From Candidatus Micrarchaeota archaeon (GTDB lineage: Archaea > Micrarchaeota > Micrarchaeia > Anstonellales > Anstonellaceae), in NCBI GenBank assembly GCA_043806415.1, contig JAZDHB010000058.1, positions 1 to 50,556 of the forward strand: a DNA stretch of 50,556 nt, in the 5' to 3' direction. Shown one piece after another: positions 1 to 50,556 of this stretch. A model generated the notes under the pieces. The model did no database searches. It saw only the letters and a list, made by a program, of their open reading frames with translations, and was not told the origin of the DNA. Every line of letters starts with the position of its first letter. Positions within the stretch are counted from its first letter, which is position 1. A program made the translations under genes and the position numbers.

Positions 1-818
1 AGCTCCCCGAGCTTCCAGCCGAACCTCTTGCCGCAGGTGTCGCTCTCGCCGGGCGCGCACCAGCAGTCCCGGCCCCAATCACGGAACGATTCGGCCGCCT
101 TCGCGACGAGCGCGCCGGAGGTGAGCACGGCCCCGCCCTCGCCGGTGGTGATGTGGTGCGCCGGATAGAACGAGAGCGTGGCCGCGTCCCCGAAGGTGCC
201 GACCTTCTTCCCGTCCCACGTCGCGCCCAGCGCGTCGCAGCAGTCCTCCACCAAAAACAGCTCGTGCTCATGGCAGAACTTCACCACCGCGTCCAAATCG
301 AACGGGTTTCCCAGCGTGTGCGCCAGCATGAGCGCTTTCGTCTTGTCGGTGAGCGCCTCGTCCAGCCTGCTCACGTCCATGTTGTAGGTGCCCGGCTCGG
401 TGTCGAGGAATACGGGCACGAGCCCGTTCTGCACGATGGGATTGACCGTGGTGGGGAACGAGGCCGCGGTGGTGATCACCTCGTCTCCGGTCTTGAGCCT
501 CCGCTTGCCCATGAGCGGCGACGTGAGCGCCGAGAGGGCCACCAGGTTGGCGGACGAGCCGGAATTGACCATGAGCGCCTTCTTCACGCCTGTCCAGGCG
601 GCCAGTTCCTGTTCGAAGCGTGCGTGGTATCTCCCGGCCGTGAGCCAGAAATCAAGGGACGAGTCCACGAGCGCGCACACCTCCTTCTCGTCGAACACGC
701 GCCCGGCGTAGCGGATCGGGTCCCCTTTCTTGTACGGCGCCGGCTGGTGCGCCACGGCATAGAATTTCCGGGTAAGTTCGAGGATTTTCGCCCGCAGTTC
801 TTTGGCTTGTTCGCTCAT
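1..818 (-). CDS. rfbH: CDP-4-keto-6-deoxy-D-glucose 3-dehydrase (RfbH/DdhC/AscC type, DegT aminotransferase fold). N-terminal 272 aa only; the C-terminus runs off the left edge.
   Basis: Absent from the ORF track because no stop lies in the window. My reverse-complement translation from the ATG at 816-818 gives [22 protein letters not shown]...[18 protein letters not shown]...[29 protein letters not shown]...[10 protein letters not shown]...[23 protein letters not shown]...[18 protein letters not shown]...[30 protein letters not shown]. These match the conserved RfbH blocks as I recall them. Confidence 0.8.
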
Positions 819-851
819 AATCATTACATCCGATGCTTATTCCGCATCTTC

Positions 852-1862
852 CTAGTATTTTCCCATCTTTCGCAGCAGCGGCAAGGCGATGCGTATCGCG
901 AGATTGGCGAAAGGCGCCAGGATGAAGGTGAAATACGACAGCACGTAGAGGACGAAGGCCATCAGGTGCTCCGGGAGGCCGCCCCAGACCGCGCCGGCCA
1001 GGCCGCACTGGCTGCGGCACAGCCCTCCCTTGCCCCTCGCGATGCTGCTGCTAGCCTGCCGCAAAAGGCTCAAGGCGGCGTTGCGCAGCATGGCCTTCTC
1101 CTGTTTCGCGCCCTCCTCCCCCTGCGGGATATAATTGCGGAAGAGCTTCTTGACCATGGAATACTGCTCCATGATGCTGATGTTGTTGTCGATGAGGTAG
1201 TTGGTGTCGTTGCTTCCATAGATTCGGTACGACGAGGTCGTATCCGCGTTGTAGATGCCGTCGAAGCGGTAGGCGATCTTGAGCCACATCATGTAATCGC
1301 TCGGGCCCGGGAACTGCGGGTCGTAATTCCCGCACTTCTCGTGCGCATCGCGGCGCACGAGCACGGTGCACACGGGCATGAAATCCCTCTCGATCAGAAG
1401 AGAGAACATTTCGCGCGAGGGCACGAGGCGGGACTCGCCAGCCAGCCTGTTCCTTGCCTCTATTTTGTGTTGTCCTCCTTTCTCGTCGATGTTTTTGTAT
1501 TTACAGAAGCACAGCCCCGCCGTCGGGTTCTTTCCGAGCAGCGCGATCGAGGAGGGGAGGAAATTCTTTTCCCACAAATCGTCCGAGTGCAGCACGGCGA
1601 CATACTCCCCCTTCGCCTCATCCAGCCCCCGGTTGAGGCTGCCCACGATGCCGATGTCCTCCTCGTTCTGGATGAAGCGGATGCGCTTGTCGGCGGTCGC
1701 GAGCTTTTTCACCACGTCCTGCGAGCCGTCCGATGAGCGGTTGTCGATGACGAGGGCCTCCCAATCCTGGAAATCCTGCGCACGCACGCTCGCGAGCGTG
1801 AGGCCCACGAAATCGGCCTTGTTGCGCGGGGGCACGATGATTGACACTTTCGGGATTGGCAT
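852..1862 (-). CDS. Family 2 glycosyltransferase with a C-terminal membrane segment
   Basis: ORF 852..1889. It contains VSIIVPPRN...DWEALVIDNRSSDGS...VAVLHSDD, the GT2 DxD-type signature. The ATG at 1862 (MPIPKVSIIV) is preferred because a TATA-like TTATAAAT lies at 1888-1895 on this strand. Confidence 0.8.
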   Translation of the reverse strand: MPIPKVSIIVPPRNKADFVGLTLASVRAQDFQDWEALVIDNRSSDGSQDVVKKLATADKRIRFIQNEEDIGIVGSLNRGLDEAKGEYVAVLHSDDLWEKNFLPSSIALLGKNPTAGLCFCKYKNIDEKGGQHKIEARNRLAGESRLVPSREMFSLLIERDFMPVCTVLVRRDAHEKCGNYDPQFPGPSDYMMWLKIAYRFDGIYNADTTSSYRIYGSNDTNYLIDNNISIMEQYSMVKKLFRNYIPQGEEGAKQEKAMLRNAALSLLRQASSSIARGKGGLCRSQCGLAGAVWGGLPEHLMAFVLYVLSYFTFILAPFANLAIRIALPLLRKMGKY

Positions 1863-1887
1863 ACGACCACGACTGGCATACAGCCAC

Positions 1888-1895
1888 ATTTATAA
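1888..1895 (-). promoter_or_regulatory. TATA-box-like element upstream of the GT2 gene
   Basis: The minus strand reads TTATAAAT, 26-33 nt upstream of the ATG at 1862. It sits in the divergent intergenic region shared with rfbF. Confidence 0.4.
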
Positions 1896-1955
1896 GCGAT
1901 ATCCATTGTTCTCGAAGCCAAAATAAATAAAAGGTGCCTAAGCCCCATTCCATCC

Positions 1956-2741
1956 ATGCAAGACACCGAGAACTGGCCAGTGGTCATACTCTGCGGCGGG
2001 CAGGGCACGCGCATGCGCGAGGAGACCGAATTCAAGCCCAAGGCGATGGTCACCATCGGCGGGCAGCCGATCCTTGTGCACATCATGCGCACCTACGCCA
2101 AATTCGGATTCAAGCGCTTCATCCTCTGCCTGGGCTACAAGGGCGAGATGATCAAGGAGCATTTCCTCAAGGCGGAATTCAACGACAACGACTTCACCCT
2201 CCATCTCTCCGACCGCAAGATGGACGTCATCCACCGCTCGGCCAAGGGCGAGGACTGGGAGATCACCTTCGCTCAGACGGGCCTGAACGCCTCCACCGGC
2301 GCGCGCTTAAAGAAGATCGAGAAATACGTCGACACCCCTCATTTCCTGCTCACCTACGGAGACGGGGTGGCGGACATCGACCTCTCCCGGCTTGTGAAAT
2401 TGCACCTTCAGCAGAAGACCACGGCCACCCTCACGGGCGTCAAGCCGCCGGCCCGCTTCGGGCTCCTCGAGCTGGACGGGGACAAAGTGAAAAAATTCCG
2501 AGAGAAACCCATCATGAACGAATTTGTCAACGGCGGCTTCTACGCGTTCGACCGCAAGATATTCGGCCATCTCTCGTCCGACGACGCCTGCGTGCTGGAA
2601 TACGAGCTCTCCGAGCTGGCGGAGGAGGGGCAGCTCTCCATCTACCGGCACGAGGGCTTCTGGCACATGATGGACACCTACAAGGACTACCTGGACCTGA
2701 ACAAGGTGTGGGACGCGGGCAAAGCCAAATGGAAAGCGTGA
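1956..2741 (+). CDS. rfbF: Glucose-1-phosphate cytidylyltransferase
   Basis: 261 aa. VVILCGGQGTRMREETEFKPKAMVTIGGQPIL, LTYGDGVADIDL and GGFYAFD...EGFWHMMDTYKD are typical RfbF/DdhA blocks. Confidence 0.9.
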   Translation: MQDTENWPVVILCGGQGTRMREETEFKPKAMVTIGGQPILVHIMRTYAKFGFKRFILCLGYKGEMIKEHFLKAEFNDNDFTLHLSDRKMDVIHRSAKGEDWEITFAQTGLNASTGARLKKIEKYVDTPHFLLTYGDGVADIDLSRLVKLHLQQKTTATLTGVKPPARFGLLELDGDKVKKFREKPIMNEFVNGGFYAFDRKIFGHLSSDDACVLEYELSELAEEGQLSIYRHEGFWHMMDTYKDYLDLNKVWDAGKAKWKA

Positions 2742-2751
2742 GGTCCTTTTT

Positions 2752-3933
2752 TTGCTCGCAAAATTCTTTTCCAAAAAGCGTGTCCTCATCACCGGCCACA
2801 CCGGCTTCAAGGGAAGCTGGCTGGCCCAGATGCTCGTTTCCATGGGCGCGGACGTCTCGGGCTTCGCGCTTGAGCCCAACACCGACCCCAACCTCTATTC
2901 CCTCCTCTCGCTGGATTCCCGCCTCTCCAGCCGCATCGCAGACATCCGCCACTACGGCGACGTGCTTTCGGTCATCGAGGAAGAGAAGCCCGAGATCGTC
3001 TTCCACCTGGCCGCCCAGCCGCTCGTGCGCGCCAGCTACGACGACCCGCGCTACACGTTCGAGACCAACGCGATGGGCACCGTGAACGTGCTCGAAGCCA
3101 TCCGCCGCACCTCGTGCGTGCGCAGCGCCGTCCTCATCACCACCGACAAGGTGTATGAGAACAAGGAGGACGGCAAGCCCTTCGCCGAGGGCGATGCGCT
3201 GGGCGGGCATGACCCGTACAGCGCCTCGAAGGCGGCAGGCGAGATCGCGATCAGCTCGTACATCCGCTCGTTCTTCAACCCTTCCCCCGGCGGGGAAAAG
3301 CCCTCCCGTCCCGGCGCAGGCGAAAAGCCCGTTGCTTCGGGTTCGGCTGCGAGGGCCGCCCGTCCGCTCGCCGCCAGTCCGGGCTTGGGCGGGAAGGGCG
3401 CCGCTTCGGGCGCCGTCCCCTCTCTTCCCCTCATCGCATCCGCGCGCGCCGGCAACGTCATCGGCGGCGGGGACTGGTCCGCCGACCGCCTCGTGCCGGA
3501 CATCATCCGCGCCAAGGCGTCCGGCCAGGCGCTCGTCCTGCGAAACCCCTCCTCCATCCGCCCCTGGCAGCACGTGCTCGACCCGCTCTACGGCTATCTC
3601 CTGCTCGCCAAGGGGCTTGGCGGAGGCGACCGTCCGCTTGTGGGCGCATACAATTTCGCCCCGGACGAATCCAAGCCCATCACGGTGGAACAGATTGCCA
3701 GAAAGGCCGGGGTGAAATACTCGGTGCAGCCAGATGGCAAGAAGCACGAGGCCGGCACGCTCATGCTCGACGCGGGCAAGGCCAGGAAAATGCTGGGCTG
3801 GAAGCCCCGGCTGGACCTGGACGAATCGCTCCAGCTCACGTTCGAGTGGTATTCTCGCCATGCGGCCGGCGAGGACATGCTCAAATTCACACAGAAACAA
3901 ATCGACGACTACCTCAGGAAGGCGGAAAAATAA
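2752..3933 (+). CDS. rfbG: CDP-glucose 4,6-dehydratase carrying an internal low-complexity insertion of about 40 aa
   Basis: 393 aa. Rossmann motif VLITGHTGFKGSWL, catalytic YSASK, and RAGNVIGGGDW...RPWQHVLDPL. The insertion NPSPGGEKPSRPG...AVPSLP lies between SFFNP and ARAGNVIGGGDW. Confidence 0.85.
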   Translation: MLAKFFSKKRVLITGHTGFKGSWLAQMLVSMGADVSGFALEPNTDPNLYSLLSLDSRLSSRIADIRHYGDVLSVIEEEKPEIVFHLAAQPLVRASYDDPRYTFETNAMGTVNVLEAIRRTSCVRSAVLITTDKVYENKEDGKPFAEGDALGGHDPYSASKAAGEIAISSYIRSFFNPSPGGEKPSRPGAGEKPVASGSAARAARPLAASPGLGGKGAASGAVPSLPLIASARAGNVIGGGDWSADRLVPDIIRAKASGQALVLRNPSSIRPWQHVLDPLYGYLLLAKGLGGGDRPLVGAYNFAPDESKPITVEQIARKAGVKYSVQPDGKKHEAGTLMLDAGKARKMLGWKPRLDLDESLQLTFEWYSRHAAGEDMLKFTQKQIDDYLRKAEK

Positions 3934-3966
3934 GAAGCATCAGTCCGTCCGTTAAGCTCGATTTCA

Positions 3967-4282
3967 TCCGAACCGCGGAGGGACATGTGGCCTGATGGCC
4001 ACAATTCGACAACGGCTAAGCCGTTGTCGAGGGTCCGCCCCCCTCCCCAGTTTGAGGGCGAGCAGGCCTACGAAAGGCCTGCGCGCAAGCGTCGGCTTTG
4101 GCCGACGCTGCACCATCGGCCTACGGGCCGATGCTTGCGCAAGCCCCGCAGGGCTTGCTCGCCCGAGAGGCTCGACGCTTCGAGCCTCTGGGCACAGCCG
4201 GCAGCGGCCGGCTTATCGGCAAGTCTGTTGCCGACACAGTCGGCTCTCCAGAGCCGACTCGTGTCCTCCTGACCCTCCCCCC
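3967..4282 (+). repeat. Hairpin-mosaic repeat element, copy 1: ten consecutive stem-loops between conserved termini
   Basis: Termini are TCCGAACCGCGG (3967-3978), CCCCCCTCCCCAGTTT (4038-4053) and TCCTGACCCTCCCCCC (4267-4282). Perfect stem-loops lie at 3987-4002, 4006-4030, 4062-4082, 4088-4109, 4114-4133, 4139-4158, 4166-4189, 4196-4213, 4216-4234 and 4238-4259. Confidence 0.75.
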
Positions 4283-4293
4283 GAGGTTAGCTT

Positions 4294-5409
4294 ATGTCGT
4301 CTGTCCACGTAGTCGGCGCGGGTCCCGCGGGCTCTTTTGCGGCATTGAGCGCCCTAAAAGCCGGCCATGACGTCTATCTGTCCGAGGAGCACGAGCGCAT
4401 CGGCCAGCCCGTGCACTGCTCCGGGCTCGTCTCCGCCTCGGGCCTCAAGCAGATGGACGACGTCGTGCCCTGCAAGAAGGTCATCCGCAACCCCATCTAC
4501 CGGGCCAATTTGCACGGCGCGAATTCGTGTTTCTCGCTCTCCTACGCGCAGCCCAAGGCTTACGTCATCGAGCGCGGCAAATTCGACTTTCTCGCCGCCC
4601 GCAAATTCATCGACGCGGGCGGCAAGGTCCTCTCCGGGCACGGCGTGCGCCGCCTCGAGGACCTCAAGTCAAGGAATGTCATCGGCGCGGACGGTCCCAT
4701 CTCCACCATCTCGCGCCTCTTCGATTTCCCCCGCATCCGCGCCTACACCTCCTGCTGGCAGGGAGATTTCTCCTACCGGTGCATAGACACGGGGGCGGTG
4801 GAGGTCTTCTTCGACCCCCGCCTCTGCCCCGGATTCATTGGCTGGATAATTCCCACGAGCGAAGAGACGGCCGAAATCGGCCTGGGCGTGGCCAGCGCGA
4901 AAGGGCTCCATGCCGCGCGCAACCAATTCCTCTCAAAAATCGGCCTTAAAGACAAGAAGCCTGAATCCGAATTCTCGGCCCTCATCCCTCTTACCGTGCG
5001 CCAGAAAACAGGGAAAATCACAAATGGATACAACGTGGTGCTGGCGGGCGACGCCGCCGGACAGGTGAAGGCCTCTTCCGGGGGCGGCATCTTCTTCGGC
5101 TCCTCGTGCGGGCGCCTGGCCGGACAGTTGTTCGAGCATCCGGACGAATACGAGAAAGCCTGGCGCCAAAAATACGGCCTCGACCTCGCGCTCCACGGCC
5201 TTTTGCGCCGCGGCATCAATTCCCTCCCCTCTTTTGGCGTGGACTTGTGGCTGGCGAGCATGAAGGCCCTGCGCTTCGAGCGGCTGCTCGCCGAATCCGG
5301 CGAGATGGACGAATATTCCAAGATGCTCTCGCTGCGCAGCCTGGGAGCATGGGCGGGGGCATGGGCCGGGAATCCAAGGAAAAAGAGCGAATCAAGGAAA
5401 AAAGATTGA
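4294..5409 (+). CDS. Geranylgeranyl reductase family FAD-dependent oxidoreductase
   Basis: 371 aa. N-terminal VVGAGPAGSFAAL dinucleotide fold, VIGADGPIS, and VLAGDAAGQVKASSGGGI. A GAGGT Shine-Dalgarno-like sequence lies 8-12 nt upstream of the ATG. Confidence 0.8.
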   Translation: MSSVHVVGAGPAGSFAALSALKAGHDVYLSEEHERIGQPVHCSGLVSASGLKQMDDVVPCKKVIRNPIYRANLHGANSCFSLSYAQPKAYVIERGKFDFLAARKFIDAGGKVLSGHGVRRLEDLKSRNVIGADGPISTISRLFDFPRIRAYTSCWQGDFSYRCIDTGAVEVFFDPRLCPGFIGWIIPTSEETAEIGLGVASAKGLHAARNQFLSKIGLKDKKPESEFSALIPLTVRQKTGKITNGYNVVLAGDAAGQVKASSGGGIFFGSSCGRLAGQLFEHPDEYEKAWRQKYGLDLALHGLLRRGINSLPSFGVDLWLASMKALRFERLLAESGEMDEYSKMLSLRSLGAWAGAWAGNPRKKSESRKKD

Positions 5410-5476
5410 AAAATAAAAAGGAATCAAAAAAGATGGAGAAAAGAAAAAAGAATCAAAAAGAAAAAGAAATTCCGTC
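5410..5476 (-). terminator. Oligo-T tract terminator region for the minus-strand gene 5477..5971
   Basis: On the minus strand this spacer reads as repeated T5-T6 runs (TTTCTTTTTCTTTTTGATTCTTTTTTCTTTT...) directly after the stop. Archaeal termination is known to use oligo-T tracts. Confidence 0.45.
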
Positions 5477-5971
5477 CTACTGCAAATTCTTGAGAATCGC
5501 TTGCTCGATTTCGTACGCGAGCTTGTCCAGCGAATTGCGCGTTTCGTTCTTCCAGCTCGTGATGAGGTGACTGGCGGCCTTGTAGACGCCGTATGCCGCC
5601 GCGAGGACGGTCACTCCAATGCCTGCGCCATACGGGAAAATAGGGACGTAATAGCTAGCGTAATCGACCGCCCGCACCATGACCGGAGCCGCAATCGCCG
5701 CCGTGGCCACGAGGCCGGCCACGTACGCGGTCTTCTTTGCGCTCGTGGGCTTGAGCGTACCGTAGATTTGGACGTTTTGTTCTACCTGCTGGGTCTTTTG
5801 CGAAATCTCGTTAATCGGAAGATTGCCTTTACCGGTTTTCTGTGCCACCTTCATCGTGAGCCCCATGAGCGCATCCGGACCATTCCCGGTCTTGCAAGCC
5901 GAGAACACTTTTTTGGCGTCCGCTCTTGAAACATACTGCGCTTTAGGATATACTTGAGCCTGAACCATCAT
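5477..5971 (-). CDS. Hypothetical membrane protein
   Basis: 164 aa ORF with normal amino-acid composition and two hydrophobic segments (AYVAGLVATAAIAAPVMV, GAGIGVTVLAAAYGVY). A TATA-like ATATATGTATATAC lies upstream. I recognise no family. Confidence 0.5.
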   Translation of the reverse strand: MMVQAQVYPKAQYVSRADAKKVFSACKTGNGPDALMGLTMKVAQKTGKGNLPINEISQKTQQVEQNVQIYGTLKPTSAKKTAYVAGLVATAAIAAPVMVRAVDYASYYVPIFPYGAGIGVTVLAAAYGVYKAASHLITSWKNETRNSLDKLAYEIEQAILKNLQ

Positions 5972-6092
5972 ACCACCAAGTGCTAATGTGGTAACAGAAG
6001 TATATACATATATCTAGAACTCCGCTCCGACTGCGCCTTTTAAATGCCTGTCCGCCGTAATTCCATCATCCTTCTCTTGAAAGGCCTTTTCC

Positions 6093-6776
6093 ATGAAGTT
6101 CGACCTCCACGTCCATTCGGCTTATTCGCCCGACTGCGCCACGCCGCTAAAGAAGCTGGCCGAGCGATACGCTTCCCTGGGTTTTTCCGGCTTCGCGCTC
6201 AGTGACCACGGTTCCATGGACGGCCTCTCTCCCCTGCGCGCCCATGTGAAGGAAAAGAAGCTTCCGCTCGAAATCATCGGCGCCTGCGAATTCCTGTCCG
6301 ACCGGGGAGAGGTCATCGGCCTTTTCATCGAGGAGTTCATCCCCAAGCGCGATTTCGGAGAATTATGCGACGGCATCCACGATCAGGGCGGATTCGTCAT
6401 CCTGCCCCACCCCTTCGATTCGGTGCGCAAGAAAATCTGCCGCCCCGACCTTCTTCCCCCCGACCTGCTCCGCCACGTGGATGGACTGGAGGTGTTCAAC
6501 GCCCGCAGCGTATTTCCTGCCGACAACGCCAAATCCGCGGCTTTCGCAGCAGAGCACAAGCTCATGCGCACGGCCGGCTCGGACGCGCATTTCCTCTTCG
6601 AGGCCGGCAACGGCTTCGTCGACGTGCCGGATCCGGAAACCTTGGCCATCGCGCTCAAGAAGGGCCGCGCGACGATTGGCGGCTCGAGCGCGCCCTTCTT
6701 CGTGCACGGCCCGACCACGCTGGTCAAATGGGCGAAGAAATTCGGCATCATCAAAAAGCCGGCCAAATTCGCATAA
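6093..6776 (+). CDS. PHP-domain metal-dependent phosphoesterase
   Basis: 227 aa. The N-terminal KFDLHVHSAYSPD, later SDHGSMDG, and GSDAHF are PHP-family histidine motifs. Confidence 0.75.
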   Translation: MKFDLHVHSAYSPDCATPLKKLAERYASLGFSGFALSDHGSMDGLSPLRAHVKEKKLPLEIIGACEFLSDRGEVIGLFIEEFIPKRDFGELCDGIHDQGGFVILPHPFDSVRKKICRPDLLPPDLLRHVDGLEVFNARSVFPADNAKSAAFAAEHKLMRTAGSDAHFLFEAGNGFVDVPDPETLAIALKKGRATIGGSSAPFFVHGPTTLVKWAKKFGIIKKPAKFA

Positions 6777-6871
6777 GCCCGTTTTCTCGCGCGCGATGCC
6801 GGACCCCTGTTTTTCCGGTCCAATACCCTAACTGCGTGTGCCTTGTTTTCTGGCGCTCCAAAGGCGAATCC

Positions 6872-6879
6872 TATATAAA
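6872..6879 (+). promoter_or_regulatory. TATA box for uppS; the transcript is probably leaderless or has a very short leader
   Basis: TATATAAA lies 22-29 nt upstream of the ATG at 6901. Confidence 0.45.
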
Positions 6880-6900
6880 CCACGTCGTCTTTCTCCTATC

Positions 6901-7602
6901 ATGCCTTCCAAGCATACGGTCCGCCACGTCGCCATCATTCCCGACGGCAACCGGCGCTGGGCCAAGAAGCGCGGCCTTGACCCCCTCGAGGGCCACCGGC
7001 GCGGCATCGACCTCATGGGCGAGGTGCTCAAATGGGCGCGCGCCCACCAGGTGCGCACGGTGTCGTTCTGGGCGTTCTCCAGCGAGAATTTCAACCGCGA
7101 CAAGGAGGAGGTGGAAGGCCTTTTCAAGGCCTTCGAGACCAACCTCCAGAAAGTCCTCCAAGAAGGCGACTTTGACAAATACGGGGTGCGGGTGCGTTTC
7201 ATCGGCGACATCGAGCGCTTCCCCCCGCGCATCCGGCAGGGCGTGAGGGAGGTGGAGCGCAAGACCGCCAAGCACGATAAGTATTTCGTCAACCTCTTCA
7301 TCGGCTACGGCGGGCGGCCGGAGCTGGTGCACATGGCCCGGCGCGTCGCCAAGGATTTCGCCTTCCATCCCGACAAGATCGATGAGCAAGCCGTCGCCGA
7401 GCGGCTTTGGACCTCCGGCGTGCCAGACCCCGACCTCATCATCCGCACCTCCGGCGAGCAGCGCATCTCGGGCTTCATGCCATTCCAGTCCGCCTATTCC
7501 GAGCTCTATTTCTGCCAAAAGCTCTGGCCCGATTTTCGCAAGTCCGACTTTTCAGCGGCGCTCGCCGAATTCCGGCGAAGGAAAAGGCGTTGGGGGAAAT
7601 GA
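6901..7602 (+). CDS. uppS: Cis-prenyltransferase (undecaprenyl/di-trans,poly-cis-polyprenyl diphosphate synthase)
   Basis: HVAIIPDGNRRWAKKRG, FWAFSSENFNR, and IRTSGEQRISGFMPFQSAYSELYF are the canonical UppS blocks. The ATG at 6901 is chosen inside ORF 6838..7602. Confidence 0.9.
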   Translation: MPSKHTVRHVAIIPDGNRRWAKKRGLDPLEGHRRGIDLMGEVLKWARAHQVRTVSFWAFSSENFNRDKEEVEGLFKAFETNLQKVLQEGDFDKYGVRVRFIGDIERFPPRIRQGVREVERKTAKHDKYFVNLFIGYGGRPELVHMARRVAKDFAFHPDKIDEQAVAERLWTSGVPDPDLIIRTSGEQRISGFMPFQSAYSELYFCQKLWPDFRKSDFSAALAEFRRRKRRWGK

Positions 7603-8120
7603 GGATGGCAACGAAAAACAGTCCCCGCAAGAGGATGGCAACGAAGGCCGATCTCGACGACCGGACGGCCCGTCCCTCACTCATCATCAATCTTTCCAGC
7701 AAGCGCCGCCTTCCGGTCCGGCTCGAGAAGGCGGACACTATGCTCTCGCGCATGCGCGGCCTGATGTTCCGCCGCAAGCCCGCCTCCATCCTGTTCGTCT
7801 TCCCCAGCGAGGGCATCTATCCCATCCATTCCTTCTTCGTGCCCTTCGAGTTCGATGCCGTGTATCTTGACAGCCAGTGGCGGGTGAGCGGCATCTTCGA
7901 GCGCATCCGCCCCTTCGTCCCCTTCATCTCGCCGCCGAGCCCTTCGCTCATGCTTCTCGAGCTGGAGGCCGGCGCATCCAGAAAGCTCGGCCTCAAGATC
8001 GGGGACCGGATCGCCATCAAGATGGCGGAGCCGAAAAGCGCCATTGGGGGGGAAGGTCAGGAATTACCAAAAACTGGGGAGGGGGGCGCTCCCCCCTCCG
8101 CGGTTCGGAAGGGGGATTGA
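7599..8120 (+). CDS. DUF192-family protein (COG1430-like). Its C-terminal 24 codons and stop lie inside repeat copy 2.
   Basis: The ATG at 7599 overlaps the uppS TGA (ATGA). ADTMLSRMRGLMFRR...ILFVF...LLELEAGASRKLGLKIGDRI fits the DUF192 pattern. Confidence 0.65.
   Translation: MRMATKNSPRKRMATKADLDDRTARPSLIINLSSKRRLPVRLEKADTMLSRMRGLMFRRKPASILFVFPSEGIYPIHSFFVPFEFDAVYLDSQWRVSGIFERIRPFVPFISPPSPSLMLLELEAGASRKLGLKIGDRIAIKMAEPKSAIGGEGQELPKTGEGGAPPSAVRKGD
8046..8109 (-). repeat. Hairpin-mosaic repeat element, copy 2: minimal and inverted
   Basis: The reverse complement reads TCCGAACCGCGG-AGGGGGGAGCG-CCCCCCTCCCCAGTTT-TTGGTAAT-TCCTGACCTTCCCCCCC. These are the same three terminal motifs as copy 1, with almost no cargo. 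GGAGGGGGG-AGCG-CCCCCCTCC forms a 9-bp hairpin. Confidence 0.7.
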
Positions 8121-8121
8121 C

Positions 8122-9621
8122 ATGCCAACCGTTCAACCGGATCAAAATTCCAACCTGGGCTGGGAAATAAGCAAATCCAAGCCCGCTTACGATTCGCGCC
8201 TGCCGGTGCTCAGCCCGGACGAGCGCGATTTCCTGCTCGTGCTCTCCGCGCGCTTCTCGGACTATTCGCGCTCGCACGACGTGGCCAGCCCGGAAGCGGC
8301 CCGGGAGGCGGTCGGGCACCTGCTCCCGCTCGCGCTCGAGAGCGAGGGCCTGGAGATCGACGACGAGCAGCGCCAGTACCTCACCGCGGCGGCGCTCTCG
8401 CACCTGGCCGGATTCGCCCCGCTTGACTCCATGCTCTCCGACCCCCAGGTGGAGGAGATTGCGGCCCTGGGCGTCGACAAGCCCGTCTACGTCTATGTGC
8501 GCGCGAAGGGCTGGGCGCCGACCAACGCGCGAATCACCTCGATGGAGCACCTCGTCCATCTTATCAACAAGATGGCCCGCCCGCTGGGCCGGCGCATCAC
8601 CTCGCAATACCCTCGCCTCAACGCCCTGCTCTCCAACGGCAGCCGTTTGCACGCCTCCATCCCGCCGCTCTCGGACGGCGAGATCACCATCCGCCTGCAT
8701 TCCGCGCGCCCCTGGAGCGCCCTCGACCTCATGTCCTCCCATTCCACCAACGCGGAGGCGCTCGCCTTCCTCTGGCTGGCCTTCCAGTCCGACTCCTCGG
8801 TGATGATCGTCGGCAACACCTCGTCGGGCAAGACCACGCTTCTTAACGCCCTTTTCTCCTTCGTGCCCATGGGCGAGCGCGTGGTGCTCATCGAGGAAAC
8901 GCCCGAGCTGCGCCTCCTCCATCCGCACCGCGTGCAGCTCGTTTCAAGCGAGGAGCTTTCCATCGGCATGTCCGACCTGGTGCGCGATTCCCTGCGCATG
9001 CGCCCCGACCGCGTCATCGTCGGCGAGGTGCGCACGCCCCCCGAGGCGCAGGCCTTCGCCGAGACCCTGCTATCGGGCCAGGCGCGCGGTTCCTATGCCA
9101 CCTTCCACGGCCAGTCGGCGGCCGAAGCCTTGCGCCGCCTGCGCAACCTCGGCATCTCGGCCGACGACCTGCCCTCCCTGGATTTCATCGTCCTGCAGCG
9201 GCGCATCGCGCGCTACGATCCCAAGACCCTCAAGCAGGAAGAGCTGCGCCGGATGCTGGGCATCTACATGCTCCGGCAGAAACAGGTCGGCAACGAAAAA
9301 ACGGACAAGAAAGTGGCCTCGGCGAGAGGCAAGTCTTCGGTTTCATTGTCCGCTTCGTCATCGTCCCCGTCCGTTTTCTCCTCGTCCGACGCCATGTCCT
9401 CCATCGAGCTCGTCCCCATCTTCACCTACGACCCGCGCGCCGACAAGCTCGCGCCCGCGCCGGGCCTTGGCGATGCGCTCGAGCGCCTCTCCTCGCGCCT
9501 GGGCATGGACCGCGCCTCGGCGCATTCCATCTACCAATCCCGCAAGCAATTCCTCTCCCGCCTCAAACCGGCCCCGCCCGACGACATCACGAAGAAGGTG
9601 CAGGAATTCGCGTACCGTTAA
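8122..9621 (+). CDS. Type II/IV secretion system ATPase (archaeal PilB/ArlI-like)
   Basis: Walker A VMIVGNTSSGKTTLLNAL, Walker B-like VVLIEETPEL, and RMRPDRVIVGEVR...ATFHG. The ATG at 8122 follows the DUF192 stop by 1 nt. The C-terminal tail is Ser-rich. Confidence 0.85.
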   Translation: MPTVQPDQNSNLGWEISKSKPAYDSRLPVLSPDERDFLLVLSARFSDYSRSHDVASPEAAREAVGHLLPLALESEGLEIDDEQRQYLTAAALSHLAGFAPLDSMLSDPQVEEIAALGVDKPVYVYVRAKGWAPTNARITSMEHLVHLINKMARPLGRRITSQYPRLNALLSNGSRLHASIPPLSDGEITIRLHSARPWSALDLMSSHSTNAEALAFLWLAFQSDSSVMIVGNTSSGKTTLLNALFSFVPMGERVVLIEETPELRLLHPHRVQLVSSEELSIGMSDLVRDSLRMRPDRVIVGEVRTPPEAQAFAETLLSGQARGSYATFHGQSAAEALRRLRNLGISADDLPSLDFIVLQRRIARYDPKTLKQEELRRMLGIYMLRQKQVGNEKTDKKVASARGKSSVSLSASSSSPSVFSSSDAMSSIELVPIFTYDPRADKLAPAPGLGDALERLSSRLGMDRASAHSIYQSRKQFLSRLKPAPPDDITKKVQEFAYR

Positions 9622-9683
9622 TAAAGAAAGCGCGGGACTTCGCGTACCGTCAAAGCAGACGAATGAACCCCGAATAGCGAACG

Positions 9684-11636
9684 ATGACATGCGCATGGAA
9701 ATTTATTGGTGATCCATTGGCCGAACCGCTCCAATCGCTCGAAATCTTCGCCCCGCTCCCCCTGCACGCGCTCTATTCCGGGCCCCGCCGGCTCAAGATC
9801 GAATCGGACTGGCGGCGGGCGCACACGGGCCTCGCGCTCGAGCCGTTCCTCAATGCCTGCGCGCTTGCGGCCATCGTCCTCGCCCCCCTCATCAGCGCCA
9901 TCGCCTTCCTCTTCACGTCCGACCTCATCCTCTCCGTGGGCGTGTTCTTCGTCCTCTTCTCCCTTCTGCTGCTGGCCGGCTATTCGCTGCCCGCCCTGCT
10001 CGCGCGCAAATACGCCGACATGGCCGAGGCCGACCTGCCCATGGCCCTGCGCGCCATCGCCCTCCATCTTTCCATCAAGCTGCCGTTCGAGAAGGCGATC
10101 GAGCACGCGGCCGAGGCGAATTACGCCAGCTCGCCCCTCTGGAAAGAGGCCCTCGCGTCGGTGCAGGGCGGCGAGAGCGTGCCGCGCGCCCTCGCCGGAC
10201 TGGCCGAGGAGGTCCGCTCGCTGACCTTCTCGCGCGCCATCCACCAGCTCATCGTGGTCTATGAAGAGGGCGTGCCGCCCTCCTCGCTCATCCCGCTCGC
10301 CGAGGAGCTGACCGACCAGCAATTGACCAACACCCGCCTGTCCGCCTCGCGCATGGCCATGTTCGGGCTTCTCTTCATCTCCATCTCCTGCCTCGTGCCC
10401 GCGTTCTTCCTCATCCTGGCCGTGGCGGCCGGCCCGATGGTGGGCTTTGACGTGGACGGCCTCACGCTCGCCCTCGTCTACGTCGTGGCCATCCCCTTGC
10501 TCAACTTCCTGCTGATGGGCATCACGCTCCTCACGTCCCCCTCGCTGGCCAACTCGTGGCGACCCCGGCAATTGCGCGCCGAGCTGGATGCCAAGCTCCA
10601 GTCCATGAACCTGCCCGTCCTGACGACCGGCCCGCTCCTGGTCCTCTCCGTCCTCTTCGCGCTTCCCGTGCTTTCCGTCGGCCTGCTCCTCTCGCTGGGG
10701 AACCTGACCTTCTTCCTCGCCCTGCTGGCGGCCTCGCTTCCCTTCGTGGCCTTCTCGCTGCTCGAAGGGCAGGTGATGGGCGAGGTGGCGGCGCTCGAAT
10801 CCGAGCTGCCCAACCTCCTGCTCATCGGCGCCTCTTCGGGGCGCTTCTCGCTCGAGAAGATGCTGGAGCATTCCTCCAAGGGCCCGTCCGGCCCGCTCGC
10901 CGCCCAGTCCGCCGCCGCCCTGCGCCAGCTGCGCGCCGGGGAGAATCCGGTCCGGGTGCTCTCCCGCTGGGCCGAGCGCACGCCGTCCATCATGCTCGAG
11001 CGCGCGCTGGGCTTGCTTACGGTGGGCTACAAGACCGGCGGGCACCTCTCCACCGCCCTGCGCGCGACGGCGCAGGATCTCCTCTCCTCGTTCATGCTGG
11101 TGCGCGAGCGCGCCTCGCTGCTCTCCATCCAGAGCTACACCCTCATCGCGGCCAGCGGAATCCTCGTGCCCGCCATCCTCGCGGTCTCCCTCTCCTTCGC
11201 CGCGCAGATCGCCCCGCTGCAATCCCAGGTCGGCGCCAGCATCCTCAACCCGTCCGCCTCGCCGGTTTTAGCGGACGGTTCGTCCCTTTCGGCGACGCCG
11301 GCGGGCTCGGAGCGGATTGACACTTCCACCGGCTCTTCGGCTTCTTCCTCTTCAGGTTCCTCATCGCTCGATTCCTCATCGGCATCAGGCGATGGTTCGA
11401 GCCTCGGCTTTTCAGCCGACTCATCTTCTCCCGCTTCTCCATCCTCTGATTCTTCGGGCCTGGACCTCATCCGCTCGGCCGAGGGCTCGATCCGCATCTA
11501 TCTCCTGCTCAACGCCGCCCTCTCGGCCTTCTTCCTCTCCATCTCGCAGGGCTCGCGCGAGCGTTTCATCTATTATGCCATCATGCTCGTGGTGCTCTCG
11601 CAGGCCGTCTGGCTGTTCATGGCCCCGGCGCTATGA
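9684..11636 (+). CDS. Polytopic membrane protein with two T2SS-F-like domains (ArlJ/PilC/TadC-like platform protein) and a Ser-rich insertion
   Basis: 650 aa. It sits immediately downstream of the secretion ATPase, has many TM helices, and has two cytoplasmic helical domains (ADLPMALRAIALHL..., ELPNLLLIGAS...LSTALRATAQDL). A Ser-rich tract lies at about 11320-11460. Confidence 0.75.
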   Translation: MTCAWKFIGDPLAEPLQSLEIFAPLPLHALYSGPRRLKIESDWRRAHTGLALEPFLNACALAAIVLAPLISAIAFLFTSDLILSVGVFFVLFSLLLLAGYSLPALLARKYADMAEADLPMALRAIALHLSIKLPFEKAIEHAAEANYASSPLWKEALASVQGGESVPRALAGLAEEVRSLTFSRAIHQLIVVYEEGVPPSSLIPLAEELTDQQLTNTRLSASRMAMFGLLFISISCLVPAFFLILAVAAGPMVGFDVDGLTLALVYVVAIPLLNFLLMGITLLTSPSLANSWRPRQLRAELDAKLQSMNLPVLTTGPLLVLSVLFALPVLSVGLLLSLGNLTFFLALLAASLPFVAFSLLEGQVMGEVAALESELPNLLLIGASSGRFSLEKMLEHSSKGPSGPLAAQSAAALRQLRAGENPVRVLSRWAERTPSIMLERALGLLTVGYKTGGHLSTALRATAQDLLSSFMLVRERASLLSIQSYTLIAASGILVPAILAVSLSFAAQIAPLQSQVGASILNPSASPVLADGSSLSATPAGSERIDTSTGSSASSSSGSSSLDSSSASGDGSSLGFSADSSSPASPSSDSSGLDLIRSAEGSIRIYLLLNAALSAFFLSISQGSRERFIYYAIMLVVLSQAVWLFMAPAL

Positions 11637-11640
11637 GAAT
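11616..11640 (+). repeat. Left copy of the direct repeat flanking the relBE-like cassette
   Basis: TTCATGGCCCCGGCGCTATGAGAAT forms the last six codons plus stop of the platform gene. It recurs at 12224-12248 with one synonymous difference in the matched part. Confidence 0.8.
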
Positions 11641-11718
11641 TTGAAGGCCGCCGAACCCTCGGCAGCCTGCACGGTAAGCTTAATATACTAAAGTATCCTC
11701 AAGTATACTGTGGTATAT

Positions 11719-11967
11719 ATGGACGCGACAGTCGATACGACAATCAAGCTTCATGCGAAGACCAAGCGGCAGTTGGACAAATGGCGGGAATACCGCCGGG
11801 AGAGCTATGACGACGTGATCCAGAAGCTGGTCCATATCGCCGAGACCGCCCGCGAGGAGCCCGAACTCAGCCAAGAGGCTGTGGAAGCCATCGAAGCCGC
11901 GCGGGAACGCATCCGTGCCGGCAAGTTCGTCACCGAAGCCGAAGCGCGCAAGAGGCTGGGGTTGTGA
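11719..11967 (+). CDS. Putative type II antitoxin, partner of the RelE-family toxin
   Basis: Small ORF (the track starts it at GTG 11710; an ATG lies at 11719). It overlaps the toxin start by 4 nt. A TATA-like TTAATATAC lies about 35 nt upstream. Confidence 0.6.
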   Translation: MDATVDTTIKLHAKTKRQLDKWREYRRESYDDVIQKLVHIAETAREEPELSQEAVEAIEAARERIRAGKFVTEAEARKRLGL

Positions 11968-12221
11968 GTCATTCTGTCATCTTTGACGAGAAGGTGCTGG
12001 ATTTCATCGCCAACCTGCAGGCTGATACGCGCGAGCGCATCCTGGACAAGATTTCAGAGGCCAAAGAGAATCCTCATCATTTCTTCGAGCGCCTGTCCGG
12101 CCGTCCCGACTTCAAGCTGCGCGTGGGAGATTACCGGTTAATCGCCGACATCGACGACGCGGCCGCCCGAATCACATTCACCTACATCGCTCACCGCAAG
12201 AGCGTGTATAAGAAGATTTGA
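11964..12221 (+). CDS. relE: RelE/ParE-superfamily toxin (mRNA interferase-like)
   Basis: 85 aa. FKLRVGDYRLIADIDD...ITFTYIAHRKSVYK is the typical RelE/StbE C-terminal pattern. The GTG start overlaps the antitoxin stop. Confidence 0.75.
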   Translation: MSHSVIFDEKVLDFIANLQADTRERILDKISEAKENPHHFFERLSGRPDFKLRVGDYRLIADIDDAAARITFTYIAHRKSVYKKI

Positions 12222-12223
12222 GT

Positions 12224-12248
12224 TTCATGGCCCCGGCGCTGTGAGATT
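12224..12248 (+). repeat. Right copy of the direct repeat flanking the relBE-like cassette
   Basis: TTCATGGCCCCGGCGCTGTGAGATT, compared with 11616-11640. The first 23 nt differ at one position (A/G), which is synonymous in the duplicated codons. Confidence 0.8.
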
Positions 12249-12251
12249 ACG

Positions 12252-12322
12252 GAAAAAGCAAAAAAGGAGGGAAATGAAAAACAGCAAAAGAAGAAAAATG
12301 AAAAACAAAAGAAGAAAAACAA
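12252..12322 (-). terminator. Oligo-T terminator region for the DUF4349 gene
   Basis: The minus strand shows multiple T5+ runs (TTTGTTTTTCTTCTTTTGTTTTTCATTTTTCTTC...) directly after the stop at 12328. Confidence 0.45.
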
Positions 12323-12327
12323 ATGGC

Positions 12328-13206
12328 CTACTTCCTGCCTTTCCCCGCGTTCGCTTCGCCCGCCGACTTCTTCGGGCGCAGGCGCCGGTAGACTGCGTAC
12401 AATACCACGCCCACGATCGCCATCGGGATCCCGAAGCCTAAGAGGGCCGAGATCGCGATGATGGCAACGCCCACCGCGCCCAGGAACACGTTGGCCACCT
12501 GGCTCAGGGGGTCGAACACCGTCCGGTCGACGACGGGCGCCTCTTCGTAGATGCGCACGCGCACGGCCGACATGGCGACCTGCCGGTCGATGTTAAGCTT
12601 CTGGTTCTGGTATATCTCGATGTCGGTCTGCACCCGGTTGAGCTCGTTCTCCACGGCCAGCACGTCTTGAAGCGAACCCTCGCGGTCGTAGAGCTTGCGC
12701 AGATCATCGCGCTGGATCTGGAGGTTCTTGATGCGCGTCCCGATGTCCACGTACTGCTCGCTCACGTCATTCACGTTGGAGCTCATCTGCTTGACCTCCC
12801 CGATGCCTTTGAGGAACGAGGCCATCCCGTCGAAGCGCTGGGGCGGTATTTTGATATTGACGTCATACTCCTTCGTGCTGTCGCTTTCCGAATAATCGGC
12901 GCTAAAGATCTGGCCGCCCATGGCGGCTACGCCGTCCTTGAATTTCGCGAACCTCTCGTCGATGGCGCCGGCCGGCACCTGCACCTGGGCGTTGGCGGTC
13001 TTGATGAGCTGCCGGCTCTGGGCCAGCTCCTGCGACGGGGCGGCCGAATCCATGCCCGCAAAAGCCGCCTGCGGGATGGCATCCTTGTAATTTCGGACGG
13101 CATAATCGCCAGAACCGGAGGCGCCAGTGCCCTCGAGCTCGGCGCAGCCTGCCATCAGCAGCATGCCGATGACTGTAATCATCATCAGAATCGGCGCATT
13201 TCTCAT
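12328..13206 (-). CDS. DUF4349-family lipoprotein-like membrane protein
   Basis: The ATG at 13206 gives MRNAPILMMITVIGMLLMAGC, a lipobox-like signal. The central coiled region EDVSEQYVDIGTRIKNLQIQRDDLRKLY...ENELNRVQTDIE and a C-terminal TM segment match DUF4349 architecture. Confidence 0.7.
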   Translation of the reverse strand: MRNAPILMMITVIGMLLMAGCAELEGTGASGSGDYAVRNYKDAIPQAAFAGMDSAAPSQELAQSRQLIKTANAQVQVPAGAIDERFAKFKDGVAAMGGQIFSADYSESDSTKEYDVNIKIPPQRFDGMASFLKGIGEVKQMSSNVNDVSEQYVDIGTRIKNLQIQRDDLRKLYDREGSLQDVLAVENELNRVQTDIEIYQNQKLNIDRQVAMSAVRVRIYEEAPVVDRTVFDPLSQVANVFLGAVGVAIIAISALLGFGIPMAIVGVVLYAVYRRLRPKKSAGEANAGKGRK

Positions 13207-13315
13207 CCGATCACCTCGTTTCAATCAAGTAACTACTCTCGGTTTCTTTATAAAATCCGGTGCTTCTGCCCGGCATGGCAATTGGGCTTAAAAATTCTGC
13301 TCTCCATATGTTCCT

Positions 13316-14473
13316 ATGGTGGAAAGCAGAATCTCGTCGGATGCCAAAGCGTCCGTTTCGTCTTATTCCAAGCCGACCCTCTCGGTCCTGGGCTCCCATT
13401 CCGCCCTCGATGTGTGCCAGGGGGCGAAGGCGCACGGGCTGTCCAACCTCGTCGTCTGCCAGAAGGGGCGCGAGGGCGTGTATTCTCGGCAATACAAATC
13501 CCGAAAAACCATCCACGGCCAAGTCGGCTGCGTGGACGAGATCCTGCTTCTTGACCAATTCAAGGACATCGCGGGCCAACCCGCGCTCAAAACCCTCCAG
13601 TCCAAACAATCCATTTTCGTGCCCCACCGCTCCTTCTCCGTCTACGTGGGCTACGATCTGATCGAGAACGAATTCGCGGTTCCCATCTTCGGCAACCGCC
13701 GCCTCCTGCGCGCCGAGGAGCGCAACGTGCCCAAGAACCAGCATCATCTGTTGAAGAAAGCGGGCGTCAAGGTGCCCAAGACCTTTTCCTCACCGGATAA
13801 AATCAACACCTTGTGCATCATCAAGGCACCCGAAGCGCAAAGGAGCTACGAGCGGGCGTTTTTCTTCGCATCCAATTACGAAGAGTATGTCGCGGAAAGC
13901 GGCAAGCTTCGGAGCGCAGGCATTATTACTCCCGAAGGCCTGAAAGGCGCACTCATCGAGGAATTCGTGCTGGGTGCGCCGTTCAATTTCAATTTCTTCC
14001 TCTCCCCGCTCACGGGCGAGCTGGAACTCCTGGGCATCGACACGCGGAGGCAGACCAACCTCGACGGCTGGTTGCGGCTTCCGGCAAAAGAGCAGAATAT
14101 GCTTGAGCTGGCCCGCCGCCAAGGTCGTGTCCGCGTCAACAACATCGAGGTCGGCCATATCGCCTGCACCCTGCGCGAATCCCTCCTCGAGCAGGTCTTC
14201 GAGATCGGGGAGAAATTCGTCAAGGCGTGCACGGCCGAATACGCGCCCGGCCTCATCGGCCCATTCGCGCTCCAGGGTGCCGTCTCCCCCTCTCAGAAAG
14301 GCGAGGAGATCTCCATCTTCGACGTTTCCTTCCGCGTGCCGGGCTCGCCGGGCACGCGCTTCACCCCGTACAGCGAATACCTGTTCAACAAATCCGTCTC
14401 GGTCGGCTCGCGCATCGGCATGGAAGTCCGGGCCGCGCTGGCCGAAAAGCGCCTGGATGAGATCGTCACGTAG
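13316..14473 (+). CDS. PurP-family ATP-grasp protein, divergent paralogue of FAICAR synthetase
   Basis: 385 aa. LSVLGSHSALDV..., VPIFGNRRLLRAEER, LELLGIDTRRQTNLDG and TLRESLLEQVFEIGEKFV align with PurP blocks. The nucleotide-loop region (GARGGRGY in the neighbour) is not conserved. Confidence 0.75.
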   Translation: MVESRISSDAKASVSSYSKPTLSVLGSHSALDVCQGAKAHGLSNLVVCQKGREGVYSRQYKSRKTIHGQVGCVDEILLLDQFKDIAGQPALKTLQSKQSIFVPHRSFSVYVGYDLIENEFAVPIFGNRRLLRAEERNVPKNQHHLLKKAGVKVPKTFSSPDKINTLCIIKAPEAQRSYERAFFFASNYEEYVAESGKLRSAGIITPEGLKGALIEEFVLGAPFNFNFFLSPLTGELELLGIDTRRQTNLDGWLRLPAKEQNMLELARRQGRVRVNNIEVGHIACTLRESLLEQVFEIGEKFVKACTAEYAPGLIGPFALQGAVSPSQKGEEISIFDVSFRVPGSPGTRFTPYSEYLFNKSVSVGSRIGMEVRAALAEKRLDEIVT

Positions 14474-14521
14474 GATCCATGCGCCGCGCCGGATCCATCC
14501 TTGTCAAAAAGAGGTTTTCAC

Positions 14522-15571
14522 ATGATATCGAAAGAGAAAATCCTCGAGGTCATCGAGGGATACGATCATAAGAAGCTGACCCTGGCCACGGTGTGCTCGC
14601 ACACCTCGCTCCAGCTGTTCTATTCCGCGAAACAGGAGGGCATCCGCACCCTCGGCCTCGTCACCAACGAGGATCAGCGCAAGATGTACGAGGCGTTCCC
14701 GCTGGCCAAGCCCGACGAATTCATCGATGTGGAGGACCCCAACGACCTTCCCGAGGCGGAACTGGCCGAGCGCAACTCCATCATCATCCCGCACGGCTCC
14801 ATCGTGGAATACGCCGGAAAGGCGCTCGACAAGCTCGCCGTCCCGGTGCTTGGCAACCGCAACTCCCTCGTCTGGGAGCGCGACCGCGTCAAGATGTTCG
14901 ACTGGATGCGCACCGCGGGCCTCCAGCTGCCGGCCCTCATCGACCCGGACAAGATCGACCGGCCCTGCGTGGTCAAGCACGCCGGCGCAAAGGGCGGGCG
15001 CGGCTATGCCATCGTACATTCGCCCGAGGAGTTCTACGCCAAGTTCGCCAACCAGGACGTCATGGTGCAGGAATACCTCATCGGCGTGCGCGTCTATCCT
15101 CACTTCTTCTACTCGCCCCTCTCCAAGGAGGGCTACCGGGCCTCGGACGGGCACATCGAGATGCTCTCCATCGACCGGCGCTTCGAGTCCAACATCGACG
15201 AGAGCTACCGCACCGTCATCGCGGGCGTGCCCATCAAGCCGTCCTTCACCGTGGTGGGCAACGAGCCCCTCGTGCTGCGCGAATCATTGCTCAACGACGT
15301 GCTCGTGATGGGCAAGGACGTGTGCGAAGCGGCCGACAAGCTCTTCGGAGGCATCCCCGGCCCGTTCTGCCTCGAGCTCATCTGCGACGAGAACCTCCAG
15401 TTCTACGCGTTCGAGATCTCGGCGCGCATCGTGGCCGGCACCAACCTCTATCCCACCGGCTCGCCCTATTCCCTGTTCGCGTTCGACGAGCCCATGAGCA
15501 CGGGCCGGCGCATCGCGCGCGAAGTGAAGTTGGCGGCCAAATCCGGCAAACTGGGAAAAATAGTGTATTGA
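14522..15571 (+). CDS. purP: 5-formaminoimidazole-4-carboxamide ribonucleotide (FAICAR) synthetase
   Basis: The ATG at 14522 gives MISKEKILEVIEGYD. It is preceded by AGAGGT 7 nt upstream. Also LATVCSHTSLQ, VPVLGNRNSLVWERDR, KHAGAKGGRGYAIV, and LVLRESLL...FCLELICDENLQFYAFEISARIVAGTN. Confidence 0.85.
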   Translation: MISKEKILEVIEGYDHKKLTLATVCSHTSLQLFYSAKQEGIRTLGLVTNEDQRKMYEAFPLAKPDEFIDVEDPNDLPEAELAERNSIIIPHGSIVEYAGKALDKLAVPVLGNRNSLVWERDRVKMFDWMRTAGLQLPALIDPDKIDRPCVVKHAGAKGGRGYAIVHSPEEFYAKFANQDVMVQEYLIGVRVYPHFFYSPLSKEGYRASDGHIEMLSIDRRFESNIDESYRTVIAGVPIKPSFTVVGNEPLVLRESLLNDVLVMGKDVCEAADKLFGGIPGPFCLELICDENLQFYAFEISARIVAGTNLYPTGSPYSLFAFDEPMSTGRRIAREVKLAAKSGKLGKIVY

Positions 15572-15597
15572 GCCTCTGTTCGGACTTTCTTTCCTCT

Positions 15598-16914
15598 TCA
15601 GTAATACTGGGCATACCGGCCGTCTTTGCCGCGCCAGGGTTTGTTGTTCTTCTGCCTTTCCCTCTCCGCTGGGCCGTGCCAGCCGGCCCCGATGTCCTTG
15701 CGCTCCTTTCGGGTCATTTTGTTGTGCCGGACCACCTCGCGCAGGGTCTCTCGGGCCCGGTGACCATTAATCTGGATCTCAACAATGTCCCCGGACATCG
15801 CATTCTTGCGCTTTCTGATCGAGGCTTCCAGTTCGTCCAGCTGGCTCCTCTGTTTGCCTGAGACGCTGAGTTCTCGGGCCTTCGCGATGTCTTCCTGTGC
15901 CATGTCCAACTCGCCGGTCTGCAGGCGCAGGATGGCCCGATTGTAGTATCCCAGGTAATTGGGCCAGCGTCCCAGCACGAAATTCAAATCCTCCAGCGCT
16001 CGGTCCCAGCTTCTCATCCACACGAGTAGCCTCCCCCTGTTTTGGCGGGCATAGATCTGGTTCGGATCCAGCTCGATCGCTTTGTCGTATTCGTCCAATG
16101 CGAACGCATACTGGTGCAAATAAGAGTAAGCCCGGCCCCGTTCATTGTAATTCATGGCATTGGTCGGCTCAAGCCCGATAGCCCGGGTCTGAAGCTCAAT
16201 CGCTTTCCAGAACTGTTGCTGCTGCATGGCGATGCCGGCCAGATTGGCGGTTAAATAATGTTCCGTCTCTGGCTTCTTCCTGATGCATTCGTCCATGAGT
16301 CCGATCGCCTTCTCCATCCGGCCTGCCCAGGCGTAGGCGATGACGAATTCATAGTGCCCGAACGAGTACGTGTTGGCCAAATCCGGCCTCAATTCCGACG
16401 CCCGCTCGAAATACCCCACTGCGGCTTGGGCGGCGCGCCGGATGTTCGCTTCCCGGTGGCCGTGCTTGAATTTAAGCACGCCCATCATGTAATTCGCGAA
16501 AGCGTTAGATTCTTTCATCCGTAAGATCCCAAGAAACTCCTTTTCGGCCATATCGTAATTTCCCGTGCGGGTGTAAGTCATGGCCAGATACTCGCGGGCG
16601 GTGACGTTGTCCGGGTAGCGGCCGATGATTTTCAGAAGCAGCTCTTTGGCCTCTTCCATCCGTCCCATGCGGGTAAGCAGGGATGCCTTGTGGTTGAGGT
16701 ACTGGGGCTGGTCTGGTTGTTTTTCGATGACTCCTTCGAGCGTCTCCAGCGCCTTTCGGTAATCTCCCGCTTCCTCGAATTGGCGGACGGGGGCCATCTC
16801 TTCGGTGAACATGATGGCCGGAAAATAGTATAACTTGTGGTATTCGGCCGATTCAGAATCCAGTTCGGGGTTTTGCGGATTTTCTTCCCTGCCTGCTCTG
16901 TCTGGGGTTTCCAT
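15598..16914 (-). CDS. Tetratricopeptide-repeat protein
   Basis: 438 aa with many 34-aa TPR-like units (A..Y...G.Y..A...F...L...P). A TATA-like ATATATTTAAAC lies about 40 nt upstream on the minus strand. Confidence 0.7.
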   Translation of the reverse strand: METPDRAGREENPQNPELDSESAEYHKLYYFPAIMFTEEMAPVRQFEEAGDYRKALETLEGVIEKQPDQPQYLNHKASLLTRMGRMEEAKELLLKIIGRYPDNVTAREYLAMTYTRTGNYDMAEKEFLGILRMKESNAFANYMMGVLKFKHGHREANIRRAAQAAVGYFERASELRPDLANTYSFGHYEFVIAYAWAGRMEKAIGLMDECIRKKPETEHYLTANLAGIAMQQQQFWKAIELQTRAIGLEPTNAMNYNERGRAYSYLHQYAFALDEYDKAIELDPNQIYARQNRGRLLVWMRSWDRALEDLNFVLGRWPNYLGYYNRAILRLQTGELDMAQEDIAKARELSVSGKQRSQLDELEASIRKRKNAMSGDIVEIQINGHRARETLREVVRHNKMTRKERKDIGAGWHGPAERERQKNNKPWRGKDGRYAQYY

Positions 16915-17012
16915 ATGTGTCTAGATATGCGTGTTAAATAATGTTTAAATATATATGGTATGGCTTCGCCTGGCCCCGCCGGCCCGAAAAAACTTCCTAC
17001 CCATTTTTTCGC

Positions 17013-18203
17013 CTATTTGACCAGGCAGAGTTTTCTTCCCACCCGCTCGCACGCGCCCAAGGCAAAGTCCAGGTCCTCCTTGGAAAAGTCGGCCCTAATC
17101 TGCGTGCGCACGCGCGCCTTCCCCTGCGCCACCATCGGGAAGACAATCGGTATGGCGAACACGCCCTCGGAAAAGAACAGGCGCGAGAACTCATTGGCCT
17201 TGGCCGAGTCGCCGATCATGATCGGCGTGATGGGCGTGCCGGAGTTTCCGGTGTCAAATCCGAGGGCTTTCAATTTCTCCTTGAAGTATTTGGTGTTCTC
17301 CCATAATTTTCGCACCAGCGAATCGTCCTTCTCCAGCAGCTCCAGCGCGGCGATGCACGCGGCCGCCGTGGCGGGGGGCGCCGAGCCCGAGAGCAGGTAC
17401 GAGCGGGCTTTGTTGTGCAGGAATTCCTTGAGGGCGGTGCTTCCGGCGACGAATCCGCCCACCACACCGAACCCCTTGGAGAAGGTGCCCATCTCGCATT
17501 CCACCTTGCCCTCGAGCTTGAAGTGGTTGACGATCCCCCGGCCGTGCTCGCCCAGCACGCCGTCGCCGTGCGCGTCGTCCACGTAGATATAAGCGCCGTA
17601 GGCTTGCGCGATGCGCTGGATGCGGTCGAGGGGCGCGATGTCGCCGTCCATGGAGAACACGCCGTCGGAGATGATGAATATCTTCTTGTATTTGCTGGCC
17701 TTGGCGGCCGCCTCGAGCTTCACCGCCAGGTCGTCCATGTCGCCGTGCTTGTAGATCGCCTTTTCCGCCTTGCTCAGCCTCACGCCGTCGATGATGGAGC
17801 CGTGGTTGAGCTCGTCGGAAATGGCGAGGTCCCCGTCCTGGAGAAGCTGCGGCAGGCTGCCCTGGTTGGCGGCGAAGCCGGTCTGGAAATAATTGGCTCC
17901 TGCCGTGTGCTTGAAACGGGCGATCGTCTCCTCCAGGCGCACGTGCAGGTCCATGGTGCCCGAGATGGTGCGCACCGAGCCCGAGCCGGCGCCGTATTTC
18001 TTCACCGCCTCGATGGCGGCTTCCCGCAGGGCCGGGTGGTTGGAGAGGCCGAGGTAATTGTTGGTGCCCAGCATGAGCACTTTCTGGCCGTTCACGATCG
18101 TGTGCGCCGCGGAAGGCCCCTCGAGCTTGTACACTTTCCAGTCGAGTTCCTTGGCTTTGAGATCCTCGATCTGGGGCAGAAGGAAACTGTCTAATGTAGG
18201 CAT
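17013..18203 (-). CDS. kbl: Glycine C-acetyltransferase (2-amino-3-ketobutyrate CoA ligase) / 8-amino-7-oxononanoate synthase family
   Basis: 396 aa. LGTNNYLGLSNHP, ISDELNHGSIIDG, VDDAHGDGVLGEHGRG, and GTFSKGFG, which includes the PLP lysine. Confidence 0.85.
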   Translation of the reverse strand: MPTLDSFLLPQIEDLKAKELDWKVYKLEGPSAAHTIVNGQKVLMLGTNNYLGLSNHPALREAAIEAVKKYGAGSGSVRTISGTMDLHVRLEETIARFKHTAGANYFQTGFAANQGSLPQLLQDGDLAISDELNHGSIIDGVRLSKAEKAIYKHGDMDDLAVKLEAAAKASKYKKIFIISDGVFSMDGDIAPLDRIQRIAQAYGAYIYVDDAHGDGVLGEHGRGIVNHFKLEGKVECEMGTFSKGFGVVGGFVAGSTALKEFLHNKARSYLLSGSAPPATAAACIAALELLEKDDSLVRKLWENTKYFKEKLKALGFDTGNSGTPITPIMIGDSAKANEFSRLFFSEGVFAIPIVFPMVAQGKARVRTQIRADFSKEDLDFALGACERVGRKLCLVK

Positions 18204-18233
18204 AGGTTCACCGAATCATCTCTCGCAAGGGAA

Positions 18234-18242
18234 TTTTATAAA
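18234..18242 (-). promoter_or_regulatory. TATA box for kbl
   Basis: The minus strand reads TTTATAAAA, 31-39 nt upstream of the kbl ATG at 18201-18203. Confidence 0.4.
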
Positions 18243-18292
18243 CGCTTCGTAACAGACGCAAAAGATTACGACAGAAGGCGAAAAACGGTGGC

Positions 18293-18331
18293 CCGTGCAA
18301 TCCGGTCGAGTGACCGTGCAATCCGGCCGAG
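18293..18331 (+). promoter_or_regulatory. Tandem 18-nt direct repeat with 21-nt period in the divergent kbl / 18385 promoter region
   Basis: CCGTGCAATCCGGTCGAG (18293-18310), TGA, CCGTGCAATCCGGCCGAG (18314-18331). Identity is 17/18. Confidence 0.35.
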
Positions 18332-18384
18332 CGGAAACCCGCCCTTCCCGAAGCCTTCTTATTCTTCCCCTCCCAACTTCTTGC

Positions 18385-19191
18385 ATGAAGCACGTCCTGT
18401 CCTTCTCATCCGCCAGCGCGCGCCCGCGCCTCTCCCTGCGCGAAGACGGCCTGAACGAGGAGCTCGAGCTTTGCGGCGAGCATTACTTCTCCTTCTCGCC
18501 TTCCCGCGCCTGCATCGGCTACAAAGGCGACGGGGATTGGCATTCGTGCGCGAACCGGGCCATGAACGTGCGCCAGTGCCCGCAATGCCAGTACAAGGAC
18601 GTGGCAAGGGTCTATACAGTCGGCGATTTTTCCCTCTATCCTCATTTGCACGACACGCTCTCCGCCGAGAAATACATCATCTACCTGGCGCAGTTCGGCG
18701 CCGACATCACCAAGGTGGGGCTCACCCGCCGCTCGCGCCTGGACGCGCGCTGGCGCGAGCAGGGGGCCGATTTCGCCGCCGCCATCCTCGAATTCGACGG
18801 GCCGGACGACGCCTATCCGGCCGAGCAGCTGCTGCAGAATTCGCTGGACGTGGTGGGGGCGGTGCGCGGCACCCAGAAATTCAAGCGCCTCCATTTTGAG
18901 CGGGAGAAAGCCAAGGCCAAACTGGCCCGAGCCGTCCAGGCCATCCAGTCCGACGTGAAATTCGACTCCTATCGCGCCGAGTGCCAGATCACGGAATTGG
19001 CCGCGCATTACCCGGCCGTCTCCAATCCCGAGCCCGTGGATTTCGTGGGCGGCAGGATACTGGGCGCGAAGGGCGCCTGGCTTTTCTTCGAGGGCCCCTC
19101 CGGCCAGCACTACGGCGTGGACATGCATTCGCAGGTCGGGCATTTTGTCCAAGAGAAGGCGGAAGGTGGGATGGCGCAGCAGATATTGTGA
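18385..19191 (+). CDS. Hypothetical Cys-cluster protein, possibly DUF2797-like
   Basis: The ATG at 18385 lies inside ORF 18295..19191. A CxxC pair (CPQCQ) is followed by ITKVGLTRRSRLDARWREQGAD. The family assignment is from memory and is weak. Confidence 0.5.
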   Translation: MKHVLSFSSASARPRLSLREDGLNEELELCGEHYFSFSPSRACIGYKGDGDWHSCANRAMNVRQCPQCQYKDVARVYTVGDFSLYPHLHDTLSAEKYIIYLAQFGADITKVGLTRRSRLDARWREQGADFAAAILEFDGPDDAYPAEQLLQNSLDVVGAVRGTQKFKRLHFEREKAKAKLARAVQAIQSDVKFDSYRAECQITELAAHYPAVSNPEPVDFVGGRILGAKGAWLFFEGPSGQHYGVDMHSQVGHFVQEKAEGGMAQQIL

Positions 19192-19239
19192 GGCAAGTTT
19201 ATGGGTATGACTATTTTAAACTTTCTTTCCTATAAAGTT

Positions 19240-19262
19240 ATACTAAAAAGGTGTTTTAGTAT
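19240..19262 (+). promoter_or_regulatory. Perfect 9-bp inverted repeat enclosing the SD and start codon of vapB
   Basis: ATACTAAAA (19240-19248), AGGTG, TTTTAGTAT (19254-19262). The ATG is at 19261. Confidence 0.5.
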
Positions 19263-19518
19263 GGCTCATCTCTATGAAAAAGGGCAGCTTGTCATTCCAA
19301 AATACTTCCGCGACCTGCTGGGGTGGGGCAAATCGACCGAGGTCGTATTCAGGTTGGAAAATGCCAGGCTCGTTGTCGAGAAGAAAGAATCCCTTTCAGA
19401 CTATCTGGAAGCATTCGCCAAAAGGCACGGTGCCGATTTGAAAGGCAAGGTCGATTTCGATGATGAAGCGGATGAGGACCGGGAGGAAGAGGCGAAATAC
19501 CGCCGGATGGGGATATGA
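19261..19518 (+). CDS. vapB: AbrB/MazE/SpoVT-fold antitoxin (VapB-like)
   Basis: MAHLYEKGQLVIPKYFRDLLGW is the swapped-hairpin AbrB-type motif. The tail is acidic, and the stop overlaps the PIN gene start. Confidence 0.7.
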   Translation: MAHLYEKGQLVIPKYFRDLLGWGKSTEVVFRLENARLVVEKKESLSDYLEAFAKRHGADLKGKVDFDDEADEDREEEAKYRRMGI

Positions 19519-19913
19519 TGTTCATCGACGCCAACATATTCATCCTGGCGGCGCTTGGACAGACCGACCGTGCAGTCCGGTGCAGGCGCTTTCTTGAGCG
19601 GGTAGAGCGCGCGGAACAGCCAGCCATGACCTCGGTGCTTGTTTTGGCGGAAGTGCTCAAAGTCCTCAACCGGAGGCTCAAAAGCCGCCCGGAATCAGCA
19701 TCGTTTGTGCAGCACCTCATGGCTTCTCCAAACCTGAAAGTCTGCGGCATCGAGCGCCTGGAATTCGAAGAGAGCATCTTTTTCTTCTCGCAAGGGCTCA
19801 ATCCCAACGATTCGCTGCACGCGGCAACAATGCGCGCCCATGGTCTTTCTGAGGTTCTGTCCTTTGATGTCGACTTCGAGCGGATTGAAGGAATCAGGCG
19901 CGTCGAACCATGA
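19515..19913 (+). CDS. vapC: PIN-domain ribonuclease toxin (VapC)
   Basis: 132 aa. MFIDANIFI provides the first acidic residue, LAEV the second, NDSLHAA the third, and SFDVDF the fourth, in PIN order. Confidence 0.8.
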   Translation: MMFIDANIFILAALGQTDRAVRCRRFLERVERAEQPAMTSVLVLAEVLKVLNRRLKSRPESASFVQHLMASPNLKVCGIERLEFEESIFFFSQGLNPNDSLHAATMRAHGLSEVLSFDVDFERIEGIRRVEP

Positions 19914-19919
19914 GCAGTT

Positions 19920-20441
19920 TCATTCCCCTTTCCATTCTTTTTCCTTCACGCCCGCCTTCATGTTCTCGAATCTCGCGCGCGCGAAGAAATAGCTTGAGAG
20001 CCTGTTGAGGTACGCGAGCACCGGAGCCAAATCGTCCCTCCCGAGCGTCTGAACCCTTCTTTCCGCCCGCCGGCAGACGGCGCGCGCGAGGTGCAGCCGC
20101 GCGGCTATCTCGCTGCCCCCCGGCAATATGAAATGCCCAAGCTCGGGGAGCTTCTCGTCCATCTTGTCTATCCAGCCTTCCAGCCGTTTCAGTTTCTCCC
20201 CGAATCCGGGCGCTTTTTGCGCCAACGCAGCATTGCTTATGAGCGCGCCGGCCCCGAACAAATCGGCCTGTATCCGCCCCAGCTCATCGTCATCTCCGGC
20301 CTGTGCCTTGGCGATGCCGATGGCGGAGGACAGCTCGTCCAGCGAGCCGATGGCATAGAAAACGGCATCGCTCTTGGGCCTGCACTCGCCGTTTCCGAGA
20401 GTCGTCTGCCCGCCGTCGCCCTTGCCAGTGTATGATTTCAT
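19920..20441 (-). CDS. PduO-type ATP:cob(I)alamin adenosyltransferase
   Basis: The ATG at 20441 gives MKSYTGKGDGGQTTL. Also LDELSS.IG and FILPGGS..AA.LHLAR.VCRRAER, with GGAGG 6 nt upstream. Confidence 0.85.
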   Translation of the reverse strand: MKSYTGKGDGGQTTLGNGECRPKSDAVFYAIGSLDELSSAIGIAKAQAGDDDELGRIQADLFGAGALISNAALAQKAPGFGEKLKRLEGWIDKMDEKLPELGHFILPGGSEIAARLHLARAVCRRAERRVQTLGRDDLAPVLAYLNRLSSYFFARARFENMKAGVKEKEWKGE

Positions 20442-20480
20442 GTTTCCTCCTTTGGCAAGGGCCGAATTTAAGCGTATACA

Positions 20481-20613
20481 GTGCCCCCGCAAACTACAGT
20501 GGCCTGCGGGCCACTTACCGACAAGTCTGTTGTCGGACATGCGGGGCCACTTAATAGGCAACCACGGTGAATTGCCAACGCCAGAGAGTCGCAAAATTTT
20601 CGCGGTTGCCTAT
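20481..20613 (+). repeat. Degenerate relative of the hairpin-mosaic elements, lying between two divergent TATA boxes
   Basis: Hairpins AGTGGCC-TGCG-GGCCACT (20498-20515) and CCGACAA-GTCTG-TTGTCGG (20518-20536) are enclosed by GTGCCCCCGCA / TGCGGGGCCAC (20481-20491 / 20540-20550, one mismatch). A second domain is closed by ATAGGCAACC / GGTTGCCTAT (20554-20563 / 20604-20613). Confidence 0.45.
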
Positions 20614-20651
20614 AGTATGGCTTTTAATCCTCTTTCCTCCCTCTTCCTTCG

Positions 20652-21110
<459 letters not shown>

Positions 21111-21179
21111 TAATCGGCATCTAAAAACGATCATCCGATCGAGCACTTCCCACATATCATATCATTTCGAGGCAATCTC

Positions 21180-22223
21180 ATGTCCGGTTCCATTTTCCGT
21201 TTCCCCCGCATCGAGCCCGTGCTCTCCATCGCGCTGATGTTCGCCCTCACGCAAATCCTGGCCGTTTGGGCCGGCCTCTCGCTCCTGGAAGCGGCCAAGA
21301 GCGACGTCAACGTCCAGCTCATCAACGTGGCGCCCACCGGGAATCCGGCCGACCCGCTCAACGCGCTCTTCTTCATCATCTACATCGTCGTGGGCGCCGG
21401 CGCGGCCCTTTTCGCCATCCGTTTCTTCAAGCACAAGCTCACCTTCCGGGTGCTGGAGGTGGCCGTGCTCCTGGGCTCCGTGTCCATATTCTTCTTCGCC
21501 GTCGCGTATCCCCTTCTGGGCCGGGATTTTACGCTCTCGATGGGCGCCGCCTCGCTCCTGGGCGTCCTGTTCGCGGCATCCAAATTCCTCCTGCCCTCGC
21601 TCAAGAACCCGGCCGCCATCCTCTCCTCGGCCGGCGTGGGCGCGCTGTTCGGCTTCTCGCTCTCCTTCTGGCCCGCCCTGCTCTTCGTCGGGGCCATCTC
21701 GCTCTATGATTACATCGCCGTGTTCCGCACGCGCCACATGCTGGTGCTGGCCCAGAACCTCGGCAGCAAGGACCTCGCCTTCACCATCACGGCACAATCG
21801 CAGGAAGATAATGCAAAAGAAGCCGATATCAAAAAAGAAAGCTCGAGGACCGAAAGCCGCCCAAGAAGCTCCATCTCGTCCTCGCCTTCGAGTATCGCGG
21901 ATCCATACGCGCCGGCCTCTCCTCCCGTCTTCTCATCCGCCCCGCCCCGTCCGGCTCCGGAGAAAAAACAGGCGAGCGCGGCGAACATGGTGGAGCGCCT
22001 CGATCTGGGTTCGGGCGATTTGGCCATCCCCGCGATGCTCGCCGTCTCCGCCTATTCCCTCGCCGGCCTGCCCGGCTCGATCGCCGTCGCCGTCGGCAGC
22101 ACGATCTCCTTGTACGTCCTGCTCCATTTCGTGGTGAAGAATAGGGTGGTGCTGCCCGCATTGCCGCCCATCTGCCTGGGCGGCGTGCTGGCGCTGATCG
22201 TGGTACTGGTCGCCGGGGCATAA
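21180..22223 (+). CDS. Presenilin / signal-peptide-peptidase family (A22) intramembrane aspartyl protease homologue
   Basis: 347 aa and polytopic. The catalytic motifs are LYDYIAVF (YD) and LGSGDLAIP (GxGD), followed by LPALPP (PAL). A Ser/Pro-rich loop lies between them. Confidence 0.8.
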   Translation: MSGSIFRFPRIEPVLSIALMFALTQILAVWAGLSLLEAAKSDVNVQLINVAPTGNPADPLNALFFIIYIVVGAGAALFAIRFFKHKLTFRVLEVAVLLGSVSIFFFAVAYPLLGRDFTLSMGAASLLGVLFAASKFLLPSLKNPAAILSSAGVGALFGFSLSFWPALLFVGAISLYDYIAVFRTRHMLVLAQNLGSKDLAFTITAQSQEDNAKEADIKKESSRTESRPRSSISSSPSSIADPYAPASPPVFSSAPPRPAPEKKQASAANMVERLDLGSGDLAIPAMLAVSAYSLAGLPGSIAVAVGSTISLYVLLHFVVKNRVVLPALPPICLGGVLALIVVLVAGA

Positions 22224-22231
22224 GACGGACT

Positions 22232-22948
22232 TCAGTTCAGGTAGATCCACATCGGGTCCAGGTTAGCCGGCATCTGCTCCAGGGCAATAATCGCGTTCAG
22301 CAGATGCAAGTCATCCACTACGACCTGGAATTCGGGCGTCTTGGCGTGCTTGGACATCTGAGGATCGGTCGAATAATCATGCACATGCAAGACGAGGTAG
22401 TGGAGTGTGGCCTGGGCCTTGTCTATGCGTCCGTTGGAGAGCCAGAGGCGGATCGCGCTCTCGAGCCGGATAAAATTTTCCACGGCCTGCACATGGCCGC
22501 CTGTTTTCGGGCCCGAGATGCCAAATCGCGCCTCACGGCAAAAATATGCGGCGATGCGATTGACGTCTTGGGGCGAGAGGTAGTATGCAAGCGAATCCTG
22601 CTCGAGGCGTTTGGCATGCTCGCGCGCCTCAAGCGAGAAGTTCTTCAGGCGGATTGTCAGTCCCAGCGACTGCATGATGTACCCAACCGTTTCCATCCGG
22701 CCCTTGTGCGCGCAGGTGCCTGCCAAGTTCTCCAATTCATCGATCATGGGTTTGAGGTTTTTCCAGTCCTTGACCAGATCGGGGCATCGGGTATATATTG
22801 TCTTTATGGCCGTATGCCAGTATCCGACGTTCGTCGGTTCTGACTTCAGGTTGGCTATGTCTGCATATATGTAGAGCCGCTGGCCGCCTACTGCCGAGGG
22901 GTTAAACTGCTGTTTGTTGCTCGTCTGTTCATATCCCATAAAAAACAC
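22232..22948 (-). CDS. Hypothetical protein
   Basis: 238 aa ORF with normal composition and lower GC than its neighbours. A TATA-like GTTATAAAGAAT lies 20-30 nt upstream. No family recognised. An alternative ATG lies at 22939. Confidence 0.5.
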   Translation of the reverse strand: MFFMGYEQTSNKQQFNPSAVGGQRLYIYADIANLKSEPTNVGYWHTAIKTIYTRCPDLVKDWKNLKPMIDELENLAGTCAHKGRMETVGYIMQSLGLTIRLKNFSLEAREHAKRLEQDSLAYYLSPQDVNRIAAYFCREARFGISGPKTGGHVQAVENFIRLESAIRLWLSNGRIDKAQATLHYLVLHVHDYSTDPQMSKHAKTPEFQVVVDDLHLLNAIIALEQMPANLDPMWIYLN

Positions 22949-23078
22949 TACATTACATTAAGTAAAACATTCTTTATAACCTTTTCGTCCGTTCCTTTCC
23001 CTATTACTCGGAGGTTATTCTTAAATCCTGCTCCAAGGCATGGCGTAAGGAAAGGGGATAAAACAAAAGTTAGGGGTT

Positions 23079-23104
23079 GAAAAAAAGTAAGTGAAAGAAA
23101 AAAG
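23079..23104 (-). terminator. Oligo-T tracts after the ribosomal stalk operon
   Basis: The minus strand reads CTCTTTTTTCTTTCACTTACTTTTTTTC, 20-45 nt after the P1 stop at 23124. Confidence 0.45.
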
Positions 23105-23123
23105 AGGGGTTGTTCGGACGATT

Positions 23124-23438
23124 CTATCCGAACAGGGAAGCCAGGCCCTCGGCCGCGGCTTCCTCCTTCTTGCCTTCGTCCTCTTTCTTATCTTCCTTCT
23201 TGGCTTCTCCCGCCGCCGCGGCCGGCGCTGCCGCCACCGCGACCGGGGCCGTCGCCGCCTTGAGCACGTCCTCGAAGTTCACTCCCTTGAGCGCTTCGGC
23301 GAGCACTTTGGCGCGGGCCGAATCCGCCTCCACTCCGGCGGACTTGACCACCGAGACGATGCTGGACTCGGAGATTTCCTTGCCTGCGCCGTGAAGGAGC
23401 AGAGCCGCGTGCAAATATGGGTCAATTTTCATTTTCAC
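23124..23438 (-). CDS. rpl12: Ribosomal stalk protein P1 (aL12)
   Basis: 104 aa. YLHAALLLHGAGKEISE, an Ala/Pro hinge, then an acidic tail ending EEAAAEGLASLFG. GAGGAGGT lies upstream of the ATG. Confidence 0.9.
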   Translation of the reverse strand: MKMKIDPYLHAALLLHGAGKEISESSIVSVVKSAGVEADSARAKVLAEALKGVNFEDVLKAATAPVAVAAAPAAAAGEAKKEDKKEDEGKKEEAAAEGLASLFG

Positions 23439-23479
23439 AACCTCCTCTTAATCATCAATTTCTCATATCTGATATCTTC

Positions 23480-24388
23480 TTATGAACTCTTGGCTTCTGT
23501 GCTTGCCCCGGCCTTGCCCTCGAGGGCGTTCTGCAGACGGATAGCCGATGCGAGAAGCGACTCCATGTAGGCGGGGGAGTACGCACCGCTCTCCGATGCC
23601 AGCGCACGGGCCTGGGCCAGCGCGCCGGACAGCAGTTGAACCCTGTTATCTTCGGTGGGGTAAGCGCAATGGATGGACATGTTGTATGCGAGGCCGATTG
23701 AGCACGCGAGGTCGGACTGGAGTGTCTCCTCGTCGATGTCCAGGATCTGGGCCTCGAACAGCCTTCCTTCCTCCTCGGCTGCGACCATGGTCAGGCCGGC
23801 CATGAAAGGCAGGACATTGAGTTTCTGCAAAGCTTTGCAGACCGCGTCCGGGATCTTGGTGCCCGCTTTGGCGACCACCGAATCCTTGGCGACCACGATC
23901 TTGCCGGCTTTGATCTGGGCATTGATGCCCGCGCCCTTCAGTTCCGAGAGGGCCGGTCCGGGCGGCAAATCGGTCTCGCCTTCTTTCACGATGATATCCA
24001 CATCCGCGATCTGGCCGGGTTTGGCGGCCACTTTGGCGCGGGTGAGCTTGAAATGCCTGAACAGTCCGTATGCCGTCAGGTCGGTGAGCACGAGCACGGA
24101 CGGCACGCGGATCCGGTCCGCGAGGCCCTTGCCTTTCGGGCTCATCTCCAGCGAGCGGTGCAGCACCGAATTCTTGGCCATGAGGAACACGGCCTTGCCG
24201 CGCAACTGCTTGCGCGCCGCCTGCAGGAGGCGGTCCGGCAGGGCGCGCACATCGATGAGCGCGACGGTCTTGGCGCCCTTGATGGCCTGGGCGATCTTCT
24301 CGACCTGGGCCTGTTTGCGCACGAGCGCCGGCCGGATTTTCTTGGCCTGCGAGCGTCTGGATCCTTTCATCTTGGTCATAATCATCAA
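23480..24388 (-). CDS. rpl10: Ribosomal protein uL10 (P0)
   Basis: 302 aa. Its position between L1 and P1, and VALIDVRALPDRLLQAARKQLRG...FLMAKNSV, fit uL10. It ends ...EGKAGASTEAKSS without a P1-like tail. Confidence 0.85.
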   Translation of the reverse strand: MMIMTKMKGSRRSQAKKIRPALVRKQAQVEKIAQAIKGAKTVALIDVRALPDRLLQAARKQLRGKAVFLMAKNSVLHRSLEMSPKGKGLADRIRVPSVLVLTDLTAYGLFRHFKLTRAKVAAKPGQIADVDIIVKEGETDLPPGPALSELKGAGINAQIKAGKIVVAKDSVVAKAGTKIPDAVCKALQKLNVLPFMAGLTMVAAEEEGRLFEAQILDIDEETLQSDLACSIGLAYNMSIHCAYPTEDNRVQLLSGALAQARALASESGAYSPAYMESLLASAIRLQNALEGKAGASTEAKSS

Positions 24389-24395
24389 CCCGTGC

Positions 24396-25046
24396 CTACT
24401 GGCTGTTAGCGCCCGACCCGCCCACTCTCACCGCAGGGCCCATGCTCAATTTGACATAGACCTTGTCGATGCAGGCTTCGCCGACCTTTCCCTTGACTTT
24501 CTCGTGCACGGCCTCGAAATTCTCTTCCAGATCCGGCACGCTCATGCTCTCGACGCCGATGGCGCACTGCACCGTAGGCAGGTATTTCCCCCGGCTGGCG
24601 AGGCGCACCCGGTTCTTGGCCATCTGGATGGCTTCCGCGACGTTGCCCACGATCGGGCGGGGCATGCGGTTGTGCGCGCCCAGCATCTGGCCCAGGTTCT
24701 TGCCGACCAGCACCATCATGTTGGGCGCGGCGATGAACTCGGCCTCTTTGGCGAGCTTCTTCGTGCCCTTCTTGTCCTGTGCCATCTTGGGGATGCCTGC
24801 GGTGTCCACCACTTTCGCGCCGGCCTTGTTGCCCTCGAGGGCCACGGCCTGCTCGCCGAACACGACCACGGGCACGTCCTTTCCCCGGCCCTTGGGCAGG
24901 CTGACGTCCAGGTTCAGGCGGTTCTCCGGCTTGGCCGTGTCAATGCCTTTGAAGTTGAAGATCACGTCGACGGATTGGGCGAACTTGCGTTTGCCCTTGC
25001 CTTCGAGCGCCTTGGTTAGTGCATTTTCGATGTCCTGTTTGTTCAT
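24396..25046 (-). CDS. rpl1: Ribosomal protein uL1
   Basis: The ATG at 25046 gives MNKQDIENALTKAL. Also KRKFAQSVDVIFNFKGID..., LPKGRGK, and FIAAPNMMVLVGKNLGQMLG. GGAGGGAG lies upstream. Confidence 0.9.
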   Translation of the reverse strand: MNKQDIENALTKALEGKGKRKFAQSVDVIFNFKGIDTAKPENRLNLDVSLPKGRGKDVPVVVFGEQAVALEGNKAGAKVVDTAGIPKMAQDKKGTKKLAKEAEFIAAPNMMVLVGKNLGQMLGAHNRMPRPIVGNVAEAIQMAKNRVRLASRGKYLPTVQCAIGVESMSVPDLEENFEAVHEKVKGKVGEACIDKVYVKLSMGPAVRVGGSGANSQ

Positions 25047-25059
25047 CTGCTCCCTCCTG

Positions 25060-25176
25060 TCCGAACCGCGGGGCGGGGCTTCGGCCCCTCCCCCCAGTTT
25101 CAGGTCGAGCAAGCCCTGCGGGGCTTGCGCGCGCAAGCCGTTGAAGCGGCTTGCTCGTCATCCTGACCCCCTCCCC
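25060..25176 (+). repeat. Hairpin-mosaic repeat element, copy 3
   Basis: TCCGAACCGCGG (25060-25071); GGGGC-TTCG-GCCCC (25075-25088); CCCCTCCCCCCAGTTT; hairpins at 25109-25128 (GCAAGCCC-TGCG-GGGCTTGC) and 25133-25154; TCCTGACCCCCTCCCC (25161-25176). Confidence 0.7.
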
Positions 25177-25188
25177 ACGGGAAGTTGT

Positions 25189-26171
25189 CAGAGACAGTAT
25201 AACGGGAAAAACAGCTTGTTTAAGCTAATTTTTCTATTTTGTCTATGGCGATGAGGATTTAAAAAGATTCGCCAACGATTTCCGTTTGTTCTGTCCTACT
25301 TCACCCGCTCGCAAAAGTCTTAAATCATCTTTAAATAAGGTTTACCGTGGCAGTTCAAGCCACATCTTTTTAAATGCATTGAGTATATGATAAATCGTAG
25401 TGCGTTGATACCGTGGTGTTCGTCTGAGCGTCGCTCTATGCGTACGCGAGAACCATAAGCGGTGTAGCACTACCTCGTGTTCTTATTATTGGGTTTTGTC
25501 AGTAAACCGTTAGGTTTCGGTTCGCATTCAAAGATATGGTCGTCTACGACGTCCAGTAAGCCACTTGTTTTCATAAGCTTAGCGCGAAAAGCTCCGGCTA
25601 TCAAATCTGCCAATTGGAGGCCGCTGATGGTCTGGGATTTGCGCTCTTCCACACGCAGGTTCTTTTTGCTTTTTCGAAGTACTTGGACAAACCGCCTCAC
25701 GCTGTCTAATGACTCCTTGGATAATTTCTCGTCGATTATTACAATAACTTCTTCTTTTTTCTCTATTTTATCTGCGAAGTTTCCTGCAATCGAGAGTAGC
25801 ATTTGGGTTTGTATTCTCTCTTCATTTTTTCCAGTGGTTAAACTCGCATCCGCTTTTTCTACGTCCACATATGCCAAATAGAACTTATGGTATTCTTTAT
25901 TGATCAGCTTTATCGCAATTTCCTGTTGGAATCTAGAGATATCATGGTATTTTATCTCTTTGGGGTCCCGGATCTGCTTGCCTTGGGCTTCACAATTTTT
26001 TCTGATGCGACGGATTAAATCTTCTGCGAATTGTTTGTTGTTGCAAACACAAAATGAGAGAACCAAGTATTTCTGTCTTGCATTTATATTCGTCGAACCC
26101 GATTCGTCTACAAAGACAAACATATCAGTATTTCTGGCTGACAGGTTAAAAGGTTAGTATACTTGTCTCTG
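25189..26171. mobile_element. Low-GC cassette of about 1 kb carrying only the DUF3800 gene, bounded by imperfect 13/14-nt inverted repeats
   Basis: CAGAGACAGTATA lies at 25189-25201 and TATACTTGTCTCTG at 26158-26171 (reverse complement CAGAGACAAGTATA). There is a sharp, visually obvious drop in GC between them. No transposase is present. Confidence 0.4.
25470..26123 (-). CDS. DUF3800-family protein
   Basis: 217 aa. The N-terminal MFVFVDESGS and C-terminal SGLQLADLIAGAFR are the two hallmark DUF3800 motifs as I recall them. The gene is AT-rich. Confidence 0.75.
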   Translation of the reverse strand: MFVFVDESGSTNINARQKYLVLSFCVCNNKQFAEDLIRRIRKNCEAQGKQIRDPKEIKYHDISRFQQEIAIKLINKEYHKFYLAYVDVEKADASLTTGKNEERIQTQMLLSIAGNFADKIEKKEEVIVIIDEKLSKESLDSVRRFVQVLRKSKKNLRVEERKSQTISGLQLADLIAGAFRAKLMKTSGLLDVVDDHIFECEPKPNGLLTKPNNKNTR

Positions 26172-26265
26172 CGAAATAATAGCTCAAGAAAACCTCTCCA
26201 TTCTTTCCTAGCCCGGGCTTTTTTAGCTCGGTATTCTTTTATACTTTCCATCCTTTCTCCCTTGT

Positions 26266-27180
26266 ATGTCTTTGTGCGAGCCGAACCGCGTGCGCGCCCT
26301 GCGCCTGGGCTTGGGCCTGTCCCTGATCGGGCTTGTTTTCCTCTCGATGTTCGGGTGCGTCGATTTCTACGTGCGCCAGCAGTTCTACCCCAACGGCCGC
26401 TCCACTGTGCTTGAGCAGATTCCGCTCGCCAGCCCGCTGGCCAAGCTCAACCACACCATGACCCTCCCGCCCGCCCCGTACGACCAGCGCCCGGCCGGCT
26501 GGCTCGGCTTCATCGACGCGCAGTGCGCCGCGGCCGGCTCGTACGAGCCCGGCGCGACGTGCCATCGCTCCGGCGACTGGCTGGTCATCGATCAGGAGCG
26601 GGTGCCCGGCCCCGAATACGCCTTCGTGAGCTACAACGAGTTCCCCTACCGCGTCTACGAGCTCAACGTCTCGGCCATCCCCGGCCCGCCCGCACCGAAC
26701 CTCACGTCGTTCAATGTGGGTTACATCCCGCTCGAGCGCAACCTGACCCATGCTGACAAGGATAACGTGCTCAAGCTGCGCGCCCTGGGCGTGAACTACT
26801 ATTACACCATCATCATGCCCGGCGACATCGTCAATTATTCGACCGGCCATCTCAGCGACCAAGGGTTGGAGGTCAACGGGATCGAGCAGCTCTACTCCCG
26901 CCAGCCCATCTTCGTGCAAAGCAAGGAGCTGGACACCGGCCAGCTCGCGCTCATCGTGGTGTTCCCGCTGCTCATCCTGCTCTTCTTGGATTTCGTGGCC
27001 ATCTTAGGCTACAAGGAATGGAAGAAGCGCCGCGACCAATCCGAGGTCCGGCGCCGGGCGCGCGAGGAAGAGGAACTCAAGTCGCGCGTGTTCCGCAAGA
27101 ACCCCAAGCTCAAATCCAACCAAGTCTACATCGCCGAGGACGCGCCCGAGGGCACCTCTCCGGATCAGGACGCGCCCTGA
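26266..27180 (+). CDS. Hypothetical lipobox-bearing surface protein with a C-terminal TM anchor
   Basis: 304 aa. The signal LGLSLIGLVFLSMFGC, several N-x-S/T sequons, the TM segment LALIVVFPLLILLFLDFVAILGY, and a charged tail. Confidence 0.55.
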   Translation: MSLCEPNRVRALRLGLGLSLIGLVFLSMFGCVDFYVRQQFYPNGRSTVLEQIPLASPLAKLNHTMTLPPAPYDQRPAGWLGFIDAQCAAAGSYEPGATCHRSGDWLVIDQERVPGPEYAFVSYNEFPYRVYELNVSAIPGPPAPNLTSFNVGYIPLERNLTHADKDNVLKLRALGVNYYYTIIMPGDIVNYSTGHLSDQGLEVNGIEQLYSRQPIFVQSKELDTGQLALIVVFPLLILLFLDFVAILGYKEWKKRRDQSEVRRRAREEEELKSRVFRKNPKLKSNQVYIAEDAPEGTSPDQDAP

Positions 27181-27326
27181 AAACTCAAGACGCGCCTTAG
27201 GGCATCCCGCTCCCGGACCAAGAGGCGCCCCGCGCAATGCAAGCGCCCCGACGGGCTGCGCATCGCCCAAGCTTTCTCGCGCGTCATCCGGGCCGCTTTT
27301 CCATCTCCGCTGTCCTACTGATCTTT

Positions 27327-28526
27327 TCATCTCCTCCTGTTTTTCATCCCTTCGAGCAGCCGGCATGCCGCGCACACGTCCGAGGCCGAGGCTTCGCCGC
27401 ACCGGGCGCATTCCATCAAGCCCCCACCCTCCTCGGCGGCCGCCCCCTTCGCCAGCCAGGGCCTCATGCGCAGGAACGCGTTGAACATCCGGCTTTTGGT
27501 GCCCGGGTATTTCTCTTCCATGTCGTTGAGCAGGCGGCGCACCTGCTGGCGCATCGCCTCCTGCGCATACGGACAGGACATGAATTCGATCCGGATGTCG
27601 TTGAGCACGGCCCACGTGGCGATCTCCTTCTCGTAGCAGCGGATGAGCGGCATGATGCGCGGGACGAACATCTTGCGGCCCTCCTCCGGCTTGGGGGCCG
27701 GCCAGAAGCGCGCCAGCCTCGCCGGCTCGTTCCGGAAGAGGTTCAAGAGGACGGTCTGCGCCGCATCATCCAGATTGTGGCCCATGGCCAGCTTGTCCGC
27801 CCCGAGGCGCGCCGCCCCGGCGTTGAGCAGATAGCGTCGGAACACGCCGCAGTAGGTGCAGGCGCCCTGCCGTTTTCGGCTCGGAGGCTCCGCGCTCCGC
27901 GCCAGCCTGCCCGCGTCGCTTTCCTGTGTTTTCCCGCCCGCGCCGGCCTTCTTGGCTTTCTTGTCCGCGCGGCAGGCATCGGATGCGTGTGCCGCCAGAC
28001 CCGTTCCGCCGGCCTCTCGTGCCGCCCCGGGCGAGCCCGCGTCCCCCTGCGCCGTTGTCTTGAGCATCCGGTCCAGCGGCATCCCGAATTCCTTCTCGAA
28101 CGAGACGATATGCAGCTTCACGCCCAGTTTCCGGCATTCTTTCCTGGCGACCTGCACGGTTTTCGGCCGGTAGCCCCCGATGCCCTCGTCCACCAGAAGC
28201 GCGCTCAGCTTCATCGGCAGCCTTTTCCCGAGGCGGGCGAGCATGTGCAGCAGCGTGACGCTGTCCTTCCCGCCGGAGAGGGCCACCGCCACGTGCTCGC
28301 CCGGGAGGATCATGGAGAATTCGCGCACGCTGGCGCCCACCTTCTTTGCGAACTCTTCCTCGAAATGGGTCCGGCACAGTCCCGCTCCCGCCCAATTCGA
28401 GATGCACGCGCTCCGGCCGCATCGATGGCAGCACTCGCTGCCCTCCCTTCCCGGCGCCGGGCGGCCGGATGCCGATCTCTTGTTCCGGCCCGAGCCGGTG
28501 CCGCCCCTTTTTTTTCCCTGTCCCAT
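27327..28526 (-). CDS. ttuA: PP-loop ATPase for tRNA 2-thiolation (TtuA/NcsA/Ctu1 family) with a low-complexity insertion of about 60 aa
   Basis: PP-loop VALSGGKDS. There are N-terminal and C-terminal Cys pairs (CHRC..., CARCG...CAAC), the cluster cysteines CTYCGVFRR, and GHNLDD. The insertion lies at 27870-28058. Confidence 0.8.
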   Translation of the reverse strand: MGQGKKRGGTGSGRNKRSASGRPAPGREGSECCHRCGRSACISNWAGAGLCRTHFEEEFAKKVGASVREFSMILPGEHVAVALSGGKDSVTLLHMLARLGKRLPMKLSALLVDEGIGGYRPKTVQVARKECRKLGVKLHIVSFEKEFGMPLDRMLKTTAQGDAGSPGAAREAGGTGLAAHASDACRADKKAKKAGAGGKTQESDAGRLARSAEPPSRKRQGACTYCGVFRRYLLNAGAARLGADKLAMGHNLDDAAQTVLLNLFRNEPARLARFWPAPKPEEGRKMFVPRIMPLIRCYEKEIATWAVLNDIRIEFMSCPYAQEAMRQQVRRLLNDMEEKYPGTKSRMFNAFLRMRPWLAKGAAAEEGGGLMECARCGEASASDVCAACRLLEGMKNRRR

Positions 28527-28529
28527 TTT

Positions 28530-28724
28530 TCAACCGCCGAACACGACCCGGATGACCTCGACCTTGTTTTTTGGCACGAGCGCGGCGCCTTCGGGCCGCA
28601 CCCGCCCGTCCACCTTGAGCACCGCCTCCTGCGGGCTCACCTTGAGCAGGCGCATCAGCTCCCGTCCGTTAGGGGGCATTTTTTTCAATGTCACGGGTTT
28701 GTTGTCGAGCAATATCTTTGTCAT
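28530..28724 (-). CDS. Ubiquitin-fold sulfur carrier / small archaeal modifier protein (ThiS/MoaD/TtuB-like)
   Basis: 64 aa ending in VVFGG (C-terminal diglycine). It lies 3 nt upstream of the PP-loop ATPase gene on the same strand. Confidence 0.75.
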   Translation of the reverse strand: MTKILLDNKPVTLKKMPPNGRELMRLLKVSPQEAVLKVDGRVRPEGAALVPKNKVEVIRVVFGG

Positions 28725-28844
28725 ATCCTATCTTCCTCATCCTGTTCCTCTCCGTTCCGGATGGCCGCCATGGGATGGCGATGGGAGAATCGGGGAAAAC
28801 GGGGGCCGCTTTGCCAAGCCCCCTCCCGCCGTCCGTTCCTTGCG

Positions 28845-31286
28845 ATGTTTCTTTTTCCATCTTGCATGTTTTTAAGCTTCGTCGCATTCATCCTGCGCGT
28901 GTCGGATCGCCGTCTCATTCCCAATCCCATTCTTCTCTTCGCTTTTCTTTTACTTTTCTTGCCGCTCGTCCATTCCGCGCTGGATGCCGGCCGCATCGTA
29001 TCCGCCAGCTATTACATCATCGAGAACCAATCCATCGACATCACCACCGGCACGATGTCCAACCTGAGCATCAACCTCACCCTGCCTGCCGACGCCCGGA
29101 TCGTCACCACGCCTCCCGGATCCAACGTGGTCCAAGACGCCGATGGCAATCTCAAGCTGCAGATATCCGAACCCGCCCCGAAGGTCCCCTACCATCTGTT
29201 CGTCAACGCGACCGTGAGCACCAACCAGTCCGTCATCGACTCGCTGCCGGACCCGCTGGTCATTCCCGGCGAGATATCCCGATATCTTGGTTCGACCCCG
29301 CAGGTTCCGGCCAGCGACCCCAAGTACCGCGCGCTGGCCATGAACATCACCCAGAATGCCACCTCGCCGTTCGAGCGCCTCGCGCTCCTCGCCCGGTGGG
29401 TGAATTCCTACATCACCTATGATGCGGATTACGTGAGCAAGTCTCCGTCCGCGGACGAGATCCTCGCCTCCCGTCGCGGGGTATGCACCGAGTATGCCAC
29501 GCTCTTCACCACCCTCTCGCGCTCCTTGGGGTATCCGACCCGGTTCGTGAACGGATATGCCTATTCCGACCAATACTCCTCGTGGCTGGGCCACGCCTGG
29601 ACCGAAGTGTACCTCGGCCGCTGGGTTCCGGTGGATCCCACCTGGATGGAGGTCGGGCGGTTGGACGCGACCCACATCGTCTCCTCGCGGCAGGCGGCGC
29701 AGGATTTCAAGTTCGCCACCGTTTCCGCCCTGGTCTATCCCCCGTCGGCCGACATCGTCTGGGAGGGTGCGCAATCCCAAGGGGTGCTGGCCAACAACAT
29801 CCATCTGGTCTCCAGCTCGGTCGCCAACCTCGCTTCACAAGACTACCGGTTGGGCGCCTCGTCCACCATCCTGCCGCCCGGCGCCCGCTTCCTCGTCTTC
29901 ATGTCCTATCCATCCGAGGATTACCACCTGCTCCGCGTCTCGCTCGCCCCCTGCATCAGCGGCTCAAGCGTTTCCCTTGTCCAACTGGACGATCCCTCGC
30001 AGGATGTCATCGCCGCCCCGAACAAGACCTTCCAGATCATCTGGACCGGCCGCGTCGGCGATTCCCTGGAGTCGAACGTGCAGTACTCCTGCCCGCTCAC
30101 CCTGAATTCCAACTACCTCCCGCTCCAGACCATGCCCCTTAACATCACGTCGGATTCGCGCCTGCAATGGCCGCTCATCAATGCCACCTTGCGCTCGGAT
30201 TCCATCCAAGCCGGCCAGAAGCAGAGCGTATTCGTGCGTCTGCCCGTCTCCATGGCAGGCAAGAGCGTGACCCTGCTTGAATCCGATCGGCTGATGCGCG
30301 CCAATGCCAGCGAGGACGGGAGCGTATTCTTCGAATTCTATCCGGATCGGATCGGGCCCCATGCGCTCTACGTGTTCTCCACATTGGGCGCGCCGGTGGA
30401 ATTCAATTACACCGTCCGCTTCGCGCCGGGCCTGGACGTGTCCGAGCCGATCCCCGAGCAACCCCTCGTGAAAGGCGAGCCCGACCGCATCGGCCTGCGC
30501 CTGGCCGATTCGTCCGCCAACGTGCCTGCCCGCCGCCTCGAATGGTCTTGGGGTGCTCAGAGCGGCGAGCTGGACCTGCCGTCCGGCTCTTCCAGCAACG
30601 TCTCGATCCTGTTCACTCCGGCTGCGAGCGGCTCGTACTTCTTCACCGTCACCCTCCGCGGACCGAACGGCGAAGTCCTCCTGCGAAACTCCTGGCCGCT
30701 CGAGGCGACCGAGCCCTCCTCGGTTTCCGTGGCGGTCGAGAAGGTCTTCGCGCTCCCGGACGGCCAGTGGCAGGCCCACATCTACGTGAACCGCACCGGC
30801 GTGGTCAATGATCCCTACCTGCTCCTGCTCGACGGCCGGGCGATCAGCATCCCGCCCGACGGGCACCTGGCCTTCAATATCCCCAGCGGAACACACGAAT
30901 GCACCATCGTCTGGCACGACTCGCTTCGGCAGGAGAAACGCATCGGCTGGTCGCTGGAGGTGTCCAGCGCCACCCGCCAGCCCGAGATGGACGCCCTCAC
31001 GTCGCTATTGACCGACAGCAAGAGCTTCTTCATCGTCTCCGCCGGCGTTTTCCTCATCCTCATCTGCGTCTTTGGCTTCGGCCTTTATTTCGCCATCCGG
31101 CGCGAGCGCCTGGCCGAAGGGGCCCGGCAGGCAAGGGAGGCCGCCTCCACACCCGACGATGCGTCGCCTTCCGGCGCTTCCAAGGGACCGTTCGCCCCGC
31201 CAGACCGTCCCCTCTCCAATCCCGGTTTTAGCGGCGCTCGACCGCCCGATCCGGGCCGGGAGGATTCCGATCCATTCAAGCGCTAG
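28845..31286 (+). CDS. Large transglutaminase-like (cysteine protease fold) surface protein with a C-terminal TM anchor
   Basis: This is the 3' part of track ORF 27237..31286; the 5' part is antisense to ttuA and was rejected. The core is RRGVCTEYATLF...GHAWTEVYLGRWVPVDPT (Cys-His-Asp). The start is uncertain (ATG at 28761, 28845 or 28866). Many N-glycosylation sequons are present. Confidence 0.7.
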   Translation: MFLFPSCMFLSFVAFILRVSDRRLIPNPILLFAFLLLFLPLVHSALDAGRIVSASYYIIENQSIDITTGTMSNLSINLTLPADARIVTTPPGSNVVQDADGNLKLQISEPAPKVPYHLFVNATVSTNQSVIDSLPDPLVIPGEISRYLGSTPQVPASDPKYRALAMNITQNATSPFERLALLARWVNSYITYDADYVSKSPSADEILASRRGVCTEYATLFTTLSRSLGYPTRFVNGYAYSDQYSSWLGHAWTEVYLGRWVPVDPTWMEVGRLDATHIVSSRQAAQDFKFATVSALVYPPSADIVWEGAQSQGVLANNIHLVSSSVANLASQDYRLGASSTILPPGARFLVFMSYPSEDYHLLRVSLAPCISGSSVSLVQLDDPSQDVIAAPNKTFQIIWTGRVGDSLESNVQYSCPLTLNSNYLPLQTMPLNITSDSRLQWPLINATLRSDSIQAGQKQSVFVRLPVSMAGKSVTLLESDRLMRANASEDGSVFFEFYPDRIGPHALYVFSTLGAPVEFNYTVRFAPGLDVSEPIPEQPLVKGEPDRIGLRLADSSANVPARRLEWSWGAQSGELDLPSGSSSNVSILFTPAASGSYFFTVTLRGPNGEVLLRNSWPLEATEPSSVSVAVEKVFALPDGQWQAHIYVNRTGVVNDPYLLLLDGRAISIPPDGHLAFNIPSGTHECTIVWHDSLRQEKRIGWSLEVSSATRQPEMDALTSLLTDSKSFFIVSAGVFLILICVFGFGLYFAIRRERLAEGARQAREAASTPDDASPSGASKGPFAPPDRPLSNPGFSGARPPDPGREDSDPFKR

Positions 31287-31298
31287 GGGGTATCCATC

Positions 31299-32201
31299 AT
31301 GGTCGACATCCTTTTCCTCGGCACCGGCGGCGGCCGCTTCAATCTCGTGCGCCAGCTTCGCGGCACCGGCGGATTTTTGCTGCTGGGCAAGCATGCGACC
31401 ATCCATGTCGATCCCGGCCCCGGCGCGCTCCTGCGCCTCCATGCCGCCGGCCTCGATCCGCAGAAAACCGACGCCCTCATCGTCACGCACATGCACGTCG
31501 ACCACGTCTCGGACGCGGGCGTGCTCATCGAGGCGATGAACAACCACATGCTTTCCAAGGGCGGCGTCCTCGTCGCCTCCCGCTCGGTGCTCGCGGGAGA
31601 CAAGCACGGCGACAAATCCGTCTCCACCTACCACCAGTCCAAGCTCGATCAATGCATCGCCCTCGCGCCCGCAGAAAAACGGGAGATAAAAATCCAGAAA
31701 ACGAAAATCGGCGCTTCTTGCTCGTTCTCGATCCAGGGCGTTCCGGTCAAGCACGACGACCGGGACGGCTTCGGTTTCGTGCTCACGCTGGACGGCGTGC
31801 GCATCGGCTACACCTCCGACACCGAATACCTGCCCGTTGTCCACGACAAGGCGTTCGCGGGCGTGGACGCGCTCATCGCCAACAACCTCAAGGCGGCCGA
31901 AGACGGCATTCCGGACCACCTCAATTCCGGCGACCTGATCAAGCTCCTCTCCAAGGCCAAGCCCAAGCTGTGCATCCTCTCGCACATGGGCATGAAGCTC
32001 ATCGTGTCCGGTCCGGAACTGGAGGCCGCGCGCATCCAGTCCGCCTCCGGCGTTCCTACTGTGGCCGGGCGGGATGGCTGGTATTACTGCACCGACCGGT
32101 GCGGCTGGTTCAAGCCAAAGAAAGGGGAAGAAGGGAAAGGAAAGAAAGGCCAGAAGACGCTCGTCCTGCCCGACGAATCCGTGAGAGAGCCAAGCGATTG
32201 A
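31299..32201 (+). CDS. MBL-fold metallo-hydrolase
   Basis: 300 aa. ILFLGTGGG, the THMHVDHVSD (HxHxDH) motif, and later His/Asp ligands (KHDDRDGFG, LSHMG). Confidence 0.75.
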   Translation: MVDILFLGTGGGRFNLVRQLRGTGGFLLLGKHATIHVDPGPGALLRLHAAGLDPQKTDALIVTHMHVDHVSDAGVLIEAMNNHMLSKGGVLVASRSVLAGDKHGDKSVSTYHQSKLDQCIALAPAEKREIKIQKTKIGASCSFSIQGVPVKHDDRDGFGFVLTLDGVRIGYTSDTEYLPVVHDKAFAGVDALIANNLKAAEDGIPDHLNSGDLIKLLSKAKPKLCILSHMGMKLIVSGPELEAARIQSASGVPTVAGRDGWYYCTDRCGWFKPKKGEEGKGKKGQKTLVLPDESVREPSD

Positions 32202-32267
32202 GCCCCCGGCCCGCGTTGTTTATATTCTTCTCTTTCGTTTTATCCACCTCAACGGCATCCGAATCCC

Positions 32268-34820
32268 GTGGTATTGATGATCCAACTTACCGACCGCCTC
32301 GACTTTACGAACGAGCAGAAATGGCAGGCTATCTGGGAAGCGGCACGCATCAACGACTTCGACGAGGCCGACGCCGACAAGCCGGTCTATTCCATCGACA
32401 CGCCCCCGCCCTTCACCTCCGGCGATTTGCACATGGGGCACGTGCTCTCCTACTCCTATTTCGATTTCGTGGCGCGCTACAAGCGCATGAAAGGCTTCAA
32501 CGTCTATTATCCGCAAGGCTGGGACTGCCAGGGGTTTCCCACCGAGATGCGGGTGGAGCAGAAATACGGGCGCAAGCCCCCGGAGGAATTCCGGAAGTTG
32601 TGCGTGGAATGGACGCATGCGTGCATCGTGCGCATGCGCGCTCAGATGAAGTCGCTGGGCTTCTCCGCGGACTGGCGCTACGAGTACCGGACCATGGACC
32701 CCGCGTACCACAAGCTGGTGCAGAAATCCATCCTCCTCATGTACGAATCCAAGCAGATCTACCGGGGCGAGCACCCGGTGTTCTGGTGCCCCCACTGCCA
32801 GTCCGCCCTGGCCAAGACCGACACCGAGGACGTCGAGCGCCAGACGCAGCTTCATGACATCCGGTTCCAGCTCGAGCTCGATGGCCGCAAGGAAGCCGGG
32901 AAGTCCGGGGGCCGTCCAGATGCCGGGCCTCTTATGGACATCGTCGTCGCCACCACCCGCCCCGAGCTGATGCACGCCTGCGTGGCCGTGCTATTCCATC
33001 CGGAGGACGAGCGCTACAAAGGCCTGGCCGTCCAGTCCGCCATCACCGCCCTGGGCGCGAAGGTGCCCTTCAAGGCCGACCCCGACGTCGACCCCGCGTT
33101 CGGCTCCGGCGTGGTCATGGTGTGCACCTTCGGCGACAAGCAGGACGTCGTGTGGATGTACCGGCACAAGCTTCCCATCATCCGCGCCCTGGACGAAAGA
33201 GGGAAACTCATCAACGCCCCGCCCTCGCTCACCGCCCTGCCATCGGGTGGAACAACCCCGCCTCCGGGCGCCGGAACGGATGGCGCCTCCGAAGCCGTTT
33301 CTTCATGGCCTTCCGGCCTCTCGCTCAACGGCTTGTCCATTTCCGACGCGCGCGCCAAGCTTTTGGACAAATTCAAATCCGAAGGCAAGCTTCTCTCCTC
33401 CAAGCCCCTCGCCCAGGTGGTCAAGGTGCACGACCGCTGCAAGAAGCCGGTCGAGCTCTCCCTCTCCTGGCAGTGGTTCGCCAAGATCACCGAGTCACGG
33501 GAGAAGATCATCCAGGCCGCCTCCCAGATGCGCTGGGTTCCCGAGTTCGCCATCTCCTACCTCGAGGACTGGGCCCGGTTCGTGGAATGGGACTGGGTGA
33601 TCTCCCGCCAGCGCGTTTTCGGCACGCCCCTGCCGTTCTGGCATTGCGTAAAATGCGACAAGACCGTCCCGGCCGAGGAGCGCGAGCTTCCGGTCAATCC
33701 GCCGGCCATGGAGAAGAAATGCCCGGCCTGCCGCTCGCCGCTCGTCCCGGAAGCGTCCACCTGCGACTGCTGGATGGATTCGTCGGTTTCCCCGCTGGCC
33801 ATCTCCAAATGGGGCGAGGATTCCAAGTTCTTCAAGCGCACGTATCCGGCTTCCCTGCGCCCGCAAGGCGTGGAGATCGTGCGCACGTGGGCTTTCTACA
33901 CCATCTACCGCTGCCTCGAGCTCACCGGCAAGCCGCCGTTTGGCGAGCTGCTGCTCAACGGCAACGTGCTCGCGCCGGACGGCAAGAAGATGTCCAAATC
34001 CCTGGGCAACATCATCGCGCCCGACAAGCTGCTCACCGACTACGGGGCCGACTGCATCCGCATCTGGGCCGCCCTCTCCGGCGCCATGGCGCGCGATCGG
34101 CCGTTCTCCTACCAGGACGTGCAGTATGCCAAGAGCTTCCTGAACAAGCTGCTCAACGCCGGAAAGCTGGTGCAAAAAAGCGTGGAGGGCTACGCGCCGG
34201 ACGAGGGCGACGAGAAGCATCTGCGCCCCATCGACCGCTATTTCCTTCATCGCCTCAACGAGGTCACCAACGAATGCGACCTGGCTTGGGAGGATTTCGA
34301 ATTCCACCGCATCATAAAAACCGTGCAGGAATTCTTCTGGCACGAATTCTGCGACTATTACCTGGAGTACGTGAAATACCGGATTTATGCCGAAGGCAAG
34401 GACAAGGAAACACTGCAGTCCAAGCGCGCCGCGCAATACACACTCTCGCGCGTCTACCGCACCACGCTTCTGCTTCTCGCGCCCATCGCGCCCCACTCCT
34501 CGGAGGAGCTATGGCAGATGTTCCGCGCCGGCGAAACCGATCTCGTGTCCAAGCACGCCTACCCCGCGCCCGACCAGAAGATGGCGCACGAGAAATCCGT
34601 GCCCGCCGGCCAGCTGCTCGCGCAAATCATCTCGGCCATCCGGCAGGAAAAGGCGGCTCGCAAGCTCTCGCTCAACGCGCCGATTCCCCAGCTCGATCTG
34701 GTGCTGACCAAGGAGCAGCATCCGCACCTCAAATCCATCGAGGAGGAGATAAAATTCGCCGGCCGGGCGGAGAAAATCGAAGTCAAGGAAGGCGACGCGC
34801 TGAAAGTGTCCTTTGCCTGA
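32268..34820 (+). CDS. valS: Valine--tRNA ligase (class Ia, archaeal type)
   Basis: 850 aa. KPVYSIDTPPPFTSGDLHMGHVLSYSYFDFVARYKRMKGFNVYYPQGWDCQGFPTE carries a HIGH-type motif. KMSKSLGNII is present, and length and the N-terminal pattern fit archaeal ValRS. A low-complexity insert lies at about 33215-33340. An alternative ATG lies at 32277. Confidence 0.8.
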   Translation: MVLMIQLTDRLDFTNEQKWQAIWEAARINDFDEADADKPVYSIDTPPPFTSGDLHMGHVLSYSYFDFVARYKRMKGFNVYYPQGWDCQGFPTEMRVEQKYGRKPPEEFRKLCVEWTHACIVRMRAQMKSLGFSADWRYEYRTMDPAYHKLVQKSILLMYESKQIYRGEHPVFWCPHCQSALAKTDTEDVERQTQLHDIRFQLELDGRKEAGKSGGRPDAGPLMDIVVATTRPELMHACVAVLFHPEDERYKGLAVQSAITALGAKVPFKADPDVDPAFGSGVVMVCTFGDKQDVVWMYRHKLPIIRALDERGKLINAPPSLTALPSGGTTPPPGAGTDGASEAVSSWPSGLSLNGLSISDARAKLLDKFKSEGKLLSSKPLAQVVKVHDRCKKPVELSLSWQWFAKITESREKIIQAASQMRWVPEFAISYLEDWARFVEWDWVISRQRVFGTPLPFWHCVKCDKTVPAEERELPVNPPAMEKKCPACRSPLVPEASTCDCWMDSSVSPLAISKWGEDSKFFKRTYPASLRPQGVEIVRTWAFYTIYRCLELTGKPPFGELLLNGNVLAPDGKKMSKSLGNIIAPDKLLTDYGADCIRIWAALSGAMARDRPFSYQDVQYAKSFLNKLLNAGKLVQKSVEGYAPDEGDEKHLRPIDRYFLHRLNEVTNECDLAWEDFEFHRIIKTVQEFFWHEFCDYYLEYVKYRIYAEGKDKETLQSKRAAQYTLSRVYRTTLLLLAPIAPHSSEELWQMFRAGETDLVSKHAYPAPDQKMAHEKSVPAGQLLAQIISAIRQEKAARKLSLNAPIPQLDLVLTKEQHPHLKSIEEEIKFAGRAEKIEVKEGDALKVSFA

Positions 34821-34829
34821 AAAGATGGT

Positions 34830-35096
34830 TTACGGAAGCGAATACCATCTCTCGTATTCTTTGTGCATCCCGATGAAAACCACGCGCCGTTCCATATTTT
34901 TGTCGTCCTGAAGATATGCAATCCGATAGCCACCCACTTCCGCAACATAGTGCGGCTTCCCGTGCCTGAGGTGACGGGAAACGAATTCGGGACGCTCGAG
35001 CTGGGCAAGTTTCTTCGCTATCCGGGTCTGCACTCCCCTATCAAGGCGAAAGAAAGAATCTTTCGCCCCATCCTCCGCCACCACCTGATAGTTCAC
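34830..35096 (-). CDS. RelE/ParE-superfamily toxin
   Basis: 88 aa. The KDSFFRLDRGVQTRIAKKLAQL...VAEVGGYRIAYLQDD...VVFIGMHKEYERWY pattern fits the family. The start overlaps the upstream small ORF by 4 nt. Confidence 0.65.
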   Translation of the reverse strand: MNYQVVAEDGAKDSFFRLDRGVQTRIAKKLAQLERPEFVSRHLRHGKPHYVAEVGGYRIAYLQDDKNMERRVVFIGMHKEYERWYSLP

Positions 35097-35365
35097 AATT
35101 CATCTCGTGATATGCCCGCTTTTTTGAGCATCTCGTCCAGCGGCACGAGTTTGCGTTTTCCGGCCCTGATTTGCGCATCTATCCTGTCCATCTTGGCCGA
35201 AACCATCGCATCAACCTGTTTTTGGTTGGGTAACATTCCGTAACGATCCGCAAGCTCCAGTATGCCCGCACGCAAGGCTTCCGCCTTGGTCTTATAATAC
35301 CCCTCTTTTATCATTCGGTTGAGCGCCTGCTCGACCACGCCATTGAATCGGACAACGGATTGCAT
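35093..35365 (-). CDS. Putative antitoxin partner of the 34830..35096 toxin
   Basis: 90 aa small helical protein translationally coupled to the toxin. TGGTA half-sites lie between its TATA box and its ATG. Confidence 0.55.
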   Translation of the reverse strand: MQSVVRFNGVVEQALNRMIKEGYYKTKAEALRAGILELADRYGMLPNQKQVDAMVSAKMDRIDAQIRAGKRKLVPLDEMLKKAGISRDEL

Positions 35366-35410
35366 AATACCACCCTTATGGTACTATTTTGGTATCAAAA
35401 ATATATAAAA

Positions 35411-36007
35411 CTATCCGTTTCGCACGAAATAAATCGTCCGCTCGCAGAATGTCCCGACCGAGAGGAGCGTGGCGAACACCAGCGTCCCCACCGCCCAGAT
35501 CGCCATCCCGTAGACCAGGAACGTCAATATGGCCAGGTACATGAGCATCCGCTCGGGCCTTGAGAGGATGCCGGCCGGCGCCTTGGAAATATCCAGTTTG
35601 CGGTGGTCAGCATAGGCCGTCACGAACGAGGTCATGCAGGTTCCGAAGAAGAGGAGCGCCACCAGCCACATCCAGCCGGGCAGGACGAAGTCCGGCCAGG
35701 GAAGGGGCATGAGGCCGAAGAGAAGAAGGAATTCGACGAGCCGGTCCGTGATGCCGTCGATGAACGCGCCTTTCGCGCTCACCTGGTTTCTCGCACGGGC
35801 CAGCACGCCGTCCGCCAGGTCGCAGAAGCCGGACAAGGCGAAGAGGACGAGCGCGAGGGCGAACTGCTGGGTGAGCAGGGAAGCGAATCCGGCGAACGCC
35901 AGCAGGAGCGCCAGCAGCGTGACCTGGTTGGGCGAGAGCGGGAAGTTCTTGAGCAATTTGCCTGAAAACTCCTGCACCGTTTTCCCGATCGACGAATCCT
36001 TGAGCAT
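35411..36007 (-). CDS. CDP-alcohol phosphatidyltransferase, probably an archaetidylinositol-phosphate synthase type
   Basis: 198 aa. DLADGVLARARNQVSAKGAFIDGITDRLVE matches D-G-x2-A-R-x8-G-x3-D-x3-D. It lies adjacent to the inositol-1-phosphate synthase gene. Confidence 0.8.
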   Translation of the reverse strand: MLKDSSIGKTVQEFSGKLLKNFPLSPNQVTLLALLLAFAGFASLLTQQFALALVLFALSGFCDLADGVLARARNQVSAKGAFIDGITDRLVEFLLLFGLMPLPWPDFVLPGWMWLVALLFFGTCMTSFVTAYADHRKLDISKAPAGILSRPERMLMYLAILTFLVYGMAIWAVGTLVFATLLSVGTFCERTIYFVRNG

Positions 36008-36086
36008 AACCGAACCCCTGATTCGGGAGGGCCCGAGCCCTCCCGTTCTTATTATTTTTAATTTATTTTCCCTTTTTCTATCTTTC

Positions 36087-37184
36087 TTATGCTTTCCCGT
36101 TGATGAAATCCTCGGTCATCTGCCTGGCGACCGGATCCGAATATTGTTTGGGCGGGTGCTTCATGAAGTAGGCCGACGGCCCCTCGATGTAGCCTTTGAG
36201 CCCCCGGTCCAGCGCGATCCGGGCGCAGCGGATGGCATCGACCGATATCCCGCCCGAGTTGGCCTTGTCGTCCACCTCGAGCCTCACTTCCATGTTGAAC
36301 GGCACGTCCGCCCACATGCGCCCCTCGATTCTCATGAACCCCAATTTGGTATTCGACAAGAACGGGATGAAGTCCGAGGGTCCGACGTAAATCTTGTCGT
36401 CGGCAAGCCTTTTCTTGAGCTGGCTCTGCACGGATTCGGTCTTGGAGATCCGTTTGCTCACCAGCCGCCCCTGCTCCTTCATGTTCAGGAAGTCGGTGTT
36501 CCCGCCGACGTTGATCTGGTAGGTCTTCTCGATGATCGCCCCGCGCTCGTCGCAGAGGCGCGCCAGTGTGCGGTGCACGATGGTCGAGCCCACCTGCGCC
36601 TTGATGTCGTCGCCCAATATTGGCAGGCCGGCCTGCTCGAACCTTTTTGCCCACGCCTCGTCGGAGGCGATGAATTCGGGCATGCAGTTGACGAAGGCGC
36701 AATGGGTGTCCAGCGCCATCTGGGCCCAGTAGCGGGCCGCCTTCTGGCTGCCGACCGGCAGGTAAGAGAGCAGCACGCGCGTGTCGGTCTCCTCGATGTG
36801 CTTCTTGATGTCGGCGTTGAGCTGTTCGAGCGGCTTGTTCTGGATCGGCTTCACCCGCTCCTGGATGTAGATGCCCAGCCCGTCGAGCACCGGCGCCTCC
36901 TGCACCTTCACTGCGCTCTTGGGCATCTTTTCCTTTTCCACCCATTTCACTTCGTTGGGCCAGGTATACGCGGCCTCGTTGAGGTTCTTCCCCACCTTCT
37001 TCTCGTCCACGTCGAAGGCGGAGACGAAGTTGATGTCGTCGAGCGTGTAGCCGCCCAAGACGGGGTGCATCAGGCCGGCCGCGTCATCCAATGTGTGCGT
37101 GCGGTAGTATTGCAGTCCCTGGTAGAGGCCCGAAAAGCAGTTCCCGACCCCGATGACGCCGACGTTGATCTTGCCTTTGCCCAT
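36087..37184 (-). CDS. ino1: Myo-inositol-1-phosphate synthase
   Basis: INVGVIGVGNCFSGLYQGLQYY, and a length of about 365 aa typical of archaeal MIPS. The ATG at 37184 has GAAGGTG upstream; the track start at 37193 is GTG. Confidence 0.85.
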   Translation of the reverse strand: MGKGKINVGVIGVGNCFSGLYQGLQYYRTHTLDDAAGLMHPVLGGYTLDDINFVSAFDVDEKKVGKNLNEAAYTWPNEVKWVEKEKMPKSAVKVQEAPVLDGLGIYIQERVKPIQNKPLEQLNADIKKHIEETDTRVLLSYLPVGSQKAARYWAQMALDTHCAFVNCMPEFIASDEAWAKRFEQAGLPILGDDIKAQVGSTIVHRTLARLCDERGAIIEKTYQINVGGNTDFLNMKEQGRLVSKRISKTESVQSQLKKRLADDKIYVGPSDFIPFLSNTKLGFMRIEGRMWADVPFNMEVRLEVDDKANSGGISVDAIRCARIALDRGLKGYIEGPSAYFMKHPPKQYSDPVARQMTEDFINGKA

Positions 37185-37295
37185 GAAAAACACCTTCTCG
37201 CGCGAAGTTAAGCGGTACTATTTATGAATTATTATAATAGTAGAAAATATAAATATAAGCGCTCGAGGGCGAACCCGGGGTCCCGCACCCCCTTC

Positions 37296-39044
37296 CTATA
37301 GTTTTTTCGTCATGTATGGCCCTTCGAGCCGGTAAGCGAACTTTCGGTAATACTCCCGCGCGCCCACGCCGGAGATGATGACCATCTTCTCCCGGCCCGC
37401 CTCGCGGGCGATCTGCTCGGCGCGCGCGAGCAATTGCCGGCCCAGGCCGGTGTGCTGCACCTTGTTTTTTTTCGCGTCCGGCCCGTCTCCGATCTCCACT
37501 TCCTGCCCATAGACGTGAAGCTCCCTCACGAGTGCGGTTGTATTGTCTATCTCGGGCCGATGGCTCTTTGGCGGGAGCCTGAGCCTCACGAATCCCGCCA
37601 GCCGGTCCTGCTCCGCATCCTCGAACGATATGAAATGCTCCCGCCCGCCCGACGCCGCGTACGCGCGTTCGACTAATCCGAGATCAAGGGCTTTCTGTCC
37701 TGTTTTTTTCCGCCCACCCAGTCGGACCTCGTTCTTTGCGTCCCGTCCGCTCTCCTGCGATTGCTTCCGGTCCAGCGAGAAAATTTCCCGGCAGCGGATG
37801 CAGCGGCATCTCTTCTCCCGCTCCTCCAGCGCCCTTGTCACCATCTGGTGAAGATTCCCTGCTTTCACCCCGGCCGCGATCTTGCCGGCCGGTATGTCCC
37901 GCTGCATCCTCATCACGCGCACCCACGGCGGGAAGAAAGCGGTCGCTTCGACGATGCGCTCGACCGCTTCCTGGGCGTCGATGGGCGTAAAACGGCCCTT
38001 TTCCCATTCGTCGTGCAAGCCGGTGCCCGGAATCACCAAGCACGGGTAGAGTTTGAGCATGTCCGGGCAGTAAGCCGGGTTCTCGAAAAGCTCGCGGAGC
38101 ATGGCCACGTCCTGCCCGCGCGTCGAGTAGAGCCCGGGCATGAAATGGTAGCCGACTTTAAAGGCGGCATTCTTCAGGTTGGCGGTGGTGGCCGCCGTGC
38201 ATTTCGTGTCATGGCCGCGCTTCACCCGCCGCAGCACCTCCTCATCGAGGCTCTGCACGCCCAGTTCCACCCGCGTGGCGCCCCATCCGAGCATCTCGTC
38301 GATGTGCCCGAGGTTGCACCAGTCCGGCCGCGTCTCCACCGTCAGCCCGATCACGCGGTGCTCGGTCGTCTCGTTGGCTTTCTGGGCCCGTTCCAGCGTC
38401 GCGCTCGCCCGGCCGTTGAACGCCTCGTAGCATTCGTGCACGAAACGGTTGCGGTAATCCTTGGGGACCGAAAGGAACGTGCCGCCCATCAGGATCAGCT
38501 CGCATTTGTGCGTGGGCTGGCCCAGTGCCGCGTACTGGGAAAGGCGCGTGCCGATCTGCCGCTTCGCCTCGAAATTGTTCTGGATCGCCCGCATCGTGGC
38601 CGGCTCGAAACCGGTGTATGATTTGGGGGCAAAAAGCATTCCGTTTCCGGCAAAAGGCGTTCGGGTGGCATTGCGCGTGCCGTCGTCCGCCCCATCTTCT
38701 TTTTTCTTCATCGCATCGCTTGTCGCCGTCGGGCAATAGGTGCACTTGCCGGGGCAGGGATAGGGCGCCGGCATCACGGCCACCGGCGTCACGCCCGATC
38801 CGGTGCGCGTGAGGCGCGTGCTTAGGAGGGAAACCAGCTTCTCGGTGCGCTTGTTGGCCGGCAGGCCGGCGAGGATGGCCGCATTCTTGGGCACCCGGCC
38901 GACCCTCGTCTGGGTGGCGATCCGGTTCTTGAGCCTCTCGATGTCCGCTTTCGGGTTTTTGCGCAACTCTTCGAGAAGGCGGGTTGCAAACGCCTTCAGG
39001 CGTTCCTCTCGGTCCCGGTCTTCATCCATGTTCCAAATATGCAA
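37296..39044 (-). CDS. elp3: Elp3-family radical SAM plus GNAT tRNA-modification enzyme
   Basis: 582 aa. The radical-SAM cluster region CPGKCTYCP, the central Elp3 core (ILMGGTF..., ELGVQSLDEEVL), and a C-terminal GNAT domain (HTGLGRQLLARAEQIAREAG). Confidence 0.85.
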   Translation of the reverse strand: MHIWNMDEDRDREERLKAFATRLLEELRKNPKADIERLKNRIATQTRVGRVPKNAAILAGLPANKRTEKLVSLLSTRLTRTGSGVTPVAVMPAPYPCPGKCTYCPTATSDAMKKKEDGADDGTRNATRTPFAGNGMLFAPKSYTGFEPATMRAIQNNFEAKRQIGTRLSQYAALGQPTHKCELILMGGTFLSVPKDYRNRFVHECYEAFNGRASATLERAQKANETTEHRVIGLTVETRPDWCNLGHIDEMLGWGATRVELGVQSLDEEVLRRVKRGHDTKCTAATTANLKNAAFKVGYHFMPGLYSTRGQDVAMLRELFENPAYCPDMLKLYPCLVIPGTGLHDEWEKGRFTPIDAQEAVERIVEATAFFPPWVRVMRMQRDIPAGKIAAGVKAGNLHQMVTRALEEREKRCRCIRCREIFSLDRKQSQESGRDAKNEVRLGGRKKTGQKALDLGLVERAYAASGGREHFISFEDAEQDRLAGFVRLRLPPKSHRPEIDNTTALVRELHVYGQEVEIGDGPDAKKNKVQHTGLGRQLLARAEQIAREAGREKMVIISGVGAREYYRKFAYRLEGPYMTKKL

Positions 39045-39186
39045 AAAAGGGTAAATAAACGCATCCGATGTTCATTCGGCCGCGTTTCCCGGCACCTGGG
39101 CCCTACATCGTCCTGAAAATAAACGCATCCGATGATCCTTCGGCCGCCCCGCGTCCCGCCGAACGGCGCGCACGGGGGTTCTTCCC

Positions 39187-40005
39187 TCATCGGCCGAACG
39201 GCCAACCCAGCAGTCCGGCGAGCGAATACACCGGCATCTCGAGGCTGGGGAAAAGCAGCACGCCGTTCGAGGTGGCTTTCATATCCGAGATGAGGTCGCT
39301 GTGCACGTCCAGTTCCACGGGCTGGGTCTGTGAGATCAGGCTGGAGGAGGCCGAGCGCGCGTCGATGGACATCTTATAATTCGACTCGTCGTTTCCGACC
39401 ACCTCGTAGACGATTGTTTTGGAGGCCCCTCCGGCCAGATAGACGCTCTTTCGCAGCGCCCAGCTGGATATGTTCTCCGACGTGATCTCGAACCGGTCGC
39501 TGGCCGTGCCCTCGTTGGTGAGCGTCACCTCAAAGCGCGCCGGCTGGCCGGCACCTACTTGCAGCTTCTTGGGCTCCACGTCCATGAGAAGCAGGTCGCG
39601 CCGCACGTGCACGAGCAGGCTGAACGGGAAACTCCCGCCGATGTCCTCCCGGCCTCCGTCATCGTCGATACGCACCGGCAGGACATACTCCCCGTCCGGG
39701 GTGCCGGGGTCGGCGCTGACCTCTACGAGCATCATGTCTGGATATACCACGCCCGGCTTGGCGCTCCATCCTTGCGGCAGCTCCGTCACGGTGGCCTGGT
39801 CCCACTGCCCCACGAATTCCCCGTCTTTCTTGACCACGTAATCAATCCTGACCTGGAAAGTCTGGCCCGGCCCGACGGTGCCATAGTCCACCTGGCTGCC
39901 GGGCATCACGAGCGCGTTCGGCTGCAAAAGTTGCAGGGGCTCGATGGCCCAGATGCCGGCGCAGGCGAGCATCAGGAGGAGGGCGACGGGAACGATCGGT
40001 TTCAT
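39187..40005 (-). CDS. Hypothetical secreted protein
   Basis: This is the 3' part of track ORF 39187..40875. The ATG at 40005 gives MKPIVPVALLLMLACAGIWA (a signal peptide) followed by beta-rich sequence. The upstream part of the ORF is antisense to thpR and was rejected. Confidence 0.55.
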   Translation of the reverse strand: MKPIVPVALLLMLACAGIWAIEPLQLLQPNALVMPGSQVDYGTVGPGQTFQVRIDYVVKKDGEFVGQWDQATVTELPQGWSAKPGVVYPDMMLVEVSADPGTPDGEYVLPVRIDDDGGREDIGGSFPFSLLVHVRRDLLLMDVEPKKLQVGAGQPARFEVTLTNEGTASDRFEITSENISSWALRKSVYLAGGASKTIVYEVVGNDESNYKMSIDARSASSSLISQTQPVELDVHSDLISDMKATSNGVLLFPSLEMPVYSLAGLLGWPFGR

Positions 40006-40026
40006 GCCTTTACCCCTCGTCCAACC

Positions 40027-40038
40027 ATTATAAATATT
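40027..40038. promoter_or_regulatory. Near-palindromic TATA element shared by two divergent, apparently leaderless genes
   Basis: ATTATAAATATT is centred about 25 nt from the minus-strand ATG at 40005 and about 25 nt from the plus-strand ATG at 40057. Confidence 0.45.
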
Positions 40039-40047
40039 GCTCCGGCC

Positions 40048-40767
40048 ATGGAAGCCATGCGCCTCTTTGCGGCCCTCTTCCCGCCCGAAGAAATCGTCCA
40101 GGACCTGCTTTCCTTTCGCGAGAAGATGCTCTCGTCCTATTCCCCGCCTCCCATCCACGAGGAGAACCGCATCGGCCCGGACGGCTCCCTCCGCCGGCCG
40201 TCGAGCGCGTGGCGGTCCAGTCCGCGCCCGCAATTGCACATCACCCTCCAATTCATCGGCGATCTCATCACCGTGCATCAGGCCAGCCAGATAAAAGAAG
40301 CCTTGCGCGCGGCCGCCACCGGCGGGCAGGAAGAAAAAGAAGCATTGCAGCCCCCGGCCCCGCACGGGCAGAACGAAAACGAAGCCTCGCGGCCGTCCGA
40401 CTCCCCGCTTAACATCATCCGCCCGTTTTCCATCGAGTGCGTGGGCGTGGGCGCTTTCCCGTCTCCCTCGCGCGCCTCGGTCATCTGGGCCGGCGTGCGG
40501 GGCGAGGGGCTGGAGCGCCTCGCGGGCGCAATCGGGGCCTCTCTGGCGCCCATCGGGTTCCCGCCCGACCGCCCCTTCCATAGCCATATCACCCTCCTCC
40601 GAAGCAAATTCGCGCAGGACGCGCGAGCGCTCATCGCTCCGTTCGAGAATGCGCGCTGGAGCGCCCGTCCCTGGCGCGCCGATTCCTTTAGCCTCATGGA
40701 CAGCCGGGAGGTGCTCGGCGGGCATGAGCACGAGGAGCTGGCCCGATACCCCCTTAAGCAAGATTAA
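40048..40767 (+). CDS. thpR: RNA 2',3'-cyclic phosphodiesterase (2H family, ThpR/LigT) with low-complexity inserts
   Basis: Two HxTx motifs, HITLQF and HITLLR. MRLFAALFP is a typical N-terminus, so the ATG at 40057 may be the true start. It lies immediately upstream of cca. Confidence 0.75.
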   Translation: MEAMRLFAALFPPEEIVQDLLSFREKMLSSYSPPPIHEENRIGPDGSLRRPSSAWRSSPRPQLHITLQFIGDLITVHQASQIKEALRAAATGGQEEKEALQPPAPHGQNENEASRPSDSPLNIIRPFSIECVGVGAFPSPSRASVIWAGVRGEGLERLAGAIGASLAPIGFPPDRPFHSHITLLRSKFAQDARALIAPFENARWSARPWRADSFSLMDSREVLGGHEHEELARYPLKQD

Positions 40768-40791
40768 AAACCTCCCCTGCCTGCCTTTTGT

Positions 40792-42225
40792 ATGGCCTCT
40801 GCCAAATCCAGCGTCGAACGGCCGCGCTTTTTCCGGCCCGAGTCCGCTTCCCGCCCGGACCCCGTCCGAATGCATTCGCTTCTGGACGGCGTGCGCAGCC
40901 GCCTGCGCCCGGGCGCGGCCGAGATCCTTCTCCTGGAGCGCGTGCGCGATTCAGTTTTTGGGCGCCTGCATAAAGTCGTGCCCAAGTCAGTCGAGATCGG
41001 CCTGATGGGCTCGTCGGCGAAAGGCACCTCTCTCAAATCCAACCTCGAACTCGACATCTTCCTCATGGTGCCCACGAGCATGAGCCACCGCGAGATGGGC
41101 AAGAAAGCCGTCGCCTGGGCCCGGAAGGCGATGCGCGGCTGCAAAACCGAGCTGAGCTATGCCCAGCACCCCTACCTCAAGGCGTATGTGGACGGCGTGA
41201 AAATCGACATCGTGCCCTGCTACAAGATCGAGCGGGCGGAGGGCATGGGCAGCGCCACCGACCGCTCGCAGCTGCACGTCAAATGGGTGGGCGAGCGCAT
41301 CCGCCCCGCCCAGCAGGACGACGTGCGCCTGCTCAAGCAGTTCCTCAAATCCTTGGGGATCTACGGCGCGCAATCGCGCGTGGAGGGCTTTTCGGGCTAC
41401 CTGTGCGAACTGCTCATCCTGCATTACGGCTCGTTCGTGAAAACGCTCGAGGCGGCGGGCGAGTGGAAGCAGCCCGTCCTCGACCCGGCCGGCCATCACG
41501 CCGACCCGGCCGCGCTGCGGGCGAGATTCGCGGGCGCGGCCATGGTCCTCATTGACCCCGTGGACCCCGAGCGGAACGTGTCGGCCGTGGTCTCGCACAC
41601 CTCGTTCTCGCGCTTTATCCTCGCGGCCCGCGGTTTCCTCGCCAAGCCCGGCCTTTCGTATTTCTTCAAGGAGAAGGCCGTGCACGACGCCAAGAAGCTG
41701 CGCTCGCTCATCGCGCGCCGGCAGACGCACACGCTCGTCCTTTCCATGCCCTCGCCCGACGAGGTGGAAGACGTCCTCTGGCCCCAGCTGCGCAAAACCG
41801 CCCACGCCCTCATCTCCGTGCTCGAGCAGGCGCAGTTCCGCCTCCTGGGGCATTATTTCTGGGCCGATGAGACGGATTCCCTCATCCTCTTCGAACTGGT
41901 CGACCGCGAGCTTCCGGCCATCCTGCTCAAAAAGGGCCCGCAAGTCTGGCACGCCAAGGACGTCGAGGCGTTCATCCGCACGCACGAGAAAGCGGGCGCG
42001 CTCAATTTCCACCTCGAGCACGAGCGCATCGTGGCCGTCCGGATGCGCATGCATCGCACGCCAAAAGAGGCGCTGGAGGCGGCTCTCCGGGAGCCTGCTC
42101 GCTTGGGCATCCCCGTCCCGTTCGCGCGCGCGATGAAAAAGGCCAAGTGGGGGACGGCGCTCGATCTCCTCCAGAAAGCCAAATGGCGCGAGGTCGCGTC
42201 GGATTATTTCACAAGAAGATTATAG
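40792..42225 (+). CDS. cca: Archaeal class I CCA-adding tRNA nucleotidyltransferase
   Basis: GSSAKGTSLKSNLELDIFLMVP is the class I nucleotidyltransferase motif. Also YAQHPYLKAYVDGVKIDIVPCY, DRSQLHVKWV, and GFSGYLCELLILHYGSF. An alternative start at 40870 gives MHSLLDGV. Confidence 0.85.
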   Translation: MASAKSSVERPRFFRPESASRPDPVRMHSLLDGVRSRLRPGAAEILLLERVRDSVFGRLHKVVPKSVEIGLMGSSAKGTSLKSNLELDIFLMVPTSMSHREMGKKAVAWARKAMRGCKTELSYAQHPYLKAYVDGVKIDIVPCYKIERAEGMGSATDRSQLHVKWVGERIRPAQQDDVRLLKQFLKSLGIYGAQSRVEGFSGYLCELLILHYGSFVKTLEAAGEWKQPVLDPAGHHADPAALRARFAGAAMVLIDPVDPERNVSAVVSHTSFSRFILAARGFLAKPGLSYFFKEKAVHDAKKLRSLIARRQTHTLVLSMPSPDEVEDVLWPQLRKTAHALISVLEQAQFRLLGHYFWADETDSLILFELVDRELPAILLKKGPQVWHAKDVEAFIRTHEKAGALNFHLEHERIVAVRMRMHRTPKEALEAALREPARLGIPVPFARAMKKAKWGTALDLLQKAKWREVASDYFTRRL

Positions 42226-42259
42226 TCCGTCCGGTTGAGTACGGTCCGTCCGATCAAGA

Positions 42260-42664
42260 TTACGGTTCATCCCGCTCTTCTTGGGATGGCGCTCGCGGGC
42301 GGCCCGCGTTTTTTGCGCTCGGCGCCAAGTCCGATCCGGGTTTTCCCGCCCCGAGCTCTTCCCCTTCGTGCCGGGCCAGCCTCTCCGTCTTCACCTTCTG
42401 GATCATGAGATAAACGAAGGTGTTGAAGCGGTCCAAATCCATCCCGCCGCCCGCGGCCGCTTTCTCCGATCTCTCCAGAAGGCGCACCAAATCCACCAGA
42501 AGCCGGGGATCGACCCGCGAGCCCGCCCCCTGTTCGCGGGCTTTCTCCATGAGAAGAAGACGGGTCATGGCCAGCTCCTTGTGCAGGCGCGCAAGCCCCG
42601 GTTTTTTTTCCCGGATGTGCGCGCCGAATTCCGAGCTTAGGGCCACGACGGTTTCCCACGACAT
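42260..42664 (-). CDS. Hypothetical protein (weak call)
   Basis: 134 aa ORF with more protein-like composition than the overlapping Arg/Gly-rich frames. No family recognised. Confidence 0.35.
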   Translation of the reverse strand: MSWETVVALSSEFGAHIREKKPGLARLHKELAMTRLLLMEKAREQGAGSRVDPRLLVDLVRLLERSEKAAAGGGMDLDRFNTFVYLMIQKVKTERLARHEGEELGAGKPGSDLAPSAKNAGRPRAPSQEERDEP

Positions 42665-42757
42665 TTTTTTGAGGCTGGGAGTGACGGGCTCTGGCAGGAT
42701 GTACGTGGCTGCCGTCCATTCCTTTCCAGAGTCCGTGCAATCGCCTCGCGTGGGGGG

Positions 42758-43636
42758 CTATTTCTCCTCACGCCGTTTGATTCCCTGGTAAGCCACCAGC
42801 CCGACCAGTCCCACGCCGCCGACCGTCGGCAGGCAGCAGCACGAGAGCGGGCTGCTTCCCCCCGTAGTGATCGCGTTGGCCGTGTTGCTGTTGGGTTGGT
42901 TGGGTAAGATCTGCGTGGCTCCAGACGAAGAGCCGGTTTCGCACACTCCGCTCACCGGGTTGCAGGTCTGTCCCTTGGTGCAGGGCGGGTTGAGATACTG
43001 GCATCCTGGCTTGGTGGTGCACACGCCGTTCGGGTTGGTGGATTTATCGCAAGTCTGCATGGACGTGCAGGTCACGGTGCCATACGCGCACCCCTGCTTG
43101 GGGGTGCAGGTGCCCTTGTCCGTCTTGTCCGCCTCGACGAATTTGCATTCTTGGGATGGCGAGCAGGTCAGCGTCTTCCAGCGGCAGCTTCCCGCCACCA
43201 CCTCGCAGCCCACATTGTTGCTTTTCATCTGCTGGCCGACCGGGCAGCCGCAGGCGTTCGCGTCATCGACGATCGAACCCTGGACGCACCTCTTGGGCTT
43301 GTCGGCCGCGCATTGCTGGTCATTGACCGACGCGCCGTTGTATGTGCAAGTCGTTTTGACGCACTGGTGGCTGGCACTCTCGATATAGCCCGGGAATTTC
43401 GAGCAGGCGCACTTGTCCTTGAATGCGGTCAAGCCGTTGGGGTCCAGCGCGCTCACCAGCACGTGCCCGTTGTCGCCTGTCCAGCATACCATTCCGGGCT
43501 GGGTCTGGGAGCATGCGCCATACGCCGTCCCGTCGCTACAGGGACTGACATCCAGCGTAATCTCTCCAGCATAGAGCAGCGGGGCCGCCATGGCCACTGC
43601 CAATACCAAAATGATCAGATAATTCTTGCCTATCAT
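42758..43636 (-). CDS. Cysteine-rich secreted protein with a C-terminal tripartite anchor
   Basis: The ATG at 43636 gives MIGKNYLIILVLAVAMAAPLLYA (a signal peptide). Many regularly spaced Cys residues occur in short repeated C-x(4-8)-C modules. The C-terminus is LPTVGG plus a hydrophobic stretch plus KRREEK. Confidence 0.6.
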   Translation of the reverse strand: MIGKNYLIILVLAVAMAAPLLYAGEITLDVSPCSDGTAYGACSQTQPGMVCWTGDNGHVLVSALDPNGLTAFKDKCACSKFPGYIESASHQCVKTTCTYNGASVNDQQCAADKPKRCVQGSIVDDANACGCPVGQQMKSNNVGCEVVAGSCRWKTLTCSPSQECKFVEADKTDKGTCTPKQGCAYGTVTCTSMQTCDKSTNPNGVCTTKPGCQYLNPPCTKGQTCNPVSGVCETGSSSGATQILPNQPNSNTANAITTGGSSPLSCCCLPTVGGVGLVGLVAYQGIKRREEK

Positions 43637-43829
43637 GTGATCACGTCTCCTCGTTATTAGGGATATACACATAATTATAAATATTTCTATCGGGAGCGCG
43701 TGGAAAGCGGGTTTGCGCCCAACGCTCGTTTGGGTTTTCGTGCTGTTTTTTTGGTATATAAAAAAAAGAGAAGTATGTCCTGTTTGGCCGGCTTGGGCAC
43801 CACGACAAGGCGTTCAGAAGATAAGCCGC

Positions 43830-45998
43830 CTAGACGATTTTTCCCCGTGCCAGCTGGGGCGAGCCGCCCCCTTTCGCGCCTTTTTCCTTGAGCATCGCCA
43901 GCGCGTCCTTGCCGCTCGACGGGGGGCAGGCGATCACCATGAATTTCTCGTTGTTTTGCAGAACCGCCGTCAAGCCGGCATCGACAATCTTCTGCGCTGC
44001 AGAATCCATGGATTTTGAATCGAACGATAGGTCGGATATTTCGACCAAGGTGCGATTCTCTTTTTTGGCTTTTTCGATTTCAGCAAGAACGAGCGCCAAT
44101 GCGGCCGTCTCTGAGAGCTTGTCGACCTGTTTTCGCAGGTTTTTCCAGCCATCGAATATTCTGGCCACCGAGGCGGGCAGCTGGTTCTCGGGCACGCCCA
44201 GTCCGTCGGCCATCCTGCGCACGAGCGCCTCGCGTTCCTGCACGTATCTCACGGCCGCCATGGCGCACTTGAACGTCACCCGCTCCACGCCGTCCTGCAC
44301 CGATTCGCGCTTGACGATCTTGAAGAAGCCGATGTCGCCCGTGCGATCCACGTGCGTGCCGCCGCACGCCTGGTGGTCAATGTCGCCGATGGAGACGATT
44401 CTCAGCTCGAGGCCCGGCACGGCCCCGCCCTGGTAAATCCTAAATCCGAATTTGGCTTCCGCTTCCGAGCGCGCGTAAATCTTCTTTGGCACCGGCAGGT
44501 TCGAGCAGATGATATCGTTGGCCTTGCGCTCGATGGCATCCAGTTCCTCGTCCGTAATGCGTTTGTAATGCGTCAGGTCCAGGTGCGCCTTGTTCTCGTC
44601 CTTGTGCGAGCCGCACTGCCAGACGTGCGGGCCGAGCACCTCACGCGCGGCGGCGTTGAGCATGTGCGCCCCGGAATGGTGGGCCATGATCTGTTTTCGC
44701 CGGTCGGCCTCGATCTCGCCGGGCACGGTCTGGCCCACCTCGAACTTCTCCGGGTGGGGCACCTTGTGCAGCACCACGCCGGCCTCTTTCTTGACTTCCA
44801 GCACGCCCTGCTCCGCGAGCGCACCGGAGTCCGACACCTGCCCGCCGGATTCGGCGTAGAACGCGGTCTTGTCCAGCACGATCCAGCCGTCCTTGATGGC
44901 GACGACCTTGGCCTTGAACTTGAACTCCCCGTTGTAGCAGAGCATCTCGGTCTTGGGCAGGCCCATGACGTCGACCGACGGCAGCTTGGCCGTTTCCTCG
45001 TCCGCATGGCGCACCGAGGAATAGAAATCATCGGGAATCTCGAGGTCAAGCTTCTGCTCTCTGGCCGTGCTCTGCACCATCTCGGGCGGGATGCCGTCGG
45101 AGATGTACAGCGTGGTGAGCTCCTGCACGCTGATTTTTCTCTGCTCGCGCGCGGCCTTCATGACTAGGTTGGCCACCTTGCCCCTCGCCTTCACCTGGGT
45201 GGCGCGGTATTTGGCCAGCTCCTCAGCCACCACGTCGATGGCGGTCGGCACCCCTTCCACCAGGTTCGGGAAAAGGGGCTTGAGGTGCTGGGCGTGTCCC
45301 TCGAGCACGTCGGCCCAGTCCATGCCCCAGTGGTATTCGTCGTCGAAGCTGAACGCCCGGCGAAGGATCAGGCGCAGGTTGTACCCCCCGCCCGAGTTGG
45401 AGGGCAGCTGCCCGTCCGTGATCGTGAAGAGGTTGGTGAGCAGGTGATCCGCGCTCGCATAGAGCGCGAACTGCTCGTCAAGCGACGTGAAAAGCGCTTT
45501 GCGGTCCATGCCCAATTTGTGCGCAATCGCTTCCTGCTGCGAATGCACTGAGCGCCCCTCCTCGGCATCCAGTCCGCCGGAGAGTTTGGCATACTGCTCG
45601 AACACCTTGGGATCAAGGCGCACGCCGCCCTTCGCCTTCATCTTGTCGATGACTGGCCCGAAAATCAGCTCGTAGGACGTGGGCGTGCCATGCTGGATCC
45701 AGCAGAGCCTCGCAAGGCCCGCGCCCATGTCGATGACCTTGGTCGAAAGCTCGCGCGCGCCGCCGTCCGGCAGCGTCTCGTACTGCATGAACACGCAATT
45801 GCCCAGCTCGATGCCCCGGCAGAAGTATTCCATGGACGGGCCGAAGTTGCCGCCGCCCACCCACACGTCCTCCTTGAACACGATCTCTTCCTCGTCAAGT
45901 CCCAGCGCGAGGAGATAGTTGATGTCGTGGCGGATGGCCTCGTCCTTCCAGTAGAACGTGCCGGTCTTGGCCGTGTTGAAGCCCAGCTGGCCGAACAT
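43830..45998 (-). CDS. alaS: Alanine--tRNA ligase, C-terminal 722-aa fragment; the gene is interrupted by a frameshift near 46020
   Basis: MFGQLGFN..., the tRNA-recognition and editing domain (HSGAHMLNAA, CGGTHV), and the C-terminal DHHA1-like region. Homology continues upstream of this ATG in the same frame (RHYTNFV). Confidence 0.85.
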   Translation of the reverse strand: MFGQLGFNTAKTGTFYWKDEAIRHDINYLLALGLDEEEIVFKEDVWVGGGNFGPSMEYFCRGIELGNCVFMQYETLPDGGARELSTKVIDMGAGLARLCWIQHGTPTSYELIFGPVIDKMKAKGGVRLDPKVFEQYAKLSGGLDAEEGRSVHSQQEAIAHKLGMDRKALFTSLDEQFALYASADHLLTNLFTITDGQLPSNSGGGYNLRLILRRAFSFDDEYHWGMDWADVLEGHAQHLKPLFPNLVEGVPTAIDVVAEELAKYRATQVKARGKVANLVMKAAREQRKISVQELTTLYISDGIPPEMVQSTAREQKLDLEIPDDFYSSVRHADEETAKLPSVDVMGLPKTEMLCYNGEFKFKAKVVAIKDGWIVLDKTAFYAESGGQVSDSGALAEQGVLEVKKEAGVVLHKVPHPEKFEVGQTVPGEIEADRRKQIMAHHSGAHMLNAAAREVLGPHVWQCGSHKDENKAHLDLTHYKRITDEELDAIERKANDIICSNLPVPKKIYARSEAEAKFGFRIYQGGAVPGLELRIVSIGDIDHQACGGTHVDRTGDIGFFKIVKRESVQDGVERVTFKCAMAAVRYVQEREALVRRMADGLGVPENQLPASVARIFDGWKNLRKQVDKLSETAALALVLAEIEKAKKENRTLVEISDLSFDSKSMDSAAQKIVDAGLTAVLQNNEKFMVIACPPSSGKDALAMLKEKGAKGGGSPQLARGKIV

Positions 45999-46465
45999 GA
46001 CGAAATTGGTGTAATGCCTCCGGTCACGCCCACGTTGGTCAGGTCGGAGAAGCGGATGCAGGGCTGGGGAACGATGATCGGATTGGCCGGCGGAGGCATC
46101 TCACCGGACACCACGTAGGGCTGGAAATCGTTGATGGAAGCGATGGTGAAATAGAGATCGTCGCGCCACCGGGCCACCGTCGGGTACGGGGCGATGGCCG
46201 TGTGCCCGTTCGAGGTGAAATAGCGCTCGATCTCCCGCCACGTCTCGACGTAGCCCAGCTTCTTCTGGCTGCCGGGCTGGCCGATGAACTGGTACCCGAC
46301 GCACGTGGCGTCGGCGCACATTTCCCGCCTGTTCTTGGCCCAGAAATGCGTCTTGCAGTTCTGGCACTGCTGGCGCGTGTATCCGCGCTCGATGAGGCTC
46401 GGCAATTTGTAATGCTTCTCCCATTCGGCCCCGAACTGGGCGCGAAGCTGCTGCTTGTCCGTCAT
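45665..46465 (-). CDS. alaS: Alanine--tRNA ligase, N-terminal fragment. Only about 46020-46465 is homologous; the remainder is out-of-frame read-through.
   Basis: MTDKQQLRAQFG...RGYTRQQCQNCKTHFW...ATCVGYQFIG...PTVARWRDDLYFTIASINDFQPYVVSGEMPPPANPIIVPQPCIRFSDLTNVGVTG is followed by non-homologous sequence. Confidence 0.75.
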   Translation of the reverse strand: MTDKQQLRAQFGAEWEKHYKLPSLIERGYTRQQCQNCKTHFWAKNRREMCADATCVGYQFIGQPGSQKKLGYVETWREIERYFTSNGHTAIAPYPTVARWRDDLYFTIASINDFQPYVVSGEMPPPANPIIVPQPCIRFSDLTNVGVTGGITPISSCSASWASTRPRPARSTGRTRPSATTSTISSRWDLTRKRSCSRRTCGWAAATSARPWNTSAGASSWAIACSCSTRRCRTAARASFRPRSSTWARALRGSAGSSMARPRPTS

Positions 46466-46623
46466 GTAAAACACATGGCGAGATGAAATTAAAAACACGC
46501 CTGTTGTCCAAAAACCAGTTTTCCTTCTATAATTTTCTTTTTCCCTGAAGGCTTTTTCTTTTCCTCAGAAGACGAACTATTTCTTTCTTTTTAGTGGAGG
46601 TTTTTCTTTCGGGGTCAAGCCAA

Positions 46624-46645
46624 TTTCTTTTCCGCAGAAAAGAAA
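46624..46645 (-). terminator. T-rich hairpin 11 nt downstream of tRNA-Val
   Basis: The minus strand reads TTTCTTTTC-TGCG-GAAAAGAAA, a perfect 9-bp stem. Confidence 0.4.
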
Positions 46646-46656
46646 GGGGATTGAAT

Positions 46657-46729
46657 TGGACTCGCGCGGGATCGAACCGCGAATCTCCTCTGTGTGAGAG
46701 AGGCGTGTTAACCATTCCACCACGAGTCC
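46657..46729 (-). tRNA. tRNA-Val (anticodon CAC), no encoded CCA
   Basis: The reverse complement is GGACTCGTGGTGGAATGGTTAACACGCCTCTCTCACACAGAGGAGATTCGCGGTTCGATCCCGCGCGAGTCCA. It has a 7-bp acceptor stem GGACTCG/CGAGTCC, anticodon stem CCTCT/AGAGG with loop CTCACAC, and T arm CGCGG-TTCGATC-CCGCG. Confidence 0.9.
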
Positions 46730-46755
46730 GAATCGCTCCCATCAGGAGTTTGACG

Positions 46756-46768
46756 TATTAGGTTAAAC
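46756..46768 (-). promoter_or_regulatory. Possible TATA-like element for tRNA-Val
   Basis: The minus strand reads GTTTAACCTAATA, 27-39 nt upstream of the tRNA 5' end. Confidence 0.3.
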
Positions 46769-47081
46769 TTTGCTTTTCTACGTCGTGTTTTTCCACTACT
46801 TTTTAGCCGCAAAATTCAGGAAAAATCGGCCATGGGCCGACTCTTCAGATTTTCACGGATTTCACACTTGGATTTTCTTTGACGGCGATTGTTTTTATAC
46901 CTTGCATATTCGCCATCAGTCGTCCAGCTGCTTGTGATTGGCCTGCGCTCAAAAGGAACTGAAAGCCCCACCTCCATTCTCAATGCAACGGATTCTACAG
47001 TTTATGCTGCACCTGTCAGTATCCTTACGCCGGACAATACTAAACCTTACTACACAAATGCGATTATTCACTATCCATCAG

Positions 47082-47090
47082 CTTTAAATA
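47082..47090 (+). promoter_or_regulatory. TATA box for the AlbA_2-type gene
   Basis: CTTTAAATA lies 24-32 nt upstream of the ATG at 47114, followed by CCCCCTCC. Confidence 0.4.
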
Positions 47091-47113
47091 CCCCCTCCGA
47101 CCCTGTTTATCTC

Positions 47114-48424
47114 ATGCAACCAAGCACACACGAGGACCACAAGACCGAGTTCAAGAAGAGCCTGGACGAGGACGCGATTGCCAAGACCATGACGGCCTTC
47201 GCCAATGGCCACGGCGGGAGAGTATATGTCGGCATCTCGGATGACGGAAATGTCGTGGGCGCTCGCATTGGAAAGCAGAAGCTGGAGCAGTTCACCCGCC
47301 GGATCCACGATGACACCACGCCTCCGATCGCGTTCGAGACGCGCTTTGAGAAGAGCGGTTCCGAGGAAGTGCTCGTCATCGAAGTTCATCCGGCCAAGCG
47401 CAAGCCCGTATTCTACCTCGGCCTGGCCTACAAGCGCGTGAACAAGACCACGCTCAAAATAACCGACCCAGAAGAGCTGCGCAGCCTCTTCGTGAACAAG
47501 ACCGTATTCTTCGATGACACTCCCTGCCCGTCCGCCGGTATCAAGGATCTGGACGAGGAGACCATCCGCCAGTTTACCTCTATGGCCGTCGCGTCCGGCC
47601 GCCTCGCGCACCCTGCCACCAAAGAGGATGAGTTCCTCGTAAAGTTGGGCCTGATGGAGGGGCAGGAGCTCAAGAACGGGGCCGTGATGCTTTTCGGAAG
47701 AGACCCATCCGCGTTCTTCCCGGTCTGGGGCATCCGCTGCGCGGTTGTCTCGTCCGGCATGGACTTCCAGGACATGCAGGATTTCAACGGCAACCTCATC
47801 CTGTCTATCGACCAGGCGCTCCTGTATATCCGCTCCAAAGTCCCGAAGGAAATGAAGGTGGAAGGCCTGCGGCGTGTTGAGACGCCCCGCATACCTGAGC
47901 GGGCCATCCGTGAGGCGCTGGTCAATGCGGTTGCCCACAGGGACTATTTCTTCCCCTCTTTCGTCTATGTCACCATCGGCCCGGACTACGTCGAGATAAA
48001 GAACCCAGGGCGGTTGGAGGGGCTGACTCCCGACGACCTGTCCAAGGTGCACTCCTCCGTCATCAAGAACCCCAACATCGCACGGGCGTTCTTCCTCTGC
48101 AAATACATCGAGACATGGGGTTCGGGCACCGTCAAGATATACCAGGCCATGCGCCAGAACGGGCTCAAAGACCCCCAGTTCGGCTTCGACCCCATGTTCT
48201 CTGTGCGGTTGAGCATGCAGCCACAGAAGCTCAATGAGCGGCAAAAATACATTCTGGCGGCTATTCAGGCCGGAAAGTCTCTCAAGCCGACCGAGGTTGC
48301 GAACAAATACGACATCTCGGTCTCGGCTACCGTCGGCGACTTCGCACATCTGGTGGAGCTGGGCCTCATCCAAAAGAGCGGGAAGGGGAGGTCAAGCGTA
48401 TTCGCTCTTACTAAAGTATACTAA
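47114..48424 (+). CDS. Schlafen/AlbA_2 DNA-binding domain plus HATPase_c_4-like domain plus C-terminal wHTH protein (COG2865-type putative regulator)
   Basis: The ATG at 47114 lies inside ORF 46889..48424. EDHKTEFKKSL...AKTMTAFANGHGGRVYVGISDDGNVVG is the AlbA_2 signature. REALVNAVAHRDY...IKNPG...NPNIARAF...IETWGSG is the ATPase-like domain. An HTH-like tail is present. Confidence 0.75.
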   Translation: MQPSTHEDHKTEFKKSLDEDAIAKTMTAFANGHGGRVYVGISDDGNVVGARIGKQKLEQFTRRIHDDTTPPIAFETRFEKSGSEEVLVIEVHPAKRKPVFYLGLAYKRVNKTTLKITDPEELRSLFVNKTVFFDDTPCPSAGIKDLDEETIRQFTSMAVASGRLAHPATKEDEFLVKLGLMEGQELKNGAVMLFGRDPSAFFPVWGIRCAVVSSGMDFQDMQDFNGNLILSIDQALLYIRSKVPKEMKVEGLRRVETPRIPERAIREALVNAVAHRDYFFPSFVYVTIGPDYVEIKNPGRLEGLTPDDLSKVHSSVIKNPNIARAFFLCKYIETWGSGTVKIYQAMRQNGLKDPQFGFDPMFSVRLSMQPQKLNERQKYILAAIQAGKSLKPTEVANKYDISVSATVGDFAHLVELGLIQKSGKGRSSVFALTKVY

Positions 48425-48455
48425 ACATTTCAAATAGTGTAGTATGGTTTAGTAT
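48418..48455 (+). promoter_or_regulatory. 9-bp inverted repeat sharing its core with the vapB operator-like repeat
   Basis: ATACTAAAC lies at 48418-48426 and GTTTAGTAT at 48447-48455. It sits between the AlbA_2 gene stop and the next ORF. Confidence 0.4.
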
Positions 48456-48471
48456 CATACGACGTAAGGGA

Positions 48472-49428
48472 ATGATAATGTGTAGAATTAAGTCCAGAAT
48501 CATGCTCGAAGATAACCACAAAAACGAACAGAAGGTTGATATCATGGATCCACTGAACCAAGAAATCAAAGCCATCTACACTCTCCTCACAGACGCGACG
48601 AAAGTCAAATCTGGCGATTATTCCAAGCCGGACCAGAAGCGGATAAAAAGAATCATCAATGTCCTTGATACCAACCAAATCAAGGCATTCGCCAAAACGA
48701 AGAACATCAAATTGGTCGGGGAGCGAAAATTCCAGCTAATCATGCCCGTTGCAAGAGGCTCGACGCTGGAAGAATTCACGCGCTTCTTGACCGATTATGT
48801 AAATCGTTCGCGCAAGACGCCCAGAACATCTGTCTTCGAATCGCTGGGAAAAATCAATCCGGTGGAAGACTGGGGCACAATCCAATCCAGTCTGCAAACC
48901 GAATTTCGGAAGTGCGGCCCATTCTCAACTCTGCCGGATAGCAAAAAAGTCACGGTAATCGAAAAAGCCCGCCTGCTGGACGGATATTCCGAGTATACTT
49001 TTAGATATCCAGTCTCGGCCACGGTAAAAGAATGGAAGAACGATGATCACGATTTCAAAAAGCCCGCGTCTGTAAGATTCCGCGTGATGACCACTGGAGA
49101 GCTATTGGTAACTCCCCCCAGCAAGAACAAGGAGCACTACTCTCTCGTTTGGGAAGTCATGAAAAAGGTTTTGAGTGCCAGTGAAGTTCCAGTGAGCTCC
49201 AAAAAGAAAGAGGAGACGAAACAGCAATTCTTGGAGGGCAAAGTCGAAGCGACTGAGGCCAAGTTCCTGCATGTCGAGAACGGGAAGAGATTCAAGCTGG
49301 CCATAGAGGGCGACGGGGCCTTGGAGTATCTCAAGAATATCCTTGGTGAAAAATACCAAGCTTTTAGCGAGGCATTTGACTTGGTTAGCGGCGTTGAAAA
49401 AGATGGTCGGAAACGGACGTTTATCTAA
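48472..49428 (+). CDS. Hypothetical protein, no recognisable family
   Basis: 318 aa ORF with lower GC and normal composition. Alternative starts lie at 48502 and 48544. Its 3' end overlaps the next ORF by 26 nt. Confidence 0.5.
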   Translation: MIMCRIKSRIMLEDNHKNEQKVDIMDPLNQEIKAIYTLLTDATKVKSGDYSKPDQKRIKRIINVLDTNQIKAFAKTKNIKLVGERKFQLIMPVARGSTLEEFTRFLTDYVNRSRKTPRTSVFESLGKINPVEDWGTIQSSLQTEFRKCGPFSTLPDSKKVTVIEKARLLDGYSEYTFRYPVSATVKEWKNDDHDFKKPASVRFRVMTTGELLVTPPSKNKEHYSLVWEVMKKVLSASEVPVSSKKKEETKQQFLEGKVEATEAKFLHVENGKRFKLAIEGDGALEYLKNILGEKYQAFSEAFDLVSGVEKDGRKRTFI

Positions 49429-50556
49429 GCTCTTGGGCGCTCCAAATCATTTTGGGCGACCGGGCTGGGCTTCATACTCCGCCTATAGCGGAGAGCCAGA
49501 GATAATCTCTCAATCAACAGTGTCCTTGTGCAAGACGTGTAGAAAAGAGATAGCTGCAACTCCCTGTGATTACTGCGAAACAAACGGGACATATTCTGGC
49601 GAAACTGAAAAAGTAGCCAAGTACACGTCGAATAGCCAGGCATTTGGCACCACTGTGGCCGAAACGCTGGTCAAGGAAGGAATTTCCGCGAAGACCGTTG
49701 CTATCGATGACACAAAGGACGAATTGTGCATCGTTTTTCAATCCCCAAACGGCTTCAAAGTCGGTCTCGTCTTCTTCAAGGGAACGCTCATCGGAGAGGA
49801 CACATTCAGGCAGACCGTCTCAAAAATGACCGACGAAAAACACGCGGATTATCTCGTATTCCTGTGCAAGCAGCATGACGAGTCAATAAGCAAGATTCTA
49901 AACTTCTACCCATACGCCCGCATCGACACCTTCGAGATTTCAGCCAAGAAACCGAACCTGCTCAAACAACATCTTGACACCTTCGCAGCGCTCGCTCCGA
50001 TACGTCCGAAGGCAAGCAGCTCTATCATGTATCGCGCTTCCGAAATTACAGCGGCAATCGAGGCCACAAAACGAATATACGCCCAAATCCGAAGCTCTGG
50101 GAAATCGACCAAGGAATTAGGCAACGAATTCGAAAAACACCTGATAATCGTCCTAAACTACCTTTTCACAACATTCGATGTTAAGAGCAGGGACCGTCTG
50201 CCCGAGCTTCTGATTTTTGACTATACCTCTGGGTTTTATCTGGTAGATATCAAAAGCGGGATGTACAAAATCGCCGACTACCGGCAGATACAATCCTATG
50301 CCAGTGCGTATTTTGCGCTTCTGTCTGAGCAGAAAAAATCAATCCACATTCGAGGTTTCATTGTCCCACATATCCTATGGAGCGAGAAAGCGGATGCCGT
50401 ATCAGACACATTCGAAAATTTTGTTAAAAACTACAAACCGCTCGCGGATGCCGGCGTGCAGATAACTCTAATGGACGTTGACGTGATACTGCGGCTCGCC
50501 GAGGCAAAGCCAACCATGAGCAATAACGCATTCACGCATCTCTTGCTCAATGTCGA
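49403..50556 (+). CDS. Hypothetical Zn-ribbon plus PD-(D/E)xK-like protein, partial; it runs off the right edge
   Basis: Absent from the track because no stop lies in the window. My translation in the frame of the ATG at 49403 is open to the window end (at least 384 codons). It shows CKTCRKEIAATPCDYC (a CxxC-x9-CxxC ribbon) and later ELGNEFEKHL...PELLIFDYTSGFYLVDIKSG (D ... D-I-K, restriction-endonuclease-like). Confidence 0.5.
   Translation, partial: MVGNGRLSKLLGAPNHFGRPGWASYSAYSGEPEIISQSTVSLCKTCRKEIAATPCDYCETNGTYSGETEKVAKYTSNSQAFGTTVAETLVKEGISAKTVAIDDTKDELCIVFQSPNGFKVGLVFFKGTLIGEDTFRQTVSKMTDEKHADYLVFLCKQHDESISKILNFYPYARIDTFEISAKKPNLLKQHLDTFAALAPIRPKASSSIMYRASEITAAIEATKRIYAQIRSSGKSTKELGNEFEKHLIIVLNYLFTTFDVKSRDRLPELLIFDYTSGFYLVDIKSGMYKIADYRQIQSYASAYFALLSEQKKSIHIRGFIVPHILWSEKADAVSDTFENFVKNYKPLADAGVQITLMDVDVILRLAEAKPTMSNNAFTHLLLNV

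Follow-up and report, generated by a model that had tools for sequence, protein, structure and literature searches.

The window, a stretch of 50,556 nucleotides that makes up a complete contig of a Micrarchaeota MAG, carries a palindrome-rich spacer between a dehydratase gene and a GGR gene. The ten perfect hairpins of the original prediction are all in place, with stems of 7–11 bp and loops of 3–5 nt. Across the whole window there are 39 perfect hairpins (stem ≥7, loop 3–7), against 10–28 after block shuffling, and the spacer accounts for ten of the 39 inside 274 nt, or 0.5% of the window. The spacer holds a complete element, here called copy A; two further copies and one related block lie elsewhere in the window:

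3967 to 4282, sense on the minus strand: copy A, a complete element consisting of a core and ten palindromic hairpins
4273 to 4282, minus strand: segment R, sense GGGGGGAGGG, a purine segment mirroring the purine strand of helix P1
4264 to 4272, minus strand: TCAGGAGGA (sense), the 5' side of the first permissive loop
4062 to 4259: cargo 1, eight consecutive perfect DNA palindromes between TCAGGAGGA and CCTCAAACT
4038 to 4058, minus strand: sense CCCTCAAACT followed by R' (GGGGAGGGGGG), the junction and the purine strand of helix P1
3986 to 4030: cargo 2, two palindromes within the P1 loop
3967 to 3982, minus strand: sense CCCTCC-GCGGTTCGGA, the P1 pyrimidine strand Y and the conserved 3' end
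3986–4003, 4006–4030, 4062–4082, 4088–4109 and 4114–4133: hairpins 1–5 of copy A
4139–4158, 4166–4189, 4196–4213, 4216–4234 and 4238–4259: hairpins 6–10 of copy A
25060 to 25176, sense on the minus strand: copy B, with alternating GCAAGCC/GGCTTGC palindromes
8046 to 8109, plus strand: copy C, a core without cargo, its first loop degenerate
20498 to 20536: a two-hairpin block homologous to part of the copy A cargo, outside any core element

The gap between copy A and the ATG of the GGR gene (4294) is 11 nt and contains GAGGT, as had been noted; given this short distance, copy A is very likely co-transcribed with the GGR gene. It stands antisense both to its two neighbouring genes and to the orientation that the family takes in tRNA genes. 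In the nearest relatives the locus has different neighbours on both sides, a synteny break rather than an orthologous empty site. Copy B lies 13 nt (with GGAGGG) upstream of the gene for ribosomal protein L1 (25046 to 24399), and copy C sits in the 3' tail of a DUF192 open reading frame, 12 nt upstream of the ATG (8122) of a T2SSE ATPase gene. Gene callers read open reading frames through the element, as with DUF192 both in the window and in the relative L059.

The frame motif TCCGAACCGCGG occurs exactly three times in the window, at 3967 (+), 25060 (+) and 8109 (−), where by our estimate about 0.006 chance occurrences of an exact 12-mer are expected, and the remaining two frame motifs follow in order in all three copies. 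The covariance model R1 likewise finds three copies only within the window; it detects only the 5' part of copy A because of the inserted cargo. We agree that the spacer is not a CRISPR array, there being no constant repeat unit in 3967–4282, and that it is not a tRNA. No Rfam family matches at threshold anywhere in the window (Rfam 15), the best sub-threshold scores being 20–22 bits against thresholds of 80–90. By inspection, a tRNA-like fold, a box C/D RNA, a K-turn and an HDV-like or other known ribozyme all failed to fit, and none gave an Rfam signal. No account of the family, whether by its motifs, as a Micrarchaeota repeat or as a DPANN tRNA intron, turned up in the searchable literature, and it is apparently undescribed.

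A conserved core with a covarying helix

Two pattern scans of sequence collections yielded 93 distinct copies. As both patterns fixed AAACTGGGG and CGCGGTTCGGA, invariance at these positions is partly circular and divergent relatives are missed. By record title, the genome matches are almost all to Micrarchaeota or other DPANN MAGs, several per MAG; about five are bacterial, which is about the chance level, and the metagenome contigs carry no taxonomy. The spacer is one member of a dispersed repeat family in which the frame stays constant and the hairpin cargo varies, as had been proposed. The basic unit, present in many Micrarchaeota, is a core of about 60 nt without cargo: 78 of the 93 copies are bare, 14 carry about two unrelated hairpins, and the remaining one is copy A. 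Copy A is not borne out as the founder of the family: it is the most derived of the 93, and also the largest, with eight hairpins in one loop and two in the other.

What had been read as three termini are parts of one helix plus its partners, and the strand that carries the information is opposite to the one originally described; only in that orientation does the core end tRNA introns. The association with tRNA splicing, the target duplications and the mirror repeat could not be seen from the window by itself. On this sense strand the core reads R(GGGGGAGGG)-TCAGGAGGA-[loop]-CCTCAAACT-R'(GGGGAGGGGG)-[loop]-Y(CCCCCTCC)-GCGGTTCGGA. The segment TCAGGAGGA is almost invariant in alignment A1, though absent from both search patterns; GGGTCAGGAGGA and CCTC are nearly invariant beyond the patterns as well, and an AGGAGG is conserved in loop 1.

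Near-identical cores occur across genomes of very different GC content, which is unusual for a purely selfish repeat. It counts against the mobile-element reading given below and suggests a host function or a dedicated protein partner, though no such partner was found.

The segments R' and Y form a covarying helix, P1. In total 98.8% of cells are paired, against 38–62% in slid controls, and 91 cells have two-sided changes against 18.8 in shuffles, with none of 500 shuffles reaching the observed value. P1 may be extended downwards by AACUG/CGGUU and CC/GG, pairs that are fixed by the search patterns.

The purine segments R and R' covary as mirror images. The relation n1 = n5+1 holds in 84% of 76 copies, with the classes (3,4), (4,5), (5,6) and (6,7); copy A has n5=3 and n1=4, and 10 of its 11 positions are mirrored. 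Matched R/R' pairs beat all of 5000 permutations, a test that overstates independence in that the copies are related by descent. A Watson-Crick helix between R and Y, considered as an alternative, predicts a direct repeat of R', and the minority types favour the mirror (identity 0.90, against 0.64 for the direct repeat). A G-quadruplex is possible for the majority type; it leaves unexplained an A position in R that tracks the A of R', and types with only two long G-runs speak against it. Because R is the mirror image of R', it could lie on P1 as a third strand, and the covariation fits a putative purine-motif triplex, natural candidates of this kind being rare. For RNA, such triplexes have little support, and the mirror repeat may have another meaning.

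Turnover of the palindromic cargo

The cargo consists of palindromes at the DNA level, with stems that are Watson-Crick perfect and almost free of G-U pairs, and it turns over. Modules are shared and flipped between copies, as the original prediction held: hairpin 6 of copy A (4139–4158) and the copy B hairpin at 25109–25128 agree at 20/20 positions as reverse complements and at 18/20 directly. The pair of hairpins with GTCTG loops is equally real, and belongs to a longer two-hairpin block; 4196–4234 of copy A and 20498–20536 have loops and linkers in common and compensatory changes in both stems, with no R1 match near 20460–20600. Hairpin blocks are common to non-orthologous copies and differ at the orthologous site of a close relative. 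The site of copy C, 64 nt in the window, measures about 173 nt in L059, where four extra hairpins close to copy A modules stand at other core positions; the hairpin pair of copy A cargo 2 is also found at this site. The insertions of 57 and 51 nt in L059 are both multiples of 3; this preservation of the frame is not significant, because all sense frames of the core are free of stop codons.

In copy A, cargo 1 is bracketed by CGAG...CTCG. Hairpins occupy about the same position in L006, L031, L032, L043 and L044, and lie a few nucleotides upstream of it, inside TCAGG, in L056. Through the cargo one may follow how perfect palindromes in DNA originate, change places and disappear between close genomes.

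tRNA introns and target duplications

In 14 loci the core forms the 3' end of a tRNA intron, in the T-loop or the anticodon loop, and its orientation is fixed: in-silico removal of the segment that ends at the core restores the tRNA in 14 loci in sense and in no genuine antisense case. Restoration of the RNA on removal, by which BHB-type introns are recognized, was seen for the family in these loci and not for window copies A, B and C, none of which lies inside an RNA gene. A 3' cut exactly after GGTTCGGA works in at least 9 of the 14; in L055 such a cut yields a 75-nt tRNA-Arg(CCG). The Rfam tRNA model spans the intron in L024, and the host in L017 is the tRNA-Ala of an rRNA operon. We considered remnants of integrase att sites and rejected them, as the tRNA is not completed at the upstream junction, so that these are introns rather than attL/attR pairs. 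Most of the host tRNAs escaped ARAGORN; core-bearing introns defeat standard tRNA finders.

Excision would be the work of the splicing endonuclease: in tRNA genes, the broad-specificity enzyme of the lineage would take out the core together with the remainder of the intron. A broad-specificity epsilon2 endonuclease is known from this lineage, and that of ARMAN-2 cuts relaxed hBH motifs at position 59/60 (PMC3239211). Base pairing is possible between the terminal UUCGGA and a T-loop reading UUCGAA or UUCAAA, with 3 nt bulged out beside the T-stem. By inspection, the pairing with the T-loop UUCGAA is 6/6 in L055, with the bulge AAU beside the T-stem, and 5/6 in L017. It competes with the internal AACUG/CGGUU pairing and is poor in the anticodon-loop cases; neither it nor a textbook bulge-helix-bulge is present in the MFE folds of two pre-tRNAs, and no second bulge or h' helix was found.

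The family has a sharp boundary after ...GGTTCGGA, which in copy A is window position 3967. Direct duplications from offset 0, starting exactly at ...GGTTCGGA, are present in 16 of 88 copies; about 12 of the 16 are duplications of 9–54 nt of local flank, where controls give about one chance match per offset. About 85% of copies have no duplication. The flank of the sharp end shows a weak purine bias only and no strict 4–5-nt target, and the 5' end is undefined, with no conserved terminus and with linkers that differ among copies. A MITE was rejected: there are no terminal inverted repeats, the two ends not being inverted repeats of each other, and the duplications have no fixed length (9–54 nt, in about 14% of copies). 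A promoter with its transcription start at the boundary was also set aside, the only A/T-rich patch lying some 34–39 nt from the boundary with an intervening P1 that varies from 16 to about 80 nt, so that no TATA distance is fixed.

Origin of the element and comparison with known systems

We consider it probable, at roughly 60%, that copy A represents a small mobile Micrarchaeota element, intron-capable and with loops that collect palindromes, in a greatly expanded intergenic form. New copies would originate in DNA, some of them accompanied by target duplications that vary in length and begin exactly at the GGTTCGGA end; both loops would tolerate insertions, so that perfect Watson-Crick palindromes could accumulate and be swapped there, and cargo gain of this kind would have turned a 60-nt unit into the 316-nt array at 3967–4282. 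Copy A itself is probably a passenger in the dehydratase-GGR transcript, a structured spacer presumed neutral and without a dedicated function. What the data show is family membership, the core structure, the association with tRNA introns and its orientation, the duplications, the turnover of cargo and the mirror covariation; excision by the endonuclease, the triplex, the way in which copies move and the neutrality of copy A are inferred. No transposase, integrase or reverse transcriptase is linked to the element, an observation that speaks against a mobile element.

The core might instead be a cis-acting RNA module of the host, a leader, processing or stability signal at gene boundaries that cuts or protects transcripts, for example by freeing downstream RNAs at ...GGUUCGGA, with the arrays tuning stability or separating cistrons. 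Conservation across the phylum and the AGGAGG in loop 1 argue for it, as does the frequent contact of the sense 3' boundary with a start codon or the 5' end of a tRNA: 11 copies lie directly before an ATG, L041 lies 1 nt before a tRNA-Leu, and copies B and C stand 12–13 nt before ATGs with a Shine-Dalgarno sequence between. There is also a precedent in HVO_1309, where an intron excised by the endonuclease lies in an archaeal 5' UTR (PMC7714728). However, several of the neighbouring ATGs open reading frames of only 2–13 codons (L001, L043, L051), and many copies instead border convergent genes at their stop codons or, as copy A does, run antisense; in a compact genome, dense gene packing explains why they abut gene boundaries. 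The bias in downstream gene orientation is weak (49 vs 34, a crude and noisy estimate drawn from long open reading frames, a method we rejected as too noisy after it misassigned copy B), and target duplications together with presence or absence between relatives indicate insertion rather than designed sites. We regard such a host module as unlikely. Alternatively, the copies could be REP/BIME- or PATE-like substrates of an IS200/IS605 (TnpA/RAYT) single-strand DNA transposase encoded elsewhere in the genome, with the tRNA introns secondary and tolerated. Palindromes that are perfect in the DNA and flipped, the lack of inverted terminal repeats, and one precise end opposite an ill-defined one would suit this. 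The ends of IS608 specify cleavage sites through base triples, which the mirror and triplex-type contacts recall; on the other side, hairpins in REPs are one repeated sequence, which those of the core family are not. Haloarchaeal PATEs similarly lack ITRs, have near-terminal palindromes and are invaded by small repeats, but neither they nor IS200/IS605 elements make target duplications (PMC3119063), unlike the approximately 12 core copies with duplications of 9–54 nt. The lack of a strict 4–5-nt target beside the sharp end is a further point against, and the strict orientation in tRNA genes (14 vs 0) indicates a constraint at the RNA level; we think this origin quite improbable.

Spread through RNA is a sub-hypothesis on mobility only and is compatible with a mobile, intron-capable element: an excised intron or leader fragment ending in ...GGUUCGGA-3' would be copied into DNA from a primer at the target site. 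A sharp 3' end, a 5' end that is undefined and has unrelated linkers, and duplications of 9–54 nt from offset 0 together form the classic signature of target-primed copying; the sharp end also falls at the inferred 3' splice site. Yet no reverse transcriptase was identified, linkers within the same genome are not homologous (L003, L016, L034), contrary to a single source RNA, and some DDE transposases (the IS1634 group) likewise make long variable duplications; this route has, in our judgement, little chance of being correct. Metagenome assemblies can mis-join repeats, and a tandem copy in L049 contains a run of N, so that an array produced by chance or by assembly of GC-rich sequence has to be weighed. 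Nevertheless, about 90 independent contigs, drawn from many studies, share the core; a density of ten perfect hairpins in 274 nt is far outside the shuffles; and L059, assembled independently, and with it L060 from a separate read set, has homologous hairpin blocks. We give the idea almost no credence.

A bolder extension of the mobile-element reading, which we offer as a speculative possibility, is that the family represents a new class of archaeal mobile intron, with a triplex fold in which R lies on the R'/Y helix, a 3' end complementary to the T-loop and offered to the tRNA splicing endonuclease, and spread through the excised RNA or a single-stranded intermediate that ends precisely at ...GGUUCGGA. 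An intron class with this end would account for 3' ends that are sharp, 5' ends that vary and duplications of varying length; if it exists, it would link tRNA-intron gain directly to a transposing element, and the loops of the core would be nurseries for new palindromic DNA. The gain of introns at unusual positions in archaeal tRNA genes has long been a puzzle; that such introns transpose has been inferred, and we know of no earlier mobile unit seen both inside and outside tRNA genes. With the present family, which we regard as such a unit, intron gain can be put to the test in Micrarchaeota, of which some now grow in co-culture.

Intramolecular triplexes (H-DNA, ENE/MALAT1) resemble the core in having a purine mirror repeat beside a complementary pyrimidine strand; the order R ... 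R'-loop-Y is the layout required for a purine-motif (R.R-Y) triplex, and both A and T are tolerated opposite A. Known RNA triplexes (ENE/MALAT1) consist of U.A-U and C+.G-C triples and protect 3' ends, whereas the putative triplex of the core would use the purine motif. REP/BIME mosaics and Rickettsia palindromic elements are fair analogies, as originally drawn. Bacterial REP/BIME mosaics and REPINs are clusters of GC-rich extragenic palindromes in alternating orientation between genes, and copy A likewise clusters GC-rich palindromes in a modular intergenic mosaic that is possibly long-lived in the lineage. In contrast to REP/BIME, the ten stems of copy A differ in sequence with few recurring blocks and no single consensus, the hairpins are carried as cargo by a non-palindromic frame that stays constant, the family lives in archaea without a known RAYT, and target duplications occur. 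Rickettsia palindromic elements are palindromic repeats that can sit in-frame within open reading frames, as does copy C in the tail of the DUF192 frame, which reads through it. Neither variable cargo in a conserved frame nor a connection with tRNA splicing is known for them, and the core family is of unrelated sequence and host.

A further comparison is with haloarchaeal PATEs and SMR-A, which are also palindrome-rich non-coding archaeal repeats without inverted terminal repeats, the small mobile SMR-A repeats nesting in palindromic regions of other elements (PMC3119063). The core differs from PATEs, which derive from IS605-type transposons, make no target duplication, are unrelated in sequence and are not reported there as tRNA introns (PMC3119063). 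The last comparison is with archaeal BHB/hBH introns, among them the 'transposed' introns known from Thermoproteales and those of the non-canonical 59/60 type in ARMAN-2 (PMC3239211 and its ref. 29). These agree with the core-bearing introns in their anticodon-loop and T-loop sites, in a single orientation, in the normal tRNA restored on removal, and in the occurrence of related intron sequences in different tRNAs. Unlike them, the core is only the 3' part of far longer introns (about 90–200 nt), has a mirror repeat and expandable loops, and shows no canonical BHB in folds; moreover, most copies lie outside RNA genes, in intergenic spacers, 5' leaders and the tails of open reading frames, so that one conserved 60-nt module both ends tRNA introns and is scattered between protein genes, in some copies with target duplications.

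The repeat in the window and its core

Inverted-repeat and hairpin scans bore out the original description of ten consecutive perfect hairpins at 3967-4282, placing ten perfect stem-loops between 3986 and 4259; the stems measure 7-11 bp and the loops 3-5 nt. The entire 50.6-kb window holds 39 comparable perfect hairpins, against 10-28 in block shuffles, and ten of the 39 are packed into 274 nt. The exact 12-mer TCCGAACCGCGG occurs three times in the window, at 3967(+), 25060(+) and 8109(-), and each time CCCCAGTTT and TCCTGACC(C/T)TCCCC come after it in the same order; the frame of three motifs proposed to recur at 25060-25176 and 8046-8109 is thus present in all three copies (A, B and C). The GCAAGCCC hairpin common to copies A and B matches at 20/20 positions as the reverse complement, confirming the suggested flipping of a module.

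Copies of the repeat in the window and genes beside copy A (strand of a copy: its sense strand)
Stop codon 3931-3933, plus: dehydratase-like gene (CDP-glucose/GDP-mannose 4,6-dehydratase), 5' of copy A
3967-4282, minus: copy A
4294-5406 (ATG at 4294), plus: GGR-like gene, 3' of copy A
8046-8109, plus: copy C, in sense orientation, within the tail of a DUF192 ORF; a T2SSE-type ATPase gene starts 12 nt downstream
25060-25176, minus: copy B, in sense orientation; the ribosomal protein L1 gene starts 13 nt downstream

Alignment gave the consensus nGGGGGAGGGTCAGGAGGAnCCTCAAACTGGGGAGGGGG-nnnn-CCCCCTCCGCGGTTCGGA on the strand opposite to that first read, with GGGTCAGGAGGA and CCTC almost invariant, although neither was included in the search patterns. 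RNAalifold predicts a single long hairpin (CC / UCA bulge / AACUG / G / 8-bp G-rich stem and its complement, ending CGGUU-C-GG-A). Its helix P1, formed by a purine segment R' and a pyrimidine segment Y, is 98.8% paired, with changes on both sides of seven pairs among 77 distinct sequences and 91 doubly changed cells versus 18.8 in shuffles (0/500 reach 91), and slid controls are only 38-62% paired; because the sequences were aligned by fitting them to the model, and the search patterns fix the lower pairs, these figures are evidence for the upper stem only. Additional hairpins, or cargo, mostly occupy two positions: loop 1, between TCAGGAGGA and CCTCAAACT, and loop 2, the loop of P1. Copy A carries eight in the former and two in the latter. 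The exceptions are L056 (L-numbers denote loci or contigs from the scans and relatives), where cargo splits TCAGG itself, and L059, with two hairpins within the 5' G-run.

The purine segment R, before TCAGG, is the mirror image of the R' strand, not a direct or inverted copy of it. With n5 the G-run before TCAGG and n1 that after AAACT, n1 = n5+1 in 84% of 76 distinct copies, the (n5,n1) classes being (3,4) in 46, (4,5) in 11, (5,6) in six and (6,7) in one. The interrupting A shifts in step (GGGGGAGGG with GGGGAGGGGG, GAGGAGGGGG with GGGGGGAGGA, GGAAAGGGGG with GGGGGGAAAA; in copy B, GGGGAGGGGG with GGGGGGAGGGG), and facing the A of R', R carries A or T. The correlation of n5 with n1 (r = 0.71; 0/10,000 permutations) and the mirrored fraction of 0.87 versus 0.63 with partners permuted (63 distinct R/R' types; 0/5000) carry p-values that overstate independence, the copies being related by descent; among 23 minority types, mirror identity is 0.90 versus 0.64 for a direct repeat. 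The mirror repeat and the order R...R'-loop-Y fit a candidate antiparallel purine-motif triple helix on the sense strand, and a pyrimidine-motif equivalent could form on the antisense strand of the majority type only.

Size and distribution of the family

The pattern TCCGAACCGCGG-N(10-40)-CCCCAGTTT matched 58 loci in a collection with a single genome for each species, against an estimated chance expectation of ~8 matches. By the taxonomy named in the records, nearly all lie in MAGs of Micrarchaeota or other DPANN archaea, often several per MAG; five bacterial matches lack the remainder of the element. Metagenomes yielded 83 further loci with a looser pattern, ~55 of them real, and 93 distinct copies were left from both scans once duplicates had been removed. 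Bare cores of ~60 nt (45-56 nt from TCAGG to the 3' end) make up 78 of the 93, and in 14 extra hairpins add 40-90 nt; copy A and L119 exceed the rest in length, the latter an apparent tandem core pair spanned by the length measure. Copy A is a derived copy rather than the founder it had been taken for, since bare cores predominate and it is, by a wide margin, the longest single element.

Within the window, a covariance model trained on 40 bare cores matched copies A, B and C only. Rfam 15 gave no match at gathering thresholds, and sub-threshold matches were noise. A literature search for the motifs and for such a Micrarchaeota repeat found no description.

In the metagenome Ga0272448, at least 11 contigs (L070, L082, L090, L099, L106, L109, L114, L119, L123, L128, L137) have a core of the G5-A/T-G4 type, followed in most by (A/C)GGAAAAGAAAAGT, suggesting that a composite repeat is highly abundant there. 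Whole intron units or cores stand in tandem or near-tandem at L049 6248-6689, L013, L082 3927-4035 and L119; a run of N breaks the L049 repeat, where assembly collapse or expansion is possible.

tRNA introns and target duplications

The Rfam tRNA model stretches over 195 nt in L024, where the reverse-complemented frame forms the final 62 nt of a ~122-nt intron one base past the anticodon of tRNA-Thr(CGU). The tRNA-Ala between the 16S and 23S rRNA genes of L017 has a ~150-nt T-loop intron that ends with the core. For every copy, each possible upstream end was joined in silico to the sequence after the core, and ARAGORN was asked for a tRNA spanning the junction. A tRNA was restored in 14 loci in the sense orientation and in one locus in the opposite orientation, an artefact of an intact tRNA nearby. 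A 3' cut exactly after GGTTCGGA gives a tRNA in at least nine loci, and in L055 removal of 116 nt leaves a canonical 75-nt tRNA-Arg(CCG). Junctions were in the T-loop or the anticodon loop, apart from one at about position 48-50. The family thus includes introns of RNA genes, whereas copies A, B and C all lie outside RNA genes.

The tRNAs of ARMAN-2 (Micrarchaeum) are “highly disrupted by introns,” position 59/60 included, where its epsilon2 endonuclease cuts relaxed hBH motifs (PMC3239211). By inspection, the terminal UUCGGA could pair with the near-palindromic T-loop at 6/6 positions with UUCGAA (L055) and 5/6 with UUCAAA (L017), which would leave a bulge AAU beside the T-stem; this candidate pairing, absent from MFE folds, would be a relaxed hBH-type motif. 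A second bulge was sought and not found.

Further features were seen around tRNA and rRNA genes. In the L017 rRNA operon (2073-7395, minus), from another Micrarchaeota MAG, the 16S Rfam match begins only at model position 830, which may reflect a large insertion or intron, and the spacer tRNA-Ala is interrupted by introns twice, after the anticodon and in the T-loop. A polypyrimidine/polypurine hairpin, TTTCTTTTC-CGCA-GAAAAGAAA, lies at window 46624-46645, directly after tRNA-Val (46657-46729, minus). Similar CCCTTTTCTTTT...AAAAGAAAAGG hairpins begin the core-ended T-loop introns of L017, L036, L049, L056 and L057, and in L042 and L044 they come after tRNA 3' ends; they may represent another conserved module or a signal resembling a terminator. 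The sharp end of the core abuts complete tRNA genes in L012, L015, L033 and L041, antisense just past the 3' end in three and 1 nt before the 5' end in L041, and the non-sharp end lies 24 nt upstream of one in L028; ARAGORN missed most intron-bearing host tRNAs in the MAGs of these five loci.

The sequence right after GGTTCGGA recurs upstream of the element in 16 of 88 testable copies, about 12 of these being duplications of the local flank (9-54 nt) and three others tandem units; control offsets gave about one independent chance match each.

Lengths of the local-flank duplications (nt)
L003 15; L009 24; L026 27; L032 38; L035 54; L039 9
L046 15; L054 12; L081 10; L083 20; L103 11; L122 33

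The 3' end is sharp, since every duplication begins at offset 0, and the 5' end is undefined, because the stretch from the upstream duplicate to segment R differs and is unrelated among copies. At the insertion flank a purine bias is seen, but no strict target sequence. Cores often touch start or stop codons and tRNA ends, most simply explained by very short intergenic spacers, and several neighbouring “ATG” codons start ORFs of just 2-13 codons. At L003 (268-352), the 15-nt duplication contains the start codon; from its upstream duplicate, ~21 nt downstream of the TATA-like ATAATAAAAT, the reading frame runs on across the 69-nt element and into the gene, which would add 28 residues to the N terminus unless the RNA is cleaved at the boundary.

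Cargo turnover and the nature of the element

The relative L059 has a GGR 88% identical to that of the window, with synteny downstream of it. Copy C and a copy in L059 are orthologous, because the same degenerate core, GGTCAGGAATTACCAAAAACTGGGGA, lies at the DUF192/T2SSE junction in both; the copy is 64 nt in the window versus ~173 nt in L059, which has two hairpins in the P1 loop besides those in the G-run. These four hairpins and their linkers are near-identical to copy A blocks 4114-4133, 4088-4109, 4006-4030 and 3986-4003, at partly different core positions. The two-hairpin block 4196-4234 of copy A recurs at 20498-20536 with compensatory changes in both stems, as had been noted for the hairpin at 20518-20536; this second site is outside any core, 5' of the cob(I)alamin adenosyltransferase gene (19923-20441, minus), where 20460-20600 is a nested hairpin cluster with no core motifs and no Rfam match. 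Because cargo stems are perfectly Watson-Crick, with almost no G-U pairs, and modules are also flipped, their sequences point to DNA as the level at which palindromes arise and are corrected, presumably by fold-back synthesis or hairpin-templated repair; under selection on RNA pairing, G-U pairs would be expected.

The DUF192 ORF (7638-8120) continues across copy C and stops at a TGA that overlaps the region where the next gene starts, with its Pfam domain ending at residue 127/160. In L059 the called ORF (9357-9950) extends through the 173-nt copy, whose two hairpin insertions of 57 and 51 nt are both multiples of 3; this may be chance, because all sense frames of the core are free of stop codons.

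Copy A is antisense to both neighbours, its sense strand being minus and both genes plus. It ends 11 nt before the GGR ATG, as stated originally, and given this distance and the absence of any A/T-rich stretch inside, it is probably transcribed within the GGR leader or operon spacer. The proposed comparison of orthologous spacers (window ~3934-4293, L059 5780-6000, L145 1511-1597) yielded no clean empty site: the core is absent from the nearest relatives on the dehydratase 3' side (L144, L145) and the GGR 5' side (L059), and the flanks differ (the dehydratase is followed by a Fic gene, and GGR is preceded by AbiEii or TPR genes), which places copy A at a synteny break. An AT-rich promoter-like region stands upstream of GGR in L059 instead of the element.

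We favour, with a probability of about 0.6, an intron-capable mobile element that is spread across Micrarchaeota and gathers DNA palindromes in its two loops, copy A being its most swollen copy and probably a passenger. The main rival, a core used by the host as an RNA processing or leader module, has phylum-wide conservation in its favour and seems to us unlikely. Among known mobile elements, a MITE was rejected, as fixed-length duplications and terminal inverted repeats are absent (lengths 9-54 nt). IS200/IS605 elements and PATEs insert without target duplications (PMC3119063), and the duplications in about 12 copies go against an element of either type. The duplication pattern is like that of target-primed copying, with a molecule ending at GGUUCGGA as the template, a tentative hypothesis, with no reverse transcriptase in evidence.

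The original finding holds up, and there is more of interest to it than one window alone suggested. The mobile element favoured here combines features of endonuclease-spliced tRNA introns and of palindromic intergenic repeats; its mirror-repeat signature and variable target duplications are found in neither.

Follow-up and report, generated by a model that had tools for sequence, protein, structure and literature searches.

The window, the whole stretch of DNA analysed here, is a complete NCBI contig of 50556 bp from a Candidatus Micrarchaeota MAG. Its last 3.8 kb carry three co-oriented open reading frames on the + strand: gene 1 (47114..48424), gene 2 (48502..49428) and gene 3 (49403..50556), a layout proposed by an earlier sequence-only reading and borne out here. 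To their left lies a tRNA-Val gene with anticodon CAC (46657..46729, - strand; ARAGORN, and Rfam RF00005 at 65.1 bits), part of a housekeeping flank that also includes the CCA-adding enzyme and alaS. Measured against the relative L001, the dN/dS ratios of genes 1, 2 and 3 are 0.117, 0.150 and 0.121; because these values are so low (0.12-0.15), all three are taken to be real coding genes under purifying selection.

The tRNA-Val(CAC) gene, its 5' end toward the three genes, forms the left border of a low-GC block. GC content is 0.56-0.69 over most of the window and about 0.62 before the drop, then 0.49-0.57 at 46.5-48.5 kb, and beyond 48 kb it stays at 0.47-0.50 up to the window end; the fall in GC described earlier is evident, and the composition of the block is foreign to the contig. 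Mobile islands integrated at tRNA genes are expected to have an integrase and a direct repeat of the 3' part of the tRNA at the far end, and neither was found here. In the visible part of the island, whose far end lies beyond the contig end, profile searches of the three proteins gave no integrase family match and no repeat of the tRNA sequence occurs within 46600-50556, as the sequence-only reading had also reported. Integrases that target tRNA genes usually leave their elements on the 3' side of the gene; the island described here sits on the 5' side of tRNA-Val, not on the 3' side.

A non-coding spacer (46730..47113) separates the tRNA from gene 1. Alignment with L001/L002, a motif search and direct reading of this spacer place a counterpart in L001 only from about 47037 and an archaeal TATA-like TTTAAATA at 47084-47091, while DNA homology to L001 found by blastn begins at 47123.

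Gene 1 and its candidate operators

Gene 1 encodes a protein of 436 aa with three parts (Pfam, PADLOC, PHROG). Judged against the Pfam gathering score, both domains that had been proposed for it are well above cutoff: SLFN_AlbA_2 (PF04326) reaches 75.3 bits with a cutoff of 25.3 (E 7.7e-21, residues 7-115), and the GHKL ATPase domain HATPase_c_4 (PF13749), which follows the Schlafen domain at residues 283-360, reaches 59.7 bits with a cutoff of 26 (E 2.9e-16). The proposed C-terminal wHTH is less firm, and the tail is best called wHTH-like: residues ~365-434 give a set of weak, sub-threshold matches (HVO_A0114, 0.015; PADLOC CARF3 wHTH, 5.7e-4; ArsR, 0.037; phrog_1123, 2.2e-4). The Ex4ExK motif is intact in the translation (E7-x4-E12-x-K14, read in M-Q-P-S-T-H-E7-D-H-K-T-E12-F-K14) and recurs as E3-x4-E8-x-K10 in the L001 homologue, which is 78% identical; the GHKL N-box REALVNAVAHRDY is readable too. 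Matches outside Pfam include pAgo/Schlafen-fusion profiles in PADLOC (4e-11) and phrog_12156 among the PHROGs (4.3e-65).

On these domains and motifs, gene 1 is a prokaryotic Schlafen of the pSlfn-HisKinase-HTH or 'Schlatpase' class, whose members are common, recently characterised antiviral tRNA nucleases; tRNA cleavage and protection by gene 1 itself are predicted. The HisKinase-HTH type makes up 19.2% of pSlfns, and the catalytic motif of pSlfns is Ex4(E/D)xK (PMC13056530). The Schlatpase supradomain often has an HTH tail and occurs as a stand-alone gene in restriction-modification (R-M) operons (bioRxiv 10.64898/2026.05.29.728809), and single-gene defence has been shown for members of the broader pSlfn family (PMC13056530; bioRxiv 10.64898/2026.05.29.728809).

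A conserved non-coding element at 48409..48455, detected by repeat search, spans the gene 1 stop and the spacer between genes 1 and 2 and is a candidate operator. It forms the palindrome ATACTAAAC-N20-GTTTAGTAT, the right arm of which is a tandem GTGTAGTAT-G-GTTTAGTAT with 10-bp spacing. The exact 9-mer GTTTAGTAT has three copies in the window (0.02 expected), and all of them lie either in this element or upstream of gene 1, where an inverted copy at 47037-47045(-) stands 69 nt ahead of the ATG. L001 has a matching tandem pair at 3302-3320 and, directly ahead of its gene 2, a palindromic pair at 3421-3446. Sites that flank gene 1 and lie upstream of gene 2 hint at shared regulation. Speculatively, a single DNA-binding protein could control the gene 1 and gene 2 promoters, the wHTH-like tail of gene 1 being the simplest candidate; the modules of the locus would then be linked by regulation through these candidate operators, not by mechanism.

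Genes 2 and 3, an overlapping pair

Gene 2 is an orphan protein and the conserved partner of gene 3 (BLASTP, alignment, AF2). The longest reading frame, 48472-49428, has 318 aa; the NCBI call starts at 48502 and gives 308 aa, and conserved sequence begins near 48535. Pfam, NCBIfam, PADLOC and PHROG gave no family match and the PDB no match, in agreement with the earlier remark that the protein has no recognisable motif. A relative, P0003, is 79% identical, and Thermoplasmata proteins of 329 aa are 23-25% identical (BLASTP 1e-5 over 195 aa; full-length alignment A7). The AF2 model has a pLDDT of 49, residues 16-100 alone being confident, and suggests that the N-terminal domain (residues ~16-100) is helical and the C-terminal half a mixture of alpha and beta elements.

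The ATG of gene 3, at 49403, overlaps the end of gene 2 by 26 nt, and translation shows the frame open to the window end, as had been read before. Because the window is the whole contig, gene 3 is cut at the contig end after the first 384 of about 434 codons; its homologue P0001 has 434 aa and is 84% identical, so that about 50 aa are missing. The zinc-binding motif noticed earlier is present in the translation (49529..49576, + strand), but its spacing is CxxC-x8-CxxC (C43, C46, C55, C58), not CxxC-x9-CxxC. P0001 has the same motif; the Thermoplasmata relatives have CxxC-x7-C and one further C/H at another spacing. Neither models nor profiles gave a match to a zinc ribbon.

Motif conservation marks a C-terminal PD-(D/E)xK-like domain (50108..50556, + strand). 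Its residues are arranged as E244 (50132-50134) ... P267-E268 (50201-50206)-x13-D282 (50246-50248)-I-K284 (50252-50254); in the four relatives readable there, at ~25% identity, E244, P267, D282 and K284 never vary, and either E or D stands at position 268. The sequence-only reading had described a helix-E ... D-x12-D-I-K pattern. The glutamate and the D-I-K stand, and the D-x-K residues on which its nuclease proposal depended are conserved; its spacing does not hold, since D264 and D273 are not conserved in distant relatives and E268-x13-D282 takes its place. In the predicted secondary structure a helix is followed by three strands, a second helix and a further strand, and the AF2 model (pLDDT 45) has an order of elements that fits alpha-beta-beta-beta-alpha-beta. 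Foldseek searches of the PDB with this pLDDT 45 model found unrelated folds only (TM 0.14-0.17). With hhalign, LP[ED]..VDIK falls on RPD..IELK of the HsdR N-terminal nuclease at P = 0.08, and the FokI cleavage domain gives no match. Gene 3 has no match at E <= 10, isolated domains included, in Pfam, NCBIfam, PADLOC, PHROGs or PDB sequences. Profile and structure searches of the three proteins together have thus placed gene 1 in known families and yielded none for genes 2 and 3 (models at pLDDT 49 and 45). Gene 3 is, by its motifs, most likely a metal-dependent PD-(D/E)xK-type endonuclease.

Distribution of the pair and origin of the locus

Genes 2 and 3 are very rare: searches of billions of proteins recover them in two lineages only, and only about five independent contigs carry relatives. 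In the first lineage the trio is syntenic in the window and in L001/L002/L008, with 77-83% DNA identity and unrelated flanks. The block lies in different flanks in the window and L001, because the rest of the 50-kb window has no match to L001, and both sequences are mosaics in GC. In L001 a gap of 44 nt separates the trio from a complete type I R-M operon downstream, hsdM-X-hsdS-Y-hsdR (PADLOC scores: MTase_I 1e-225, Specificity_I 1e-99, REase_I E = 0), where X, between hsdM and hsdS, is an orphan of 300 aa and Y, before hsdR, an orphan of 787 aa. Type I operons with additional genes embedded in them are well known from defence islands. The arrangement in L001 is in line with the earlier suspicion of a system running on past the window end.

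In the second lineage, the Thermoplasmata contigs L006, L003 and L004 carry gene 2 and gene 3 as a pair with a 20-nt overlap, compared with 26 nt in Micrarchaeota-type loci, at a protein identity of about 25%. Pairing and overlap are thus conserved in distant relatives, which upholds the coupling first suggested by the overlap in the window. Only L006 (20.8 kb) has flanks long enough to judge neighbours, L003 and L004 being too short; within 10 kb on either side of its pair there is no AlbA_2/Schlafen gene and no hsdM/S/R. Because the Thermoplasmata carry the pair alone, the conserved unit is the gene 2 + 3 pair and not the trio. The neighbourhood there consists mostly of unannotatable orphans with weak defence-like matches (HEPN_RiboL-PSP 0.003, PDC-S28 2.7e-5), which is suggestive of a defence context for the pair outside Micrarchaeota-type loci.

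These distributions bear on the sequence-only view of the three genes as one system. In such a system, sensing or regulation would fall to the Schlafen/GHKL/wHTH protein, and genes 2 and 3 would be the effector. Synteny amid unrelated flanks speaks for it, as do the common 9-mer sites that precede gene 1 and gene 2 alike. It is nevertheless improbable: co-occurrence of the trio extends to one other lineage, the close one of L001, and fails in L006, the one distant contig long enough to judge; GC (0.56 vs 0.47) and dS (1.09 vs 0.68-0.76) set gene 1 apart from genes 2-3; a spacer of 47-172 nt lies between genes 1 and 2, in contrast to the overlap of genes 2 and 3; and pSlfn proteins related to gene 1 function singly (PMC13056530). 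Gene 1 and the pair may be linked in function, because the trio stands together in one close relative with DNA homology from upstream of gene 1.

Least probable of all is a role of genes 2 and 3 as accessory subunits of type I R-M, such as an extra nuclease or modification-sensing module working via HsdM/S/R. The pair in L001 does end 44 nt before hsdM in the same orientation, and that operon already holds two embedded orphans; but the long Thermoplasmata MAG contig has the pair without R-M genes, two other short contigs have different downstream genes after it, and in L001 the GC of the pair (0.45-0.47) departs from that of the hsdS region (0.32-0.39).

PD-(D/E)xK nucleases are also known from recombination and transposition, and genes 2 and 3 could act outside immunity, in mobile-element maintenance or recombination, for example as a toxin-antitoxin-like addiction pair or as a resolvase or recombination nuclease with a DNA-binding partner. 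The foreign composition and different flanks would suit this, as would an in-frame TAG in the relative L005 that falls precisely on codon 268 of the conserved P-E, a disruption to be expected of a toxic nuclease. Such a role is unlikely, however: the examined flanks showed no gene for an integrase or transposase and none of replication or viral type, IMG/VR, phage and plasmid collections gave no matches, and the pair is not bounded by terminal repeats.

The favoured reading, to which we give a probability of about 0.55, is that the segment shows the left end of a mosaic defence island that was acquired horizontally and is made of separate modules, not one three-gene machine. Gene 1 would be a stand-alone Schlatpase-HTH Schlafen, as its family membership suggests. 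Genes 2 and 3 would be a two-gene module coupled in translation. Their genomic context, the overlap kept in relatives and the conserved motifs point to gene 3 as a PD-(D/E)xK-type endonuclease that has a zinc-binding element at its N-terminus and a domain in the middle, and to gene 2 as its obligate partner, whether sensor, specificity factor or inhibitor. By synteny with L001, a type I R-M operon probably lies beyond the end of this contig.

A further-reaching proposal is tentative and rather unlikely as a whole: that genes 2 and 3 are a self-contained immune module of archaea, so far undescribed, in which a zinc-binding PD-(D/E)xK nuclease independent of any methyltransferase works with a translationally coupled, obligate partner, and which circulates between Micrarchaeota and Thermoplasmata and in Micrarchaeota is wired via shared GTTTAGTAT operators to a Schlafen tRNA nuclease and type I R-M. 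DPANN Micrarchaeota and Thermoplasmata are lineages known as symbiont and host. If true, the proposal would give Micrarchaeota a co-regulated multi-layer defence locus. The orphan gene 2 + 3 pair makes the locus one of moderate interest.

Relation to known systems

Gene 1 resembles the pSlfn HisKinase-HTH proteins (PMC13056530), the 'Schlatpase' proteins (bioRxiv 10.64898/2026.05.29.728809) and the old COG2865 in its Ex4ExK motif, its GHKL N-box and, with a putative HTH tail, its three-part architecture, and its defence-type neighbourhood, with the type I operon next to it in L001, is like that of stand-alone Schlatpase genes beside R-M systems. It differs in its DPANN archaeal source, and its activity is predicted. 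The parts of the two papers available to us (PMC13056530; bioRxiv 10.64898/2026.05.29.728809) do not describe GTTTAGTAT sites or the HTH tail as an operon regulator.

The L001 block is like type I R-M operons with embedded accessory genes, being co-oriented and 44 nt upstream of hsdM-X-hsdS-Y-hsdR. This window differs in that it ends inside gene 3, and the pair also occurs without R-M.

With PD-(D/E)xK nucleases (the HsdR N-terminal domain, type II/IV restriction enzymes) gene 3 shares a helix-borne Glu, P-[E/D] and a D-x-K 13 residues on, the predicted alpha-beta-beta-beta-alpha-beta order, and a best local HsdR alignment in register with PD...ELK. It differs from these families in having no significant Pfam, PADLOC, NCBIfam or PDB match and no confident model, and in its N-terminal zinc-binding motif and extra middle domain. 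From restriction enzymes it is set apart by Thermoplasmata copies without an adjacent methyltransferase and by a conserved, overlapping partner gene.

A proposed island beside tRNA-Val

Three genes on the forward strand fill the right end of the window beyond a tRNA-Val(CAC) (46657-46729, minus strand; ARAGORN and Rfam), with the housekeeping genes alaS (43830-46498) and CCA-adding enzyme (40792-42225) to the left of the tRNA. The ORF of gene 1 (47114-48424) opens earlier; the ATG at 47114 agrees with the start of its homologue. Gene 2 begins at 48472 or 48502 and ends at 49428, and an exact-protein look-up with its 318-aa ORF gave no match. Gene 3 starts at 49403 and is still open at the last base: the window is the entire 50556-bp contig of a Candidatus Micrarchaeota MAG, so gene 3 is cut by the assembly. 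GC content is mostly 0.56-0.69 in the window, falls to 0.49-0.57 between 46.5 and 48.5 kb and is 0.47-0.50 in everything beyond 48 kb. Compared with a related metagenome scaffold (L001), the dN/dS values of genes 1, 2 and 3 are 0.117, 0.150 and 0.121, and all three are therefore under purifying selection.

The preferred reading, at slightly better than even odds (roughly 0.55), interprets the segment as a mosaic defence island that adjoins housekeeping genes and a tRNA. Gene 1 would act as a single-gene Schlafen defence of known type, genes 2 and 3 would form a separate two-gene candidate nuclease module, and a type I restriction-modification (R-M) operon would follow gene 3 beyond the contig end, by synteny with L001. 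Classical tRNA-targeted integration is not supported for the island, which is visible only up to the contig end: it has neither an integrase nor a repeat, and its genes lie on the 5' side of the tRNA, the wrong one.

Elsewhere in the window, alaS is broken into two ORFs (45665-46498 and 43830-45998) by a -1 frameshift that follows '...NVGVTG' (45990-46020, minus strand). At GGAGGCATTAC, G-R-H-Y-T is readable only with one base added, and the probable cause is a mistake of sequencing or assembly in this essential gene. A second low-GC patch (25470-26123, minus strand; GC 0.455-0.466 against about 0.62) also resembles a small insert of acquired DNA. It holds a DUF3800 gene (Pfam 5.8e-15), adjoining a gene that by eye resembles the ribosomal protein L1 type.

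Gene 1 and a candidate operator

Gene 1 matches SLFN_AlbA_2 (75 bits) and HATPase_c_4 (60 bits) in Pfam, both well over cutoffs, and its last 70 residues give weak wHTH matches. The N-terminus carries E7-x4-E12-x-K14, the Ex4(E/D)xK catalytic motif reported in prokaryotic Schlafen nucleases; Schlafen-HisKinase-HTH proteins make up 19.2% of 5,930 prokaryotic Schlafens, and members of the wider Schlafen family that were tested provide single-gene phage defence (PMC13056530). The Schlafen+GHKL unit has been called 'Schlatpase' in a 2026 preprint, which counts it in 58.6% of 103,533 prokaryotic Schlafen proteins, the majority of them carrying just an HTH tail or no further domain; the preprint also describes stand-alone Schlatpase genes within type I R-M operons, and a Schlafen-Argonaute fusion with ATP-driven tetramerisation and tRNA cleavage (bioRxiv 10.64898/2026.05.29.728809). 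The domains and catalytic motif place gene 1, as a new protein, in this known and common class; by analogy, it would be an independently acting neighbour of the pair formed by genes 2 and 3.

Three exact copies of the 9-mer GTTTAGTAT lie in the 50.5-kb window, where 0.02 would be expected, and all are around gene 1 or before gene 2. One copy, inverted (47037-47045, minus strand), precedes the gene 1 ATG by 69 nt. The others (48418-48426, minus strand; 48447-48455, plus strand) form a palindrome that extends over the stop codon of gene 1 and the spacer ahead of gene 2; its right arm consists of two tandem sites spaced 10 bp apart. Related sites occur in L001: a one-mismatch copy (1918-1926) 68 nt upstream of gene 1, a matching tandem pair after gene 1 (3302-3320) and an additional palindromic pair directly before gene 2 (3421-3446). 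The hairpin is not kept in L001 but the sites are, which fits protein binding better than RNA structure. These sites are a candidate operator, for which the putative wHTH tail of gene 1 suggests itself as binder; if it does bind them, gene 1 and the pair would be linked by regulation in this lineage. GTTTAGTAT also coincides with the left edge of the homology between the window and L001.

The overlapping pair

Five gene 3 relatives, about 25% identical between lineages, align with just 26 invariant positions. Among them are E244, P267, D282 and K284; position 268 holds an acidic residue, E or D, in every relative that can be read there, and at the sequence level the pattern is the classical E ... 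PD/E ... (D/E)xK arrangement. The sequence-only reading, which had described a Schlafen-type protein, an unrecognised protein and a zinc-ribbon protein with nuclease-like spacing, was correct overall, with two small miscounts: its CxxC-x9-CxxC reads CxxC-x8-CxxC in the translation, and where it gave D-x12-D-I-K, the conserved acidic residue is E268, 13 residues upstream, not the Asp at x12. The zinc motif is complete in Micrarchaeota-type proteins and rearranged in Thermoplasmata ones.

The AF2 model of gene 3 is poor (pLDDT 45; 4 sequences) and has the motif residues on a helix (236-256), then three strands, a helix and a strand. Foldseek against the PDB returns low-TM noise only for this model (GNAT/antizyme). 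In the top local alignment by hhalign to the N-terminal nuclease of the L001 HsdR, the family profile places LP[ED]-ILIF...VDIK on RPD-IIVF...IELK, with a P-value of 0.08 that is not significant. Gene 3 is likely, with about two chances in three, to be a nuclease, as its conserved residues suggest. A likeness to the FokI cleavage domain, suspected by eye, was rejected at an hhalign probability of 0.1%, obtained with a shallow profile and an approximate FokI sequence.

For gene 2, the AF2 model is poor overall (pLDDT 49; 2 sequences): the N-terminal domain (residues 16-100) is confidently helical and the C-terminal half is unmodelled. Its Foldseek search against the PDB likewise gives low-TM noise only (Septu PtuA/Mediator), and the protein contains no NTPase motif.

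Relatives, rarity and significance

The 22-kb L001 scaffold, grouped with L002 and L008, encodes a 430-aa AlbA_2/HATPase_c_4 protein followed by a 299-aa and a 434-aa gene, in the window gene order and with the identical 26-nt overlap. DNA identity to the window is 77.5% in gene 1 and 82.9% in genes 2-3; the rest of the window has no L001 match, and the upstream flank in L001 is a membrane-protein gene, not tRNA-Val. Only 44 nt past the trio follow hsdM, a 300-aa orphan, hsdS, a 787-aa orphan and hsdR, tightly packed. Such an arrangement could be read as one integrated three-gene system, or as a pair that is accessory to type I R-M. In a Thermoplasmata MAG (L006, on a 433-kb contig) and two similar loci (L003, L004), a 329-aa gene overlaps a 434-aa gene by 20 nt, and the 329-aa protein is a full-length gene 2 relative at about 25% identity (BLASTP 1e-5). 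No Schlafen or R-M gene lies within 10 kb on either side of the L006 pair, so the unit conserved over distance is the overlapping pair and not the trio; the trio with R-M is one particular island arrangement. A single three-gene system is accordingly improbable, and an R-M accessory still more so; the mosaic island is preferred to both.

The 300-aa orphan of L001 (7195-8097, between hsdM and hsdS) has an Rx4H (HEPN-like) 'LRNGFFH' motif, and the 787-aa orphan (9415-11778, between hsdS and hsdR) has hydrophobic segments at its N-terminus. Neither matches Pfam or PADLOC, and GC in the orphan stretch of this operon reaches the locus minimum (0.32-0.39). A conserved third partner was considered and rejected: the HEPN-like 'LRNxFxH' proteins that adjoin the pair in L001 and in L006 share no homology. 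The L006 neighbours are mostly orphans, beside an AIG2/GGACT protein and a TPR protein; in the orphan-dominated stretches (1-8800 and 11400-16200), several proteins carry Rx4H or PD-ExK-looking motifs and weak HEPN_RiboL-PSP, DzbB and PDC-S28 matches occur, and these stretches may belong to an uncharted archaeal defence island. A short conserved stretch upstream of the Thermoplasmata gene 2 homologues (L003 1-50, L006 8725-8771) reads in one frame as a C-terminal CxxC peptide (TEC[SP][AN]C..FEA*), in L006 outside any ORF of at least 20 aa. The 1-kb contig L005 encodes a further gene 3 relative, with a neighbour downstream unlike those of the other loci. An in-frame TAG (163-171; DNLP*LIIFD) takes the place of exactly the conserved Glu in its P-E motif; a toxic nuclease may have been inactivated, the stop codon may be recoded, or the TAG may be an error of sequencing.

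Neither the full proteins of genes 2 and 3 nor isolated gene 3 domains (E <= 10) match Pfam, NCBIfam, PADLOC or PHROGs, and PDB sequence searches with profiles A1, A2, A6 and A7 give chance matches only (annexin 0.25, CD48 0.023). A word-indexed search of 5.8 billion proteins returned one gene 3 relative (P0001, 84% identity) and, for gene 2, its own protein and one relative (P0003, 79%); two more, P0004 (a 133-aa fragment) and P0005 (434 aa, 30% identity), came from an exhaustive phmmer run through 1.84 billion cluster representatives, and a profile search of 5.8 billion proteins yielded no new family members. GTDB genomes hold one copy of the pair, in the Thermoplasmata MAG. Relatives are absent from two JGI metagenome scans, IMG/VR, plasmids and phages, and a role for the pair in mobile-element maintenance or recombination is unlikely. 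Every copy of the pair among the several billion proteins searched comes from a Micrarchaeota-type or a Thermoplasmata contig.

Little has been charted of the defence systems of DPANN archaea and their hosts, and here a reduced-genome symbiont has a stacked locus: a putative Schlafen tRNase, an orphan pair that is a candidate nuclease module and, in all probability, a type I R-M operon. The two lineages include documented symbiont-host pairs (PMC8975820, PMC5498576), and horizontal gene transfer in Micrarchaeota has been reported (PMC12892359). The restriction of the pair to these lineages is a hint of symbiont-host sharing, drawn from about five contigs at 25% identity. Should the pair restrict viruses or plasmids, it would be a new small nuclease system and possibly a case of immune-gene sharing across the symbiont-host boundary; the full proposal of a new archaeal two-gene immune system, shared in this way and co-regulated with the Schlafen gene, is tentative and rather doubtful. 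For annotation, the overlapping pair should be treated as the conserved unit and the Schlafen gene as a known neighbour. The pair represents a new family of an already familiar general kind, that of small nuclease modules in defence neighbourhoods.
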